DNA from: a virus
Taxonomy: Duplodnaviria; Heunggongvirae; Uroviricota; Caudoviricetes
Length of the DNA stretch: 46,969 nucleotides
Direction: 5' to 3' (one strand)
IMG/VR virus record: IMGVR_UViG_3300045988_152627
Shown here: positions 1 through 46,969 of the stretch, one piece after another
How the letters are laid out: every line of letters begins with the position of its first letter
Numbering within the stretch: the first letter of the stretch is position 1
Notes under the pieces: generated by a model
What the model saw: only the letters and a program-made list of their open reading frames with translations
Databases searched by the model: none
What the model was told of the DNA's origin: nothing
Position numbers and translations under genes: made by a program

Positions 1-119
1 AGTATTTCGAATCCAGGCAAGGATTGAGTCATTTTCAAAAGTAAGCCCACCGGACAAGGTATCGCCATTTTTTTGCACGGCGTTACCAGCCCTGTTTACC
101 GTTTCCTGCAAACCGAGGT
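1..119. repeat. Left arm of a perfect 119-bp inverted repeat (reverse complement of 46851..46969)
   Basis: Direct comparison of the first 119 bases with the reverse complement of the last 119 bases: identical, then diverging at 120. Confidence 0.9.
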
Positions 120-1476
120 ATTCGATAACGGCGGCAACGGTCGATTTCGCAAGAATATCCCGCCCGACTTTTGTCAGAGTTGCCAGGCTGGCGACATCAT
201 TCCCCGTAAAATACGGAAACCTGTCTGCCGCAGTAGCAAGCCCGGCCAGCGCCGTCAGGGTGGCATCTTTCGGTTGCTTACCCGCAAGCGCGTTAGTCAT
301 GGTGGTCGCAAAATTCGGGTCGTTGCCCAACGCCGCAGCCAGCTCGTTCAGCGTATTCAGTGCGTCAGGCGACGAGTCCACGAGGGCAGCGATCGCAGCC
401 ATAACGAAAGCCGTGCTTGCGATCTGAGTATTGTTAGTACCTTTTGGCGCAGTTGGTGTTGTTGGTGTTCCGGTCAGCGCCGGACTGTTCAGGGGCGCTT
501 TCTTGTTCGTTTCATCCATTACCACCTTTACAGCTTTCGATGTCGCGGCCAGTGTTTCAGACGTGCTGTTGGTGGCACTACTGAGCTGAGTTATTCCCCT
601 TACAGTCAGTGAAGCTACAGGCACATTTGTTATCTGCTCCCACGAATGCGTGTGATTGGACGGAGCCTTTCCGGCCGCAAGATCATACGCTGCCTTAACA
701 GCCTTTGGTGTTGCTGCTAGCGTTTCAGACGTGCTGTTGGTGGCACTACTGAGCTGAACAATCCCTTTTCGCGCTGTAGTAGCGTCCTGTGCGGTGTATT
801 TGCCATTAGCCAGGTCATATGCTGCCTTAACAGCCTTAGGCGTCGCAGCAAGCGTTTCAGACGTGCTATTGGTGGCGCTGCTAAGTTGAACAAAGCCTTT
901 TGAGGTTAAAGTTGCATCGGGATGATTACGTGATTGCTCATGTTTCACAATGGCTTGCTTAAGCCGCTTTGCTGAAACAGCAAGGGAATCATCTGTACCT
1001 GCATCAATTTCTTGTTCATTGGCAAATCTTGCTACCCCAACAACAGTTTCGGTTGCGGGAGGATTAATAAACTCAATATCACCAAATGTAATATTTTTAG
1101 TATCAAGAGTCTTGATTGCTATGTCACTTGATATTAAAGCAATAGTAGATGATGCTTTATTTATTATTGCTTGTTCTTGCGAGTATACAGCAAACAACGT
1201 TCCCTTATTTGTATACAATCCTATTGTATGGACAACATACTCATCTTTACTATCATCCTTCGCCGTTACATGAATTGTATCAGGGGAAACAACTTTGCCA
1301 CCTATTGTGGTAAGTCGTTTTATTTCGTCTGTTATATTTGTTTGTGAGGTTGACGTGACATAATATCTACTACCTAAACCAACAGAAACAATCTCAACTT
1401 TATTTGTTCCTGTTTTGTTGGCATTAACCAACTCCTGACGCCCGGCGTCAGTCATCGTAAATAATAATTTACTCAC
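1..1476 (-). CDS. Tail fibre protein, N-terminal constant part; 3' end runs off the window start (partial)
   Basis: Open minus-strand frame from GTG 1476 (RBS AAGGAA) or ATG 1455 to the window edge; three QLSSATNSTSETLAATPKAVK repeats, TPTTPTAPKGTNNTQIASTAFV and KQPKDATLTALAGL motifs typical of P2 H / Stf-type fibres. Confidence 0.85.
   Translation of the reverse strand, partial: MSKLLFTMTDAGRQELVNANKTGTNKVEIVSVGLGSRYYVTSTSQTNITDEIKRLTTIGGKVVSPDTIHVTAKDDSKDEYVVHTIGLYTNKGTLFAVYSQEQAIINKASSTIALISSDIAIKTLDTKNITFGDIEFINPPATETVVGVARFANEQEIDAGTDDSLAVSAKRLKQAIVKHEQSRNHPDATLTSKGFVQLSSATNSTSETLAATPKAVKAAYDLANGKYTAQDATTARKGIVQLSSATNSTSETLAATPKAVKAAYDLAAGKAPSNHTHSWEQITNVPVASLTVRGITQLSSATNSTSETLAATSKAVKVVMDETNKKAPLNSPALTGTPTTPTAPKGTNNTQIASTAFVMAAIAALVDSSPDALNTLNELAAALGNDPNFATTMTNALAGKQPKDATLTALAGLATAADRFPYFTGNDVASLATLTKVGRDILAKSTVAAVIEYLGLQETVNRAGNAVQKNGDTLSGGLTFENDSILAWIRNT
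103..128. other. gix/cix-like invertase crossover site, left copy
   Basis: TTCCTGCAAACC-GA-GGTATTCGATAA: two inverted 12-bp half-sites around a 2-bp core, resembling Gin/Cin/Hin sites; the homology boundary with the right copy falls just past the core. Confidence 0.6.
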
Positions 1477-1506
1477 GCTTAATTCCTTGAATTAACAAAT
1501 TGCGAA

Positions 1507-2088
1507 TTAGCACTCGCCAATTAATCGTACATAGGACACAGGCTGACAAGCACCAACAATACCAACACCACCAGAAACATTGGCAGCTTGCGAAAATGTA
1601 AATAATGTTCTTGCCGACTTTGCGCTCTTGATACTTCTTAACGTATCTTCCAACATCTCTTTCGAAGGAACGGCACCATCAAAAGAGTTAATCGAAGCAA
1701 CAATTGAGGCTGTATATGGTTCGCCAGGTGGTGATGTTTCAAACCATTCTGTTATATTTACCTCTCCACCCAAGCTATTTACTACATCTTCAACCGCTGC
1801 CCTTGTACCCTTTATTCGCTTTGTTCGTATTATTGATTTAAAAACAGAACGCTTTAACGATACAGGCCAACTATCCCTCCATGTATCAGCATTCCATTGC
1901 CAAGCTAAATGATCGAGAACAACTGAGTCCAGGTTATCAACAACACTATATATTTCTGTCTTATATATTAAATTGTTAATTGCTTGTAGTTCATCATCGA
2001 TAGCTTTCGACATAGCTATCACGTTGGGATCTCTAGCTAAGTTAGGAGGTAAAACATCCAACAAGCTAACATTAAAGATATCAGCCAT
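1507..2088 (-). CDS. Baseplate/tail protein, P2 gpI-like (Mu gp48-like)
   Basis: 193 aa, immediately upstream of the tail fibre and downstream of the J-like gene, the conserved P2/Mu order. Confidence 0.55.
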   Translation of the reverse strand: MADIFNVSLLDVLPPNLARDPNVIAMSKAIDDELQAINNLIYKTEIYSVVDNLDSVVLDHLAWQWNADTWRDSWPVSLKRSVFKSIIRTKRIKGTRAAVEDVVNSLGGEVNITEWFETSPPGEPYTASIVASINSFDGAVPSKEMLEDTLRSIKSAKSARTLFTFSQAANVSGGVGIVGACQPVSYVRLIGEC

Positions 2089-3205
2089 CCTCTAACCCCG
2101 CATACTGGCAATTTATATTTCTCTCTCTGGCGACCTGCGTCTCTCCAACCACAGTAAATACAGGACTTGATATTTCTAATCTTTTAGCCCCAGCATTTTT
2201 TAAACGTTGAATAATTTCATCTGGATTTATATCTCTTCCCATAACCGAACGTTGCCATTGTTTATACTCATCAATAGCTTTCTCAACCTCACTTTGAATT
2301 AAAGTTGTTCTGTTTTTGTCCGATGAGTTAATCCAGTATTTAATTATTATATCGTATTCAATGCTCTCTGGTTTCTTAACAAGAACTTTATCTGTGAATG
2401 GTCGAATATTAGTTGCAGAGAGAACGCTATTTATCTGCTCTAATAGTTCATCAGAAGGTATATCTCCGTTCTCTAACAAAGAACGGATTTCTACAGTTCC
2501 GGGCGATGGTGTATATACATTCACATCTTTTATATTCTGATTGGCTGTTCTTGTCCAATATTTATAAGAATCCTCCGGCCCTGCTGTAGACAGTTTTTCC
2601 GGCGACAGTTTTATTCTTTCAGCATAATTATCATCTGACTCTGTATCAGCACCAGAATTAGATGTTGTTAGATTCCTTACGCTGGAAACATACGGCAACG
2701 GAGTCACCAACTCGTTTATTTGCCCAGGTAAAAAGCCATTCCCCGATAAGCCAGGTATAACAGCATATCCTGAGACTGTACCAACTGTTTTCCCAGCTGG
2801 TATTTCCAACAAAACATCTGTTTGGAAAATAACACTATTTCCAGTTGAAATTTGAGTGCCAGCAGGTATTGTATATATCCCCGATAATTTTGTTGACAGC
2901 TTAAACTCAAATGTAGTCAAGGCAGATTGAGCTTCCAGCCTAGGCGTATCCGTCAGATAGCCTATATGGTCGAGATATTCACCCCCACCATATGTAAGAA
3001 GGTTTTGTTTTGCAGAAAAATCGATAGCTTTTCTTTGCTGTATAATAATCTCACACAATGACAAGATGAATAATCTACGTGGATCAGCAGGTGCTAATGT
3101 TTCACCTGTTATACTCTCAAAAGCCCTGATTGAACGAGTTGTTATATCAGTCGGGTTAGAATCTGCGAAAGTAATATCTGGCAAACCACCGCGCGGCAAC
3201 GTCAT
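2081..3205 (-). CDS. Baseplate J-like protein
   Basis: 374 aa; size and position between the W-like and I-like genes; start overlaps the upstream gene. Confidence 0.65.
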   Translation of the reverse strand: MTLPRGGLPDITFADSNPTDITTRSIRAFESITGETLAPADPRRLFILSLCEIIIQQRKAIDFSAKQNLLTYGGGEYLDHIGYLTDTPRLEAQSALTTFEFKLSTKLSGIYTIPAGTQISTGNSVIFQTDVLLEIPAGKTVGTVSGYAVIPGLSGNGFLPGQINELVTPLPYVSSVRNLTTSNSGADTESDDNYAERIKLSPEKLSTAGPEDSYKYWTRTANQNIKDVNVYTPSPGTVEIRSLLENGDIPSDELLEQINSVLSATNIRPFTDKVLVKKPESIEYDIIIKYWINSSDKNRTTLIQSEVEKAIDEYKQWQRSVMGRDINPDEIIQRLKNAGAKRLEISSPVFTVVGETQVARERNINCQYAGLEDG

Positions 3206-3522
3206 TCTCTAACTCCTATCACAAGTTTTGGCCTAATAAAACCATCAGAAACGTCCGTTCTTTCAAAAGTAACAGAATGGATAATCGCTCTAGGCTCAAA
3301 CTCACTAATTTTTTGAATTATTTCTCGTGTTGCTGTAGCAATAAAAATTGGGCTGGGGCTATCAACAAGACTTGAATTAACTCCTAATTTTCTGGCATAT
3401 GGTACAGTGCCAATCTGAGTATTAATAATAGTAGAGACATTTTGCAAAACTTCTTCTACAACTGTTTTGGGCGACCAATCAATCGAGTAAGAAGGTGATG
3501 ATATGGTAAACGTATTATTCAT
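3202..3522 (-). CDS. Baseplate protein gpW/gp25-like
   Basis: 106 aa, translationally coupled to the J-like gene; conserved position. Confidence 0.55.
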   Translation of the reverse strand: MNNTFTISSPSYSIDWSPKTVVEEVLQNVSTIINTQIGTVPYARKLGVNSSLVDSPSPIFIATATREIIQKISEFEPRAIIHSVTFERTDVSDGFIRPKLVIGVRE

Positions 3523-3986
3523 AATAATTTACCTAACGCACTTCTAGTTTTTGACTCTATATTGCCAGCAATATCAACTAATGCTTCTTTCAGAGAGGTC
3601 TGCCCGACTTCCTGTAATTTAATGCCGACGATAATCACTCGTGGATTTCCAGTTGGACCGAAATAAGTCCATGACTCCTCTATATCTGTAATTATAAAAT
3701 TACCAAAATACTGAATACCAATTACAACAGGATTTACTTCCTGAATTGATTGCATTGTCCTAAGTAATGAAAGCGCAGCCAATGGAACAATGCCAAGTGT
3801 TGTATCCAACCGCATATTAAAACTAACTTCATCCAGATCTGGACCTATATCCTCCAGAACAGGTTTAAGCCCAATAACATCATGGCGCGCTACACGACGC
3901 TTTGACGTCCTTTTAAAATTGTTGAACGTATTCACCACTATTGATGAGGCAACAAAAGGCATTGTACCAAGCATACCCACAATCAT
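3519..3986 (-). CDS. Tail protein, possibly gpU-like
   Basis: 155 aa between the spike and W-like genes; weak resemblance to the P2 U family. Confidence 0.4.
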   Translation of the reverse strand: MIVGMLGTMPFVASSIVVNTFNNFKRTSKRRVARHDVIGLKPVLEDIGPDLDEVSFNMRLDTTLGIVPLAALSLLRTMQSIQEVNPVVIGIQYFGNFIITDIEESWTYFGPTGNPRVIIVGIKLQEVGQTSLKEALVDIAGNIESKTRSALGKLL

Positions 3987-4603
3987 GCCTGAGCCTCCGT
4001 TGTCGGAGCGTATTCCCCCTGAGCTGTGTGATGGTGGCCTTTAGATTTAATCCCATCAACATCTATATCACCACCAACAACCTTAACATCCCCAGAAATT
4101 GTAGCTGCAACACCTCCAGCAGAAGATCCTTTCATTCCACCTTTGAAGGTTAGTAATCCTTCAACTGTAGCATTTCCGGTAATGATGGTTTCTGGAGCAT
4201 CAATAGTTACGGTTCCTGTAGCCTTAACGGTTACATCTCCGACAGCATCAACAAGGAGTAAATTAGATTCTCTGTCTACCTCAATACGAGTTCCGTTATT
4301 AAATCTAATGACGCGTTTATTAACCGTATTAGATGGCGGCTTCTGTGTTTCATCATAAAAACTACCAAGAATAAAACCTTGTTGCGGCCCTGCGGGATGA
4401 AAGATACACAAAACTTGCTCACCAATATCTGGCATCCAGTAATCAGCATTCTTATCCGTATTTTTCACAATAACTGATAACTTTGCCGAAGTGACGTTAT
4501 CCTGATCATCGAAAGTAACTCTTGCTGTAACATCACCATCATCAATATCAGAAACAACGCCAACTCTTATAGTCTGACGTAATAATGTTTCTAAATCATT
4601 CAT
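3983..4603 (-). CDS. Baseplate spike protein, gpV-like
   Basis: 206 aa; OB-fold-like N-terminus and Gly-rich C-terminus ending in GHHHTAQGEY; conserved position. Confidence 0.6.
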   Translation of the reverse strand: MNDLETLLRQTIRVGVVSDIDDGDVTARVTFDDQDNVTSAKLSVIVKNTDKNADYWMPDIGEQVLCIFHPAGPQQGFILGSFYDETQKPPSNTVNKRVIRFNNGTRIEVDRESNLLLVDAVGDVTVKATGTVTIDAPETIITGNATVEGLLTFKGGMKGSSAGGVAATISGDVKVVGGDIDVDGIKSKGHHHTAQGEYAPTTEAQA

Positions 4604-4605
4604 AA

Positions 4606-5607
4606 TTAATACCCATTAATTACTCTTCGGACATCAATCGAGGTGGTATAACCACTAGCCCCAATTGAATGCACAGCTTTCGATATAAGATATTTTCCAG
4701 AAAATGAACCGAATCCGTCCAGATTTATAGTTACACCAGCTACCAATCTGGTGTCTCCAACCAATACTAAAGCCCCTGTATTTTGATATCTATTTTTAAG
4801 CCGCAAAGCAGCCTTTGCCTTACGTTTTGCTTCATCTAAATTAGCTACCAGTTTTCTTATCTTAAGATTCGACCCTTCTTCTACGGATGGATCTACCCAA
4901 GTATACGAAAGCGACTTTCTTTTTTTAGGTACGCGATATTTGCACGTGCAACTTTTATACAAATCTGTAGATTGTGTGCTAAAGCTATATCTGATTATCT
5001 CATCAATACCTAACGTAAGCGTAGCGATAGGATCTTTTTGCTCAAACATCTCTTGAGCAAATATTATTAATTGGCTATCAGTGACCTTTAACGACAACCC
5101 TTCATCCTGGCAAAGTCGATGGAGAAATTTTAAATCGCTTTCCTCCATTTGATCTTCACGCGCATAATATGGATTACTATCACCATCAATAAGAAACAAC
5201 AGTTCAAGGTTAGCTAATTTAGCTATAGAAGTTGCTATATCTTTAAGAGTTGTTTTTTCCCATGCATTACTTTTTAAATCACGTCTAATGCCTGATGAAA
5301 CAGGAACAGAAACAGCAGTTACCTCAACAACAGAAGGTGGTCCAGAGCAAGTTATGCCATCTACCTGGAATTTCCCGCACTCAAGGACGATTTGATTTAT
5401 AGGCTTAAAGCTCAAATCAATAAAATCACCCTTTTTAGGTGTCCAGTCTCCAGACCATTTCCCATCATCATTTTTTAATATAATAGAAATATCATCGACC
5501 TGACCATCTTCATTATCTGTATAAGACATTGACAAAACATCAGGTGACATATGAGCGGTAATATTTACATTCTGATATATAACATCAAAAAGCGTTTTAC
5601 GTAACAC
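4606..5607 (-). CDS. Tail protein gpD-like (late control D family)
   Basis: 333 aa, immediately downstream of the X-like and tape measure genes. Confidence 0.55.
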   Translation of the reverse strand: MLRKTLFDVIYQNVNITAHMSPDVLSMSYTDNEDGQVDDISIILKNDDGKWSGDWTPKKGDFIDLSFKPINQIVLECGKFQVDGITCSGPPSVVEVTAVSVPVSSGIRRDLKSNAWEKTTLKDIATSIAKLANLELLFLIDGDSNPYYAREDQMEESDLKFLHRLCQDEGLSLKVTDSQLIIFAQEMFEQKDPIATLTLGIDEIIRYSFSTQSTDLYKSCTCKYRVPKKRKSLSYTWVDPSVEEGSNLKIRKLVANLDEAKRKAKAALRLKNRYQNTGALVLVGDTRLVAGVTINLDGFGSFSGKYLISKAVHSIGASGYTTSIDVRRVINGY

Positions 5608-5815
5608 TGTTGCGTCTCCACGGAGGCAAATTGTTTACTGATATTGGCATAACCGGAGCATCAGGAACTTTAAGAATAATTCCCGCAGAAAAAAGCACCG
5701 TAAAGCGGTGCTCAGTATTAGCATCAATAAGAAGATAAGACAGGTACTCATTACCATACAACTTTAACGCGATACTATCCCATGAGTCCCCTTGAACCGT
5801 TCTATAATCATCCAA
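5597..5815 (-). CDS. Tail protein X-like (LysM-like)
   Basis: 72 aa with a LysM-like pattern (YRTVQGDSWDSIALKLYG); sits between tape measure and gpD-like. Confidence 0.55.
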   Translation of the reverse strand: MDDYRTVQGDSWDSIALKLYGNEYLSYLLIDANTEHRFTVLFSAGIILKVPDAPVMPISVNNLPPWRRNSVT

Positions 5816-8600
5816 AACTTAATCTCCGTTGTTGGAACATATGAGCACTCAATTTCTTCTCAAAATCAGAATATCCCGCATCTAATGCTCTTTTAGCTGC
5901 CGCCTCAGTTTCCTTTGGTGAACCAGCCGGAAGATTGATTACAGGTGAATAGGTTATTCCACCAGTCACAGCGTTAACGTTCTGGCGAGTTCCAGAAGTC
6001 CCGGCGGCAGATATCCCGTGAGGTGATAAATTTGATTGCCCGAACTTGGTTGCTATTGCATTCTGTAAGCTGTTATTCCTGCTAACACCTGATGCCAGAG
6101 TAGTCATTATTGCCCCCCCTGACTTTGTTAGCTGTGTGAATGGACCTTTTTTCGCGTCAGAGAACGGTAAATACTCACGTACAGAAGAAAAAACGCCTTT
6201 CACTTCATTAATTAAAGCATTTGCTTTTGATTTTATCCCAGTGATTAACGTCTCAATTATTTTTGCACCTGACTCACTCCAGTTTATTCCAGATAAATAA
6301 GCCGTTACAGATTGGAATGCTCTTATAAAGAGTCCAACTGGTGAAAAACGCATAAAAACAGACACCAGTGTATCTATGATTTTCTTTCCTGTTTCACTCC
6401 AGTTAATGCCAGAAAGGTAATTTGTTGTAAGTTTAAATGCTTTAATTAAGAACGGAAGCGGAGACATCCATTTAAAAGCACTAATTAATGTACTGTAAAT
6501 TCTTACTCCTGCCGAACTCCAGTTTATGTTGGAAAGATAATCCCATGCTTTACCAAACATAGATATAATCCATCCATTGAGATCAAAGTTTAAGATAAAG
6601 TTTTTTATAGCTTCAAACGATTTAACTGTATATTCCTTAACAGAAGGCCAAACTCTGACAGCATAATCTCTGATCTTATCCCAGTTCTGATAGAGCAATA
6701 TTCCTGCGGCAACCAGCGCAGATATAGCCATCTGAATCCACCCGAAGGGTGTTAGCTTTGTCGCTACAGATAAAGCCAGCATAGCTACCCTACACGCTAT
6801 AACCACACTTTTCATGGTTAGAAACGCACCTGCCGCCATCACAATCTGAGACACAAAATTGGGGTTGTTAGCTACAAATTCACTAATTTTTGTAATCAGC
6901 GGAACCAAAACACTAAGCGCGGCATTCAAAGCAGGTTGCAAGGCCTGACCAAAACTTAATGATGCATTGCTAGCCTGAATACGTAATTGTTTCAATCGCT
7001 CCGCATTGTCTTTCGTTATGTTGGTAAAATCGCGGTCAATAACAGCACTTCCAGCACCAAGAGATGTTGCTTTGATTCTCTGGTATTCCTTCCAGTTTTG
7101 AATCATCGGACGAACAAAGTTCTGAACCTGCATATCGCCAAATAGCTCACCAAGTAACTTCTGATCTCCGTTCTTAGTCATTTTCATGACAGAATGCATT
7201 GCAGCTTCGAATGGATTCTTCCCTTTTTTCTGCGCTGTTGTGACAATTTTATATAAATCTACACCGAAATTTTTCTTTGCTTTTTTTAGTGTTTCAGGGG
7301 AAAGTATTTTCGCCAAAAAGTTGTTCATGTTATTAGCAGCCTCATCCGAAGTTGCAGCACCTTTGCGAGCTATCTGCAAAGCTGCCCCCATCGTCGCGGC
7401 GGCTTCTTTACCTCCCATTTTTAATGCCTGGAACTGGGCACCAAGCACAGGAAGATTTTTGGCCATATCTTTAAATTCAAAGTTTCCCTCTTTCCCTGCC
7501 TGAACCAGAATCCCCATTGCAGACTTCATTTGAGATGGATCAATCTTCAATGAGTCACTTAATGTAAATGATGCTTTCGAGACATCGAGGATATCAGAGC
7601 CAGTAGCTGTAGCTGTTCGCCCAATAGTTAGTAGATTCGCCTGAGCCTCTTTATAATCCTGCCCAGCAGCGACAAGAAAACCCTGAGCGGCCTGAATATC
7701 AGATGCAAACTGGTTGGTGGCCGTTCCGGTAACAAGCATCGCCTGCCCCATCGCCTGAACTTCTTCCGGCTTCATATCTGCCGTAAGACCAATCATTTTG
7801 TTTTCACGATTGAAATTTGCTGCATTGTTAGCAGCAGCAAATGCACCAGCCGCTACAGCACCAGTTTGTAATCCTGACCTTACAAGTTGACTCTTTGCCT
7901 CACCAAGATGCTCTCGCTTCAATTCACGCTGCCTTTCCAACGCGCGGTTTAACTCCTCCTGAGCACGTTTTACTGCAAGAACATTTTTCCGTGCTTCAGC
8001 CAACGCATTTTTATAGCTGTTAATTTTATCAATACGTTGTTTTTCTAATGCCCGGTTAAGTTCCTCCTGCTGTTTTTTCACTTGCTGAACATTTGCTCTG
8101 GCTAAAGCCAAAGCCGTTCTGTAGCGGTTAACCTGCTCAACGCTACGGGCCTGAGCCTCACGATTACGATCAATGCTTGCTTTAAGCTCTTTCTCTCTTG
8201 AGGCTAAAGCTCTGGCAGATGTATCAGCTCCCTGATACGCAGACTTTAAAGCGGCCAGTTCTTCACGCTGAGAACGTAGTGATGCTCGTAAATTTGATGA
8301 ATGTGTTTTTGCCTTCTCAAAGTCACGAAGCATCGCTCTGGTTGGATTGGCCGTGTTTTTTATTTGCTTCTGTAACTCTTCAACGCGAGCAGCAGCTTTA
8401 TGATATTCGAGGGCAGTCTGTCCAACCTTTACTTTTACAGATTGTAGCTTTTGAATTTCCCCATGTTCTTTCGTTAATCCAGCAAGCTCTGCATTTAATT
8501 TAGCAACAGCCTGATTAGCTGTAGTAAAACTTTTGGGGAGAGAGGCGGCAACTTTGCCGCCAATTTCAAAAGCCAGCTTAAAGTTCTTATTGCTGGCCAT
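5808..8600 (-). CDS. Tail tape measure protein
   Basis: 930 aa; N-terminal coiled-coil repeats, central hydrophobic segment; follows the frameshifted chaperone pair. Confidence 0.85.
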   Translation of the reverse strand: MASNKNFKLAFEIGGKVAASLPKSFTTANQAVAKLNAELAGLTKEHGEIQKLQSVKVKVGQTALEYHKAAARVEELQKQIKNTANPTRAMLRDFEKAKTHSSNLRASLRSQREELAALKSAYQGADTSARALASREKELKASIDRNREAQARSVEQVNRYRTALALARANVQQVKKQQEELNRALEKQRIDKINSYKNALAEARKNVLAVKRAQEELNRALERQRELKREHLGEAKSQLVRSGLQTGAVAAGAFAAANNAANFNRENKMIGLTADMKPEEVQAMGQAMLVTGTATNQFASDIQAAQGFLVAAGQDYKEAQANLLTIGRTATATGSDILDVSKASFTLSDSLKIDPSQMKSAMGILVQAGKEGNFEFKDMAKNLPVLGAQFQALKMGGKEAAATMGAALQIARKGAATSDEAANNMNNFLAKILSPETLKKAKKNFGVDLYKIVTTAQKKGKNPFEAAMHSVMKMTKNGDQKLLGELFGDMQVQNFVRPMIQNWKEYQRIKATSLGAGSAVIDRDFTNITKDNAERLKQLRIQASNASLSFGQALQPALNAALSVLVPLITKISEFVANNPNFVSQIVMAAGAFLTMKSVVIACRVAMLALSVATKLTPFGWIQMAISALVAAGILLYQNWDKIRDYAVRVWPSVKEYTVKSFEAIKNFILNFDLNGWIISMFGKAWDYLSNINWSSAGVRIYSTLISAFKWMSPLPFLIKAFKLTTNYLSGINWSETGKKIIDTLVSVFMRFSPVGLFIRAFQSVTAYLSGINWSESGAKIIETLITGIKSKANALINEVKGVFSSVREYLPFSDAKKGPFTQLTKSGGAIMTTLASGVSRNNSLQNAIATKFGQSNLSPHGISAAGTSGTRQNVNAVTGGITYSPVINLPAGSPKETEAAAKRALDAGYSDFEKKLSAHMFQQRRLSFG

Positions 8601-8605
8601 TAGTA

Positions 8606-9036
8606 TTAATCCTCATTAAACACGTCAATCCATGCGACGATTCGCCTCAACCGAAGCGAAAGCCAGTAGGATATAGGTGTTGATTGAGATGATTGAGATA
8701 GAGAACTCGCGGCCCTCATTATTTGCTTATCAATAGATTTTTGCTCATCAAAACCTACGAGAGCAAAAAATTCTGTACCTTTTGACAAACTTTAACAAAG
8801 TCTTTCGCTGGTAATCCATTCAGATACTCTATTGGACGACCAATACAGCGAGCAGCCAAGGCTGCATGGACTTTATTATCAAGTGATGTTTGAACTGAAA
8901 CATGCCCTTGAGATTGCAGTAAGTCCGACACCTCTAAAATATCACTGCCTTTTAGGTTGTCTAAATCAAGGTTGAGTTCAGTCACCGGCTCAAAGTCTTC
9001 AAAACGATATTCTTTACTTAATTTAACGGTTTCCAT
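8606..9036 (-). CDS. Tail assembly chaperone E+E' (-1 frameshift product)
   Basis: Slippery T_TTT_TTG on the minus strand (plus 8764..8770); the -1 frame continues exactly into the 60-aa ORF 8606..8788 (FFALVGFDEQ...). Confidence 0.6.
8755..9036 (-). CDS. Tail assembly chaperone, gpE-like (0-frame product)
   Basis: 93 aa between tube and tape measure; ends in AAT TTT TTG carrying a slippery heptamer. Confidence 0.7.
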   Translation of the reverse strand: METVKLSKEYRFEDFEPVTELNLDLDNLKGSDILEVSDLLQSQGHVSVQTSLDNKVHAALAARCIGRPIEYLNGLPAKDFVKVCQKVQNFLLS

Positions 9037-9045
9037 TTTGTCACC

Positions 9046-9567
9046 TTATAAACCTAAATCATCACGAACGCTTTTTAATATATCTTCACCATCAAAGATA
9101 CAAATAAAGTTCAACTTATCAATTTCCAGGACTTCTTTTCCATCAATAAATAATTTGATATAGAGAACTTCAAATTCATTCTCTGAATCAGTAGCCTTTG
9201 CCACCTGTAGCGAACCTAAATCCAGTTTTTTAGGGTTTAGCTTCATTGAAGCCCGAATAGGAACCGTTTTATATTTTCCTGTTCCTGCATCATAAACCTG
9301 CTGGCTACCGCGAAAATCTACCTGATGCGATGAGGATAGAAATAATTTTGTACCAGCAGAGGTCAGAGTTCGCCATTTAAGAGAGACAGTCATTGGTTTG
9401 AAATGCCCCAGCGTTCCGCTCTCAAGCTCTCCAGCGATACCTGCACCACTAACAGTTTCTGTCATCATCTCAATTGATGGCAGCTTTGCGTCAGCAACAC
9501 CGATAATACGGTTTCCCTCACCGTATACTGTAAAGTTAATAAGTCTCTCAGGAATTTGATTGCTCAA
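9046..9567 (-). CDS. Tail tube protein (FII-like)
   Basis: 173 aa immediately downstream of the sheath gene. Confidence 0.7.
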   Translation of the reverse strand: MSNQIPERLINFTVYGEGNRIIGVADAKLPSIEMMTETVSGAGIAGELESGTLGHFKPMTVSLKWRTLTSAGTKLFLSSSHQVDFRGSQQVYDAGTGKYKTVPIRASMKLNPKKLDLGSLQVAKATDSENEFEVLYIKLFIDGKEVLEIDKLNFICIFDGEDILKSVRDDLGL

Positions 9568-9583
9568 AGCAACCTCCTATTAT

Positions 9584-11047
9584 TTATTCAGAAAACAAGT
9601 TCAGCAGATAATCAGGATTATACTCCATGACGAACTCAATATCTCTGGCAGGTGAGAATGGTGTCATTTTTACATGGAATTTAACAATCCCGTCCATTAA
9701 TGACGTAATCGTGTTTTCAGACTGATCAAAGGTAACAACACCACCTGCAATATCCTGATTACCTGTGAGGCCGTTAAGCCAAATATTCGCACTTGTAACA
9801 ATCGATTCAATTAATCGACGGTTTGCAGGATTGTCTATTTTTGACCAATGCGAAAGAATTAACGTATTACCCACCCAGTTAAACATACGTCGGCAAACAC
9901 GAAATGCGTCTTTGGGGTCTGTAGATGTTGGATAAATAGCATTACGGTTTCCCCATGATTTCCAACCATCAAAATTAAGGCTTGTTACAATCCCCTGTCC
10001 ATTTAAGTAGTTTGCCTGGCTAATGTTAAGCCATACTTCACTGCCATCTTTACGTACAGCACCGTCCATCTGTAGTTTTATATTTGACGGAGAACGTGAT
10101 GGAATATCACCATACTGACTATCCAGCAAGCATGTTGCGGCCGCTAAATGGGTTGAGTGATGGTAAATATTGTCACCAAGTTTCACCATCGGCCAGCACA
10201 CTGTCTGGTTAGCGGCCATGTGATTATTGTTCTGTTTCCATTCAGGAACAGCCGAGTAATCACTGATAGTAGATTTATCGGTCGGCGCATCCGTTATAGC
10301 TTCTGCTTTGAACAATTCACTAATCAGCGCGGCTTTAGCCGCCATTAGCTGACCAACTTCACTATCAGAACTAAATCCAGGTGCAATCACTTGTCCAGGA
10401 ACTAACTTGAAGCGGGGATACACATCTGACAGTAACTCAAGCCCTGTATTGGCTTTAGTGTTGGAATCCACACCACCGATAATGTCATTTTTAGTTACGG
10501 CACCGGGATCAAGATGCGTATAACTAACCTTAAGAGTAGCGTCTTTTTCGGTAATTTTTCCTCCGCTAATAGCTGTAATGACCGTATAGCCATTATCATC
10601 CAGCGCCAGCACATAATCGGTATCAACCGTTAACCCAGGCGAATCACCATCTGCTTTTTTCACAACAACAGATTTATATAAGACACCATCGTTAGAGAGC
10701 GTACCTTTCCCGCCAGAAAGTTTTACTAACTCATCAGTAACGTCTTTCTTATGCTTTGCTGGATCAAGCACATTGATAAATACAACTGGCGCAACACCAT
10801 ATATTCCAAATGCGACTTTAATTACTTCGCTTAAAGTATATTTCTCGAAGTTTGTGCTATATCCTATTTTAGATACGGCCTCTGCGTATGTATAAGCAAT
10901 GATAGGTTTATTTACCGCTGAGGCTGGATCTTCTAACTGATTAACAGGAGCCGTACCAAATGCGACAATCAACCCAGCACTAACTTGCACTGGAGGAGTT
11001 ATAGATGTAGCCAGTTCAGATATATAAATACCGTGGCGATATCCCAT
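9584..11047 (-). CDS. Contractile tail sheath protein (FI-like)
   Basis: 487 aa, first gene of the sheath-tube-chaperone-tape measure block. Confidence 0.75.
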   Translation of the reverse strand: MGYRHGIYISELATSITPPVQVSAGLIVAFGTAPVNQLEDPASAVNKPIIAYTYAEAVSKIGYSTNFEKYTLSEVIKVAFGIYGVAPVVFINVLDPAKHKKDVTDELVKLSGGKGTLSNDGVLYKSVVVKKADGDSPGLTVDTDYVLALDDNGYTVITAISGGKITEKDATLKVSYTHLDPGAVTKNDIIGGVDSNTKANTGLELLSDVYPRFKLVPGQVIAPGFSSDSEVGQLMAAKAALISELFKAEAITDAPTDKSTISDYSAVPEWKQNNNHMAANQTVCWPMVKLGDNIYHHSTHLAAATCLLDSQYGDIPSRSPSNIKLQMDGAVRKDGSEVWLNISQANYLNGQGIVTSLNFDGWKSWGNRNAIYPTSTDPKDAFRVCRRMFNWVGNTLILSHWSKIDNPANRRLIESIVTSANIWLNGLTGNQDIAGGVVTFDQSENTITSLMDGIVKFHVKMTPFSPARDIEFVMEYNPDYLLNLFSE

Positions 11048-11337
11048 TATTTAATCTCCATGATAGAAGAAGAAACTCTAGAGTACATTACATACTCGAC
11101 ACTGGTTTTATCAGAAAGTCTTTTCTCTGCATCTGCAAAATCACTGGTTGCCACAAACAAACACTTTGCACCAGGAATATGTGATATTAATTTTTTACAC
11201 TCTGGAGATAAGCCATTCTTAAATAGTTTATGCTTCAAAATTGAGAGTTGAGGGATTGTTGGTCCTATATATACAAATGTTTGAGCAACATCTTCCTTCT
11301 TTTCTATATCTTCTTTACTACTTTTCTTATTAGCCAT
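11047..11337 (-). CDS. Hypothetical virion-associated protein
   Basis: 96 aa ORF coupled into the structural operon between head and tail modules. Confidence 0.35.
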   Translation of the reverse strand: MANKKSSKEDIEKKEDVAQTFVYIGPTIPQLSILKHKLFKNGLSPECKKLISHIPGAKCLFVATSDFADAEKRLSDKTSVEYVMYSRVSSSIMEIK

Positions 11338-11823
11338 TTAGATAAACTCCTGAGACTGAATATTCTGAGGCTTTAATACTAGCCACGTTCCAGTTGCTTC
11401 CGTTATCCAATATGGATACGGTTGATCATCAAACATTCGCCATCTGATATCGCCCTGAAAGAGAAATTTCTCTTCAAGTAAAGGCTTCTCCTGAAAATGA
11501 AACATCATCCTTTCAAGAAGAGCCATTACCCATTCATATCCAGTATGGTCCTCACAAAAACCACCTAGAAGAAACTTAACCTTAACTTCATCCGTTTCAG
11601 GCTGCATTCCTCCTTCCGTGGGCCTGATAATCACATGAGGAAATTCTGGCGGTTTATCTGGAGATGGTTGTGATTTAGGAGGCAAGTACCCTTTAAATAT
11701 TGTTGGAACAAACAATTTAATATCGCTGTCTGTTTCATCATAAGGAGGCCCCTGCACTAATAAATCATGGAAAACCTCATGTTCCAACCGATTTTTTATT
11801 GCATCTATCAAAAGATTAATCAA
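11338..11823 (-). CDS. Hypothetical protein, possibly tail completion / head-tail joining
   Basis: 161 aa ORF in the head-tail junction block; no recognisable motif. Confidence 0.4.
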   Translation of the reverse strand: MINLLIDAIKNRLEHEVFHDLLVQGPPYDETDSDIKLFVPTIFKGYLPPKSQPSPDKPPEFPHVIIRPTEGGMQPETDEVKVKFLLGGFCEDHTGYEWVMALLERMMFHFQEKPLLEEKFLFQGDIRWRMFDDQPYPYWITEATGTWLVLKPQNIQSQEFI

Positions 11824-12164
11824 ATCGGCATTCCTCTGTTAGTATTAACAGTGAGAGTTATTTCCAATACACCAACATTATCTGATACTTCATCAACAAT
11901 ATAATTTTTACCGTTGATTTTCATTGACTGGTCTTTGACAGGGAGAACAGGAAAATCTTTTCTTGAAACAAATAATATTATTTGCCCCTGATTTATTCCC
12001 TCTGCAAACTCAGCATATGAGCGTTTATTCCGCTCATGAATAAGGTCTGTATCAATAACGGCAAGGATATCCTTGCCGTCTATGTTATATGTATCGGCAA
12101 ACTCTTTTTCATTGAGGAATATTGCAGAAATATCTTGCGCTATAACCTCTTTGAAGGAGTTCAT
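11820..12164 (-). CDS. Hypothetical protein, possibly head completion / adaptor
   Basis: 114 aa, overlapping starts and stops with neighbours. Confidence 0.4.
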   Translation of the reverse strand: MNSFKEVIAQDISAIFLNEKEFADTYNIDGKDILAVIDTDLIHERNKRSYAEFAEGINQGQIILFVSRKDFPVLPVKDQSMKINGKNYIVDEVSDNVGVLEITLTVNTNRGMPI

Positions 12165-12556
12165 TACTTCTTATTACCTTTTTTTTGCGTTGATTTTTTC
12201 GCATTACTGGTATCAGAAGTAGCTACAGATTCAGATGAATCATCAGCAACCGTTTCCTCATTGCCGCCATCATCCTCAAACTCAACCTCGAATACACAGC
12301 TACCCGCCTCCGTTCGCGTAATCAACCCCGCGTCCACAGCATCATTAACAGCAGATGCGTATCCATGCTCAAAAGCTAACTTAGCAGCATCATAGCCCCC
12401 GGCCGATGCCAAATCACCATCCTCTTCGGTGGCAATAGCATGTCCTGACGCAATCAGTTCGGCAATTCTGGAGTTATCCATTAGCCCATTAAGCAAACGG
12501 CCCGCTTTTAGCGAGCCGTGGCTTATCGTATCAATGTTTTTAATCAGTCTGGCCAT
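12164..12556 (-). CDS. Hypothetical protein, possibly head completion (acidic C-terminus)
   Basis: 130 aa directly downstream of the major capsid gene. Confidence 0.4.
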   Translation of the reverse strand: MARLIKNIDTISHGSLKAGRLLNGLMDNSRIAELIASGHAIATEEDGDLASAGGYDAAKLAFEHGYASAVNDAVDAGLITRTEAGSCVFEVEFEDDGGNEETVADDSSESVATSDTSNAKKSTQKKGNKK

Positions 12557-13600
12557 TTAAACCACCTTAGCCACCAGATAGGCATCAGCCACACCAGGAT
12601 TAGGCAGTGGAGATGACTTCATGGCAACATAACGGCCAGCCGGCTTACGAGTTACCCAGGTGTCTGGAACTCGTGGTGACTCAACAATCGTTAGAGTCTT
12701 TTCGGCGTCATCTACAAGCTCTACAGCACCATACAGCATCGTTCCTCGACCAGGAGAGCCAAAGAGGATCTTATCTTCCGGTACTAATGGTTCTGGTTTT
12801 CCTGTTTTATCATTGCGAATAAGTTCGTCGTAACCATAAAAATCGACACCTTCAAGATTGCCATAATGAGTTACGCCTTCTTCTAACTCCTTAGGCTCAA
12901 TATACCCAAGCTCTTTTCGGCGATTATCAAGATATTTAGTTACTGCTTCATTTTTAACGAAAGCATCAACAACTTTTGCGCCCATTACGGCAACACGAGG
13001 TGTAAAACCTGAAGTTAGTGATACCCGACGTTTCCAGTTGCGAACATTGACCAACGGATCTGATTTTGCTGCACTCCATAAATCATCACCTGTCAGTTCA
13101 AGATATGGTTTATCTCCTTCCTCTTCAGGCCAAAAATAAACTGTGTCATCCACACCTTCACCAACAATATCAACCTGCCCCGTAAACAAGACTTGTGCAC
13201 ACATCCATTCTTCACGGCGGTTAACCATTTCATCAAGCTCAAGCAAATCTTTACCTAATTGCTCGGCGGCTCGTTCTGCTGGCGATTTTGCGTTGTAAAT
13301 ATTCTCACCCGGAAGCCTGTTTAAAAGCAGCTCTGCTGTTGTTACCAAATCAGGTGCAACAAGTGGTGGCTCCAGAGTTCTCGTTACAAAGCCGCGTCGC
13401 TCAACGGTTTTTGAGCCAAAACCTTTACCAACAAACGGAGCCATAGTACGGCCACCGCGAACAAAATCCAGATCAACTTTCTTTGTATTAAAGGTCTGAA
13501 CACCAGGAAAAAAGGTACGAAGAAGAAAACGACGAGCCTTGAAATTCTGAATAACAGGCTCAAGCATTGTACGTCGTTCAAAAATATCAATATTCGGCAT
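12557..13600 (-). CDS. Major capsid protein, lambda gpE-like
   Basis: 347 aa; C-terminal PDTWVTRKPAGRY...SSPLP resembles the lambda E NWVTTGDPAR...SAPLM region; follows the decoration and protease genes. Confidence 0.8.
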   Translation of the reverse strand: MPNIDIFERRTMLEPVIQNFKARRFLLRTFFPGVQTFNTKKVDLDFVRGGRTMAPFVGKGFGSKTVERRGFVTRTLEPPLVAPDLVTTAELLLNRLPGENIYNAKSPAERAAEQLGKDLLELDEMVNRREEWMCAQVLFTGQVDIVGEGVDDTVYFWPEEEGDKPYLELTGDDLWSAAKSDPLVNVRNWKRRVSLTSGFTPRVAVMGAKVVDAFVKNEAVTKYLDNRRKELGYIEPKELEEGVTHYGNLEGVDFYGYDELIRNDKTGKPEPLVPEDKILFGSPGRGTMLYGAVELVDDAEKTLTIVESPRVPDTWVTRKPAGRYVAMKSSPLPNPGVADAYLVAKVV

Positions 13601-13620
13601 AAAAATACGACCTCTTTATA

Positions 13621-14004
13621 TTATGCAGATGGATTTTGTTGTGCGGTGTTAAGGAATATCCCAACCTTCCGGCAAGCCAGATATACATCGGCAATCTTTG
13701 CTGATTCAGGAAGGATAACCGCATGTGCATTGAACATTCCGGTCAGCCATGCTGTTCCAACTTGCGCTGAATCAGTCGCATCAATACTGTGTTGAGCGAT
13801 ACAATACGGTTCTTTTGCCACCCCCTCACCAGAGAGATTTATTGGTGCTACAGTGACAACATTTGTTGTCTGATCAATACTGACAAAAGCAAGCAACTCA
13901 CCTCGATTTACTTTACCGCTGGCAAGTTTAATACTTGTTGTAATTGCTGGCATACCACCAGAAATAATCAGATTATCTGGTTCAAATGAAAAAGACTCTC
14001 GCAT
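13621..14004 (-). CDS. Head decoration protein, lambda gpD-like
   Basis: 127 aa between protease and capsid genes, the lambda C-D-E order. Confidence 0.55.
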   Translation of the reverse strand: MRESFSFEPDNLIISGGMPAITTSIKLASGKVNRGELLAFVSIDQTTNVVTVAPINLSGEGVAKEPYCIAQHSIDATDSAQVGTAWLTGMFNAHAVILPESAKIADVYLACRKVGIFLNTAQQNPSA

Positions 14005-14013
14005 AAACTCACC

Positions 14014-15102
14014 TTAATTTTTATCGCGGTTTTTAAATACTGACCCAATAACATTTTTTACTACTTCAGCTTGTTTATCGCCGTTGTTTTCTGGTTGATT
14101 AACATCAACTGAATCATTCACCTCATTTGCGTCTTCTTGCCGTTGATTAAGAAAGTTTTTGTTACGCGCTCGCTCTGCATTCATAATTTCCAAAGCAAGT
14201 TCAGCCGCAGAAACTCCCGTTTTGAATTTTGCATTCTTAACCAGGTCGTCATGACCTGGAATCACGCTATTCTCGATTGTTTCAATGCGCTCGCGTTCTG
14301 ATTTAACGCCCTCGTCTTTACCAGCATTAAAAACCTGATTGTATAATTCTGGATGTTTATTTTTTAATTCATCAAGAGTCACAACATCGTCCTCGGTTTG
14401 TTCATTTAATTCAGTAGATAATTCATTTTTATTTTGTGGCAACTTTGCGAGCGAATCAGGTAATTTTGAAAACCTTGATGCTTCAAAAGTTATTCCATTG
14501 AGCGAAAGCATCCCTTCCTTTATAGAAGCGGATAAACGCATTGGTTTTTCAACTTCGTCAGCAAACCCAAGCTCAACAGCTTCTTCTGCATTTAGCCAAG
14601 TTTCCTGATCCATTAGTTCAATTAACTTATCTTCAGAAAGTCCTGTCTTCTCCTTATATGCAGATAAAATACTATTTCGTATCTTATCCATCATCTCAGC
14701 AATATCACGCAATTCATCCGCATCCCCCATTGCCCATGTCCACGGATTATGGATCATCATCATAGCATTAGATGGGATAACAACTTTATCACCTGCCATT
14801 GCAATAATGGTTGCAGCCGATGCAGCAATACCATCAATATAAACTGTAATATTAGCCTTATGACGTTTTAATGAAGAAAGAATAGCTTGAGCTGTAAAAA
14901 CAGAACCACCATAACTATTAATTTTTACGTTGATAGCATTTGATGAAATATCCTTTAATTTATTAACTATGTCAGAAGAAGAAACCTCATCAAATTCACC
15001 AATATACCCGTATATTAAAAGCTCAGCCGGAGTGTCATCTTCACCCGTGCTATTTTTTATTTCCCACCAATTAGGCATCATCAGTCTCCATATTTTGTTC
15101 AT
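14014..15102 (-). CDS. Head maturation protease / scaffold, S49 (ClpP/SppA-like), lambda gpC-like
   Basis: 362 aa with INSYGGSVFTAQAI...GIAASAATIIAMAGDKVV...MMIHNPWT, characteristic of S49 peptidases. Confidence 0.8.
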   Translation of the reverse strand: MNKIWRLMMPNWWEIKNSTGEDDTPAELLIYGYIGEFDEVSSSDIVNKLKDISSNAINVKINSYGGSVFTAQAILSSLKRHKANITVYIDGIAASAATIIAMAGDKVVIPSNAMMMIHNPWTWAMGDADELRDIAEMMDKIRNSILSAYKEKTGLSEDKLIELMDQETWLNAEEAVELGFADEVEKPMRLSASIKEGMLSLNGITFEASRFSKLPDSLAKLPQNKNELSTELNEQTEDDVVTLDELKNKHPELYNQVFNAGKDEGVKSERERIETIENSVIPGHDDLVKNAKFKTGVSAAELALEIMNAERARNKNFLNQRQEDANEVNDSVDVNQPENNGDKQAEVVKNVIGSVFKNRDKN

Positions 15103-16645
15103 TTACCTCAGAAACAGGAGGATTAATAAGCCCCAACTCACGGCGAGCATTCTCTTCTCTGCCACAAATTTGTGCGGTTTCTTCCCAGTTAAGACCTGAC
15201 ATTTCAGCCGCTTCCTTTTCACGGGTAGAGAATGTTTCCTCAACACGCAGTTTTGCAGCTTTGACTTCTTTAAGGGGATCTAATTGGCCTTGTGATGGGC
15301 CATACCATTGAGCGCCACTCCATGCAGCGCGATATTCAGGCCCATAAAAAAAACCAGGGGCAATAACACGACCTTTAGCAACGGCTTCGGCCAACCATTC
15401 CTCATAGATCGGTTGGCAAAATGACTGAACCATCCAGTCACGTCGCATACGGAACATTTTCCAGGCTTCAAGTAATGCGGCCCTGCTTGCGCTATAACTT
15501 GCTGTAAAATGCTTTACCAAGAGTTCGTAAGGGAGTTCTAAAGCAGCCCCAATTTGACGGCATATGGCGACAACAAAACCATCAAATGCCGTATTTGGTC
15601 GCCCGGGATTTGCTGTATCTATCGACTCACCTTCACCCAAACTTACTATGGAGCCATTCCCCATTTCTTGGGTGTTATCATCATGGTTATCGATCTGCTC
15701 GTACTGAGGGATACCCGATTCACCGACTGGTCCATCAGGTGCGTCTGTTTTAATAAAGACAGTAAACATCCCTGACACAACCGCAGCAACCAATTCAGCA
15801 TCGGTGTATCGTCCTAACTGCTTCAATGCTTCAATTACAGGAGCAAGGACAGGAACGCCACGGCGTTGCCCAGGCCTTTCAAAATCCTGCATGACATGCA
15901 GAATATTTCTTCTTCCTGTTTTACTCCCATATGCGGGAATACGTTCCCACTTGCGGGTTACAAAACCAGAAGTCCCGGCTGGGTGATGTTTTGCAACCCA
16001 GTACGCCACAGGCTCGCTAAATTCACCAACCTCTACGCCACCGTAAAGATTTGGTATAAAACGATCCTCTGGATTGCAAACACGATCACCTTCAATTAAA
16101 TAGACGCACAAATCATATATAACCCCCTTACGCTTAATAACTGGTAGCGCAGCAAATATATCGCCAGATGTTAACGCAGATATTTGGACCAATGATTGCA
16201 ATTGTCCAAAAGTACACATTCTTGATGCATCACAATTTGGAGAATCAGCCCATAATCTAAACTCACGCTCAACATGCTTTTCCCATGCTCGCGCTTCTTC
16301 CTGCGTCATCCCCAAGAAATCGGCATCAATGTTCGCATTTAGTTTTAAACCGGAACCAACAACGTTTGTCCTGATAGTTTTTATTGCGCCAACCGATAGC
16401 GGGTTTCCCATGAAGAGATCACGAGAACGCTCACGCAATTTATCTATATTTTTAACAATATCATCATCAGGAGAACCAGCTTTACTAAACCAACCCCTTA
16501 ATGATTTTTTATGAGTGCTTGCACCATGACGTGAATATCCAAGGTTATTAATACCTTCAAGTGCTTCTAACCGTTTTCTTGCCAAAGCTCGATTTAATGC
16601 CCTCTGAGGTGAAAACGGCGCAATAACTCGATCAAGAATATTCAT
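15071..16645 (-). CDS. Portal protein, lambda gpB-like
   Basis: 524 aa between the gpW-like and protease genes. Confidence 0.8.
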   Translation of the reverse strand: MNILDRVIAPFSPQRALNRALARKRLEALEGINNLGYSRHGASTHKKSLRGWFSKAGSPDDDIVKNIDKLRERSRDLFMGNPLSVGAIKTIRTNVVGSGLKLNANIDADFLGMTQEEARAWEKHVEREFRLWADSPNCDASRMCTFGQLQSLVQISALTSGDIFAALPVIKRKGVIYDLCVYLIEGDRVCNPEDRFIPNLYGGVEVGEFSEPVAYWVAKHHPAGTSGFVTRKWERIPAYGSKTGRRNILHVMQDFERPGQRRGVPVLAPVIEALKQLGRYTDAELVAAVVSGMFTVFIKTDAPDGPVGESGIPQYEQIDNHDDNTQEMGNGSIVSLGEGESIDTANPGRPNTAFDGFVVAICRQIGAALELPYELLVKHFTASYSASRAALLEAWKMFRMRRDWMVQSFCQPIYEEWLAEAVAKGRVIAPGFFYGPEYRAAWSGAQWYGPSQGQLDPLKEVKAAKLRVEETFSTREKEAAEMSGLNWEETAQICGREENARRELGLINPPVSEVNEQNMETDDA

Positions 16646-16881
16646 AAATCTCTTATCACCACTCGTTTAATTCGTGGGCCTCGGCGTATACCTGCTGATA
16701 ATCTTTCTACTTCATTACGCCAGTAATCCATCTCTTTTCTGACTTCTGATAAATCCGCACGAGTTAACTGCCGCGTACCAAATTTATATGACTGACCGCC
16801 AATAGCAATAGCGCGATATGCTTCCCGCCAGACAGATAACATCTCTCTGGCTTCAGTCAGAGAAAATGCTTCATTGTTCAT
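16642..16881 (-). CDS. Head-tail joining protein, gpW-like
   Basis: 79 aa between terminase large subunit and portal, the lambda A-W-B order. Confidence 0.55.
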   Translation of the reverse strand: MNNEAFSLTEAREMLSVWREAYRAIAIGGQSYKFGTRQLTRADLSEVRKEMDYWRNEVERLSAGIRRGPRIKRVVIRDL

Positions 16882-16892
16882 TTATATTTCCT

Positions 16893-18749
16893 CTATATGG
16901 TTACGCCTTTACTTATAACTCTACGGCGTCTTCTACGTATACCTGACGAGTTCTGCACATACACATTACCTCGCATTTCCTGTTCGGCAAGCCAGTTAAA
17001 ATTAGGGTTCAGAATTTCCATCGCGGCAGTTGCATAGTTACGGCAATCAAGAGGCTCGTTACGCTCGTAGACTTTCACCCACTTTTCTTTTGTCTGCCCA
17101 TTTTTATATTCAAATATTTTTTTCTCTGATAATAATCCTTTAAAGTATTCGGTATCATATCCTCTGTCAGAATCTAATGGGAAATGCATATAACCAGGAC
17201 CAGGATCATGTAGTTTAATTCTTGCCATGATGGTCCCTTTACCATCATCAACCCCCAAATTAAACAACATAGCACCCACACGGTTATTATTACTTGGCTT
17301 TCCTATAAATGGTAAACCTACCCCACCACGCCCCCTGATAGAGTATATTCGCCTTGATTCTCTCGGCTTAGTAAAGCGATATACCTCTGTCGTAAAATGC
17401 CCACCAGAGTCAATACAAACGGAAGAAATCTGTAATTTTCGACCGTCACGGAATGACCAGCTACGGAGTAAGTATTCATCAAGTTGTTTCCAGACAACAT
17501 CTTGTGCGGGATCACCTGGGAATATTTTATATTCTATCCCCCATGACTCCTTACCTTTTCCCCAACCGACCAATTCACAAACTAAATACGTGTCCTGTAC
17601 GTCAACACCAGCACTTAACAATAAAACATCATCTGGCAAAAACTCTTCAAACCTTATTCTGCGTTGCAACAAGTATTCAGGATCGATATCGTCTTTAGCA
17701 TCCTCTTTCCATGGCTCACCCAGCTTAAGGTTAATAAACTCCATTAATCCATTTTTATCGCGGTTTCTGGTTGCTTCCGTAAATTCTTCAACCAGCTCTG
17801 ACAATGCAACCCACGGGGAGTAAAGACTGTTAATATGAAAACCAACAATACCTTTAACTCCAGTATGTTCAGCTATCCATACCCCCTTCGCCAACCAATC
17901 AACGTCTGGTTTACCAGATCCGCGCATAATCCCGCCGCACTCACAGCACTCATATCTGGCCGTTTCCGGTAACGCCTCACCTGAATCGCTCTTATCCCAT
18001 CTGACTTGCGACCATTTCATCACCTGCATGGTGCCACAACATGGGCAAGGAACATGGTAGTAACGCTGATCGGAGAGCTTAAACCACTTGTGGATTTTGC
18101 TCGTTTCCTCCAAAACAGGAGTAGAAACAAAAACTTTCTTACGATTATGAAAGTTGGTAGTACGCTGAATACCTAGTTTTAGTGGGTCGCCCTCCTGCGT
18201 CACACCGTAACGATCAATCTCATCAGCTAACAGTATTCGAATTGGCCTGGATGCAAGACCTGCTGGGGAATTAGCACCAACAAGTGCTATATATCCACCA
18301 GCGTAATGCTTCATACGTATAGTCGTGCTGGACTTTTTGGCTGCACCGCGCCCCTCTTTCCCTTCATGCAGCTTGTGTTTCAAACCAGGGGAATATTTGA
18401 ACGTCGGATCAATACGCTCTTTTGAAAAAGCCTCAGCCGCCTCTACCGTTGGATAAATCATCAACTGAGGAGATGGCTCCTGATCTGCAAAGTAACCCAT
18501 AACATTTAGCTGTAATTCGGATTTACCAATTTGCGAGCTACATTGCATCACTACTGTTTCTGTATCAGCGTCACCAATAACATCCATTGGTTCACGCAAA
18601 TATGGCACTCGGCTTGTACGCCACGGCCCTGGCTCTGGAGACGTTCCCGGCGCTACATGACGATACTTATCAGCCCATTCGGAAACAGTTAGCCGTGATT
18701 TAGGGCGAAGCGCACGGAAAAAAGCGGTGCTCCATACTGTTTCGCCCAT
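16893..18749 (-). CDS. Terminase large subunit, lambda gpA-like
   Basis: 618 aa; Cys-rich zinc-ribbon-like CPCCGT...CCECGG segment; size and position. Confidence 0.85.
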   Translation of the reverse strand: MGETVWSTAFFRALRPKSRLTVSEWADKYRHVAPGTSPEPGPWRTSRVPYLREPMDVIGDADTETVVMQCSSQIGKSELQLNVMGYFADQEPSPQLMIYPTVEAAEAFSKERIDPTFKYSPGLKHKLHEGKEGRGAAKKSSTTIRMKHYAGGYIALVGANSPAGLASRPIRILLADEIDRYGVTQEGDPLKLGIQRTTNFHNRKKVFVSTPVLEETSKIHKWFKLSDQRYYHVPCPCCGTMQVMKWSQVRWDKSDSGEALPETARYECCECGGIMRGSGKPDVDWLAKGVWIAEHTGVKGIVGFHINSLYSPWVALSELVEEFTEATRNRDKNGLMEFINLKLGEPWKEDAKDDIDPEYLLQRRIRFEEFLPDDVLLLSAGVDVQDTYLVCELVGWGKGKESWGIEYKIFPGDPAQDVVWKQLDEYLLRSWSFRDGRKLQISSVCIDSGGHFTTEVYRFTKPRESRRIYSIRGRGGVGLPFIGKPSNNNRVGAMLFNLGVDDGKGTIMARIKLHDPGPGYMHFPLDSDRGYDTEYFKGLLSEKKIFEYKNGQTKEKWVKVYERNEPLDCRNYATAAMEILNPNFNWLAEQEMRGNVYVQNSSGIRRRRRRVISKGVTI

Positions 18750-18754
18750 GAGGT

Positions 18755-19315
18755 TTATTCTTCCTGCTTAATAAATCGGGATTCCTGGAGCGCCTGAAGC
18801 GCAAAATTAATCTCGTCTTCAATAATGCGTTCGATCTCCCTGGCTGTTTTGCCTTCACAACGGGGAGCTGCTCTTGGAGCAATACTAAATAAGCGGCTAC
18901 GCAATTCATTAGCTGCCAGAAATGCATCATCCCTGACCGCATCTTTAGCGATGAGAGAGCCTTCCTTTTCTTCAAATTCAAGGCGTTTCAGCTTTGCCTG
19001 ATAAATTTTTTCTGCGGTCTTAGCCTTGTTGAATTGCACCGCAACACCGGAAGTACCACCAGCTAATCCGGCATCATCAGCGGGTAACTCTGGTTGTTCC
19101 GAAGATATCCCATGCCCTCTTTTTCCATTTTCAGCAGATACCTCACGACCAACCTGTCGGCTCGCTTCATAAGCCGCACTAGCTTTATCAAAATCCAGCT
19201 TGCCGCTTTTCAGCACTGGAATGCGACCGGAACGACAGAGCTTCGTAACCATTGCCGGAGAAATACCTTTCCGGCGGGCAAACTCTGACTTACTGACGAT
19301 GGCCATTACTTGCAA
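18755..19315 (-). CDS. Terminase small subunit, Nu1-like
   Basis: 186 aa with an N-terminal winged-HTH-like segment, immediately upstream of the large subunit. Confidence 0.6.
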   Translation of the reverse strand: MQVMAIVSKSEFARRKGISPAMVTKLCRSGRIPVLKSGKLDFDKASAAYEASRQVGREVSAENGKRGHGISSEQPELPADDAGLAGGTSGVAVQFNKAKTAEKIYQAKLKRLEFEEKEGSLIAKDAVRDDAFLAANELRSRLFSIAPRAAPRCEGKTAREIERIIEDEINFALQALQESRFIKQEE

Positions 19316-19896
19316 CCATTAGCAAGATACTGAACAAATCCCTCATGCGTTTCATGCGCGTCGTGGTACTGACGATAAACATCCAGCAACAATGCAATTT
19401 CCATATCCGTCGCGGGAATACGTTCTTTATCAATAGCCAGGTACTTAATTTGAACAACAGGGGAAGAATTATCGTCTTCTTCCTGCGGCTGTTCATCGCT
19501 TAACATTTCGTCAAGCTCTGCATCATTAAACCCAAGCAGATCAATATCAAAATCATCATCCATTAACTCTTTGACTTCTTCGGCCAGAAGCTGCATATCC
19601 CAGCCAGCATTTAAGGCCAGCTTGTTATCTGCAATCCTGTAAGCCTTCTTCTGTTTTTCAGAAAGGTTACTCAACCGAATCGCTGGAACTTTATCCATTT
19701 CCAGAATTTCGGCTGCTGCAAGCCGCCCATGCCCCGCAATCAGTTCATTCTTTTCATCGATCAGCACAGGATTAGTGAAACCGAACTCACGGATACTGTT
19801 CACCAACTGTTCAACCTGCTCATCTGAATGAGTCCGTGAATTTTTGGCGTATCTGAGCAGCTTACCGACTGGTAAATATTCGATTTTTAGAGCCAT
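19306..19896 (-). CDS. ParB/Srx-like nuclease-domain protein
   Basis: 196 aa; N-terminal ParB-box-like IDEKNELIAGHGRLAAAEIL. Confidence 0.75.
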   Translation of the reverse strand: MALKIEYLPVGKLLRYAKNSRTHSDEQVEQLVNSIREFGFTNPVLIDEKNELIAGHGRLAAAEILEMDKVPAIRLSNLSEKQKKAYRIADNKLALNAGWDMQLLAEEVKELMDDDFDIDLLGFNDAELDEMLSDEQPQEEDDNSSPVVQIKYLAIDKERIPATDMEIALLLDVYRQYHDAHETHEGFVQYLANGCK

Positions 19897-20452
19897 TTTT
19901 TAACCGCCATAACACAACAGGTTAAAGAAAACTGTTTAACTTATTGATACTAAAAGAGAAAAATGACGATCTTTTTACTCATAAAAATCACAAAAACCAG
20001 GATAATTATCTGATTTTATTAAGTTTTTATAAGTGAAAAGGATCTTGCGATGGTGTTTTGGTTAAAAGATTGGATGTATTTGCATGATTTATAACGATTT
20101 TTATCAGAACAACATCACATTGGTTAAAGATCTGCGCGTATCTTGATGATCTAAAAGAAAATTTTCTACTTTCTTTTTACCAGCACAAATACAGCAAAAA
20201 ATCACGTTTTCCCGATATTTTTCAATAAGATGAGTAAATTTCTTTTACCGCAACTTTTAACCTAACTTTTTTCACGTTTAGCTAGCCGAACATCGGGGTT
20301 CGAATGACCCGCATCCAACGCTTTTGGCCAGAAGGACCCAATTCTGCCGGACGATGAAACGATGCTCGTGCTCCCCCACAGACAGCCAGCGAGCGACGCT
20401 ACAGAACACAGTGAATACACTCTGCATAACAACACCATCAACCACACGATGA

Positions 20453-21172
20453 TTAACGAGAGAAAGTCTTAGAAAGAATGTCATCAATAGCCTTTGTGAC
20501 TTCATCAGCAAACGCATCCTCACCAGCACGCAGCGCCACGCCATGCCAATCAAGACGCTGCGAATAGTTAGGTTGCTGGATAAACGTAAGGATCAACGTA
20601 GGACGCCGCCCAACGCGCTGCCAGACGCCTGGTTGAAGCGGGTTACTTGTACCAGGTCGAACAACAAAAAACTCCGTAGGCTTGCCCTGACGGCGATTTT
20701 GATGCGCATCTCGCTGAACTCTTAGGCCAGATAAGACCTGCTGTAATTGCCCCCGCGAAATATTCCCATATTTGTCCAGCTTTGCGCCGGGACCAGGAGC
20801 AAGCTGCCAGCCGTTAGGCAAATATCCACCAGCCCTTAGCGCCCCTTCTGAGCGTTTGTACTGTCGTTGTCCACCTTCGATTTGCGGAGTCAACGTTACA
20901 GGGGCTGGCGTTCCTCCCCATTCACGAGCATACACAATGGCTGTAGGATCACTCTTCTTTGCGGCCAAAACGTAAGTAGAGTTCTGAATCCACGGCGTGG
21001 GCCTGTCAAATACCCGATTAATTTCATTCTTAATCGCAGCCTGAGAAGCCTTTGCCGTTCTGGTTGCCGCAAGCGCCATTGCGAACGGCAATTCGCGTTC
21101 TTCAAGGCGCTGGAGTTGTCGTTGAATATCCTGAGAAGAAAAATCCATCTTTATCTCAATTCTGTCAGCCAC
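20453..21172 (-). CDS. Hypothetical protein
   Basis: 239 aa ORF coupled to the ParB-MTase gene; no recognisable motif. Confidence 0.4.
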   Translation of the reverse strand: MADRIEIKMDFSSQDIQRQLQRLEERELPFAMALAATRTAKASQAAIKNEINRVFDRPTPWIQNSTYVLAAKKSDPTAIVYAREWGGTPAPVTLTPQIEGGQRQYKRSEGALRAGGYLPNGWQLAPGPGAKLDKYGNISRGQLQQVLSGLRVQRDAHQNRRQGKPTEFFVVRPGTSNPLQPGVWQRVGRRPTLILTFIQQPNYSQRLDWHGVALRAGEDAFADEVTKAIDDILSKTFSR

Positions 21173-21188
21173 CAGCGCCTCCTACACA

Positions 21189-22568
21189 CTACTTAATCAA
21201 CGGCCGGAAAGCCGCCAGCACATCATCAGATCGTCCGATTGTTGAACCACCAGGCAACGGCAACTCAAACTCAAAACGAACAGCTTTCTCCAGACTCGCC
21301 CAACTAAGGGAATCATCGTTAATGACGTGCAAATACCAGCTCTTACAGTTGAATATTGACCGCTTAATCCTGAAACCATGTACACGACACAACTGCTTCA
21401 CTTCATCATCAGAGTGAAACTTCTGGTAAAACCAGTGCCCCTTCCGGTACAACGCGGTAAAACCGTTATGATCAATAAAATAAAGCCGGCTTTTGGAACT
21501 CGCCGCTTGTGTTTGCTTCAGGACTGTTTCCAGCTCTCCACGGCTACGACCAGAAAAGAATATTGACCCACCAGCTTTACACAGGCCTTTCAGAACCGTC
21601 AGAACGGACCATTCAGCCTCGACACTATCGACCGAGTTCAAAACGCTATCGCAAATCACGTAGTCGTAACGCCCTCGCGTTTTTAAGTCGTCCACCAGCG
21701 TATCAATCATCCAGTTTGTTGCGGCCCTATCCAGAGTGTTTCCAGCGCCCTTACGGCGGAAAAGCTCGAGATCATGCAGGTTATATCCCTTTGCCCTGAG
21801 CATTCGCGCGTAGTCTCCCTGCCCCGAACCAAAATCAATTCCTCTTGGCGTCTTGGCAATGATCGGGAGGATCAACGACTCATACAGGTTTGATTTCAGG
21901 CTGCCACCATTACGCAACCGCATAAGCTGCGCATACGTCTGGATGTATGTTGTTTTCTCCAGATGAGAATACTCAAATACACCATAAGTTTTATTCAGAT
22001 AACTTTGGTATTTTTCCTTCTCAACATCAGGGATCACAAACACCGTTAGCGGTGTGCGCGTCATCTTCGCTGCTAATGCATACTGAGCACAGTGAATAAC
22101 CTCGCCAGACTGAGTAGCAACACACCCCCCCCACGGACCATACTTGATAACCAGTTCCGCTATGTTCTTTCGAACATATGCCATTTTCGCGCGCATATTG
22201 CCTGAGATCTGGCTTGCCGATACCTGAACAAAACCATGCTTATCTTCCAGACCGGACACCCTGCAACGCTCATCTCCGCTATCAAAATCCGTTCCGTTAT
22301 GCAGTTGGTTAAACCGTACTTCGTCGTATACCGTCGTTTCACAGGGCAACACATACACCGCAGCACGCGTTATTCCCAACTTACGTAGCGCCTTCGTCCT
22401 TTGGTGTCCCGCCACCAGCAAATCGCCGCGCACTATCAATGGCTTCACAAGCCCTAGCTCCCTGACGCTTTCCGCCAGCCTCGCAAGATCATCCTCACCG
22501 ATAAAACGCGGGTTATATTCCGCACCGCGTAGGTGCGTTATGTCGTAATTGAGGTGAAGCATCAGCAC
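21189..22568 (-). CDS. ParB/Srx-like domain fused to a class I SAM-dependent methyltransferase
   Basis: 459 aa; N-terminal LIVRGDLLVAGHQRTKALRKLG (ParB-like); C-terminal IDFGSGQGDYARML (motif I) and DYVICDSVLNSV; no DPPY/NPPY motif seen. Confidence 0.7.
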   Translation of the reverse strand: MLMLHLNYDITHLRGAEYNPRFIGEDDLARLAESVRELGLVKPLIVRGDLLVAGHQRTKALRKLGITRAAVYVLPCETTVYDEVRFNQLHNGTDFDSGDERCRVSGLEDKHGFVQVSASQISGNMRAKMAYVRKNIAELVIKYGPWGGCVATQSGEVIHCAQYALAAKMTRTPLTVFVIPDVEKEKYQSYLNKTYGVFEYSHLEKTTYIQTYAQLMRLRNGGSLKSNLYESLILPIIAKTPRGIDFGSGQGDYARMLRAKGYNLHDLELFRRKGAGNTLDRAATNWMIDTLVDDLKTRGRYDYVICDSVLNSVDSVEAEWSVLTVLKGLCKAGGSIFFSGRSRGELETVLKQTQAASSKSRLYFIDHNGFTALYRKGHWFYQKFHSDDEVKQLCRVHGFRIKRSIFNCKSWYLHVINDDSLSWASLEKAVRFEFELPLPGGSTIGRSDDVLAAFRPLIK

Positions 22569-23185
22569 ACCTCCCCAGCCAGCAATGCGGATACAAATCC
22601 GATATAGCTGCCATTATCATCAACATAACGAGACACCGCGCAGTCAAAACGATCCGCTTCCTCATCCGTTGCCGGGATTTTATGACCTCCAAATGACAGG
22701 TACTGAACTTTTACGCCTGATTTGGCCTCATCCTTCTCAAATGGGATATCCATACCCTCTGTGTCATCGTAGACCGCCGCACTCAATAAGTTATCCAGTT
22801 CGCGCTGAGTAAAACCAATTGAGTCCAGAGCAAAATCATCGGCCGCAAGATCTGCAAGCTCCGCGCTTAACAACTCTTCATCCCAACCAGCATTCAGCGG
22901 AATACGGTTGTCGGCCAGACGATATGCCTTCTTCTGATTCTCCGTTAGCCCTTCCAGAACAATGCAGGGAACATCATCCATCCCCAACTGAGTGGCCGCA
23001 GCAATTCGACCATGACCAGCAATTACAACGTTGTTCTCGTCTATCAGGATCGGATTAGTCCATCCGTACTCCTGTATGCTGGCAACAATCTGATCTACCT
23101 GCTCCACGGAGTGTGTGCGAGCGTTCTTTTCATAACCAATCAACACAGAAAGTGGTAAAGAAACCACATTAAGATGTTTTGTCAT
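22562..23185 (-). CDS. ParB/Srx-like nuclease-domain protein (paralogue of 19306..19896)
   Basis: 207 aa; LIDENNVVIAGHGRIAAATQLG and overall collinear similarity to the 196-aa ParB-like protein. Confidence 0.75.
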   Translation of the reverse strand: MTKHLNVVSLPLSVLIGYEKNARTHSVEQVDQIVASIQEYGWTNPILIDENNVVIAGHGRIAAATQLGMDDVPCIVLEGLTENQKKAYRLADNRIPLNAGWDEELLSAELADLAADDFALDSIGFTQRELDNLLSAAVYDDTEGMDIPFEKDEAKSGVKVQYLSFGGHKIPATDEEADRFDCAVSRYVDDNGSYIGFVSALLAGEVC

Positions 23186-23420
23186 GCCGTTTATCCGCTA
23201 AAATCCCCTCGCTTGTGCAAGCAAGTGGGCCTCGGTTTGTATCCACGGCACCCTGTGGGTATGAATGACTGTCGTCAGGTCGCAACTGACGGCGGTCGCC
23301 CACCTTCCAGTAATAAAAAAGCCACCAGCATTAACTCCACAGCGAGCTGGAGTTAATGAGGCAGCTTTGGTTTGCGCATTATCGCAGTCCCTGGTAAGCA
23401 CAAGAGCTGCTGTAATGCTA

Positions 23421-23450
23421 AAAAAACAAAACCACCCGCAGGTGGTTTTA
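23421..23450. terminator. Bidirectional rho-independent terminator
   Basis: Hairpin AACCACC-CGCA-GGTGGTT flanked by an A-run upstream and a T-run downstream; ends the minus-strand operon 25081->23478. Confidence 0.6.
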
Positions 23451-23477
23451 TAAATAAATAGCAAACAGGTATCTGCA

Positions 23478-23921
23478 CTAATCAGATAAACCAAACTTCT
23501 TCTTTGCCAATGACTTGAGAAGTTCTACACCAACATCCTTCATAACAGCCAATGGCTCATTGCTAATTTCTTTTAGTCTAGCGAAAACATCTTTGCTCTC
23601 TAGTGCACAGGCAAAATCCTGTCCCTCTGTAGTCAATCTAATATCTACATCAACAGTCCTCATTCCTGCAAAGGAATTAACATAGCCAAGACGCAGAGGA
23701 TCACGCGTTTCCATCTTCATATTGCTGATAAAACCTTGCTCAATCAATTGCATATAATGAAACATGCCCTTTTCTGAGGCTATATCAAACCCCGCATCTC
23801 TTAGTTGATTTACTGTTATGAACGTGCTTTCTGAATCCAAAAACACAGTCAGCATCTTTTTTAGATAATCTAGATCGGTGCGCATTTTACCCTCCTTAAA
23901 TGGAACGCAAATGTTACACAA
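23478..23921 (-). CDS. Hypothetical protein
   Basis: 147 aa (possibly starting at the internal Met); last gene of the four-gene accessory operon. Confidence 0.4.
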   Translation of the reverse strand: MCNICVPFKEGKMRTDLDYLKKMLTVFLDSESTFITVNQLRDAGFDIASEKGMFHYMQLIEQGFISNMKMETRDPLRLGYVNSFAGMRTVDVDIRLTTEGQDFACALESKDVFARLKEISNEPLAVMKDVGVELLKSLAKKKFGLSD

Positions 23922-24120
23922 CCTTTAAAAAAGACACATTGTTTTATTTATGCCTCATTTTAATCGACCAATTACTGCCTAAATTTATCAATCAATAATT
24001 GCTCCCGCTTACGCCGAAAAGCTCTCTGCGCCACTAAGATGCGCCACAGAACACCAGCGATAACCACCAGCGAGATACAAAAACACACGGCCACAACCAT
24101 CAGAAAAATGCCAACACCAT

Positions 24121-24327
24121 TCATGAAACTATCCATTCTTCAATGAATATCTCCAGTAATGTCAAGAGATACGCCATCCCCAGCGCGGTTCCTACCGATA
24201 TAGCTAAGACAAACCTCAAAGATAACGAGGTGTCTTTCGCTTTTCTCCAGACGTAAGCGCCAGCCAGAAATACCAACAAATCTCTTATTGGAAGCGGAAA
24301 CCAGAACAAATCACTCGGCAAGTCCAC
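24121..24327 (-). CDS. Small membrane protein
   Basis: 68 aa with two hydrophobic helices. Confidence 0.35.
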   Translation of the reverse strand: MDLPSDLFWFPLPIRDLLVFLAGAYVWRKAKDTSLSLRFVLAISVGTALGMAYLLTLLEIFIEEWIVS

Positions 24328-24329
24328 GG

Positions 24330-24785
24330 TTATATCCTTCCATTCATTTTTATCGGATGACCAGATAGCCTTACGCAGTTGAGCTGTAAAGCTCCGGTAT
24401 CAACTAACTGATCAACTAACATGATTAGAGCTTCATATTCAGACTGATAGCTAACCTGACGCATTCGACCGCCGTTGTTCTCCAGAATGTCGGCCACCTT
24501 TGCAGCCAACTCGCTTAGACAGGAGAACTTATTCCCATATATCGTTTTATACTCGCGCTTCTGGCATTCTTCGGCTTGCGGCTGGTTATCGAGAGCTATC
24601 AGCGACCGATGGCTATCAAGGAAGTCCACAATCTCATTCAGGCACTCTTTGGCTGCCTCATCGTGACTTTTTCCGTATGCTTCATGGAGGACTTTCATCC
24701 TCATCATTGCTCCGTCACACATAATCGAAAGCGCGTAAAGCACATCACTAATCGCCATTTCTTTTTTGGTGCTTGTCGAAGGCAT
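24330..24785 (-). CDS. Hypothetical protein
   Basis: 151 aa ORF with RBS; no recognisable motif. Confidence 0.4.
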   Translation of the reverse strand: MPSTSTKKEMAISDVLYALSIMCDGAMMRMKVLHEAYGKSHDEAAKECLNEIVDFLDSHRSLIALDNQPQAEECQKREYKTIYGNKFSCLSELAAKVADILENNGGRMRQVSYQSEYEALIMLVDQLVDTGALQLNCVRLSGHPIKMNGRI

Positions 24786-24810
24786 CCCATGTTCTCCTTT
24801 GTCTGGATGT

Positions 24811-24836
24811 AAAAAAGCCCCGGCAATTGCCGAGGC
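24811..24836 (-). terminator. Candidate intra-operon terminator or attenuator
   Basis: Minus-strand hairpin GCCTCGGC-AATT-GCCGGGGC followed by TTTTTT, between the 73-aa and 151-aa genes. Confidence 0.45.
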
Positions 24837-24859
24837 TCGTTGTTCGTTATCGTTACGGT

Positions 24860-25081
24860 TTAATGCTCGCGTCGTCCGGCGACAACTTCGGATTTGTATT
24901 TCAGGTCGCCCAGCAAGAATTGCAGCTTAAGCATCTTTGCCGCCGTGTAGTTCCCTGATTCCACAACCTCTTTCATGAGGTCATAAACGGCCGCTACATC
25001 ATCAGCCAGGAACTCTTTGCGTTGCTGATCAGTCGCACGTTTGAAGGAAATACGCATTACTTTACGGTCTTGTTCTTTCAT
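24860..25081 (-). CDS. Hypothetical small protein
   Basis: 73 aa; start codon sits exactly at the end of promoter-leader cassette copy 1. Confidence 0.4.
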   Translation of the reverse strand: MKEQDRKVMRISFKRATDQQRKEFLADDVAAVYDLMKEVVESGNYTAAKMLKLQFLLGDLKYKSEVVAGRREH

Positions 25082-25200
25082 CGGGTTATCTCCGGTTTAA
25101 CCAGGGCGGGTATCGCTCGGTTTCGGGTATAACATTAGGAAATTTTTTCCCACCTGTAAAGTACTTTTTATATAATTATATAATTATATAATTCTATGAC
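25082..25200 (-). promoter_or_regulatory. Promoter-leader cassette copy 1 (TTTACA-N17-TAATGT, about 50-nt leader, RBS GGAGAT)
   Basis: Minus-strand -35 at 25155..25160 and -10 at 25132..25137; near-identical to 32154..32275 and 42784..42900; (TATATAAT)x3 upstream of the -35. Confidence 0.6.
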
Positions 25201-25781
25201 ACTTGCCAGAGAGCATCATGCAACTGGATACCTCCATTGCACTGGTTGCCCCAGCCATGCCAGCCATCAGGTAAATCACCGCGAGCAAACAACTCAATAC
25301 GAGGAACATCGCCTAACAGCTTTACCAGCTTGTCACGGACCACATCAGGCTTCCGAGAATGCTCCAGACGAGGCGATGTAAACGACTGAATAATCCCCGC
25401 ATCAAGGCGGGTTGGCAGTTTGCCTTTTACCGCAAACAAGCAATCTTCACTGTTTGCACGAGTCATATGCCCCATCCCCATCACCAGCTTATCTGGTTGT
25501 CGGCTACCACATTTGTTCCATGTGAAGCCCTTCATGGTCATAAGCCTGAATCCCCATGCTTTCACCACCAGCAACGCTTCTTCTGGCTGAGTCGGAACCC
25601 ACCACATGGCCAACAAACACGATTCAGGATTAGCAAGCTGCCAGACAGGAATACGAGCAATCTCCTCAGCTTTCATCGTTGGATACTTAAAACCAGCGCC
25701 ACGATTCCCATCCTTACACTTGTCTTTGTATTCCCAGGGGGGATCTGCATAAATCAGATTAAACAATGCAATTGCCTCCAT
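25194..25781 (-). CDS. DNA N6-adenine methyltransferase, MT-A70 family
   Basis: 195 aa with the N-terminal DPPW motif (LIYADPPWEY). Confidence 0.75.
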   Translation of the reverse strand: MEAIALFNLIYADPPWEYKDKCKDGNRGAGFKYPTMKAEEIARIPVWQLANPESCLLAMWWVPTQPEEALLVVKAWGFRLMTMKGFTWNKCGSRQPDKLVMGMGHMTRANSEDCLFAVKGKLPTRLDAGIIQSFTSPRLEHSRKPDVVRDKLVKLLGDVPRIELFARGDLPDGWHGWGNQCNGGIQLHDALWQVS

Positions 25782-26083
25782 GTTAGTTATGTCTCCGCCG
25801 CTCAGGCAGTCATAACGCTGGCCAGCTCTACAGCAGACACAACGAAAAGGGCACTAACCAGACTGATTAATGCCCTTGCCTGTTGTGTGCCGGATATCGC
25901 CCGACAACGCTGTTTTGGTAACACGGCTACAGTTCCGTGCCGCTCCAGCTTTTACCCCTTTGCGGATAACAGGCCCTGCCTGTAACTTAGCCCCACGTTC
26001 GCCCGAAATGCGCACCAGGCACGCATAAAGATGAGCACGAAGGAAGTAACTCCACCGCGCTTATCTTTATGTGTGAGAGTGAA

Positions 26084-26159
26084 TTGGTGGCCCCTACCGG
26101 ATTTGAACCGATGACCGTGCGATTATGAGTCGCCTGCTCTAACCACTGAGCTAAGGGGC
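26084..26159 (-). tRNA. tRNA with CAU anticodon, most similar to tRNA-Ile2 (ileX-type); elongator Met not excluded
   Basis: 76-nt cloverleaf GGCCCCTTAGCTCAGTGGTTAGAGCAGGCGACTCATAATCGCACGGTCATCGGTTCAAATCCGGTAGGGGCCACCA: 7-bp acceptor stem, D and T arms, CTCATAA anticodon loop, encoded CCA. Confidence 0.85.
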
Positions 26160-26329
26160 CATATTTGATCTGTTTGTCTGGTGTGGCGCCGCGCACGAAA
26201 ATCCCAGCCAATAAATTCAGGATTTTTGGGCGCGGCGGCATATCAGACAAACATGGTTGATGCGTGCGCCCATGAGAAAAGCGCATAGAATGTTGTAACT
26301 ATATATTTATATAATTATAGAAATATATA

Positions 26330-26539
26330 TTACTTTCGGCAGTTGATTTCCCATGCCCTGTTATGAGCCAGAATATCTTTCTTTGTCTGGCGGTCCATAA
26401 CATCGATGTCGTGATCAGTCAGGTAGATGGGCTTTACCCAATCACAGGCGGTATCAACCACCACCGGGACGCTTCCACGACTCCCGCAGCTCGCGATCAA
26501 CATCGTCATCAGCCATATGGTTAACACTCTGCTGTACAT
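26330..26539 (-). CDS. o-spanin (Rz1-like lipoprotein)
   Basis: 69 aa with signal peptide and lipobox LIASC; partly nested in the 3' end of the Rz-like gene in another frame. Confidence 0.55.
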   Translation of the reverse strand: MYSRVLTIWLMTMLIASCGSRGSVPVVVDTACDWVKPIYLTDHDIDVMDRQTKKDILAHNRAWEINCRK

Positions 26540-26732
26540 TCCCCACCTCTTTTGTCACTTCTATACGCCGCTCCGCAGTGGCTTTTACGGCGGCTGCATT
26601 CTCATTAATGCGCTGCTTTTCAGCTTCATCTTCGGCCTTTTCTCGCCCCTTCATACGACCAAAACCAAATGCGCCGAATGCAACCAATATAATGGTGCCG
26701 ATAAATGACAAAACGGCTTTCAAACCAGTCAT
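26454..26732 (-). CDS. i-spanin (Rz-like)
   Basis: 92 aa; N-terminal TM helix then charged coiled-coil region; directly downstream of the endolysin. Confidence 0.6.
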   Translation of the reverse strand: MTGLKAVLSFIGTIILVAFGAFGFGRMKGREKAEDEAEKQRINENAAAVKATAERRIEVTKEVGNVQQSVNHMADDDVDRELRESWKRPGGG

Positions 26733-27271
26733 ACCACCACTCGCTCTTTCATCCAGCCATAGACAAACGACTCATTTGCTTCGCGTTTCTCCGCCAGGTC
26801 CAGATAACGGTCGCCCTGCGTACAGTTCAGGGCCGTCAGCATTACCCGTTCGCCGTCTTTTCCCCGATTCCCAAGATAAGCACGTAATGCCGCAATGGTG
26901 CGCGGGCCGATTCGCCCATCCACATCCATATCTGGATACAACTTCCCGCCACGGTTGAAAACATTCAACCAACGTTGAAGCATCTTCGTCGCCACAGTCG
27001 GCCCCATGTTGACGCCCGTATCACACATCTCCGCCGCAATATCAGGGGAAAATTGCGCCACTTGGTCAAAACGAGGTCCATACCAATAATCACCTTCAAG
27101 AATCATCAGTGCCTGTTCGCGGGTTAAATCGCGCATATCGCCACGGTATCCATGAGCACGGGCAGTGTTCTGAGTAATGCCCCACATTGTTGGGCCTCCC
27201 TTGTCGTCAGGGTGATCCACATAGCCGCCCTCTTTTCCAAGAATGCTGTTAAAAATCTCATCTTTGGTCAT
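26729..27271 (-). CDS. Endolysin, GH108-like N-terminus with peptidoglycan-binding C-terminus
   Basis: 180 aa starting MTKDEIFNSILGKEGGYVDHPDDKGGPTMWGIT, typical of GH108 phage lysins; sits between holin and spanins. Confidence 0.7.
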   Translation of the reverse strand: MTKDEIFNSILGKEGGYVDHPDDKGGPTMWGITQNTARAHGYRGDMRDLTREQALMILEGDYWYGPRFDQVAQFSPDIAAEMCDTGVNMGPTVATKMLQRWLNVFNRGGKLYPDMDVDGRIGPRTIAALRAYLGNRGKDGERVMLTALNCTQGDRYLDLAEKREANESFVYGWMKERVVV

Positions 27272-27590
27272 GATTAAACCCTAATGCGTCAACTATCCGC
27301 GCCAGATTGCCCCTGAAATACAGAACAACGATGCAGATAATCAGATTTCCAATAACCACCAGCCAGTGGGATTCTTGATAAAGACCGAACACATAACGGA
27401 AGGGAACATTGGCGTATACAATGACGTAGATATAAGCCAGCAAGGAAACAAATGGACGATGCCTGGAGTCTTTCCGTCGATAAAGCATCAGCGCCATTAC
27501 TATTACTGTGCAAAGCACCGCATTAATCAGTGCTGACGGGTCACTGCTTACCATTTGAACCCCCTCCACGTAAGCGGGAAAGCATTCCAA
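27258..27590 (-). CDS. Membrane protein, possible second holin or antiholin
   Basis: 110 aa with three hydrophobic helices; overlaps both neighbours. Confidence 0.4.
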   Translation of the reverse strand: MECFPAYVEGVQMVSSDPSALINAVLCTVIVMALMLYRRKDSRHRPFVSLLAYIYVIVYANVPFRYVFGLYQESHWLVVIGNLIICIVVLYFRGNLARIVDALGFNHDQR

Positions 27591-27936
27591 AGATGCTACC
27601 GAGATCCTGGCTGTTTACGAACGTGAGGATTTTAATTGTCAATGCAGCCACAATAACCGCACCAAGCGCATCAAGAGGACGATCGTTGTAGCTGGTCCAT
27701 TTGGCAAGAAATGAGCCAACTAACGGCGCTCCAATCACTCCAACAATGAACGATGTAAAGAAATAGCCAATCAGCTTGAGACGGCTAATATTCACCGCTG
27801 TAGCAACATAGAAAACAGCGCCAGCAAATGCCCCGAATACAACGCCGTAATCAATACCAGTTGCAATACCAAAAACGCTGGCACCCATCAGGCCACCAGC
27901 AGCAACGGCCGTACCGGAAATTGGTTCTGCTGACAT
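27541..27936 (-). CDS. Putative holin
   Basis: 131 aa with multiple Gly/Ala-rich TM helices; first gene after the terminator at 27950..27980. Confidence 0.5.
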   Translation of the reverse strand: MSAEPISGTAVAAGGLMGASVFGIATGIDYGVVFGAFAGAVFYVATAVNISRLKLIGYFFTSFIVGVIGAPLVGSFLAKWTSYNDRPLDALGAVIVAALTIKILTFVNSQDLGSIFGMLSRLRGGGSNGKQ

Positions 27937-27949
27937 TGAAATCCTCGTT

Positions 27950-27980
27950 AAAAAAAAAGCCCCGCCGAAAAAGGCAGGGC
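27950..27980 (-). terminator. Rho-independent terminator just upstream of the holin start (tR'-like position)
   Basis: Minus-strand hairpin GCCCTGCC-TTTTTC-GGCGGGGC followed by a 9-T run, then RBS GAGGA and the holin ATG. Confidence 0.6.
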
Positions 27981-28126
27981 TTTACAAAGCAACAAATTAC
28001 GCGGTAATCGCTTAACGCAGTTTTACTACGTTAAATGAAACGTTACACCCAGTTACCACCTAAAACAAGGCTTTTCCATAAAAAAACCTTCACATCGTGG
28101 TTAATCGATCAATAAAAAAGCAATGT

Positions 28127-28318
28127 TCAACTTTTCACCAACCGAACATCCCGACCAGGACTTCCATAATATTTGCCGATATGCCACAGCTTAAGTTGAG
28201 TAATCTTCTCCAACTTAACTCCCACAGAATCCAATTTCTGCCATGTTTTCGGTTGTATGTGCCTCATTACCCGCTCTGAATATCTAAATACTGCTCGTAG
28301 CCTCGCTAAATTGCTCAC
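28127..28318 (-). CDS. Hypothetical small protein
   Basis: 63 aa ORF coupled to the upstream 300-aa gene. Confidence 0.3.
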   Translation of the reverse strand: MSNLARLRAVFRYSERVMRHIQPKTWQKLDSVGVKLEKITQLKLWHIGKYYGSPGRDVRLVKS

Positions 28319-29217
28319 TTGTCGCCTCCTTTACGAATCTGCTCCGCCCACTCTTCAAGGGATTTCTCCGCATATTCACCAGACAGGCCATCAATCGGAT
28401 GCGGTTCATTAGCCAATTCTTCTTTCGCTGACAAAATCATGCGTGTAACGTCGAAAACTTCACGCAAAGACTTATTGATAAATCCGTGATTGAACGCAGC
28501 AGCAAGACGGCTGGCGGTATAGTTAATCCCCTCGTTGCGTGCTTCCGCACGTACTTCAGCAAGGAAAGCATCGGTGGCTGGGGTTTCGACATTAGGTCGA
28601 AGCTCATAATCACAAACTCTTTCAATCCATGGTGATACTCTGTCGCATTTCCTCTTCTTGCGTTCACCGACCTTGGTTGCCTGCTGAATAATTACCCCCC
28701 AGCAAATGCTTTCGACCTCTTCGCTCCATCCATCGCAAGCATCGCCTCTATAGTCGTCAATTGCAGCCTCAGCAGCAGCGATAGCCTCCTCAGCAGTTTT
28801 GTGACACTCGAAACTAAATTCAGAGCCATATGAGAAATACATAGCCCCGGCCTTCAGTCTTGCATTCTCCGCCGCCAGAGCCGCGCAACTGGCCTCCAGC
28901 TCTGCAATGCGTTTGCTTTGTGCCTCCCGTTCATTCAGCAACGCCTGCACTACTTCTGGGTTGAAAGCTGCGATATAACGAGCGTTGTTCTCTGCGTTTT
29001 TCTGTCCGTCAAAGCCGGTCCATTTGATAACGTCTTCACATCGTTCATCACCGGGCGTGTGCACCGCATACGTACCTGTACCCGTCGAAATAAACGCGAC
29101 CCATTCGCCCTGTGTTGCATGTTTTGCTATCTCACGTAGTGCCTGATAGTTAATTGCTGTGCTGTTAGTCATTCCAGGCCTCCAGCTCGTTCTGAATCTC
29201 CTCGTCAACCTCGTCAT
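28315..29217 (-). CDS. Hypothetical protein with central coiled coil (possibly ead/Ea22-like)
   Basis: 300 aa; ALLNEREAQSKRIAELEASCAALAAENARLKAG coiled-coil segment. Confidence 0.4.
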   Translation of the reverse strand: MTRLTRRFRTSWRPGMTNSTAINYQALREIAKHATQGEWVAFISTGTGTYAVHTPGDERCEDVIKWTGFDGQKNAENNARYIAAFNPEVVQALLNEREAQSKRIAELEASCAALAAENARLKAGAMYFSYGSEFSFECHKTAEEAIAAAEAAIDDYRGDACDGWSEEVESICWGVIIQQATKVGERKKRKCDRVSPWIERVCDYELRPNVETPATDAFLAEVRAEARNEGINYTASRLAAAFNHGFINKSLREVFDVTRMILSAKEELANEPHPIDGLSGEYAEKSLEEWAEQIRKGGDK

Positions 29218-29509
29218 TGGTGGCGTCTTCGTTCAGATGGTCGCGCGCCTCTTTGAGATACTGTTCACGGCGTTCGTGGTACCAGGCAGAGAACTCCGGC
29301 GACCATCCTCGATTAGCCCCCTGAAAATCTACCATCGCATTATCCTCGGCCATACGCTCGACCATGCAATCCGCGGTGTTCAGTGCAACCTCACGGATGT
29401 ACCCCCGCAGGTCGCGCTTACGCCAATACGGGCTATATTTTGAGTCGCAGCGGCCTTTAAATTCGACGGTCCAGCGACGGATGCAGCGTGCGTTAAGTGA
29501 TTTGCTCAT
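29165..29509 (-). CDS. Hypothetical protein
   Basis: 114 aa ORF overlapping its neighbours in the same operon. Confidence 0.35.
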   Translation of the reverse strand: MSKSLNARCIRRWTVEFKGRCDSKYSPYWRKRDLRGYIREVALNTADCMVERMAEDNAMVDFQGANRGWSPEFSAWYHERREQYLKEARDHLNEDATNDEVDEEIQNELEAWND

Positions 29510-29511
29510 AG

Positions 29512-30135
29512 TTATGCTTCCTGAATAAGCTTAAACTCAATTACCCATACCCACGGGTTAGATAGCCAGCTCTCTTGCCCGTAAATACCGCGCCAGATAT
29601 CACCAAAGCCAACGCGATAAACAGCTTCCGGCGGTGTAATCTTGTACGTCGCCGGAGATGCGCCTTCCGCTTTAGCATCTGCCTCGCTCATGTCATGCAG
29701 CCGTTCCACACGCACGTCGGTTATTTCCAACAGAATACGGCTGGCCCAACGTGGCATGTGAATTGATGGGGTCCAACCCTCAGCTGGCTTGCTACTATCT
29801 GAGTAATCAGCCTTGTAATCACACAGTTCAGAAGCCAGAGAGACACCATCTTTGATTTCCTGAATGACATCGTTATCCAGCCAAAAAGCGTTGAATGTTT
29901 CACGTACCCATATGCGATCACCAACGTTACCGAACGGACATAAACCATGTTTCGGTGCATCCATAACATGGGTACAGACACCATTGCGTTTCTTTGTCGG
30001 TTTACTGATAACCAGGCAGTTATCCGCCCCGACATTTTTTACAGGTCGGCGAGTCTGCGTTTTCCTTCCTTCGAGGATGGCCCGGACCATCTCATCGTTA
30101 AAAATCATGCCGCGCTCTTTCACTCTCCCTCCCAC
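29512..30135 (-). CDS. Hypothetical protein (ASCH-like / phage Gp49-66-like?)
   Basis: 207 aa with MIFNDEMVRAILEGRKTQTRR N-terminus, a motif recurrent in enterobacterial prophage proteins; identity by recall only. Confidence 0.4.
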   Translation of the reverse strand: MGGRVKERGMIFNDEMVRAILEGRKTQTRRPVKNVGADNCLVISKPTKKRNGVCTHVMDAPKHGLCPFGNVGDRIWVRETFNAFWLDNDVIQEIKDGVSLASELCDYKADYSDSSKPAEGWTPSIHMPRWASRILLEITDVRVERLHDMSEADAKAEGASPATYKITPPEAVYRVGFGDIWRGIYGQESWLSNPWVWVIEFKLIQEA

Positions 30136-30364
30136 GTTTTCAGACTTTCACCACAAAACGGGCAAAATGAGACTCGAATAGGTGATTTAGAAAACTCACC
30201 GGAACGCAACATCACCAAATCAGGTCCACGGGTTAAACTCTCATTCCAGATTTTGTATAGCAGTAAGCCTTTTCTTACTGAGCATTCAGCATCGTGCTCA
30301 AGAGACTTTGCCAATGCAGCACACGGCTCTATTCGATTGCCATTAATTCGACAATTTGATCCAC

Positions 30365-30730
30365 TCACTTCAACTCCTCCCGACGACGTTCCTGAAGCTC
30401 TAGCATTGCGGCTCGGAAATCCTGCCACCATTCCTCATCTGCAACGGGGGTGTTCCGCTCCAGCACCTTGTCCGCATCGGCGATCAGGTTTGCCAGACTC
30501 TTGTCTGAAATCTTCGTTACCGGAGTCGTTGGTTGCTCAACCTGCCCGATAGGTTTTATCGTGCTCAAAAGGAGGCGACGGCTGGAAAGTGGCGACCCAC
30601 AACGGCGCCCATCTTCCTTGCGATATGTTTCTTTCGGACCAACACACCAGGTTGTCGGCGTTTCGCGTAACTTCACTTTTTTCTCACCATCAATGGTGAT
30701 GATTATTCCGGTATGGGTTTTGATGCTCAT
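30365..30730 (-). CDS. Hypothetical protein
   Basis: 121 aa ORF with coupled stop/start to the upstream gene. Confidence 0.35.
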   Translation of the reverse strand: MSIKTHTGIIITIDGEKKVKLRETPTTWCVGPKETYRKEDGRRCGSPLSSRRLLLSTIKPIGQVEQPTTPVTKISDKSLANLIADADKVLERNTPVADEEWWQDFRAAMLELQERRREELK

Positions 30731-31029
30731 GCCACAGCCCCTCTCAACGGCTTAACTTTGGCTAATAAGGTGTTAAACAACATGGAGTTAGGATTCATGC
30801 CAAATGGCAATTCCGGTTTAGCGGAGTAGTACAGGCAACCATTTATTTTCCTGGTTGTTATCTGTCCTTCGGCAACCATGCTTCTCAGTCTGCAACGCAT
30901 AGAGTTCTGCGACACACCAATGTGCTCCGCGATTACGTCCACTTTTGAACATGGGTGATCGGTCAGGAAATTAATCACATCTTGGGGGTTAATAATTTTG
31001 CGTTTCATTGTCGAGGCGTCCTTATACAT
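30727..31029 (-). CDS. Hypothetical DNA-binding protein (winged-helix-like)
   Basis: 100 aa; central segment IAEHIGVSQNSMRCRLRSMVAEGQI resembles a winged HTH. Confidence 0.4.
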   Translation of the reverse strand: MYKDASTMKRKIINPQDVINFLTDHPCSKVDVIAEHIGVSQNSMRCRLRSMVAEGQITTRKINGCLYYSAKPELPFGMNPNSMLFNTLLAKVKPLRGAVA

Positions 31030-31085
31030 TTATATAAATATATAATTCTATATACGGCGGGAGACATCCCGCCGTAGGCTTACTG

Positions 31086-32153
31086 TCAGGCTTTCAATAG
31101 CGATTCTTTCAGATATCGGGCATCAGCCAGGGCGTTTGGAGTAATCTTGCGAACCCATGCATTACGGGTTGGACTCCACTTAAAGGCGCGTGATTTAAGC
31201 AGCGAACGAATGTTTGCCTCTGGTTTGCCAGGGAAATAAAACAGGATGCGGTTATCCTCTGGATCTATCTCCATAGAAAAGCCGTCGTATTCTTCGCGCT
31301 GTGCTCCTGTTACAGACTTGACCGATTCAAGCTCCTTAATACGGCTCTGTAGTCGTTTGATTTCGGCGTTATTGTTGCTCAGTGCGTATGAAGGGAATCC
31401 GATGCGCCCACAGAAATCTCCGGCCAGTAACTCTTTGGCTTCGCTTTCTGTAAACCTGAGATCGATTAATGCAGAAAGCTGCTGTAATTGGTCTTTTTTG
31501 TATTTGCGAATGGCCTTATTTGCGGCCTTCATTTTGACGTGTGACTTCATGCAGCCTTGCAGCTTACGAAGCAACTTAAATAGCGCATCAGGATCATCAG
31601 ACGAAATTCCATTACGACCAACACCTGCGGCTTTGCTCTCGTAGTGTGATGCTTTACTTTCGCATTCAACAAACGTTTTTCTGAATAACGCATCAGCTTT
31701 AGACAAACGGCGGCGATGGCCTTTCGCGCTATAATGGTCAACTAAAATCGGCTGGCCTAACGGGATCACATCCAACAGGTCATGCGCTCGCTTATGCGCT
31801 ACCGCACCTTCTTTTCTGGCTTTTTCTGCACGAGCAATATATCGGGCAAGACGCGCGTTCTGGCGTTCCTGATAGGTGTTTACGTAATCATCTCCGCGCT
31901 GCTGCTGTTCAAGCCATGCTTTGCGCAGATCTTCTGTTACGTCCACCAGCTCCGCAGGGATACAACCAGTTTGGGCTTCATAAGAGTAACCATCCTCATA
32001 GATACGCCCATCGTCTTCAACAAAGAAAAAGGTTTCGTGCTCATCGCTTTTGACCATACGACCATTAACATGGCGTAATAGGTAGCCAGTATCAGTGCTT
32101 AACAGGCTGTTAGGGTTGTTGATCCAGTCAGAAATAATTACTTGTTTATTCAT
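31086..32153 (-). CDS. Hypothetical protein (DUF3560-like?)
   Basis: 355 aa; first gene after promoter-leader cassette copy 2; family assignment by recall only. Confidence 0.4.
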   Translation of the reverse strand: MNKQVIISDWINNPNSLLSTDTGYLLRHVNGRMVKSDEHETFFFVEDDGRIYEDGYSYEAQTGCIPAELVDVTEDLRKAWLEQQQRGDDYVNTYQERQNARLARYIARAEKARKEGAVAHKRAHDLLDVIPLGQPILVDHYSAKGHRRRLSKADALFRKTFVECESKASHYESKAAGVGRNGISSDDPDALFKLLRKLQGCMKSHVKMKAANKAIRKYKKDQLQQLSALIDLRFTESEAKELLAGDFCGRIGFPSYALSNNNAEIKRLQSRIKELESVKSVTGAQREEYDGFSMEIDPEDNRILFYFPGKPEANIRSLLKSRAFKWSPTRNAWVRKITPNALADARYLKESLLKA

Positions 32154-32275
32154 CAGATTTCTCCGGTTTAACCAGGGCGGGTATCGCTCGGTTTCGGTTA
32201 TAACCTTAGGAAATTTTTTCCCACCTGTAAAGCACTTTTTATATAAATCTATAATTATATATTTATAGATTTTCG
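32154..32275 (-). promoter_or_regulatory. Promoter-leader cassette copy 2, directly downstream of the Q-like gene
   Basis: Same sequence as copies 1 and 3 with a few substitutions (TAAGGT at the -10 position); TATAAATCTATAATTATATA motif upstream. Confidence 0.55.
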
Positions 32276-32322
32276 ATGTTCCCGATATCTACACACCATC
32301 AAAACAGCTCAAAATGACACTT

Positions 32323-32700
32323 TTACTCTCTTCGCTTTTTCAAATAATCGACAACATACGCCCTGGCTTTTGCCAGCTTCCGGCGATACTGTCTGAGACT
32401 AAGAGAAAGGGCGTGGGCTTTATCAATATGCGGTGCATTTATGTCGAGGCCCCGAATCTCCCACGCCCCGTATTCAATTCGGACAACCAGCGCCGCAGTC
32501 TCATCAACTACCGTGAGGGCCGTCACCGCTCCCTCGATACTGGTTTCCAGTGAGTCATTTGGTGCGCCGCCCCCTCCGGTAAACTGGCAACGCGTAACCA
32601 TCATCATTTCTAACATCGACGCGAAACCGCTACGGGCGTTGCAGCCATTGCGCACCCACAGCGCCCATAGCTCAAACAAGCTATCCAGATCGCGTCTCAC
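32323..32700 (-). CDS. Putative late antiterminator, Q-like
   Basis: 125 aa; LFELWALWVRNG...VDETAALVVRIEYG...RRKLAKARAYVVDYL pattern recalled from small Q-type antiterminators; lies between nin-like genes and a strong promoter. Confidence 0.45.
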   Translation of the reverse strand: MRRDLDSLFELWALWVRNGCNARSGFASMLEMMMVTRCQFTGGGGAPNDSLETSIEGAVTALTVVDETAALVVRIEYGAWEIRGLDINAPHIDKAHALSLSLRQYRRKLAKARAYVVDYLKKRRE

Positions 32701-32703
32701 TGT

Positions 32704-33036
32704 TCAGATCTCCCGTATCGTGACGGGATAAAGCGCCTCTACCTGCTTTTTCTTCATGATGTAGACGTCTGTTCGCACACCTTTAGTGTCGACACAATCA
32801 ATCGTCCCATCGTCATAAAACACCATGAAATCAAGTTTATAAACGACACCACCTGGCAGATGAAAAGGCACCTGCATAAGAAACGTCACAACGCGGCCAG
32901 CTTTTCTCAGTAGCTTCAGTTCGCAGTAGTAATCAGCCTCTTTTTTGCTATCAAAAGCGATATCATCGACAACCGTTTTTTTATTGCCGTATTTGCTTTT
33001 CCTGGTCGCTGGTTTGCGAAAGCCGGTATATCTCAT
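32704..33036 (-). CDS. DUF1064-like phage protein
   Basis: 110 aa with MRYTGFRKPATRKSKYGNKKT N-terminus, typical of nin-region proteins of lambdoid phages. Confidence 0.5.
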   Translation of the reverse strand: MRYTGFRKPATRKSKYGNKKTVVDDIAFDSKKEADYYCELKLLRKAGRVVTFLMQVPFHLPGGVVYKLDFMVFYDDGTIDCVDTKGVRTDVYIMKKKQVEALYPVTIREI

Positions 33037-33437
33037 TTGGTATCCCCTGGTACTTCACCAAGACTAAGATCAAACCCAATTTCGTCTTTAACTGACTGCG
33101 GCAACAGCTCCCACGTCTGCGCACACAAAAATTCATCGGTGCCATAACGCTCAACAAAGCGAGCACAATTACTCAGGGGAGGGTGACGAACGGCAATATG
33201 CGGAGGCACGCGCCCACCACCAGGCACAACACCGCGATGATGTGGTGCGCACAACCCAAAGCTATGGAAGTGGCAATTCTCATCAACGCTGCCGTAATCA
33301 GGATCGTGATGTAGCTCCGTCCACAGCTCTGGATTCTCAATTTCACGGCCATCAATAATGCAAGCTATGCAACCCACGTGAGTGAGCACCGCTTGTATAT
33401 AAAGTTTCTCTTTCTTCGTTGGCGTACGTCCGTTCAT
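33033..33437 (-). CDS. Hypothetical Cys/His-rich protein (possible metal-binding nuclease)
   Basis: 134 aa with clustered Cys/His (HVGCIACI, HHDPDYGSVDENCHFHSFGLCAPHH). Confidence 0.35.
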   Translation of the reverse strand: MNGRTPTKKEKLYIQAVLTHVGCIACIIDGREIENPELWTELHHDPDYGSVDENCHFHSFGLCAPHHRGVVPGGGRVPPHIAVRHPPLSNCARFVERYGTDEFLCAQTWELLPQSVKDEIGFDLSLGEVPGDTK

Positions 33438-33670
33438 CAGCGCCCCTTACCATTGATAAAGAGGTTGAACTCGTTGATTAACTGGACATACATGCTTCTG
33501 GCCGCATAGTTCTTTGCCAGCTCTTTACGGGATGAGATCCCGCAAAACTCACGCAGAATCACAGAGGCCTCAGAACTGTTTGAAACGTTCTTCCCTGTTT
33601 TACTGGTCAGAAAGCGCCAGAATTGGGGATTCTGGCAATGCATCGCAGCACCGCGAACATAACTACTCAT
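33437..33670 (-). CDS. Hypothetical protein
   Basis: 77 aa ORF, translationally coupled. Confidence 0.3.
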   Translation of the reverse strand: MSSYVRGAAMHCQNPQFWRFLTSKTGKNVSNSSEASVILREFCGISSRKELAKNYAARSMYVQLINEFNLFINGKGR

Positions 33671-34182
33671 TGATGGCCCCCGTCATTTCTGGTGCTTTTC
33701 ACCGTGCGGCTTCTTAAAAACCTGCCATCACGAACAACAGACACTTCTCGTTTACCCAACCTCATTTCACGGCGGTAACATTCAGAAAATGCCTCGTCCG
33801 GCATCATATAAATGCGACGCTTCGCCTCCGTATCCAGAAGGGAACGGCTTGGGGTTACATATAAAAACGACTCATCAATAGGGACAAAACCACGAGCAAG
33901 AATTGCTGGCAGAATGCCAGGAAGAACGCAGAAAACAGCTCCACGATGCAGCAACATCTGGTACTCCATGACCTCCGTTATCCCCGTGACGACTGTTACG
34001 GTGTCACGTCTGTTACGGCTGGCAACCAGTCGCTGCACACGTCCAATTTTCTGATCTACAGATAGATGTTTGCTATCGTTATCAATATGATCGATAACAA
34101 ATCCTTTAATCGTTTGATCAAGGTAGTGCACCACCTGCGATTGAATCTGGTGATTATCACCAAAGAAGGCCAGAATCATCAT
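33667..34182 (-). CDS. Hypothetical protein
   Basis: 171 aa ORF in the early operon; no recognisable motif. Confidence 0.35.
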   Translation of the reverse strand: MMILAFFGDNHQIQSQVVHYLDQTIKGFVIDHIDNDSKHLSVDQKIGRVQRLVASRNRRDTVTVVTGITEVMEYQMLLHRGAVFCVLPGILPAILARGFVPIDESFLYVTPSRSLLDTEAKRRIYMMPDEAFSECYRREMRLGKREVSVVRDGRFLRSRTVKSTRNDGGHQ

Positions 34183-34673
34183 TCCTCAAGCCTCCCAAGT
34201 GCTGAACGCCGGGCGTTGCTAATCTCCTTATGAATCAGCTCGATATCGCTGGAATCTTTATTCTTAAGCTCCAGCACGGCAATCGCATCACGAACCTCTG
34301 AAACGGTTACGTGTGAGTGTTTCCAGCGAGCAATGAATCGCGGACCGCGTAGATTGCAACGCTCCGCAGGCATCCCCAGCTCAGAGAAAACCGCTTTCAG
34401 CCTTGATAAGCAGTTAACAGGGAGATTCCCTTTGATCTTGTTCTGCCGAACCGATGTGCCATCGCTACGCTGGCGCTGACGTTCGGCAAAATCTGCCGCC
34501 CATTGCTGGACGTTAATCCGGCCTTCCGAATACGCCACCAGCCGCGTCAGGTTATCCGCACGAGGGAATCTCTCGAAGCGATACCAGGCACCAATCAGTG
34601 ATGACGTAAAGCCAAACTTTCTGGCAACACCAATTTGGCCTCCATTTTCGTCAACCCACTCCTGAAAGGTCAT
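34179..34673 (-). CDS. Cro/YdaS-like early regulator with C-terminal extension
   Basis: 164 aa; N-terminal 60 aa resemble Cro/DicC-type HTH; first gene of the minus-strand early operon, divergent from the repressor. Confidence 0.5.
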   Translation of the reverse strand: MTFQEWVDENGGQIGVARKFGFTSSLIGAWYRFERFPRADNLTRLVAYSEGRINVQQWAADFAERQRQRSDGTSVRQNKIKGNLPVNCLSRLKAVFSELGMPAERCNLRGPRFIARWKHSHVTVSEVRDAIAVLELKNKDSSDIELIHKEISNARRSALGRLEE

Positions 34674-34847
34674 TTAACGAACTCCAATTAAAACCACGAT
34701 ATGTGGTATTAAAACCACATATCGTGAGTTTTTCAATGGGCGAAACAAAAAATAACCTTCTAATTGTGGTCCACCTCTCGTCTTACCATGTGAAAACCAC
34801 TAAATGTGGTAATGTATAAATAACCCACCATTCACGATTGATGAGAC
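34674..34847. promoter_or_regulatory. Immunity-region operator/promoter block with three CCAC-N5-GTGG-type operators
   Basis: ACCACGATATGTGGT (34693..34707), ACCACATATCGTGAG (34713..34727), ACCACTAAATGTGGT (34796..34810) between divergent repressor and Cro-like genes. Confidence 0.6.
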
Positions 34848-35504
34848 ATGAAAAGCAACGACGAGAACATCAAGAAAGAAATAGGTCTGCGCATTCAGAC
34901 TCTACGGAAACAATCCGGCATGACTGCCGGAGATCTCCAGCAAGTCACTGGAATAGGCTTAAGCACCTTGCAGAACTATGAGGCCGGATTAAGACAACCA
35001 TCTATACCTGCCATCAAGAAAATCGCGCACGCCCTGAAAGCATCAGCGCCTTATATCGCGTGCTTAACAGATAACCCGTTCCCACCCCAGAATACTAACG
35101 CTCCTGTTATTCCTGGGCTTGTAGCTATAAAAAATGACATAGCATCGCACGCCGGAGAAAAGCCAGTGCTGGCGATAGAACAGGAGATTCTACGAAGCAA
35201 GAACATCAACCCATCGTCTCTGTCAGTTCTCCAGAGCAACGATGAGTTAATGTCACCAACAATATCCCCAGGCTCCCAAGTCCTGATTAATACAGACGAT
35301 ACAGAGATTCATGAGGGGATCTATGCCCTTGAAGACAGAAATGGCCTGGTTGTTTTGAGGCACTGTAGAGTCATACCGGGTGACAATGCTGTTATGCTGT
35401 CAACCGAAAGGGATGCTGAAATGAACACTAATCATCTGAATAACGAGGAATTTAAGCGTTATAAAGTTCTTGGCCGCGTAGTTAGTGTTGTCAACTGGTT
35501 ATGA
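34848..35504 (+). CDS. CI-like repressor (XRE HTH + S24/LexA-like C-terminal domain)
   Basis: 218 aa; HTH TAGDLQQVTGIGLSTLQNYEAG; C-terminal LexA/UmuD-like layout ending KVLGRVVSVVNWL. Confidence 0.8.
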   Translation: MKSNDENIKKEIGLRIQTLRKQSGMTAGDLQQVTGIGLSTLQNYEAGLRQPSIPAIKKIAHALKASAPYIACLTDNPFPPQNTNAPVIPGLVAIKNDIASHAGEKPVLAIEQEILRSKNINPSSLSVLQSNDELMSPTISPGSQVLINTDDTEIHEGIYALEDRNGLVVLRHCRVIPGDNAVMLSTERDAEMNTNHLNNEEFKRYKVLGRVVSVVNWL

Positions 35505-35545
35505 TACACAGCACGGCGAAAGCCGTGCATTTCTACGCTCAAAAA

Positions 35546-35560
35546 AACCACGCTTTGTGG
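35546..35560. promoter_or_regulatory. Operator-like palindrome ACCACGCTTTGTGGT overlapping a promoter for 35597..35971
   Basis: Same CCAC-N5-GTGG pattern as the immunity-region operators; followed by TTGACA and TATAAA elements and RBS AAGAGG. Confidence 0.45.
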
Positions 35561-35596
35561 TTTTGACAACATGTGAAAGTATAAAAGAGGCTACGC

Positions 35597-35971
35597 ATGG
35601 AATTACATACAGCCAATAAAAACGAAACTCTGATCACTGCTGGAATCGAAATCCAAGCGTTGAACATAGCGATTGAGTGTATGTTATGCCAAATCATTGA
35701 TAATGAGAAAGATATCGACTGGATAGAATCTATCCTTCATCTGGCATCAGAACAAAAAGTCTGCCTCAAAACGGCCTTACAATACGATGTGCCAGCGGTA
35801 TCGAAGCTGTGCCAGCCATTGATGGCATATAACAGGGCTATTACTTCTGTATGCCTCATGATTCTTGATGAAAACACCCCTCTTAGTGACCGCTCAGAAG
35901 CTGCTCTAACCCTCTCACGTAAACAGCGACAGCTAGCAAATCAACTGATATCAACGATAGCTGACCTCTGA
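35597..35971 (+). CDS. Hypothetical protein in the rex-equivalent position downstream of the repressor
   Basis: 124 aa ORF with strong RBS, followed by terminator hairpin 35976..35999. Confidence 0.45.
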   Translation: MELHTANKNETLITAGIEIQALNIAIECMLCQIIDNEKDIDWIESILHLASEQKVCLKTALQYDVPAVSKLCQPLMAYNRAITSVCLMILDENTPLSDRSEAALTLSRKQRQLANQLISTIADL

Positions 35972-36106
35972 CTGAAAGCGGGCTAACGCCCGCTTATATG
36001 ATTATAGATTTATATAATTATATAAAACGCTTTTCATCCGCCAAAAAGTTGGTTATGCTTACCTCGTTCTATAAATATAGATTTATAGAATTATATAACC
36101 AAACAC

Positions 36107-36775
36107 ATGGAGTCTCGACAAATGACTATCTCTGTAGGTATTTTCAACGGAAAAGGCGGCGTAACCAAATCAACAATTGCCCGTGCTTTAGCAGTTGCTT
36201 ATGCAAAGGCCGGCTGGAATGTATGCCTGATCGATATGGATGTGCTTAACGGAACGGTAACGCGTTGGGTACAACGCAGAATGGCCAACAATATCGAACC
36301 TGCAATCGCGGCGCAGCCGTGCGGCACGCCATCACAAGTCCAGAAAATCATCGAATCAGAAGTATACGACCTGGTTATCGTTGATGGCGGTGCCTACGCA
36401 TCTGAATCAGTACCGAAGCTCTCTGAATTTCTGGATATGGTTATTTTGCCAACCAGATTCTCTACCGATGACCTAGAAACCACCGTTAACACAGCTCACG
36501 GCATCGTTAAAAAGGGTGTACCAATCAAGAAAATTTGCATGGTGTTTTCCGGCGCGGCTGAAAACGAAGCTGACTATATTGAAGCCCAAGAGTACCTGGC
36601 TAATACGCCATACTTTGTTGTCGATAAGTACATTCCCCACAAGCCAGCTCTGAGCAAAGCTCAGGATAAGGGCTTAAGCCTCATTGAGTGCTCATACGTT
36701 GCGCCACGCAAAAAGGCAGACGACGTTATTCAGGGGATTATCAACCAGCTTGAGGCTCTGACTACTGCCGCGTAA
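36107..36775 (+). CDS. parA: ParA-family partition ATPase (small, type Ib)
   Basis: 222 aa with deviant Walker A NGKGGVTKST and later VIVDGGA motif. Confidence 0.85.
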   Translation: MESRQMTISVGIFNGKGGVTKSTIARALAVAYAKAGWNVCLIDMDVLNGTVTRWVQRRMANNIEPAIAAQPCGTPSQVQKIIESEVYDLVIVDGGAYASESVPKLSEFLDMVILPTRFSTDDLETTVNTAHGIVKKGVPIKKICMVFSGAAENEADYIEAQEYLANTPYFVVDKYIPHKPALSKAQDKGLSLIECSYVAPRKKADDVIQGIINQLEALTTAA

Positions 36776-36818
36776 TATATAATTATAGTTTTATAGATTT
36801 ATATAAGATGGGATACAC

Positions 36819-37067
36819 ATGGCCGCACCATCAAAACCACCAAAGAAGAACAGCAAAGGCGTACCGCCATCGATCGAACAACCGCAGGTTTTCGACCCGA
36901 CTGAAACGCCAACCAGAACCAAATCAGGTGGGGCACAAATGGCGTTTAACGTCGACCCTGAATTTAAACGCGAGTACAAAACGTTCGCCAGCTCAATGGA
37001 TATGTCATTGAAAGAAGTGCTGACAAAATCTTTTGAGTTACTCAAGGCTCAATACAACCAGAAGTAA
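36819..37067 (+). CDS. ParG-like ribbon-helix-helix centromere-binding protein
   Basis: 82 aa; Pro/Lys-rich tail then RHH-like MAFNVDPEFKREYKTFASSMDMSLKEVL; directly downstream of parA. Confidence 0.6.
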   Translation: MAAPSKPPKKNSKGVPPSIEQPQVFDPTETPTRTKSGGAQMAFNVDPEFKREYKTFASSMDMSLKEVLTKSFELLKAQYNQK

Positions 37068-37096
37068 GAGAAGGTGACGGCCTCCAGCGCCAACTG

Positions 37097-37279
37097 TTGG
37101 CCGTCGCGACACAACAAGGGGAATTTGTTATGTCCGAGCAACAATATACACGGTTACTAAAAACTCGTCTAATAGACCTCAAACGGCTGCAAGCTGGCCG
37201 CTTATTTGCCCTGCTATCCACCAGGCCAGAATGGGTACGTGAAGCAGTTCTGAAAGGCTTAATGCGCTCCAGCGTTTAA
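37097..37279 (+). CDS. Hypothetical small protein
   Basis: 60 aa ORF followed by terminator hairpin 37296..37311. Confidence 0.3.
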   Translation: MAVATQQGEFVMSEQQYTRLLKTRLIDLKRLQAGRLFALLSTRPEWVREAVLKGLMRSSV

Positions 37280-37295
37280 ATTCAACCATAAAAAA

Positions 37296-37311
37296 GGCCC
37301 CCGAAGGGGCC
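37296..37311. terminator. Bidirectional terminator hairpin GGCCCCCGAAGGGGCC
   Basis: Perfect GC-rich hairpin flanked by an A-run upstream and T-rich sequence on the opposite strand. Confidence 0.55.
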
Positions 37312-37877
37312 TAATCGCTACTTGCTGCTAATGTTTATCGTCACATTCAGAGCGTTATCAGTAATCTTCCAACCCTCCCCATGTGGCGTAAACAAAGCCC
37401 CAGTAACAACGATAAAAATACACATACAGTATTTTTTCATTGTATGGCCCTTACAGGCCGTTTCACGGCATCCCCACCGACGAAAACAACGCGAGAGCAA
37501 GCACGGCTGCTTGTGCTTGCATGTACGGCAACAGGAAATCCTCCCCTAAAGTCGGTGCCCGGGTGCGAATCGGCGGGAAGGTCCACAGGTATTTTACGAT
37601 TATTTTAAGATTAGTAATAGGAAATAAATTAAACGAAAAAACCAGTTTATTTTCACAAAATCAGTAACCTACCCACAATCTGTGAGTTTGCAGACACAAC
37701 AAGAACCACAATTTTTTGAAGCATAATAGTGGACTATTATTACCTTTTGGGTAAAATCAACTTGCTGCTTGTGCTTGCGTGGTTGTTTATACAACAACGT
37801 AATGCTGAAAGGACCGCGAATCCGATCAGCACGAAAGAACCGTCCTCAATAGGGCGGTTTTTTTGTTTCTTCACTCA

Positions 37878-38417
37878 TTAAAACAGTCCAAGACCTGTTA
37901 ATGGCTTCTGATAATCTCGATTATTCATATCAGCGCCGTTATCGACCCAATTTCTATATGCTTCATCGCAACAATACATTACAGCAGTTGGAGTATCTGG
38001 GATGCCGCCCCCAAATGAGAATCCCATTGAGCTAATGCTAACTCTTTCTAATGGCCTATTTCTCAATGCTTCAAACCCCTTGCTATTAAAGTAACGCAGC
38101 ATCAGAGGTAAAAGGTTATCCTCGTCCTGACTGATTGTTCCAGGGAAAAAGTAGTAACCATAACGGTTAAATTCGGGAATAAGATTTTCTACCAATGACA
38201 TGAAATTCACTGGAGTAATATTAAGGGCTGTGAAAGCACCAAAAAGGGCGTCAACTGTTAATACAGACTGCCCGTTCTCTATCTTTGTCCATGCGTTTGG
38301 TGTTTTTCCAGCAGCTTGAGCCAGTACTCCTTGATGCACACCTCTTTCTAGCCTAAGTTCTTTTATGATCATTAGGTGAATTGTTGAAAAACATGAGTTT
38401 TTTGACTGTTCAATCAT
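37878..38417 (-). CDS. XRE-type HTH domain fused to an uncharacterised C-terminal domain
   Basis: 179 aa; N-terminal HTH LAQAAGKTPNAWTKIENGQSVLTVDALF; low-GC gene flanked by AT-rich non-coding DNA. Confidence 0.5.
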   Translation of the reverse strand: MIEQSKNSCFSTIHLMIIKELRLERGVHQGVLAQAAGKTPNAWTKIENGQSVLTVDALFGAFTALNITPVNFMSLVENLIPEFNRYGYYFFPGTISQDEDNLLPLMLRYFNSKGFEALRNRPLERVSISSMGFSFGGGIPDTPTAVMYCCDEAYRNWVDNGADMNNRDYQKPLTGLGLF

Positions 38418-38554
38418 TTTTTATCCCCATATTGAATTTTTTCTTTGTTCCCAACTTTAACAAAACACCACAACTTAGGAATGTATAGTTCCTTAAATGA
38501 ATCATACATTCCCACCTTCGGTATATCAAGAAAATTAAAAGCTCGGCATTCAAA

Positions 38555-38569
38555 CCCACACTATGTGGT
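38555..38569. promoter_or_regulatory. Operator-like palindrome CCCACACTATGTGGT upstream of the antirepressor operon
   Basis: CCAC-N5-GTGG pattern 25 bp upstream of a TTGACA element at 38593..38598. Confidence 0.45.
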
Positions 38570-38864
38570 TGTCTCTGTTAAAATCCCGCCGTATTGACAT
38601 GAATGCGCCATTGGTGGACACTTTCCGAGCCGTAGCAAAATCTACGGTCGGGATTAGCCTCCTGAATAACACGATGGCGCATACCGCGTTAGCGGTTTTT
38701 TTATGCGTAGAGCACTGTTACGCCCAAATTATGGTGGGTCGTACAGGGGCGGAGAAATCCGCGCCGGTTCGTCATTGTGTCCGGTAAGGCTAACCCTGTA
38801 CGGCTCACCACCATTTGATTAGCCTCGAATGGCGGTGATAGTTCCATATATTGGAGATATCACA

Positions 38865-39056
38865 ATGACAAACTTACCCCATGACTATTACGTCAACCTC
38901 GTAAAGATCCTTCTCAAGAAAGCCTCATACGCCGATAAATTCCGCCTGGCTGAAATAATCGAGCGCGAAGCTATGCGCATCGCCAGCAACGATAACGCTG
39001 TTTCTGACGCAAAAATCTCCCTCGTAACCAAAGTAGTTATGGGAGGTGCAAAATGA
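38865..39056 (+). CDS. Hypothetical small protein, coupled to the antirepressor
   Basis: 63 aa from ATG 38865 (RBS GGAGAT); stop overlaps the antirepressor start. Confidence 0.35.
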   Translation: MTNLPHDYYVNLVKILLKKASYADKFRLAEIIEREAMRIASNDNAVSDAKISLVTKVVMGGAK

Positions 39057-40195
39057 AAACGCTTCCGACCGTTAACACCCTACAGCCTATCCTGCATAAC
39101 CAGATCCCCGTTATCACCACGGAGCTGCTTGCCAAACTATATGGCTGTAGCGTCGAATGTCTTCACAGAAATCACCACCGTAATAAGTCCCGGTTTACAG
39201 AAGGAAAACATTTCATAGTTGTAAAAGGTACAGATCTCCAAAGTTTGAAAATCTCTTTAAGAGATTTTCAAACCATCGCGAATAACGTTAGAAAGCTCAT
39301 CCTCTGGACCGAACGCGGGGCTGCACGTCACGCTAAAATGCTCGAAACCGATCAGGCATGGGATGTATTCGAACGGCTGGAAGACTGCTACTTCAACCAG
39401 AACGCGCAAACGGCCGCGACCGTAACCGTCTCACCAAACAATGCTCGTGAGGTTGTCGATACGCTCAACGCTAAACCAATGTATTACGTTAAGGTGTGCA
39501 ACAACGAGCCACTCACAACCTCAGCCGATGTTGCCCAAGCATTCAGCACCACAAACAATTCCATCGTTATGGCCATCGATGCGTTACGTATTCCTCGCAC
39601 AGCTGCGGCGCGTCACTTCTTTAAAGAACAACGACCGCTGGAAGGAAGCGACCGCGAAATAACAATCTATCGCATGACAAAAGACGGATTTACCTTGCTC
39701 ATGGAAAGTATCGACGGTCCAGGCGTGAAGGATATCAAGCTGGCCTACATTGAAGCCTTTAACGCTATCAGCAGCGTGTTAAAGGCAGAATACGAGCGAA
39801 TGCTATACAACCGACTGTATCAGGAAACAAAGATTATCCGAACGGCAACAGAACATCATCGGCTATTAACGGAACCAAACTACCGCAAGACACTAATCAA
39901 AGAATTTGACAAGGCGACGGAGAAAACTAAAGCGGCACTAAATCTACCAACAATGACTAAAGATGATGTGATATCAGCCTTACTTCTTGATCTGCTCAGA
40001 AACGCCAGAGCACTTATCAGTTTTGACGAAAACCTGAATCCTCAGCTCAAGCTACTACCACCGACAGGCAAAGTAGTCGACCAAGCAGATCACAACAGCA
40101 TACTCAGCGTACTGGATGCAAACCTGCCAGCCAGGACACTACAGGAGCTGATAAAAATATCTGCGGATAAACTGGCCGCAGGTGCAAAACCATAA
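39053..40195 (+). CDS. Phage antirepressor (KilA-N/ORF6N-like N-terminus plus Rha-like domain)
   Basis: 380 aa; N-terminal ITTELLAKLYGCS...KHFIVVKGTDL and central TSADVAQAFSTTNNSIVMAIDAL resembling the Rha motif. Confidence 0.65.
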   Translation: MKTLPTVNTLQPILHNQIPVITTELLAKLYGCSVECLHRNHHRNKSRFTEGKHFIVVKGTDLQSLKISLRDFQTIANNVRKLILWTERGAARHAKMLETDQAWDVFERLEDCYFNQNAQTAATVTVSPNNAREVVDTLNAKPMYYVKVCNNEPLTTSADVAQAFSTTNNSIVMAIDALRIPRTAAARHFFKEQRPLEGSDREITIYRMTKDGFTLLMESIDGPGVKDIKLAYIEAFNAISSVLKAEYERMLYNRLYQETKIIRTATEHHRLLTEPNYRKTLIKEFDKATEKTKAALNLPTMTKDDVISALLLDLLRNARALISFDENLNPQLKLLPPTGKVVDQADHNSILSVLDANLPARTLQELIKISADKLAAGAKP

Positions 40196-40200
40196 AACAA

Positions 40201-40219
40201 AGCGCCCGATTTGGGCGCT
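40201..40219. terminator. Bidirectional terminator between convergent genes
   Basis: Hairpin AGCGCCC-GATTT-GGGCGCT between 39053..40195 (+) and 40230..40865 (-). Confidence 0.5.
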
Positions 40220-40229
40220 TCTTCAATTC

Positions 40230-40865
40230 TTAATATTTCGGTGTAATCAGTAGCGATACATGCCCTGATTTGTCACGAGAAACGTAATACTCGCCTCTCT
40301 TAGTCTTGAACTCAGCTTTCTGCATATCTGATTTAACAATCTGCTCTAACTGCGCAATCACGGTGTCTCTTTCACTTGACGCATCCAAGACTTCAACTGC
40401 TACGGCCATAGAAAGCAAGGAATCAGAGTTAGGCTTGGATACTCGCCATAATAACTCAGAAATCTTCCCATCCTTATCAACTCTAGCCCGACCGTTAACA
40501 GATGAGTTGATGGCAAATTCAACGGTGTTGTTACCTTGTTTAACAGACTTAATTCTTATAGTGGAGGTGGCTTTTCCTGATGTAGCGATGCCTTCAAGGT
40601 CATCATTATATAACTGCTTAAACTTATCTACGGTCACACCATCAAAAGCAGCTCCGGTAGTAGCCGCAGTGTTGGAGTCTTCTGGGATCAAGGTCACAGC
40701 CGCAAGAGTATTAACAACTACAAAAGTAGCAATCCCGAGAAAGCCACTCACTAAAACAGCTTTGAACTTACCACCAGAAGACGAGGCACATTGTTTCCGA
40801 TATGCGCCACGAACTACGAAGAAACACAAAATCAGGCTAATAATAAACGCCACCAGCATCCCCAT
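40230..40865 (-). CDS. Membrane-anchored protein of unknown function
   Basis: 211 aa; two N-terminal TM helices followed by a soluble Ser/Thr-rich domain. Confidence 0.45.
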   Translation of the reverse strand: MGMLVAFIISLILCFFVVRGAYRKQCASSSGGKFKAVLVSGFLGIATFVVVNTLAAVTLIPEDSNTAATTGAAFDGVTVDKFKQLYNDDLEGIATSGKATSTIRIKSVKQGNNTVEFAINSSVNGRARVDKDGKISELLWRVSKPNSDSLLSMAVAVEVLDASSERDTVIAQLEQIVKSDMQKAEFKTKRGEYYVSRDKSGHVSLLITPKY

Positions 40866-41500
40866 AGAAATCTCCTTTTAGATATAAGGGTAAAGCAATA
40901 TCGTATTAGATCTTCCTTAAGACACAACCCCCCCTCCCCCCATACAGGGTGCCCTTTACCGGAGTTCCGGCCCCTTCTCAAAAGCATCAAAAAAAGCTCG
41001 AGATCGAGTACCGGAACTCATGCCACCAGATAGCTCCACATCGTTTCCAATGCTTCGCCGCCGTGTGCGCCCTGTGGCCCACAATCATGCCATTGGTCGT
41101 CTGATATACCTTCTTCTGCTCATTGAGCACAGGCGAGTTGTCGCACTCCTGCCTTTCTCAGACTCGACTTAGTTTAGATCGCTGTTCCTGGCTTGCGTCA
41201 GCACACTTTCCCCTTGTACGCATACCCGCGCGCCACTTCGCCCAAAAACACCGAACCCAACGAAGTAGCAAAGACAACGACGCGAGCGTGAGTCTGAAAC
41301 GTGCACCAGTAAAAAAGGGGTTGCAGGCGCAAAAAGATTTGATTATCTTTAGACGCAAGAAAGCCGCCCCAATCAAGAGGTGTCTTTTTAAATCCAGCCT
41401 ACCAAGCAAGATTTAAATTTCAGACTGAAAACCGCCCGGCAAGGCGGTTTTTGTCTTTCTGGCGCTTACATTACACCACCAGAAAACGATCCGTAAAGGA

Positions 41501-41773
41501 TCATTTGATCCCTTGTTCCAATTCTGCCGACACTTTAACCTTTTCCCATACAAGGGTTTGCAGCCTTAACAGAATCGCATCTTTATCAAGGTGTGAAAGA
41601 TCCTTAACCATATCGTCAAACGACAGAACGCGAATGGCCATCTCAATGACCCTCGGCGGCTCCCCCTTCTCATATCGCTTATATGTAGCCAACGATATCC
41701 CAAACTCTTCGGCTGCTCGCTCCTGCGTCCAGTTCATCCCACGACGCCATAATTTCAATTCGTAACCCGTCAT
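41501..41773 (-). CDS. XRE-family HTH regulator
   Basis: 90 aa; HTH WTQERAAEEFGISLATYKRYEKG; divergent from 41875..42300. Confidence 0.6.
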   Translation of the reverse strand: MTGYELKLWRRGMNWTQERAAEEFGISLATYKRYEKGEPPRVIEMAIRVLSFDDMVKDLSHLDKDAILLRLQTLVWEKVKVSAELEQGIK

Positions 41774-41874
41774 TACATCCTCTACCTTTCCCTAGATATT
41801 CAATAAATTAGACATAGCCACTCACGACAAAATAAGATGTATTAACAATCCAATCTTTAGGCTTTAGGTAAAAA

Positions 41875-42300
41875 ATGAGTTCATCTGCTTTTGTCACCGT
41901 GGTCACTGGTGTAAGTGTTTTTGTTCTAGGCCAACTCATCGTCAAAGGAGCTATTGAGCCTTACATTTCATTCAGGGAACAACTAGGGAAAATATCCAAT
42001 CTGTTATTATGTAACCAAGCAAAAATAGTGAATCCTGGCTCGAACTTAAAGCCAGAAATCATTCATGATCTAAAAGATTCCGCAGCACAGTTAATGGCAA
42101 AATATTCCACTTTACCTTTCTATATCAAAAAGTTACATATCGGCTTTCGTCTTGTTCCATCAGCCACCGAGATTCTTGGGGCAGCTCGAAATTTGAACTA
42201 TATAGCGTCAATACATGAAGGTAAGACTGGGGAGAATCCATCTAAGCATCTCGAAGAGATTGGCCATATGCTCAAAATACCAACTACCTATTCAAGCTAA
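41875..42300 (+). CDS. Hypothetical protein with N-terminal TM helix
   Basis: 141 aa; N-terminal hydrophobic helix SAFVTVVTGVSVFVLGQLIV; low-GC gene. Confidence 0.4.
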   Translation: MSSSAFVTVVTGVSVFVLGQLIVKGAIEPYISFREQLGKISNLLLCNQAKIVNPGSNLKPEIIHDLKDSAAQLMAKYSTLPFYIKKLHIGFRLVPSATEILGAARNLNYIASIHEGKTGENPSKHLEEIGHMLKIPTTYSS

Positions 42301-42366
42301 CCCAATGTAAGTTATCGGCTTGCCCCACAATAAGTTATCTATCTTCAAACGCCCCTATATTAACAC

Positions 42367-42393
42367 TCGCAAAGTGTCAAAATGACACTTTGC
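42367..42393. terminator. Bidirectional terminator, 11-bp perfect stem
   Basis: GCAAAGTGTCA-AAA-TGACACTTTGC between convergent genes 41875..42300 and 42403..42783. Confidence 0.55.
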
Positions 42394-42402
42394 GCATTGT
42401 GT

Positions 42403-42783
42403 TTACTTAACGAGGAATAAAAATGGTTTATCGTTCGGCGGTGTACTCGGGGCTGGCTCGCTTTTGCTCATACGATCAGTGTACCAGGCCAGCTCCTTGT
42501 CAAAGTAAGCCTGATTAAAATAGGCCATGAATGTGGTTTCAAATCCATAACGACCGCTAATACGCAGCATCTGATTGCCGTTCTCTGTTTCCAGATATAC
42601 CTGGGCACGTTCCTGATTCTCCTTCAGCCAAGTTAAAGCCTCGTCGCACGAGGACACACGATACTCATCATCGTAGCCGTCATCGATGCGGCTTGAAGGA
42701 GAACGGCAAATCACGCCAACAGAACCAGCCAGGATAGTTTGAATTTTAAGGAAAGCGTTTTTGCGGATTTTAATCATGCTCAT
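42403..42783 (-). CDS. Hypothetical protein
   Basis: 126 aa; start codon sits exactly at the end of promoter-leader cassette copy 3. Confidence 0.4.
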   Translation of the reverse strand: MSMIKIRKNAFLKIQTILAGSVGVICRSPSSRIDDGYDDEYRVSSCDEALTWLKENQERAQVYLETENGNQMLRISGRYGFETTFMAYFNQAYFDKELAWYTDRMSKSEPAPSTPPNDKPFLFLVK

Positions 42784-42900
42784 CGGGTTATCTCCGGTTT
42801 AACCAGGGCGGGTATCGCTCGGTTTCGGGTATAACATTAGGAAATTTTTTCCCACCTGTAAAGCACTTTTATATAAATCTATAATTATATAATTCTATGA
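42784..42900 (-). promoter_or_regulatory. Promoter-leader cassette copy 3 (TTTACA-N17-TAATGT)
   Basis: Minus-strand -35 at 42857..42862 and -10 at 42834..42839; about 88 bp identical to copy 1 from the ATG up to the -35. Confidence 0.6.
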
Positions 42901-42945
42901 GCACAAAAAAGCCCCTTTGCAACAGGGGCTTATCATTCGTTCTGA

Positions 42946-43245
42946 TCAGATGTTAAACGCTATTCGTTTTCCTGTGGGAAGCTCAACATCCAGGCTTAAT
43001 TTGCCTCCCATAGCTTCAACGTAACGCTTTAATGTCGCCAGCTTTAAATCATTTCCGCGCTGCTCCAGCTTTGTTACTGCTGGCTGACTAATACCCATCG
43101 CCTCAGCAACCTGTTTTTGTGATAACTGGAGTTCTTCACGCATCATCTGCAAGCCGACCTCAAGAATCATCTCATCTGCCATTTCTTTAATTCGCGCCTG
43201 GCTTTCAGGTGAACGGCTGGCAATCACCTCATCTAATGTTCTCAT
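42946..43245 (-). CDS. higA: HigA-type HTH antitoxin
   Basis: 99 aa; HTH LSQKQVAEAMGISQPAVTKLEQ; downstream of and overlapping the toxin gene. Confidence 0.75.
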   Translation of the reverse strand: MRTLDEVIASRSPESQARIKEMADEMILEVGLQMMREELQLSQKQVAEAMGISQPAVTKLEQRGNDLKLATLKRYVEAMGGKLSLDVELPTGKRIAFNI

Positions 43246-43598
43246 TACTTGCTCTCCAGTGTGTTCAGATGTGCTGCAAACTCATCCTCAGCTATACGCA
43301 CCAGTTTTTCATAAAACCGTTTATCGTTACTTTTGTCTCCTGCACAAAGAACGATGGCCCGGCGAATCGGATCGAACGCATAAAAGGCTCTTATCGGACG
43401 GCCAGAAAACTGAACGCGAAGCTCTTTCATATTTTTGTACCGAGAACCTTTTACGGTATCGGCATATGGCCTGGGTAACTCAGGTCCGTAAACCTGTAGC
43501 TTTTTCAAATCAGCCAAAACCTTTTCCTGAAGAGCGTCTTCTTGCTCATTTAGCCAGTCGTCAAATCGCTGGCTAAAAAGTACCGTCCACATGCTCAA
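43245..43598 (-). CDS. higB: RelE/ParE-superfamily toxin (HigB / Gp49-like)
   Basis: 117 aa; toxin-first order with a 1-bp overlap to the antitoxin; sequence pattern typical of HigB-like toxins. Confidence 0.75.
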   Translation of the reverse strand: MSMWTVLFSQRFDDWLNEQEDALQEKVLADLKKLQVYGPELPRPYADTVKGSRYKNMKELRVQFSGRPIRAFYAFDPIRRAIVLCAGDKSNDKRFYEKLVRIAEDEFAAHLNTLESK

Positions 43599-43836
43599 TC
43601 CTATAACCTGTAGTTTATATTACTAACTATATAACCTGTGGGTTATAATTTCAAGAAAAACGGGGCTATTTAACATAATGGACGTTATCGGCACCACCGG
43701 ATCACCGTTCATTGTCGGATCTAAAAAATCCGCTCAAAAGATCATGTTTTCCTGGGCGTTTTCCACCGTTTTTTATGTTGCTTATTTGTTAATGAAATCT
43801 CGTTTTCAGTTTCGCCTCATTTTCGACGCGAAAGCC

Positions 43837-44127
43837 CTATTTTTGTGACTTTACTCCTGGCATATGGACTTCCCAGCGACGAATCCCCATAGCTGCGCAA
43901 AAATCAGCCACATAATTCAATCCCGCCCATTCGCGGATACCACCACGGGCTTTTTCAATGAAAACGGCAATCCCTTTTTTATTGAGAGCAAAAAGCCGCC
44001 AGCTTTTTGTCACTTCGTCCTGGGTAGCCACAACACAAGTGAAAGCGCCCATGCGATACAGGTCCAAGAACTCTTTGCGTGTTTTACGTACAAGTTCCAT
44101 AACAAACCTCATATTTGCATGTTTCAA
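43837..44127 (-). CDS. Hypothetical protein
   Basis: 96 aa ORF overlapping the upstream gene by 4 bp. Confidence 0.35.
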   Translation of the reverse strand: MKHANMRFVMELVRKTRKEFLDLYRMGAFTCVVATQDEVTKSWRLFALNKKGIAVFIEKARGGIREWAGLNYVADFCAAMGIRRWEVHMPGVKSQK

Positions 44128-44423
44128 ACATCTGTTTTGTCATCAATGAAGATTAACCCTAACCCAGCGAAGTAACACAGCAGCGCCCAGGCTGCATACG
44201 GAATGCTGGATCTGGATGTGGACTCCTTTAACATCTGCCAATTGCGAACATTGCGACTATCTTTTAGGCCAAGTTTTTTGGCCAACTGCGAGCCGCTCAT
44301 TCCGGTCAGGCCAATGACTGCCCGAACTTCTCCACATGTAGGAGATTCCCATTCATCCGCTTTTTTTAAACAAGCCGGATTCAACATTTTTAAAACAGTA
44401 TCTTTATCCATAACCATCTCCAT
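44124..44423 (-). CDS. Hypothetical HTH-like protein with C-terminal hydrophobic helix
   Basis: 99 aa; HTH-like MSGSQLAKKLGLKDSRNVRNW and C-terminal AAWALLCYFAGLGLIFI. Confidence 0.35.
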   Translation of the reverse strand: MEMVMDKDTVLKMLNPACLKKADEWESPTCGEVRAVIGLTGMSGSQLAKKLGLKDSRNVRNWQMLKESTSRSSIPYAAWALLCYFAGLGLIFIDDKTDV

Positions 44424-44469
44424 TTATTATATCTACGATGGTAGGAAATCTTTTCCTATGTGGCAATAG

Positions 44470-45054
44470 AAATTTACTACATTGCGTATAAGACAAGTTT
44501 TCTATGTCTAATAGGAAATGATGTTTCTTATGTTTTATCGCGTTCTGATGGCTACTGTGTGCGTATTTATCGACGTTTATTGATAAGGCTCACCCCTTCC
44601 TCCTGCAAAGCCCGGCCGTAGGCCTTATTTCGGCCTTATATAAATTGATTTTGTATAGTTCGAAACGCGCCGTTTCGAAAAGGATGATCAGGCTGCACCA
44701 TGCCTCCGGCAAGTGCCGGAGGAGGTATATTTGAGCGTAGCGACTCGAACCGGCGCGAGCTTTAGCTCGCTGCAAGGGCGAACATATTCACAGGCAAAGC
44801 CTGTGTAAGTTAAATAAAGAAAGTCTTAATAAAAGAAAGTGATTTTGCATTTATTTGTTTAGTGCATCTATTATAAAAAACCATTTGCATATACATATCA
44901 AAACTGTGGATAACTTGATTAGCTGATGCCTGTAAAGGCGATATTTACGCTGTGTTCAAGTTTAGAAAAAATCAATTCAGCCTGTTTTTTGAACAGATAT
45001 TTTATTGCGACGTAGATAATCCTCCGGTAAAACCGGATTCATCATTCAGGTGGG
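44470..45054. promoter_or_regulatory. Candidate plasmid replication origin (oriR-like) downstream of repA
   Basis: Non-coding region with an AT-rich stretch (44800..44900) next to a consensus DnaA box; position relative to repA as in IncFII replicons. Confidence 0.5.
44905..44913 (-). promoter_or_regulatory. DnaA box (TTATCCACA on the minus strand)
   Basis: Plus-strand TGTGGATAA, exact match to the DnaA box consensus. Confidence 0.6.
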
Positions 45055-45903
45055 TTAATGCTGGAGTGATTTCCAGGTCTTTCTTAGCCTGTTATAACGC
45101 TGCTCAACGAGGGATCGTAAATATGCAAGGTCAGCTCCAGGATACATGCCATCAGCAAATTCCTGGCTAACCTCTCTAGTGATTTGATGACGAAGTTCGG
45201 CCTCTCCCTTTTCCCGAACAAGACGCGCAGCTCTCTCCGCTGCTTTCTGTTTTGCCTTTATCTCTCTAGCCGTCTTCCTCTGACGCCATACATTCTCCAT
45301 CTGCTCCTGAATAACAATACGCTTATAATCAGCCTCCGTTATCGCTTTTTTAAGCCGTTCGCTATTCTTCGCATTGAAGTAATTAAGTTTCTGGCTAACC
45401 GCACGTCTCCATGCTTGTTCAGTAATACCAACGGTTTCCAGAAGTTGATCACGAATCTCTATTTTCGCTGGCCAATACTGTTTATTCACCCGATCCCAGC
45501 GACGTTCATAATCAATAAAACCTAACGCTTTCAGTTGCGACAACGCCCTTGTACAGCGCGTTATAGACTTGTTCCCAGCTTCGGATACGGTAGACAGGCC
45601 GCAAAAATCAGCCAACGCCTCAGCACTGGCCAGAACCCGCTTAGAAATGATGTTTACATGGTGCAAAATCGCAGCAATCACAGCATTAATCGCCCGACGA
45701 CGATGCTCGTTTATCCGGCGTTTCCGCTCTGACGGTTGATTAACGTAGAACGCAACCTCACACGTAAGATCACGACCATTAATGCGCTGTAAAGCATCAG
45801 ATAACACCAGCGGCAGCTTGTGCGTATGGTGCTTTGGAGGCTGGAACTCCGGCGACAAATTACAAACGTAAGCTGAACGTAGAGACTGCATTGGTCTATC
45901 CAT
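45055..45903 (-). CDS. repA: Plasmid replication initiator RepA, IncFII RepA1 family
   Basis: Segment RRAINAVIAAILHH...GNKSITRCTRALSQLKALGFIDYE parallels RepA1 RRAIDALLQGL...GKLSITRATRALTFLSELGLITYQ; start taken at the internal ATG 45903 (about 282 aa); the longer ORF to 46041 overlaps the antisense RNA. Confidence 0.8.
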   Translation of the reverse strand: MDRPMQSLRSAYVCNLSPEFQPPKHHTHKLPLVLSDALQRINGRDLTCEVAFYVNQPSERKRRINEHRRRAINAVIAAILHHVNIISKRVLASAEALADFCGLSTVSEAGNKSITRCTRALSQLKALGFIDYERRWDRVNKQYWPAKIEIRDQLLETVGITEQAWRRAVSQKLNYFNAKNSERLKKAITEADYKRIVIQEQMENVWRQRKTAREIKAKQKAAERAARLVREKGEAELRHQITREVSQEFADGMYPGADLAYLRSLVEQRYNRLRKTWKSLQH

Positions 45904-45947
45904 ATGTTCGCTCTTGCGTCCACGGAAAACCAACGTATAATGGGAGT

Positions 45948-46036
45948 TGTCGAGGCGCCCATGGATTGTTGTTGGTTTTTGTTTCTTTCCGTGGATGTCG
46001 CAAGAAGCCCGCAGATTTATCTGCGGGCTTTTTGTT
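45948..46036 (+). ncRNA. CopA-like antisense RNA candidate (countertranscript to the repA leader)
   Basis: Plus-strand promoter TTGCGT-N16-TATAAT (45914..45941), stem-loop AAAACCAAC/GTTGGTTTT, and terminator hairpin AGCCCGCAGA-TTTA-TCTGCGGGCT plus T-run (46006..46036). Confidence 0.5.
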
Positions 46037-46077
46037 TCCATATCTGGTCACTTTCCAACCAGACACCCACAATCATA

Positions 46078-46092
46078 ACCACGTTACGTGGT
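46078..46092. promoter_or_regulatory. Operator-like palindrome ACCACGTTACGTGGT upstream of the repA leader
   Basis: Same CCAC-N5-GTGG pattern as the repressor operators, between the invertase stop and the repA control region. Confidence 0.4.
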
Positions 46093-46222
46093 TTTAAGAG
46101 AACTCTACCACAACACTTTCGGTCATGCACGAAGTCTCTCACTGATCGAACGATAATCCACCAGTAAAAGGATCTAAATTGGATCTCGTTTTGCGAGCAT
46201 CATACTACTGGCCTAACTCCAG

Positions 46223-46777
46223 TCAATGATTCCCAGCCGGAAACCTGCGGTAAAGCGTGGATAAGGTAACATCGAAGATAATCGCTATCCGCTTACGTGA
46301 AACACCATTCGCAATAAGCCTTCCGATCTGTTCCCATTGCTCTGGTGCCAGTTTTGAGCGACGTCCTCCTATCCTGCCGTTAGCCCTTGCCACCGCCAAT
46401 CCTGCACGCGTTCTTTCAATCATATTTTCCCGCTCCATCTCTGCGACTGCACTCAGCATCGTGTAGGCAAAGCGGCCAATTGAAGTGCTGATTTTTATCC
46501 CTTCCGTAATTGAAATAAACTCAATGTCGTTTGATAAAAAATGGTTAAGTAAATCAACAAGATGAATCAGAGAACGCCCCATTCGGTCCAGCTTCCAGAC
46601 AATAACCGTATCGCCCGGTCGTAACACCTTCAGTAGCTTATCAAGTCCTGGTCGTTTTGATTTAGCACCGGATATTTTATCTTCAAAAATCCGGTCACAT
46701 CCTGAACTCCTGAGCGCCTCCAGTTGTAATTCCAAATTCTGGTCAAAAGTTGACACCCTCGCATAACCATATTGCAT
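46223..46777 (-). CDS. Serine-recombinase DNA invertase, Gin/Cin/Pin/Hin family
   Basis: 184 aa starting MQYGYARVSTFDQNLELQ (catalytic Ser motif); C-terminal HTH GGRRSKLAPEQWEQIGRLIANGVSRKRIAIIFDVTLSTLYRR closely parallels Gin. Confidence 0.9.
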   Translation of the reverse strand: MQYGYARVSTFDQNLELQLEALRSSGCDRIFEDKISGAKSKRPGLDKLLKVLRPGDTVIVWKLDRMGRSLIHLVDLLNHFLSNDIEFISITEGIKISTSIGRFAYTMLSAVAEMERENMIERTRAGLAVARANGRIGGRRSKLAPEQWEQIGRLIANGVSRKRIAIIFDVTLSTLYRRFPAGNH

Positions 46778-46841
46778 ACTTTCTAAACCGCGATTGTTGC
46801 TAAAAGCGGGAAAAAATATCGTTCAGACGACACAGAGGCAA

Positions 46842-46867
46842 TTCGCAAAAACCTCGGTTTGCAGGAA
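46842..46867. other. gix/cix-like invertase crossover site, right copy
   Basis: TTCGCAAAAACC-TC-GGTTTGCAGGAA; inverted relative to 103..128, sharing one half-site and core; 65 bp upstream of the invertase start. Confidence 0.6.
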
Positions 46868-46969
46868 ACGGTAAACAGGGCTGGTAACGCCGTGCAAAAA
46901 AATGGCGATACCTTGTCCGGTGGGCTTACTTTTGAAAATGACTCAATCCTTGCCTGGATTCGAAATACT
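46851..46969 (+). CDS. Start-codon-less alternative tail-fibre C-terminal segment (partial, runs off window end); also the right arm of the inverted repeat
   Basis: Plus-strand frame encodes LGLQETVNRAGNAVQKNGDTLSGGLTFENDSILAWIRNT, identical to the minus-strand tail-fibre frame at 1..119; no start codon or RBS. Confidence 0.65.

Follow-up and report, generated by a model that had tools for sequence, protein, structure and literature searches.

A temperate myovirus of Escherichia coli, supported as a phage-plasmid, with an IncFII/IncL-M-family RepA and a predicted countertranscript in the repA leader

The 46,969-nt stretch of DNA analyzed here (the window) is nearly the whole genome of a temperate myovirus, missing only an invertible tail-fibre segment of about 3 kb. 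The evidence supports a phage-plasmid, namely a temperate, tailed E. coli phage whose prophage persists in lysogens as an extrachromosomal circular plasmid. Its replication initiator, RepA, would act at an origin directly downstream of its own gene, as suggested by the layout and conservation of that region, and a strong promoter inside the repA leader is predicted to make a countertranscript of about 90 nt, which would set the copy number. We give this explanation as a whole (phage-plasmid, RepA origin and countertranscript switch taken together) a probability of roughly 85%. The pairing of replicon and virion modules is already represented in public databases, where near-identical copies are common, and the element appears to have been named by no one.

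The window encodes a full lambda-type head, a P2-type contractile tail, and lysis and immunity modules, and all of the large structural, lysis and regulatory ORFs are intact. A first-pass annotation made from the sequence had described these modules as complete and the virion as pairing a lambda-like head with a P2/Mu-like contractile tail; both descriptions hold, the latter, with a P2-type tail, being borne out by scans of head and tail proteins. Virion, lysis and immunity genes occur together with plasmid replication and partition genes and without an integrase, the gene combination by which phage-plasmids are recognized. The first 119 nt of the window are the exact reverse complement of its last 119 nt. 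In the Yersinia phage record OR545055, about 3 kb (20209..23170) carrying tail-fibre genes lies between these repeats and is absent from the contig; the contig stops on both sides at the inverted repeats of the invertible segment and carries no flanking host DNA.

1..119, no strand: left inverted repeat of the invertible tail-fibre segment (right copy at 46851..46969)
46223..46777, minus strand: Hin/Gin/Cin-type small serine invertase of the tail-fibre segment (Pfam Resolvase and HTH_7, 184 aa)

The invertase adjoins the inverted repeats at the contig ends; it is the sole recombinase found and is not an integrase. No tyrosine or large serine recombinase was found in scans of the non-structural ORFs of at least 140 aa and of ten head and tail proteins, and the structural block of a 98–99% identical plasmid bears structural PGAP names only. 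A single tRNA was found, Met-CAT at 26085..26160; it lies inside the element, away from any junction. The earlier statement that the element has neither an integrase of these classes nor an att-like tRNA junction agrees with these results.

The repressor, partition and addiction genes are as follows:

34848..35504, plus strand: CI-like repressor (Pfam HTH_3, E=4.5e-11; Peptidase_S24 weak, E=0.0026, below the family cutoff)
36107..36775, plus strand: small type Ib-like ParA partition ATPase (Pfam CbiA/ParA/MipZ; PHROG 164, ParA-like, E=2e-39)
36819..37067, plus strand: 82-aa partner of ParA, putative centromere-binding protein by position and size (PHROG 6024, unknown function)
42946..43245, minus strand: HigA, HTH antitoxin (Pfam HTH_3, E=3.9e-10)
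43245..43598, minus strand: HigB-like toxin of the Gp49 family (Pfam Gp49, E=5.7e-23; named RelE/ParE-family toxin by PGAP)

Both members of the HigB/HigA addiction module proposed in the first-pass annotation are recovered by Pfam. The proposed ParA/RHH partition cassette stands in its ParA half, whereas the ribbon-helix-helix fold of the partner is not confirmed, as the 82-aa protein has no Pfam, NCBIfam or PDB sequence match. The immunity region also includes a C4 antisense RNA (Rfam C4, 70.8 bits) and an ORF6N/pRha antirepressor. A low-copy state is suggested by the ParA, toxin-antitoxin and countertranscript features.

The replicon is found in 71 of 5,426 complete E. coli genomes (about 1.3%), at 82 places, every one of them on a plasmid of 32–57 kb and none on a chromosome. 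Shortened relatives of 32 kb and 39 kb occur among these complete genomes, and the complete circular relatives of 47–49 kb contain no integrase. In PLSDB, 65 plasmids share the origin, and all are classed as non-mobilizable; the replicon is carried there by about 60 complete plasmids of 46–52 kb, likewise non-mobilizable. The 48.5-kb plasmid of the quality-control strain E. coli ATCC 25922 (NZ_CP009073) is the same element. Three Yersinia phages, vB_YpM_39, vB_YpM_41 and vB_YpM_44 (OR545053-55; circular records, host Yersinia pestis EV76), are 98–99% identical across the window and were the only phages to reach at least 80% coverage by megablast. The ATCC 25922 plasmid and the three phages have the gene order of the window and are 98–99% identical to it over nearly the whole length, while differing in a few short accessory segments and in small indels of the SL-I loop of the predicted countertranscript. 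Production of infectious virions is thereby supported indirectly, through genomes of near-identical sequence deposited as phages. In these records RepA is labeled only as a hypothetical protein, and no phage record apart from these carries this RepA; HQ103, described in the literature as a plasmid-like phage of Y. pestis, was for that reason not linked to the group. A literature search yielded no paper describing the plasmid group or the three Yersinia phages. Partial relatives appear as prophages in a 2022 preprint, which infers no plasmid stage for them.

The repA gene is read on the minus strand:

45055..45891, minus strand: repA, replication initiator of the IncFII/IncL-M RepA family, 278 aa from the conserved start

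By sequence, RepA belongs to the IncFII/IncL-M initiator family. The ORF at 45055..46041 (minus strand) matches Pfam PF02387 (IncFII_repA) with E=1.3e-43 and 149.8 bits against a cutoff of 22.9, the alignment covering residues 55–321 of the ORF and model positions 2–272 of 275, and it scores 232.3 bits against a cutoff of 70 with NCBIfam NF040977 (RepA_IncFII_LM), over model positions 1–266 of 266. These searches confirm that the product at 45055..45903, as first called, matches the IncFII RepA core, and its similarity to RepFIIA-family initiators is significant. The start is placed at ATG 45891 (MQSLRS), which is conserved in relatives and gives the 278 aa of the PGAP call in NZ_CP035864; the in-frame ATG 45903 of the first-pass annotation would give 282 aa with the same end at 45055. 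The full 328-aa ORF was rejected as RepA because its ATG 46041 is absent in relatives with 81–85% identical RepA, which carry an annotated length of 277 aa; its 50 extra codons overlap the countertranscript target. A PDB sequence search with RepA returned nothing useful.

The earlier description of an IncFII-type replicon holds for the protein family and for the order of elements, which runs from a predicted antisense promoter through repA, the CIS-like hairpin and the DnaA box to AT-rich DNA, and does not extend to the IncFII group itself. RepA scores 79.3 bits with the strict IncFII RepA equivalog TIGR03474, below its cutoff of 446.9, and is 38% identical over 105 aa to the classical IncFII (R100-type) RepA. 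Replicon typing, which had been proposed as a check, gave no IncFII assignment: MOB-suite typing in PLSDB leaves two near-identical plasmids without a replicon type. No Rfam CopA is recognized (see below), and no conserved ORF that could be CopB (RepA2) lies upstream of repA, where only about 180 bp separate the invertase stop codon (46223) from the leader. Given this distance from classical IncFII RepA and the TIGR03474 score, mechanisms known from R1 and R100 can be transferred to this replicon by analogy only.

Other readings of the element as a whole fit these data less well. That it is an ordinary integrated prophage, with an integrase and attachment sites just outside the window, could be argued from the open ends of the contig, beyond which the sequence was not seen directly, and from Vibrio phage X29, the nearest characterized relative of the virion modules, which is integrative. 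We regard it as extremely improbable, since the contig terminates on either side in the 119-nt repeats of the invertible segment, the missing 3 kb consists of tail-fibre genes in near-identical circular records, none of the 82 occurrences in complete E. coli genomes is chromosomal, and no integrase occurs in the circular relatives. A second possibility, that the element is a plasmid with a decaying prophage no longer able to form infectious particles, would be consistent with the shortened relatives and with the several short segments that differ from the phage isolates. It is nevertheless unlikely, given the intact ORFs, a 20-kb virion block that is 99% identical to that of vB_YpM_44 and a terminase that is 100% identical in the window and the three Yersinia phage records. 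The RepA module could also be a recent capture from a conjugative plasmid, or the scar of a cointegrate, rather than the replicon by which the phage maintains itself: T4SS or conjugative resistance plasmids carry RepA relatives of 63% and 36% identity, and IncFII is among the Inc types listed for some P1-group and pMT1-group phage-plasmids. Such a capture is very unlikely, however, because the order of tail fibre, optional invertase, repA, origin, toxin-antitoxin, antirepressor, ParA and CI-like repressor is conserved across RepA lineages of 60–100% identity and across phage-plasmids with two baseplate types, and because neither IS elements nor transfer genes lie near repA and no second replication initiator (O/P-like, RepL-like or other) was recognized in the window. 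A temperate phage that lysogenizes as a plasmid by means of its RepA replicon, as originally proposed, remains the preferred reading, with the replicon confined to plasmids in complete E. coli genomes and near-identical genomes deposited as phages.

The elements of the predicted origin of this phage-plasmid follow the order of the IncFII oriR, with a CIS-like hairpin first, then a DnaA box, three ATGCA repeats and, last, AT-rich DNA:

45021..45037, minus strand: conserved CIS-like hairpin (TCCGGT-TTT-ACCGGAGG) followed by GGAGG, just past the repA stop codon
44905..44913, minus strand: consensus DnaA box TTATCCACA, the sole copy in the window
44846..44890, minus strand: three ATGCA repeats (44886-44890, 44863-44867 and 44846-44850), candidate RepA-binding sites
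44808..44841, minus strand: AT-rich stretch, candidate unwinding element (60-nt windows up to 78% A+T)
44585..44807, minus strand: conserved hairpin cluster distal to the origin (H1, H2, H3 and two more)

The CIS-like hairpin is present in all relatives, with compensatory changes, and a classical IncFII plasmid carries nearly the same hairpin sequence (AATCCGGCCCGAACCGGAGG). The DnaA box is judged by its position, because presence alone is not significant: 0.49 copies of TTATCCACA are expected by chance in the 47-kb window, and 39 of 100 shuffles contained at least one. A perfect box lies 132–143 nt past the repA stop codon in the window and in four relatives (L006, L010, L007 and L012), two more (L009 and L008) have a box with one mismatch at the same offset, and L011 and L005 have none at the matching offset. 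The offset is +142 in the window versus about +178 in the classical IncFII plasmid. The ATGCA repeats are kept in every relative, down to 36% RepA identity, and their position makes them candidates for RepA binding. The AT-rich stretch occupies a place corresponding to the AT-rich end of the IncFII oriR, as judged in part by comparison with a classical IncFII plasmid. The first-pass annotation had pointed to a non-coding region downstream of repA with a DnaA box and AT-rich DNA at the usual oriR position, and indeed the box is exact and the AT-rich DNA lies just beyond it. The overall layout (CIS-like hairpin, DnaA box, candidate RepA-binding region and AT-rich DNA) is conserved to 36% RepA identity. 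Searched by nucleotide sequence against PLSDB, the origin retrieved only this plasmid group and showed no similarity to the IncFII oriR. In the distal hairpin cluster, which has no Rfam match, the H2 stems covary (GAGC/GCTC, GGAC/GTCC, GGCG/CGCC and GACG/CGTC) between invariant flanks over 36–100% RepA identity.

Upstream of repA, folding and comparative analysis suggest a leader controlled by an antisense RNA, with the following predicted elements:

46199..46226, minus strand: predicted repA sense promoter, TTGACT-16-TATGAT (10 of 12 consensus matches), overlapping the invertase stop codon
45914..45941, plus strand: predicted countertranscript promoter, TTGCGT-16-TATAAT, on the strand opposite to repA and 23–50 nt upstream of the repA AUG
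45948..46037, plus strand: predicted countertranscript of about 90 nt, analogue of CopA/Inc RNA, from folding and comparative analysis
45954..45999, plus strand: SL-I of the predicted countertranscript, with a U-rich variable loop
46000..46035, plus strand: SL-II, predicted terminator, followed by a U tract
45971..46004, minus strand: predicted leader segment A, 5′ arm of a long-range helix and target of SL-I
45913..45934, minus strand: predicted leader segment C, 3′ arm of the helix, outside the countertranscript, which bears a near-copy of C
45889..45907, minus strand: predicted leader segment D, the repA ribosome-binding region and AUG, predicted to be closed by C once the countertranscript has bound A

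Both hexamers of the sense promoter are kept in a four-sequence leader alignment that includes L006, a relative without the upstream invertase. The countertranscript promoter is invariant in lineage 1, the lineage of the window, and in lineage 2, with a RepA about 60% identical, the −10 hexamer and the following GGAGTTGTCGAGGC are also retained. Strong antisense promoters occupy the same place in a T4SS plasmid (RepA 63% identical) and a KPC plasmid (36%). The fold of the putative countertranscript has a minimum free energy of −41.4 kcal/mol (z=−7.1), equaled by none of 200 shuffles; its terminator, like its promoter, is conserved, and a two-stem-loop consensus with compensatory pairs is common to both lineages. 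Within each lineage, pairs changed on both sides are few, with two and one in the countertranscript of lineages 1 and 2, and two and none in the leader helix. At gathering thresholds, Rfam finds no CopA or other replication-control RNA in the whole window. A search of 44400..46300 at E up to 10 gave no match to CopA or to other replication-control RNAs and picked up the terminator hairpin only, under unrelated families. A scan of genome contigs for the 5′ motif of the countertranscript gave a single match, in a Bacteroidales MAG, which was discarded as chance.

These elements point to a translational switch, which we infer from folding and comparative analysis. In the free leader, A would pair with C and the repA ribosome-binding site would stay open. 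The countertranscript, bearing a copy of C, would bind A and release C, and the released C could then pair with D, over the ribosome-binding site and AUG, and shut off RepA translation. The A:C pairing is predicted in the MFE and RNAalifold folds of every one of the 18 distinct leaders, which represent two lineages whose arm sequences are not related to each other; two doubly compensated pairs of lineage 1 fall in this helix, and one relative has a C·A mismatch inside it. When A is blocked in constrained folds, C pairs with D, and the probability that the ribosome-binding site is unpaired falls from about 0.6 to 0.13–0.28 in nine of ten lineage-1 leaders. The exception is L009, in which predicted closure is negligible (0.49 to 0.45).

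It is possible, if on balance doubtful, that the countertranscript exists and acts in another mode, by blocking a leader peptide coupled to repA (like tap in R1), by RNase III cleavage or by transcription attenuation. Lineage 1 has an ORF from AUG 45962 that starts inside the countertranscript target and crosses the repA start, and a different upstream ORF in lineage 2 overlaps repA by ATGA, the classic coupling arrangement. However, AUG 45962 has no Shine-Dalgarno sequence, its frame relative to repA shifts among lineage-1 relatives and it is absent in lineage 2; a tap-like peptide from this AUG was not adopted, as it is not conserved across the lineages. Also against another mode, the stretch between segment C and repA has no terminator-like hairpin with a U run. 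The A:C/C:D switch is the mode that we retain in the model.

The RepA origin may be the only replicon of the phage, serving plasmid maintenance and lytic growth alike; we offer this tentatively and think it rather improbable. In P1 the plasmid and lytic replicons are separate. Here the late tail-fibre and invertase genes immediately precede repA and share its strand, so that late read-through could swamp the countertranscript and free RepA synthesis after induction. If the origin does serve both stages, the variable countertranscript loop among 98%-identical replicons would define immunity or incompatibility subtypes. Phage-plasmids carry genes between the phage and plasmid worlds and are often missed by standard plasmid and prophage pipelines, and recognition of this one as a distinct group with an IncFII-family replicon would improve surveillance and annotation. 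It would also offer a compact system for studying how a plasmid replicon under countertranscript control is made compatible with a lytic cycle. No concept is changed by it: phage-plasmids, IncFII-family replicons within them and antisense control of copy number are already established.

The element fits none of the named phage-plasmid types (P1_1, P1_2/D6, N15, SSU5, pHCM2, pSLy3, pKpn, pMT1, pCAV, AB_1 and cp32). The E. coli types span 72–125 kb, and N15 (40–66 kb) is a linear siphovirus; pSLy3 and SSU5 were set aside as possible groups for the element, being siphoviruses of at least 100 kb. Like P1, the element is a temperate myovirus with a circular plasmid form, partition and addiction functions, an invertible tail-fibre segment with a Cin/Gin-type invertase, and an immunity region with C4 antisense RNA and an antirepressor. 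Unlike the P1 group (72–125 kb), it is about 48 kb long and has a lambda-type head and a P2-type tail. Its RepA is of the IncFII family, with a predicted countertranscript, rather than the iteron-controlled RepA of IncY or p0111, and no repL-type lytic replicon or Cre/lox was recognized. Nucleotide similarity to the P1-like phage SJ46 is confined to the invertase region.

Outside the group, the closest characterized relatives of the virion modules are the Vibrio phages X29, phi 2 and Rostov 7, temperate myoviruses of 41–46 kb with 63–65% identical terminases (63% in X29). The gene order of X29 is that of the window (ParB-like nuclease, terminase, portal, ClpP protease, capsid E, sheath, tube and P2-type baseplate). 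X29 differs in its two tyrosine integrases and in its replication genes, which are O-like and DnaC-like; the window instead carries RepA with its origin, ParA and a toxin-antitoxin module, and it has no integrase.

Among plasmids, the basic replicon of IncFII (R1 and R100/NR1, with copB, copA, tap, repA, CIS and oriR) shares its RepA family (PF02387, NF040977) with the element. A two-stem-loop countertranscript of about 90 nt, predicted here in the repA leader, would be a further likeness, and in the downstream origin a near-identical CIS-like hairpin is likewise followed by a DnaA box and then AT-rich DNA. In contrast to IncFII, the element lacks CopB, a match to Rfam CopA and a conserved tap-like peptide, and its oriR has no nucleotide similarity. 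In its logic, the predicted switch is similar to control by CopA in IncFII plasmids and by Inc RNA in those of the I-complex. In the I-complex and IncL/M plasmids (IncB pMU720, IncI-alpha ColIb-P9 and IncL/M pMU604), translation of Rep needs a long-range pairing between the antisense-target loop and a sequence adjacent to the ribosome-binding site, and the antisense RNA competes with this activating pairing. In a similar way, the countertranscript here, with its copy of segment C, would compete for segment A, and NF040977, the model passed by this RepA, covers the IncFII and IncL/M proteins alike. The short pseudoknot of those plasmids would be replaced here by a predicted helix of about 20 bp, which has the antisense promoter inside it and is expected to act by preventing the closing helix between C and D.

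The reading of this element as a phage-plasmid with a RepA replicon, put forward in the first-pass annotation, is correct and well supported. The replicon stretch (44424..46222) is found in 71 of 5,426 complete E. coli genomes at 82 places, all of them on plasmids of 32–57 kb and none on a chromosome. Its origin region is common to 65 PLSDB plasmids, all non-mobilizable and most 46–52 kb in size, including the 48.5-kb plasmid of E. coli ATCC 25922. Reverse-complemented, positions 1-119 of the window match 46851-46969 exactly, and in near-identical circular records the same repeats bound an invertible tail-fibre segment of roughly 3 kb, which is missing from the window assembly. The contig thus lacks only this segment, which short-read assembly cannot resolve, and otherwise covers the whole replicon. 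Both contig ends consist of the 119-nt inverted repeats with no host flank, and plasmid lysogeny stands as proposed. The window ends share 94–96% identity with the Mu G-segment boundary, and the invertible segment is of the Mu G / P1 C type.

Outside the replicon, the window carries the following features.

Window: head genes for a GpA-type terminase, lambda-family portal, ClpP-like protease and E-type capsid protein
Window: tail genes for a P2-type tube, gpD-like protein, baseplate J, gpI and tail fibre
Window: lysis genes for two holins and a GH108 endolysin
26085-26160, minus strand: tRNA, anticodon CAT, internal, flanked by the lysis genes and a methyltransferase gene
34848-35504: CI-like HTH repressor, weak S24 peptidase match
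36107..36775, plus strand: ParA, by profile matches
37290..37586, minus strand: full-length Rfam match to ryfA (143 bits, E=7e-37), adjoining the partition genes
46223..46777, minus strand: Hin/Gin-type invertase, adjoining the invertible segment

With terminase, portal, capsid, P2-type tail, holins, endolysin and CI-like repressor present, the head, tail, lysis and immunity modules are complete, as had been claimed. Three circular genomes of about 49 kb, entered in the databases as Yersinia phages (vB_YpM_39, 41 and 44) with Y. pestis EV76 as host, are 98–99% identical over almost the whole window and share a 100% identical terminase with it. A scan of the non-structural ORFs of at least 140 aa and of ten head and tail proteins gave no tyrosine or large serine recombinase; the remaining structural ORFs were judged through the PGAP annotation of a 98–99% identical plasmid, which gives them structural names only. 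The absence of an integrase is borne out for these ORFs, as is that of an att-like tRNA junction, the sole tRNA being internal. This tRNA is called Met by ARAGORN and in one phage record, and Ile by PGAP in the ATCC 25922 plasmid.

A P1/P7-style immunity region at 38629-40195 consists of an isrK-like RNA (65.7 bits), a C4 antisense RNA (70.8 bits), a 75-aa ORF and an ORF6N/pRha antirepressor. By sequence, the element appears to have two immunity layers, this C4/antirepressor region and the separate CI-like repressor. The proposed partition cassette is confirmed in its ParA; the RHH fold of the 82-aa partner encoded 3′ of ParA is conjecture, this protein having no profile or structure match. 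HigB and HigA, named as an addiction module, are both matched by Pfam. The ryfA match contains a small hydrophobic ORF (MKKYCMCIFIVVTGALF...) and may be a further type I toxin locus beside HigBA. Three proteins with ParB N-terminal domains, one of them fused to a methyltransferase domain (459 aa), are encoded at 19306-23185 (minus strand) adjoining the terminase genes; a role as ParB/Srx-type nucleases or modification enzymes is likelier for them than one as ParA partners. A 2022 preprint took such ParB genes as an ambiguous sign of a plasmid stage. RepA aside, a replication function encoded by the phage is hinted at only by a DUF3560 protein of the early operon (31086-32153, minus strand), whose residues 173-351 partly match a PHROG annotated primase (E=2e-37).

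The initiator is encoded by the ORF at 45055..46041 (minus strand). Its product matches Pfam PF02387 (IncFII_repA; E=1.3e-43) over nearly the whole model and scores 232 bits (cutoff 70) with NCBIfam RepA_IncFII_LM, which bears out the family reading of the 45055..45903 product. ATG 45903 is in frame with this ORF. Relatives with RepA 81–85% identical have an annotated length of 277 aa, and aligning the leaders puts their start codons at ATG 45891. The first codon of the long ORF, ATG 46041, was rejected because these relatives lack it; repA is therefore placed at 45055..45891. The label "IncFII-type" holds for the protein family and not for the IncFII group: an R100-type RepA is 38% identical across 105 residues (BLASTP), classical IncFII RepA proteins are 31–41% identical over 29–45% of the length (tblastn against plasmids), the strict TIGR03474 model gives 79 bits, below its cutoff of 447, and two near-identical plasmids receive no replicon type from MOB-suite. 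By these comparisons the window RepA is a family member outside the IncFII group. Among the RepA proteins seen, the nearest full-length one outside phage-plasmids (63% identical) is from a metagenomic contig with T4SS genes, and the best full-length one outside this phage-plasmid group in annotated PLSDB plasmids (36%) is from a KPC resistance plasmid.

The gene and the elements downstream of it are as follows.

45055..45891, minus strand: repA, by Pfam and NCBIfam matches, start by relatives
45021..45037, minus strand: hairpin then GGAGG, directly after the repA stop codon, kept in relatives
44905..44913, minus strand: DnaA box TTATCCACA, consensus match
44846..44890, minus strand: three ATGCA repeats, candidate RepA-binding sites by position
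44585-44807, read on the minus strand: cluster of five hairpins, conserved with compensatory changes

The DnaA box lies exactly where it was first annotated and has no other copy in the window, although by itself it is within chance (at least one copy in 39 of 100 shuffles). The order hairpin, DnaA box, ATGCA repeats, AT-rich DNA and hairpin cluster 3′ of repA is common to relatives with RepA identities from 100% to 36%, the box standing at +132 to +143 from repA. It is perfect in the window and in relatives L006, L010, L007 and L012, carries a single mismatch in L009 and L008, and is absent from the corresponding position in L011 and L005. In a classical IncFII plasmid the first hairpin is near-identical (AATCCGGCCCGAACCGGAGG there versus AATCCGGTTTTACCGGAGG in the window), followed by a DnaA box at about +178 and AT-rich DNA, an order that agrees with the "usual oriR position" proposed earlier. 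An origin search against PLSDB found no nucleotide-level similarity to the IncFII oriR. Judged from position, RepA may bind at the ATGCA repeats, and the AT-rich stretch is a candidate unwinding site. Beyond it, the hairpin cluster shows many compensatory changes among relatives with RepA 36–100% identical, has invariant flanks (CCGCCCTTGCAGCG and CGCGCCGGTTCG), carries its G·U wobbles on the repA-sense strand and has no entry in Rfam. Candidate functions are a signal for primase or single-strand initiation, and a structured read-through RNA.

Upstream of repA, the leader contains the following elements.

45914..45941, plus strand: predicted countertranscript promoter TTGCGT-16-TATAAT, 23-50 nt 5′ of the repA AUG
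46000..46035, plus strand: strong terminator hairpin, about 90 nt past the promoter
45971..46004, minus strand: segment A, within the countertranscript target
45913..45934, minus strand: segment C, past the countertranscript 5′ end
45889..45907, minus strand: segment D, repA ribosome-binding region and AUG

The RNA between promoter and terminator is predicted to fold into two stem-loops (−41.4 kcal/mol, z=−7.1). Promoter, RNA 5′ end and two-stem-loop shape are kept in two lineages, with RepA 81–100% and about 60% identical to the window; the stem sequences are otherwise unrelated between them, with compensatory changes at a few pairs. The T4SS and KPC plasmids likewise have strong predicted antisense promoters at this position. 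A CopB gene would not fit upstream of the repA leader, and Rfam CopA has no match in the replicon region. The loop of the first stem-loop, SL-I (45967-45988), differs by small T/G-rich indels between replicons otherwise about 98% identical, with eight variants in about 14 loci (including the window, L001, L003, L019, L006, L009, L010 and L025). Variation of this kind is what an incompatibility determinant would be expected to show. No complete E. coli genome has the replicon in two separate records.

An A:C helix of about 20 bp is predicted in 18 of 18 distinct repA leaders, from both lineages, in minimum-energy and consensus folds. Because the countertranscript carries a near-copy of C, it should rival C for pairing with A. 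Blocking A in silico leads C to pair with D, and the unpaired probability of D falls from about 0.6 to 0.13–0.28 in nine of ten lineage-1 leaders (the first of the two); one relative shows almost no drop, and covariation in the leader helix is thin inside each lineage. In the model suggested by these folds, A would pair with C in the free leader, and the countertranscript, by taking A, would displace C, which would then close the ribosome-binding region and AUG. We give this switch roughly even odds as the control step, the main alternative being a tap-like leader peptide in place of the A:C / C:D exchange. I-complex and IncL/M replicons use an activating long-range interaction, and the switch modelled for the window leader would follow a like logic.

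Lineage 2 has an extra ORF of 158–162 aa 5′ of repA with an ATGA overlap (L007 9516-10004; L011 9528-10004). That of L011 has its own PF02387 match, and most of it is deleted in L012. It may have arisen by partial duplication of repA and act as a leader ORF coupled to it.

The same neighbourhood (tail fibre, repA, origin, toxin-antitoxin, antirepressor, ParA and CI-like repressor) is found in relatives with RepA 81–85% identical, from Salmonella and Klebsiella aerogenes, and about 60% identical, from Citrobacter freundii and metagenomic contigs; the 60% lineage carries a Mu-type baseplate instead. The element is common, many times sequenced already and of a known kind. For the P1 and pMT1 phage-plasmid groups, IncFII replicons are already among the Inc types given. 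The named phage-plasmid types in E. coli are 72–125 kb and do not include this element, and our literature search found no paper describing its type; the 2022 preprint gave partial copies as prophages and inferred no plasmid stage for them. The closest characterised relative of the virion module is Vibrio phage X29 (NC_024369), which shares the virion gene order and a terminase 63% identical, but has two tyrosine integrases with O-like and DnaC-like genes where the window has RepA, ParA and toxin-antitoxin. This gene content points to a swap of lifestyle modules, integrative versus plasmid, on a common virion chassis.

Follow-up and report, generated by a model that had tools for sequence, protein, structure and literature searches.

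The replicon region and the start of repA

The window, a stretch of 46,969 nt catalogued as a viral record (IMGVR_UViG_3300045988_152627), carries a replication initiator gene on the minus strand. The open reading frame 45055..46041 (328 aa) encodes a member of the IncFII_repA family (Pfam PF02387, E = 1.3e-43, 149.8 bits, residues 55-321). The protein passed the NCBIfam model RepA_IncFII_LM (NF040977, 231.5 bits relative to a cut-off of 70, residues 60-321) and fell below the cut-off of the incFII_RepA equivalog TIGR03474 (78.6 bits vs 446.9), and its relatives in plasmids beyond its own group were at most 37.5% identical. The gene upstream of the repA region encodes a DNA invertase. A DnaA box was observed at 44905-44913, and the origin probably lies 3' of repA. 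Opposite the repA leader, on the plus strand, there are a promoter-like sequence, a hairpin and an intrinsic terminator (Table 1).

Region 44800-46300 matched approximately 57-60 plasmids of 46-52 kb at 97-98% identity, which were non-mobilizable, mostly from E. coli, and included the 48.5-kb plasmid of E. coli ATCC 25922, NZ_CP009073.1, where the predicted RNA corresponds to roughly 13,880-13,970 of the record. The Yersinia phages vB_YpM_39, 41 and 44 were likewise among the matches. NZ_CP032086.1 was 97.8% identical to the window over the 1.5-kb replicon region compared and is listed (as CP032086.1) in a preprint that names the p-p47 family (10.64898/2026.08.19.745698; bioRxiv, 19 August 2026). 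On the sequence of this 1.5-kb region, the window belongs with the p-p47 phage-plasmids. The replicon region was present in 71 of 5,426 complete E. coli genomes (1.3%), every time on plasmids. The 94-kb record NZ_CP032086.1 might have shown two loop variants residing together, but it was uninformative: its gene order and its identical protein accessions indicate that it holds the ATCC 25922 element twice, head to tail. NZ_CP103765.1 was considered as the preprint's p-p49 and rejected, as it comes from a different collection.

Table 1 Features of the repA leader region and of the predicted antisense RNA gene
Feature	Position	Strand	Sequence or structure	Basis or proposed role
-35 hexamer, antisense promoter	45914..45919	+	TTGCGT (ACGCAA on the sense strand)	Read from sequence
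-10 hexamer, antisense promoter	45936..45941	+	TATAAT, 16 nt after the -35	Read from sequence
Predicted antisense RNA, ~85-90 nt	45948..46037	+	6-nt 5' tail, hairpin 1, terminator hairpin, U tail	5' end inferred from the -10
Hairpin 1 (recognition hairpin)	45954..45999	+	GGCG.CCAUGGA / UCCGUGG.UGUC; 22-nt U/G-rich loop, 45966-45987	
Intrinsic terminator	46000..46037	+	16-bp stem (46000-46015/46020-46035), loop UUUA, tail UUUUUGUUU	
Segment A, repA leader	46004..45971	-	CUUGCG..CCACGGAAAG..ACCAAC (also given as CUUGCG..CCACGGAAA..ACCAAC)	Proposed antisense target and 5' arm of long-range helix
Segment C, repA leader	45934..45913	-	GUUGGUUUUCCGUGG-A-CGCAAG	3' arm of long-range helix; proposed start-region sequestor
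Segment D	45906..45889	-	CAUAUGGAUAGACCAAUG	Holds ATG1, GGA (possible Shine-Dalgarno) and ATG2
Proposed repA coding sequence, 278 aa	45055..45891	-	Starts at ATG2 (45891..45889)	Sole start codon in frame in every lineage
Candidate upstream repA promoter	46199..46226	-	TTGACT-N16-TATGAT	Promoter scan, 10/12 matches
Candidate second repA promoter	46102..46110	-	Extended -10, TGGTAGAGT	Spotted by eye

An earlier note on this DNA had supposed that the long open reading frame includes leader sequence, and the comparison with relatives bears this out. Its first codon, ATG 46041, is in frame with repA only at loop lengths that are multiples of 3. L009 and L019-L021 have it in another frame, and ATC stands in its place, followed by in-frame stops, in lineages of the Salmonella type, L012 and their relatives. 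Since this ATG is thus not maintained as an in-frame codon, codons 1 to 46-50 of the PGAP gene model are best read as leader. The Pfam and NCBIfam models begin at RepA residues 55-60, and the annotated RepA of the Salmonella relatives is 277 aa long. RefSeq RepA is approximately 50 residues overlong in nearly all E. coli records examined, which also have no RNA annotated at this site, and we suggest that both be corrected.

The other candidate, ATG1 (45903..45901), is conserved as a sequence, but only the E. coli type and L045 have it in frame with repA. It was rejected as a universal repA start, since the L003/L004, L012 and L051 lineages carry it in a different frame. The candidate Shine-Dalgarno sequence of ATG2 is only a GGA, with a better AAGAG available to ATG1. 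The ATG1 site was costly to open in both states of the leader discussed below (11.5-15.3 kcal/mol in the free state).

Farther upstream, the two candidate repA promoters are both conserved as promoter-like elements. The TTGACT and TATGAT hexamers were kept in relatives with a diverged spacer, and the motif TGnTA(G/A)AGT was kept in all lineages, including L046/L049/L050. No conserved RNA structure was found over the second candidate, and between 46042 and 46222 there was no annotated or conserved copB-like open reading frame.

A predicted antisense RNA opposite the leader

The promoter-like sequence on the plus strand had been called near-consensus for sigma70. The two hexamers and their 16-nt spacing are present and the -10 is perfect, but the description was too generous for the -35, which matches TTGACA at only 3 of 6 positions. 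For that reason the promoter was absent from the list produced by the promoter scan. The pattern TTG-N19-TATAAT occurred twice in the window against 0.75 expected, with at least two occurrences in 18 of 100 shuffles, and the match by itself is not beyond chance. It is credible only because it is conserved: across 12 aligned lineages both hexamers and the 16-nt spacer length were invariant and the spacer sequence was variable. In the distant group L046/L049/L050 the promoter reads TTGCAT-N18-TATAAT.

Folding, a check proposed in the earlier note, gave -41.4 kcal/mol (z = -6.1) for 45948-46040, and none of 200 shuffles was as stable. The stem-loop and strong terminator that had been described opposite the repA leader are present, with slightly corrected coordinates. 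Hairpin 1 consists of a lower stem of 4 bp (45954-57/45996-99) and an upper stem of 7 bp (45959-65/45988-94), and the terminator hairpin follows directly 3' of it as a separate structure. The transcript and its ends are inferred from these elements.

In order to assess conservation, relatives were taken from plasmids, viral contigs, metagenomes and protein-anchored contigs, which yielded a comparison set of 17 different antisense units; RepA identity to the window in the lineages that carry them is 62-100%. The hexamers, spacer length, stems and terminator were nearly invariant, and variation was concentrated in the upper stem and loop of hairpin 1. Beyond alignment columns 15-47, which hold the upper stem and loop, only four columns varied, and two of these form a compensatory terminator pair. 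The loop ranged from 5 to 22 nt, with differences that were often CAA/GTT units, and the same fold was found in all variants. It measures 22 nt in the window, 16 nt in the common variant and 5 nt in the Salmonella one. When the structure was imposed on the 17 variants, 99.0% of cells held standard pairs, as opposed to 44-49% with slid partners, and four pairs were altered on both sides. For hairpin 1, 97.8% of cells were paired, with both-side changes at three pairs. The terminator stem was 100% paired, including one compensatory change from A-U to G-C. A covariance model built from the 17 variants scored 99.2 bits on the window.

The pairing in hairpin 1 is also strand-specific. Standard pairs made up 96.9% of cells on the plus strand and 68.0% on the repA strand, because the G.U pairs (39 of 124) turn into C.A on the latter. 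This asymmetry points to selection on a plus-strand transcript; neither a palindrome acting as DNA nor a hairpin in the sense strand would produce it. A repA-strand hairpin was also considered as a classical CopT stem-loop and set aside as weak, with only 68% of cells pairing. If there were no RNA gene, the inverted repeats would be DNA sites related to an operator or the origin, and the terminator would serve other transcription. That the promoter match is not significant alone is compatible with such an arrangement. Against it stand the strand asymmetry, which is an RNA signature, the invariance of the hexamers and spacer length, and the lack of a plus-strand gene upstream that the terminator could end, and we consider it extremely unlikely. 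Conservation, pairing and strand asymmetry instead support a predicted cis-antisense RNA gene opposite the repA leader, with its own promoter, recognition hairpin and intrinsic terminator, much as the earlier note had it. On these sequence comparisons such an RNA very probably exists and has a role here, for which negative copy-number control of the IncFII_repA-family initiator is plausible and the obvious candidate.

A proposed switch in the repA leader

Three segments of the repA leader, designated A, C and D (Table 1), are predicted to pair in two alternative ways. A helix of 15-21 bp between A and C was present in the minimum-free-energy fold of the leader. Among 12 lineage representatives, 97.3% of cells in this structure were paired compared to 29-43% for slid controls; the pair counts for segment A were 96.3% and 92.6%. 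Double changes were found at three A:C pairs (G-C/A-U/C-G, A-U/G-C and A-U/U-A). L045 retains a perfect 15-bp helix although three of its A:C pairs differ on both sides from those of L001, which has the common E. coli-type helix (CCACCGGAAUCCAAC:GUUGGAUUCCGGUGG in L045 vs CCACGGAAAACCAAC:GUUGGUUUUCCGUGG in L001), and in the E. coli, L012 and L045 types the cognate A:C duplexes were the most stable combinations. The exceptions were L054, with a C.A mismatch, and L051/L052, with a shorter helix.

When the antisense target was blocked, C was predicted to pair with D. In each of five lineages with different D sequences, which share ancestry, the C:D duplex was in the same register and was modestly more stable than duplexes with shuffled D (p = 0.015-0.069). 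In thermodynamic rather than co-transcriptional folding of RNAs of approximately 360 nt, blocking the target raised the opening energy of the ATG2 site (-15 to +12) from 5.7-8.4 to 10.5-17.0 kcal/mol in nine of nine lineages, a rise of 2.6-10.3 kcal/mol per lineage.

These predictions suggest the following mechanism. The plus-strand promoter would be constitutive and produce an RNA fully complementary to the repA leader. In free repA mRNA, pairing of A with C would leave D open for ribosomes, with the start codon at 45891 and the GGA just upstream. Since the hairpin of the antisense RNA carries the C sequence GUUGGUUUUCCGUGG, both it and C are complementary to A, and the two should compete for it. 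The antisense RNA would bind the nascent leader, with first contact through the variable loop, the invariant 5' tail or both, and occupy A. C would then fold onto D and hide the start region, and RepA would not be made. A leader peptide would be dispensable for control, and the variable loop would decide which plasmid variants inhibit one another. The whole of this, a negative copy-number regulator acting through an A/C/D switch, is our best explanation and a probable one on the sequence evidence. The three-segment switch independent of a leader peptide is the best-supported of the proposed mechanisms, and we give it about an even chance.

Other mechanisms would employ the same RNA differently. 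Under classical R1-type control, antisense RNA blocks a tap-like leader peptide and repA is coupled to translation of that peptide, as has been established for R1 in the accounts of PMC5717011 and PMC8053102. Here RepA belongs to the IncFII_repA family, and in the E. coli type an open reading frame of 55-58 codons (TTG 46072 to TAG 45896) ends 5 nt after ATG 45903. In L046/L049/L050 an upstream open reading frame of 63-162 aa overlaps the repA start. However, the frame ending at TAG 45896 is not conserved as a leader peptide; it lacks an ATG, and the TTG with which it would start is located upstream of the terminator hairpin. An ATG in segment B (AUGGGCGCC) is absent in L051/L052, and the open reading frame that it begins can be as short as 32 or as long as 83 codons. 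Reading frames across the target are also shifted by loop indels (8, 13, 4 and 7 nt). An all-frame search for open reading frames ending near the repA start found them in some variants only, with none in L003, L004, L009 or L019; a conserved leader peptide coupled to repA, which the earlier note had proposed looking for, was not found. Control of the R1 type is thus quite unlikely in this replicon.

Alternatively, the antisense RNA may act mainly by RNase III cleavage or decay of the duplexed leader, by transcriptional interference or by direct occlusion, in which case the A:C and C:D pairings would be incidental or would reflect the promoter spacer only. The duplex would span approximately 90 bp, and the antisense promoter lies inside the leader, convergent with repA and 15 nt upstream of its ribosome site. 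In addition, segment C corresponds on the DNA to the spacer and -35 of that promoter, so its conservation may partly be a DNA-level constraint. A spacer, however, needs a fixed length and not complementarity to a sequence 40-70 nt away, yet three A:C pairs are double-changed, and the A/C/D logic recurs with unrelated sequences in L046/L049/L050. The preprint also reports that repA transcript levels were unchanged in copy-up mutants (10.64898/2026.08.19.745698), which argues against these routes, and overall they seem unlikely.

The same transcript data argue against transcription attenuation of the pT181/pIP501 type, in which antisense binding induces a leader terminator upstream of repA. The leader is capable of alternative folds, and the terminator hairpin forms in the repA-sense RNA too. 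In the sense direction, however, this GC hairpin is followed by CUUCUUGCG and forms with or without antisense binding, and no U tract follows the C:D hairpin. Attenuation was rejected because of this missing U tract, and we regard it as very improbable.

Related replicons and copy-up mutants

The layout at this locus had been likened to the CopA/CopT system of IncFII plasmids. The likeness holds for an antisense RNA gene opposite the repA leader; it does not extend to the RNA family, a conserved tap, the form of the hairpin or the long-range helix. Neither the Rfam model for CopA (RF00042, gathering threshold 60 bits) nor that for PK-repBA (RF01089, 45 bits) matched in 45700-46300, even at E <= 10, and neither matched in the relatives L045, L050 and L051 (CopA at E <= 0.1). 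In a true IncFII plasmid used as a positive control (CP088844.1), CopA scored 106.6 bits and an annotated tap adjoining it overlaps repA. Judged by sequence, the antisense RNA is not a member of the CopA family. Matches to Thr_leader (27.4 bits) and CsrC (22.7 bits) over the region were sub-threshold terminator look-alikes and were dismissed as chance.

Like CopA/CopT of R1/NR1, the replicon would have a cis-antisense RNA of approximately 90 nt, with its own promoter within the repA leader and an intrinsic terminator at its 3' end, and with proposed post-transcriptional control of an IncFII_repA-family initiator. Further likenesses are an origin probably downstream of repA, possible tandem repA promoters, and copy-up mutations upstream of repA as described in the preprint. 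In contrast, stem-loop II of CopA is small-looped and also serves as terminator, whereas the loop here is 5-22 nt and the hairpin is separate from the terminator. There is also no conserved tap, and RepA is not an incFII_RepA equivalog. A copB-like gene was not apparent in the interval separating the RNA from the upstream promoter. The covarying long-range leader helix is not part of the R1 model as PMC5717011 and PMC8053102 describe it, in which tap translation is inhibited and repA is coupled to tap.

A second point of comparison is the RNAI and repBA (repYZ) pseudoknot of IncB, IncI1, IncK and IncL/M plasmids. IncI1/IncB control employs a leader peptide and a pseudoknot (PMC5717011, PMC8053102), and in the IncB type the antisense RNA competes with a long-range pairing that favours rep translation (Asano and Mizobuchi 1998, in PMC8053102). 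Here, too, the antisense target is predicted to take part in long-range pairing just 5' of the rep ribosome site. The RepA also passes RepA_IncFII_LM, and the nearest RepA outgroup (pKPC_CAV1042-44, L058, 37% identity) carries PK-repBA at 56.7 bits. Unlike PK-repBA, this leader has no leader peptide (repB/repY) and no UUGGCG loop motif. Its helix of 15-21 bp involves a stem arm and part of the loop rather than a short loop pseudoknot, and inhibition is proposed to come from the C:D hairpin, a separate element. Neither the R1 nor the IncI1/IncB mechanism fits as it stands; by analogy, the A/C/D switch logic appears closest to the pseudoknot competition of IncB/IncI1. If true, the switch would place a variant independent of a leader peptide beside tap coupling and the pseudoknot in IncFII-related replicons, and its clean covariation makes it directly testable.

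The covariance model also found full-length matches of approximately 31.5 bits (E ~1e-7) antisense to the leaders of L046/L049/L050, and no match in the IncFII or pKPC controls. The RepA proteins of this second group, one from Citrobacter freundii, are approximately 60% identical to that of the window. Segments A, C and D of this group have no sequence relationship to the window's segments, but an A:C helix is again predicted to form. With A blocked, C re-pairs with the start region and the opening energy increases by 3.9 to 10.5 kcal/mol. In this case, the regulated open reading frame is the upstream one that overlaps the repA start. Together, p-p47 and L046/L049/L050 may represent a separate antisense RNA family with a switch free of a leader peptide, in which the RNA mimics the sequestor C and competes with it for an anti-sequestor, A, the DNA of segment C doubles as spacer in the promoter of the RNA, and the loop is an incompatibility code that lets related phage-plasmids coexist, a proposal that we put slightly below even chances. 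Standard typing tools leave this replicon untyped, so the variable loop offers a possible marker along with an incompatibility hypothesis. Scans of a genome contig collection with RepA peptides and a DNA pattern returned no match, and two short-pattern scans of viral contigs returned unrelated matches only.

A copy-number antisense RNA in p-p47 has already been proposed in the preprint, where CopA/CopT was predicted by analogy to R1 and from RNAfold alone (10.64898/2026.08.19.745698). What the present analysis adds to that text is the assignment outside CopA, the lack of tap, the A/C/D switch, the hypervariable loop, the mis-called RepA start and the RNA of the second replicon group. According to the preprint, p-p47 occurs in clinical E. 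coli, and its raised copy number can lead to transient piperacillin-tazobactam resistance in a susceptible strain. Knowing the actual control circuit would show where copy-up mutations can arise. Wild-type copy number is given as 1.2-2.6, with mutants up to 404-fold more. The changes in these mutants are SNPs or a 3-bp deletion, located 58-86 nt upstream of repA. One copy-up mutant is mentioned with a change in a putative plasmid-borne transcriptional regulator. Transcript mapping, RNA coordinates and the repA start used were not found in the preprint's text.

The position of these mutations therefore depends on the start from which they were counted. Counted from ATG 45903, the interval is 45961-45989, exactly at hairpin 1. 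Counted from the start of the 326-aa PGAP open reading frame, it is 46099-46127, outside the antisense RNA and over the TGnTAGAGT promoter-like element. The genetic support in the preprint is real and compatible with either mapping, and it is not pinned to hairpin 1. If the mapping from ATG 45903 holds, a (CAA)n run would account for the recurrent 3-bp deletion. The preprint also describes wild-type and mutant plasmids that were both at high copy, which a simple change in loop specificity fails to explain. Among the natural variants, L022 is the common variant minus one CAA, and it presumably replicates normally.

RepA gene model and promoter-like elements

In the E. coli records examined, the RefSeq/PGAP annotation gives RepA a length of 326-328 aa, corresponding to 45055-46041 on the minus strand of the window. 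Comparison among relatives indicates that codons 1-46/50 of this annotated RepA are instead untranslated leader, overlapping a putative RNA gene that is unannotated. Two conserved promoter-like elements were located upstream of repA (Table). The extended -10 was retained as TGnTA(G/A)AGT across all lineages, including the distant replicon group (L046, L049, and L050, with RepA about 60% identical). If the numbering in the preprint on p-p47 phage-plasmids (bioRxiv 10.64898/2026.08.19.745698) starts from the long ORF, the copy-up mutations described there land on this element. GATC (Dam) sites are clustered immediately downstream of the upstream promoter, and the cluster was found at the equivalent position in most relatives, L046 and L050 included, with a single GATC in the related lineage L045. 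Transcription of repA may thus be tied to methylation state or SeqA.

Table. Positions of features in the window and of upstream ORFs in the distant replicon group.
Feature	Record	Position	Strand	Details
DnaA box TGTGGATAA	window	44905-44913		perfect; ~140 bp beyond repA stop
Variable leader hairpin	window	46040-46062		some compensatory changes
Invariant leader hairpin	window	46077-46093		AACCACG/CGUGGUU
Extended -10 TGGTAGAGT	window	46102-46110	-	promoter-like
TTGACT-N16-TATGAT	window	46199-46226	-	promoter-like
GATC sites	window	46144-46147, 46171-46174, 46182-46185
Serine DNA invertase	window	46223-46777	-	recombinase family; hin or pinE in relatives' annotation
Tail-fibre sequence	window	46778-46969
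tRNA-Met	window	26085-26160	-	anticodon CAT
ryfA	window	37290-37586	-	Rfam, 143 bits
isrK	window	38629-38702	+	Rfam, 65.7 bits
C4 antisense RNA	window	38727-38815	+	Rfam, 70.8 bits
ORF upstream of repA	L046	1028-1504		product 63-162 aa across the three records
ORF upstream of repA	L049	1016-1504
ORF upstream of repA	L050	1323-1514

Leader hairpins, overlapping ORF and probable origin

Read in the repA sense, the variable hairpin lies immediately upstream of the terminator hairpin of the predicted antisense RNA. The invariant hairpin is followed by TTTT on the plus strand and could act as a back-up terminator against antisense read-through. In the distant group, the ORF upstream of repA extends into the start of repA; the overlap is ATGA in L046 and L049 and 14 nt in L050. 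The L046 product matches PF02387, which gives the ORF the appearance of a partial RepA duplication serving as a coupled leader gene. Beyond the other end of repA, the DnaA box adjoins A+T-rich sequence, at a position where an IncFII-type origin would be expected.

Neighboring segment, RNA genes and a 94-kb relative

The invertase gene is directly upstream of repA and adjoins tail-fibre sequence. Tail-fibre and tail-fibre-assembly genes occur at this site in both orientations in related records, and the segment is probably one for host-range switching. Elsewhere in the window are a tRNA gene and three RNAs that reached the Rfam gathering threshold. One of these, the C4 antisense RNA, has its home in the P1/P7 immunity region, so its match suggests that this phage-plasmid carries a putative P1/P7-style immunity region.

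NZ_CP032086.1 (L060/L061), a linear 94-kb record and "outlier" of the p-p47 family, is not a larger variant. Its gene order and its identical protein accessions show two head-to-tail copies of the 48.5-kb element of ATCC 25922, as in an assembly concatemer or a dimer.

What the first reader, a model, noticed from the sequence alone, without database searches (positions are those of the whole stretch)
46223..46969. Gin-family invertase next to the right crossover site and a promoterless tail-fibre segment
A 184-aa serine invertase is encoded 65 bp from the right gix-like site (46842..46867). Immediately beyond the site the plus strand carries an in-frame tail-fibre segment with no start codon, the expected state of the silent alternative that is expressed only after inversion. 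The invertase sits beside the plasmid replicon, so it might also resolve multimers.
Basis: partly seen in the sequence, partly recalled or inferred. Interest (0 to 1): 0.7.

Follow-up and report, generated by a model that had tools for sequence, protein, structure and literature searches.

The report
Tail-fibre inversion switch of a phage-plasmid
This is an ordinary Mu/P1-type DNA invertase with its crossover site, which flips a segment to swap the tail-fibre tip of a common 48-kb E. coli phage-plasmid; it is intact, but nothing suggests that it also resolves plasmid multimers.

Summary
A 184-aa serine recombinase is encoded at 46223..46777 (-). A 26-bp gix-like site lies 64 nt upstream at 46842..46867. 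An open, start-less tail-fibre frame runs from there off the window end.

The window is a whole contig of a circular "p-p47"-family phage-plasmid, cut open at its invertible segment. Its last 119 nt are a perfect inverted copy of its first 119 nt. There the constant part of the tail-fibre gene (1455..1, -) crosses the partner site (103..128). The interior of the segment is missing.

The invertase aligns without gaps to Mu Gin (E 1e-61), with all catalytic residues and the Fis-contact residues intact. It belongs to a divergent sub-branch (54-60% identity to Gin, Cin and Pin) with unusual residues at regulatory positions.

Two assemblies of E. coli ATCC 25922 carry the sibling plasmid, whose invertase is 99% identical, with the 3.07-kb segment in opposite orientations. 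The exchange maps to the site core, so the switch works in this family.

The multimer-resolution idea is not supported. There are only two sites, in inverted orientation, and a conserved XerCD dif/psi-like site at 43668..43695 offers the conventional route.

This is a known kind of system and of low interest.

The parts
46223..46777 (-). DNA invertase gene (184 aa), a small serine recombinase of the Gin/Cin/Pin/Hin type, in a divergent sub-branch
   Evidence: ORF. Pfam Resolvase 3.6e-44 plus HTH_7 2.9e-13. Gap-free alignment of residues 2-181 to Mu Gin structure 3UJ3, E 1.2e-61. Identity is 54-55% to Gin, 55-56% to Cin and 60% to Pin. S9, R7, R65, R68, Q150, R153 and L154 are present.
46688..46759 (-). 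Predicted recombinational (Fis) enhancer inside the invertase gene, gene nt 19-90. Fis-like G-N13-C cores lie at gene nt 22-36 (46742..46756) and 71-85 (46693..46707).
   Evidence: The P1 record annotates the cin enhancer at nt 19-90 of cin. Mu gin has G-N13-C cores at the same two gene positions, and P1 cin has one at 71-85. The cores are conserved in 19 subfamily genes. Synonymous diversity is lowest in this part of the gene, 0.33 against 0.40-0.55 elsewhere. This part is inferred, not shown.
46842..46867 (+). Invertase-proximal crossover site (gix-like), TTCGCAAAAACC-TC-GGTTTGCAGGAA, with the central dinucleotide at 46854..46855
   Evidence: Unique in the window. It matches the Mu gix sequence TTATCCAAAACCTCGGTTTACAGGAA at 22 of 26 positions. 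In ATCC 25922 the exchange point maps between the outer half-site and 4 nt inside the core.
103..128 (-). Partner crossover site inside the tail-fibre gene, TTATCGAATACC-TC-GGTTTGCAGGAA, inverted relative to the right site
   Evidence: It matches Mu gix at 23 of 26 positions. The reading frame across the core (E-Y-L-G-L-Q) is the same as at the right site (K-N-L-G-L-Q), so exchange keeps the frame.
1..1455 (-). Tail-fibre gene S. The constant N-terminal part (1455..~116) is followed by the first 38 codons of a variable part, and the gene runs off the window.
   Evidence: Translation. Pfam Phage_fiber_2, three stretches, 2.9e-59. It lies downstream of tail protein I and baseplate J, as in the relatives.
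46851..46969 (+). Right arm of the perfect 119-nt inverted repeat (left arm 1..119). It comprises the inner half-site plus the first 34 codons of a Mu-Sv-type cassette. The start-less frame is open from 46787.
   Evidence: It is 96% identical to the start of Mu Sv.
43668..43695 (-). XerC/XerD dif/psi-like site GGTGCCGATAA-CGTCCA-TTATGTTAAAT, a candidate multimer-resolution site
   Evidence: It has 2 mismatches to the dif arms, while the best of 20 shuffles had 4. It lies in an intergenic region. It is exactly conserved in all 18 fetched family loci that cover the region.
45055..46041 (-). IncFII-type repA, the plasmid replicon next to the invertase
   Evidence: Pfam IncFII_repA 1.3e-43. NCBIfam RepA_IncFII_LM scores 231.5 bits against a cut-off of 70.

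Best explanation
The region is one end of a Mu-G / P1-C-type invertible tail-fibre segment on a circular phage-plasmid of about 48-50 kb, of the 'p-p47' family with an IncFII-like RepA. The invertase binds as dimers to two 26-bp sites in inverted orientation. One site lies 64 nt upstream of its own gene. The other lies inside the tail-fibre gene S. The two bound dimers are probably brought together with a Fis-bound enhancer in the first ~90 nt of the invertase gene. Strands are then exchanged at the central TC dinucleotide. Inversion joins the constant N-terminal 447 codons of S in frame to one of two alternative C-terminal cassettes, each followed by its own tail-fibre assembly gene, and so switches receptor specificity.

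Shown here: an intact enzyme, two matching inverted sites, frame compatibility, the full architecture in relatives, and both orientations in one strain carrying a 99%-identical system.

Inferred: Fis/enhancer dependence, host-range switching, and activity of this particular copy.

The interior of the segment is absent because the contig ends on entering the repeat. The perfect terminal repeat is exactly 119 nt, a common k-mer size. That implies inverted repeats of at least 119 nt in this element, longer than the 25-76 nt seen in the relatives examined here.
For: Enzyme: searches show a gap-free alignment to Gin. The catalytic residues S9, R7, R65 and R68 and the Fis-contact residues Q150, R153 and L154 (Hin Q151, R154, L155; PMC3798978) are invariant. 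Sites. Frame. Architecture in 20 or more relatives. Inversion in vivo in a sibling: ATCC 25922 assemblies NZ_CP009073.1 and NZ_CP158444.1 have collinear flanks and a central 3071 nt inverted at 99.97% identity. A G/A marker 4 nt inside the core moves with the segment while the outer half-sites stay. Each orientation gives a full-length tail-fibre ORF followed by a different assembly gene. Enhancer. Contig logic. Other draft contigs also stop at this site (L020; L025, L027 and L031).
Against: The interior of the segment is not in the window, so the two cassettes of this element are unseen. None of the roughly 25 complete relatives examined site by site, and none of the p-p47-sized records among 91 plasmid matches, carries the same cassette start at both ends, so the inferred repeat of 119 nt or more is unusual. 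The subfamily has Asp where all 15 invertases aligned by McLean et al. have Lys (Hin K47). It has Ala-Tyr-Thr-Met-Leu where Hin has F105-F106-H107-V108-M109. In Hin, F105A abolishes inversion and F106Y leaves only a trace (PMC4513852). Fis dependence therefore cannot simply be assumed. The inversion seen in ATCC 25922 could have been catalysed in trans by another invertase of that strain.
Confidence: 0.88

Rival explanations
1. The invertase has a second role as the plasmid's multimer resolvase, recombining directly repeated copies of the crossover site in a dimer.
For: It is the only recombinase annotated on a complete relative and it sits next to repA. The subfamily differs from Gin, Cin and Hin at positions where Hin substitutions can relax Fis/enhancer control.
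Against: The monomer has only two sites, in inverted orientation, and no res-like accessory sites were seen. The Fis-contact residues that mark enhancer-dependent invertases are conserved. In that class the invertasome aligns the sites for inversion, whereas resolvases use a different synaptosome (PMC3798978). A dif/psi-like XerCD site is exactly conserved in all 18 family loci covering that region. Adjacency to repA is simply the family's fixed gene order.
Confidence: 0.04
2. In this particular element the switch is frozen or degenerate. The segment may be deleted, rearranged or carrying two equivalent cassettes, so that inversion no longer changes the fibre.
For: Both window ends carry the identical cassette start, which was not seen in any closed relative examined. 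Some relatives have a damaged silent cassette, for example a Tn3-family insertion in CP098182.1 (L015).
Against: The invertase ORF is intact, and a protein of identical sequence is indexed in 820 blocks of the public collection. Both sites are intact, with identical inner halves and central dinucleotide. P1 functions with long inverted repeats flanking its C segment (established knowledge; the P1 record is).
Confidence: 0.06
3. The terminal inverted repeat is an assembly artefact of a population holding both orientations of a segment with short (about 25 nt) repeats, so the window itself would record active inversion.
For: Relatives have short repeats and different cassettes at the two ends. 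The repeat is exactly 119 nt, a k-mer-like length.
Against: This is my own reasoning about de Bruijn graphs. If both orientations and two different cassettes were present, both ends of the large contig would branch right after the ~25 shared bases. The contig would stop there and would not run 119 nt into the same cassette on both sides. Choosing a branch by coverage cannot favour the same cassette at both ends.
Confidence: 0.08

Closest known systems
Phage Mu Gin / G segment (gix sites, S-U / S'-U')
   Same: The invertase is transcribed away from the segment, with the crossover site just upstream of its start (about 54 nt in Mu, 64 nt here). The second site lies inside the tail-fibre gene S. 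The sites match Mu gix at 22-23 of 26 positions. The cassette start is 96% identical to Mu Sv. Relatives carry a segment of about 3 kb with U/U' assembly genes.
   Different: The invertase is only about 54-55% identical to Gin, whereas Gin and Cin are 77% identical. It has D46 in place of Lys and A104-Y105-T106-M107-L108 in place of F-F-H-V-M. The carrier is a plasmid prophage with IncFII-type repA, not a transposable phage. The inverted repeat here is at least 119 nt; from memory, Mu's is about 34 bp.
Phage P1 Cin / C segment
   Same: It is a plasmid prophage. The crossover sites lie at the outer ends of longer inverted repeats. The enhancer is annotated in the 5' part of the invertase gene, nt 19-90. 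The window also carries a P1/P7-type C4 antisense RNA immunity element.
   Different: cin points toward the segment and cixL overlaps its 3' end, whereas here the orientation is Mu-like. P1 resolves multimers with Cre/lox (established knowledge), whereas here there is a XerCD-type site. Identity to Cin is 55-56%.
e14 Pin / P segment of E. coli K-12
   Same: Pin is the closest of the three named invertases compared here (60% identity). The layout is the same: stf/tfa cassettes followed by the invertase.
   Different: e14 is a defective chromosomal prophage. Pin belongs to the Gin/Cin clade, with the GLKK...GRFFFHVMGAL motifs.
Salmonella Hin / H segment
   Same: It is a Fis/enhancer-dependent small serine invertase, and the DNA-binding-domain helix-1 residues that contact Fis are conserved.
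   Different: Hin flips a promoter, not a tail-fibre cassette, and hin lies inside its segment (established knowledge). Full-length Hin was not aligned here; only its DNA-binding domain matched (1HCR, E 3e-6).

Membership tests
Fis/enhancer-dependent DNA invertases (Gin/Cin/Pin/Hin) | Small serine recombinase with an N-terminal catalytic domain carrying the nucleophilic Ser and a C-terminal helix-turn-helix | tested here: met
   Pfam Resolvase plus HTH_7. Gap-free alignment to Gin 3UJ3/4M6F. S9, R7, R65 and R68 are invariant.
Fis/enhancer-dependent DNA invertases (Gin/Cin/Pin/Hin) | Two 26-bp imperfectly palindromic crossover sites in inverted orientation with an identical central dinucleotide | tested here: met
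   Sites at 46842..46867 (+) and 103..128 (-). Both read ACC-TC-GGTTTGCAGGAA going inward, and they match Mu gix at 22-23 of 26 positions.
Fis/enhancer-dependent DNA invertases (Gin/Cin/Pin/Hin) | Residues of DNA-binding-domain helix 1 that contact Fis (Hin Q151, R154, L155), conserved in invertases but not in resolvases | tested here: met
   Q150, R153 and L154 are invariant in alignment A1. The criterion comes from PMC3798978.
Fis/enhancer-dependent DNA invertases (Gin/Cin/Pin/Hin) | [quoted passage not shown] | tested here: not met
   The equivalent residues are D46, K47 and K50. Asp replaces the 'always Lys' residue in the window and in all intact subfamily genes from IMG/VR (criterion). 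This is a conserved property of the 15 sequences aligned in that paper rather than a formal definition, so I still file the protein in the family, as a divergent sub-branch.
Fis/enhancer-dependent DNA invertases (Gin/Cin/Pin/Hin) | Recombinational enhancer with two Fis sites in cis, lying in the 5' part of the invertase gene in Gin, Cin and Hin | tested here: inconclusive
   G-N13-C cores lie at gene nt 22-36 and 71-85, as in Mu gin, and within the span annotated as enhancer in P1 cin. Synonymous variation is reduced there. However, the same bases encode the conserved catalytic motif. Fis binding cannot be tested with these tools.
Fis/enhancer-dependent DNA invertases (Gin/Cin/Pin/Hin) | Inversion of the flanked segment actually occurs | tested here: met
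   Met for a sibling element only. The two ATCC 25922 assemblies differ by inversion of 3071 nt bounded by the sites, and that invertase is 179/181 identical to the window's. It was not tested for this copy, and catalysis in trans by another invertase is not excluded.
Resolvase-type multimer resolution system (Tn3/gamma-delta res, Sin, ParA-res) | Directly repeated res sites, each with a crossover site plus accessory recombinase-binding subsites | tested here: not met
   Only two recombinase sites were found, in inverted orientation. The only extra match to the inner half-site is at chance level.
XerCD-dependent plasmid resolution sites (cer/psi/dif type) | 11-bp XerC arm, 6-8-bp central region and 11-bp XerD arm | tested here: met
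   GGTGCCGATAA-CGTCCA-TTATGTTAAAT at 43668..43695. The XerD arm matches dif 11/11 and the XerC arm 9/11, while the best of 20 shuffles had 4 mismatches. The site is exactly conserved in 18 family loci. The dif consensus arms were taken from memory. Accessory PepA/ArgR/ArcA sequences and function were not tested.
p-p47 phage-plasmid family (bioRxiv 10.64898/2026.08.19.745698) | E. coli element of about 47-54 kb with a shared backbone: a phage module covering ~75% of the element plus a RepA replicon. The paper names CP032086.1 as a member. | tested here: met
   The window end is 97.8% identical to NZ_CP032086.1 and 97-99% identical to about 26 plasmids of 46-52 kb.

The most novel reading that the evidence does not exclude
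The sub-branch of invertases to which this enzyme belongs has Asp at the invariant helix-B Lys and Ala-Tyr-Thr-Met-Leu in place of the Phe105-Phe106-His107-Val108-Met109 'switch' of Hin. It may have a re-wired activation mechanism, with altered or relaxed dependence on Fis and the enhancer. It could then act on sites in other configurations, for example directly repeated sites in plasmid dimers. That would give a natural counterpart to the laboratory hyperactive mutants.
Probability: 0.07. Interest if true: 0.6.

Novelty: new member of a known kind. Interest (0 to 1): 0.22.

Why it matters
There are three modest reasons.

(1) The p-p47 phage-plasmids are widespread in E. coli. A protein identical to this invertase is indexed in 820 blocks of the public collection. 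A 2026 preprint shows that these elements spread blaTEM-1 by lysogenisation, but it never mentions the invertase or the switch. The orientation of the tail-fibre segment is therefore an uncontrolled variable in host-range and transfer measurements for this family.

(2) The switch breaks short-read assemblies. This contig carries a 119-nt terminal inverted repeat that could be mistaken for genuine inverted terminal repeats or for evidence of a complete genome.

(3) The enzyme is a natural variant at residues that have been studied intensively in Hin, which could interest people working on the control of serine recombinases.

Tried and rejected
- Exact-match scans for the window's two junctions found nothing in IMG/VR or in GTDB genomes. 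The source assembly and the missing segment could not be recovered. The window itself is not in PLSDB, INPHARED or the complete E. coli genomes; the best match is 98.4-98.7% identical.
- I first guessed the element belonged to the pSLy3 group. The papers show that pSLy3 belongs to the SSU5 supergroup, and the p-p47 preprint finds its family unrelated to all ten established phage-plasmid types, so I rejected this.
- A literature search for the Yersinia phages vB_YpM_39/41/44 returned nothing.
- The promoter scan found no sigma-70-like site upstream of the invertase, and none facing the silent cassette.
- Rfam gave no match in the stretch between the invertase gene and repA.
- NCBIfam has no specific model for this invertase; all hits fall far below their cut-offs.
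- I looked for a closed relative with the same cassette start at both ends of the segment. None was found among the p-p47-sized plasmid matches or the relatives examined site by site.
- I considered mixed orientations as the cause of the terminal repeat and judged it unlikely on graph logic. It cannot be excluded without reads.
- Codon-level conservation of the putative enhancer is suggestive but confounded by the catalytic motif encoded by the same bases.

Full report
**What is in the sequence**

The ORF at 46223..46777 on the minus strand encodes 184 aa starting with ATG. The 26-mer TTCGCAAAAACCTCGGTTTGCAGGAA lies at 46842..46867, 64 nt upstream of that start codon. It is unique in the window and never arose in 100 shuffles.

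On the plus strand the frame is open from a TAA at 46784..46786 through the site to the last base of the window. It encodes ...IRKNLGLQETVNRAGNAVQKNGDTLSGGLTFENDSILAWIRNT. It has no ATG, and the promoter scan found no sigma-70-like site facing into it.

The neighbouring gene at 45055..46041 (-) is an IncFII-type RepA. It scores 1.3e-43 against Pfam IncFII_repA and 231.5 bits against NCBIfam RepA_IncFII_LM, whose cut-off is 70.

**The window is a circular element opened at its invertible segment**

The first 119 nt of the window are a perfect reverse complement of the last 119 nt (46851..46969).

Read on the minus strand, the left end holds a tail-fibre gene. It starts at 1455, just downstream of tail protein I (1507..2088) and baseplate J (2081..3205). 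It contains three Phage_fiber_2 repeats (Pfam 2.9e-59). It runs through a second site, TTATCGAATACCTCGGTTTGCAGGAA at 128..103, and then off the window.

The two sites are inverted relative to each other. They share the inner half and the central TC, and they differ at four positions of the outer half. The reading frame across the core is the same at both: E-Y-L-G-L-Q at the left and K-N-L-G-L-Q at the right. Exchange at the centre therefore keeps the constant part of S in frame with whichever cassette lies next to the invertase.

Both window ends point into a segment whose interior is missing.

**Relatives show the full architecture**

The last 2 kb of the window match 145 plasmid records. About 26 records of 46-52 kb match at 97-99% identity over at least 80% of the query. 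Most are from E. coli, with some from E. albertii, E. fergusonii and Klebsiella. Three 49-kb "Yersinia phages" (vB_YpM_39, 41 and 44) also match.

In every complete relative examined the order is repA - invertase - site - start-less tail-fibre C-terminal cassette - assembly gene - assembly gene (opposite strand) - full tail-fibre gene - tail protein I - baseplate J. Exactly two crossover sites lie about 3.05 kb apart. This is the Mu layout Sc - gix - Sv - U - U' - Sv' - gix - gin.

The family carries several cassette types: a Mu-S type, a Mu-S' type and at least two others.

The element belongs to the "p-p47 family" of phage-plasmids named in a 2026 preprint. That paper lists CP032086.1, one of the matches here, and shows that these elements transfer as phages. 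It does not contain the words invertase, inversion or tail fibre.

**The enzyme**

The protein has Pfam Resolvase (3.6e-44) and HTH_7 (2.9e-13) domains. It aligns without a gap, residues 2-181, to the crystal-structure sequence of Mu Gin (3UJ3, E 1.2e-61). The next best matches are gamma-delta and Tn3 resolvases, at about 1e-30.

The nucleophile S9 and residues R7, R65 and R68 are present. So is the rest of the conserved core: 83 of the window protein's 184 residues are invariant across an alignment with ATCC 25922, three subfamily members, Gin, Cin and Pin.

Q150, R153 and L154 are invariant. McLean et al. report the corresponding Hin residues Q151, R154 and L155 as the Fis-contact patch, conserved in enhancer-dependent invertases but not in resolvases (PMC3798978).

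The enzyme is nonetheless not a close Gin homologue. Identity is 54-55% to Gin, 55-56% to Cin and 60% to Pin, whereas Gin and Cin are 77% identical.

Two local differences stand out.
- Asp replaces the helix-B lysine that is "always a lysine" in the 15 invertases aligned by McLean et al. (Hin K47).
- The start of helix E reads F-A-Y-T-M-L instead of F-F-F-H-V-M. That places Ala, Tyr, Thr and Leu at the positions of Hin F105, F106, H107 and M109.

In Hin, those helix-E positions hold the dimer inactive until Fis and the enhancer act. F105A gives no inversion, F106Y gives a trace, and H107Y is the classic Fis-independent mutant (PMC4513852).

The Asp is present in every intact subfamily gene recovered from IMG/VR (77-99% identity). 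The helix-E motif is present in all five subfamily sequences aligned. These are lineage traits, not damage.

**Does it work?**

E. coli ATCC 25922 carries a 48,488-bp sibling plasmid whose invertase is 179/181 identical to the window's.

Two independent assemblies of that strain, NZ_CP009073.1 and NZ_CP158444.1, are collinear in the flanks. They differ by inversion of 3071 nt at 99.97% identity.
- In one assembly the tail-fibre gene ends with cassette 1 and is followed by assembly gene WP_000972173.1.
- In the other it ends with cassette 2 and is followed by WP_000972103.1.
- In each case PGAP marks the other cassette as an N-terminally truncated pseudogene.

A G/A difference four bases inside the core travels with the segment, while the outer half-sites stay in place. 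This maps the exchange to the site centre, as expected for a serine invertase.

A second caveat is that another invertase of that strain could have acted in trans.

**Enhancer**

The P1 record annotates the Cin enhancer at nt 19-90 of cin. In the window's gene, G-N13-C cores typical of Fis sites lie at nt 22-36 (GTGTCAACTTTTGAC) and 71-85 (GTTCAGGATGTGACC). Mu gin has such cores at the same positions, and P1 cin has one at 71-85.

Across 19 distinct subfamily genes the cores are conserved. Codons 7-30 have the lowest synonymous diversity of the gene, 0.33 against 0.40-0.55 further downstream. Several four- or six-fold degenerate codons there are invariant.

Against Mu gin, codon identity at shared residues is 8 of 14 in this stretch and 26 of 83 in the rest of the gene downstream of it.

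The same bases encode the catalytic motif, and 5' ends of genes are often constrained. I therefore rate the enhancer as likely but unproven.

**The multimer-resolution idea**

The window has only two recombinase sites, in inverted orientation, and nothing resembling res accessory sites. Enhancer-dependent invertases assemble an invertasome that aligns sites for inversion, whereas resolvases use a different synaptosome (PMC3798978).

A scan for XerC/XerD sites found GGTGCCGATAA-CGTCCA-TTATGTTAAAT at 43668..43695 (-). It lies in an intergenic region 2.5 kb from the invertase and has 2 mismatches to the dif arms, while the best of 20 shuffles had 4. The 28-mer is exactly conserved in all 18 fetched family loci that cover the region.

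A complete relative has ParA, several ParB-like proteins and a RelE/ParE toxin-antitoxin pair, but no other recombinase. Host XerCD acting at this site is the conventional and better-supported route to monomers. The adjacency of the invertase to repA is simply the family's fixed gene order.

**The 119-nt terminal repeat**

The relatives examined have inverted repeats of only 25-76 nt and different cassette starts at the two ends of the segment. Among 91 plasmid records matching the 119-mer, none of p-p47 size has two copies. The exact 119-mer occurs once each in two E. fergusonii plasmids, next to the constant part of S. The 120-mer that includes the preceding base is exact in only 1 of 659 matching records of the E. 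coli genome collection.

A length of exactly 119 nt is what a de Bruijn assembler at k = 119 leaves when a contig enters a repeat from both sides. By my own reasoning, a mixture of orientations with two different cassettes would make the contig stop after the ~25 shared bases. I therefore infer that this element has inverted repeats of at least 119 nt, as P1 has long ones. The 102 nt "beyond the site" would then be common to both alternative fibres.

It follows that the window says nothing about which cassette is silent or whether this copy is flipping. This inference needs the reads.

Other draft contigs in public data also end at or just past this site (L020; L025, L027 and L031).

**Verdict**

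This is a textbook Gin/Cin/Pin-type tail-fibre switch on a common E. coli phage-plasmid. It is intact, and the switch is demonstrably active in the family. It is a new member of a known kind. The only mildly unusual points are the divergent regulatory residues of the invertase sub-branch and the longer repeats inferred for this copy.

Noticed in passing
window 43668..43695 (-): A dif/psi-like XerC/XerD site, GGTGCCGATAA-CGTCCA-TTATGTTAAAT, lies in an intergenic region between the toxin-antitoxin genes and the genes upstream of repA. It is exactly conserved in 18 family loci.
   Followed up: yes
window 1..119 and 46851..46969: A perfect 119-nt terminal inverted repeat, of k-mer size. The contig is the whole plasmid minus the interior of the invertible segment. 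Such ends could be mistaken for true inverted terminal repeats or for a sign of genome completeness.
   Followed up: yes
window 38629..38815 (+) and ORF 39053..40195 (+): Rfam isrK (65.7 bits) and C4 antisense RNA (70.8 bits) lie directly upstream of a 380-aa ORF whose homologues in relatives carry ORF6N and pRha domains. This looks like a P1/P7-type c4-ant immunity module.
   Followed up: no
window 37290..37586 (-): A full-length match to the ryfA RNA family (143 bits against a gathering score of 80) on a phage-plasmid.
   Followed up: no
window 26085..26160 (-): A single tRNA gene with a CAT anticodon. ARAGORN calls it tRNA-Met, while PGAP calls the tRNA gene at the corresponding place in a relative tRNA-Ile.
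   Followed up: no
window 25089..25204, 26292..26343, 31023..31058, 32160..32275, 35995..36103, 36776..36811, 42791..42905: Twelve copies of an AT-only motif (TATATAATTATATAA...) lie in intergenic regions. Three of them sit inside a repeat of about 108 nt (80-94% identical). They may be operator or promoter elements. The copy at 42.8 kb may explain why many draft assemblies carry the invertase on 2-5-kb contigs.
   Followed up: no
window 46199..46226 (-): The only good sigma-70-like match in the last kilobase, TTGACT-16-TATGAT (10 of 12), overlaps the stop codon of the invertase and points toward repA. Transcription of the invertase gene could read into the replication-control region.
   Followed up: no
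invertase residues 46 and 104-108 (window 46454..46468 and 46640..46642): The subfamily has Asp46 and A-Y-T-M-L at positions where Gin, Cin, Pin and Hin have Lys and F-F-H-V-M. These are positions where Hin point mutants lose activity or become Fis-independent.
   Followed up: partly
L039 (IMGVR_UViG_2579778982_000025) 1290..5052: A G-like segment is flanked on one side by a Mu-type gin and on the other by the window-type invertase, with no tail-fibre constant part next to either site. It is either a chimeric assembly of two co-resident elements sharing the segment or a real hybrid.
   Followed up: no
L015 (CP098182.1) 1297..5919: A Tn3-family transposon (resolvase plus DDE transposase) is inserted inside the silent tail-fibre cassette next to the invertase. 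After inversion it would interrupt the expressed fibre.
   Followed up: no
NZ_CP032086.1 (L005): One ATCC 25922 assembly gives this plasmid as a 94,204-bp linear record with two copies of the invertase region. It is either a dimer-like assembly or a real multimer. The preprint lists it as a size outlier.
   Followed up: no
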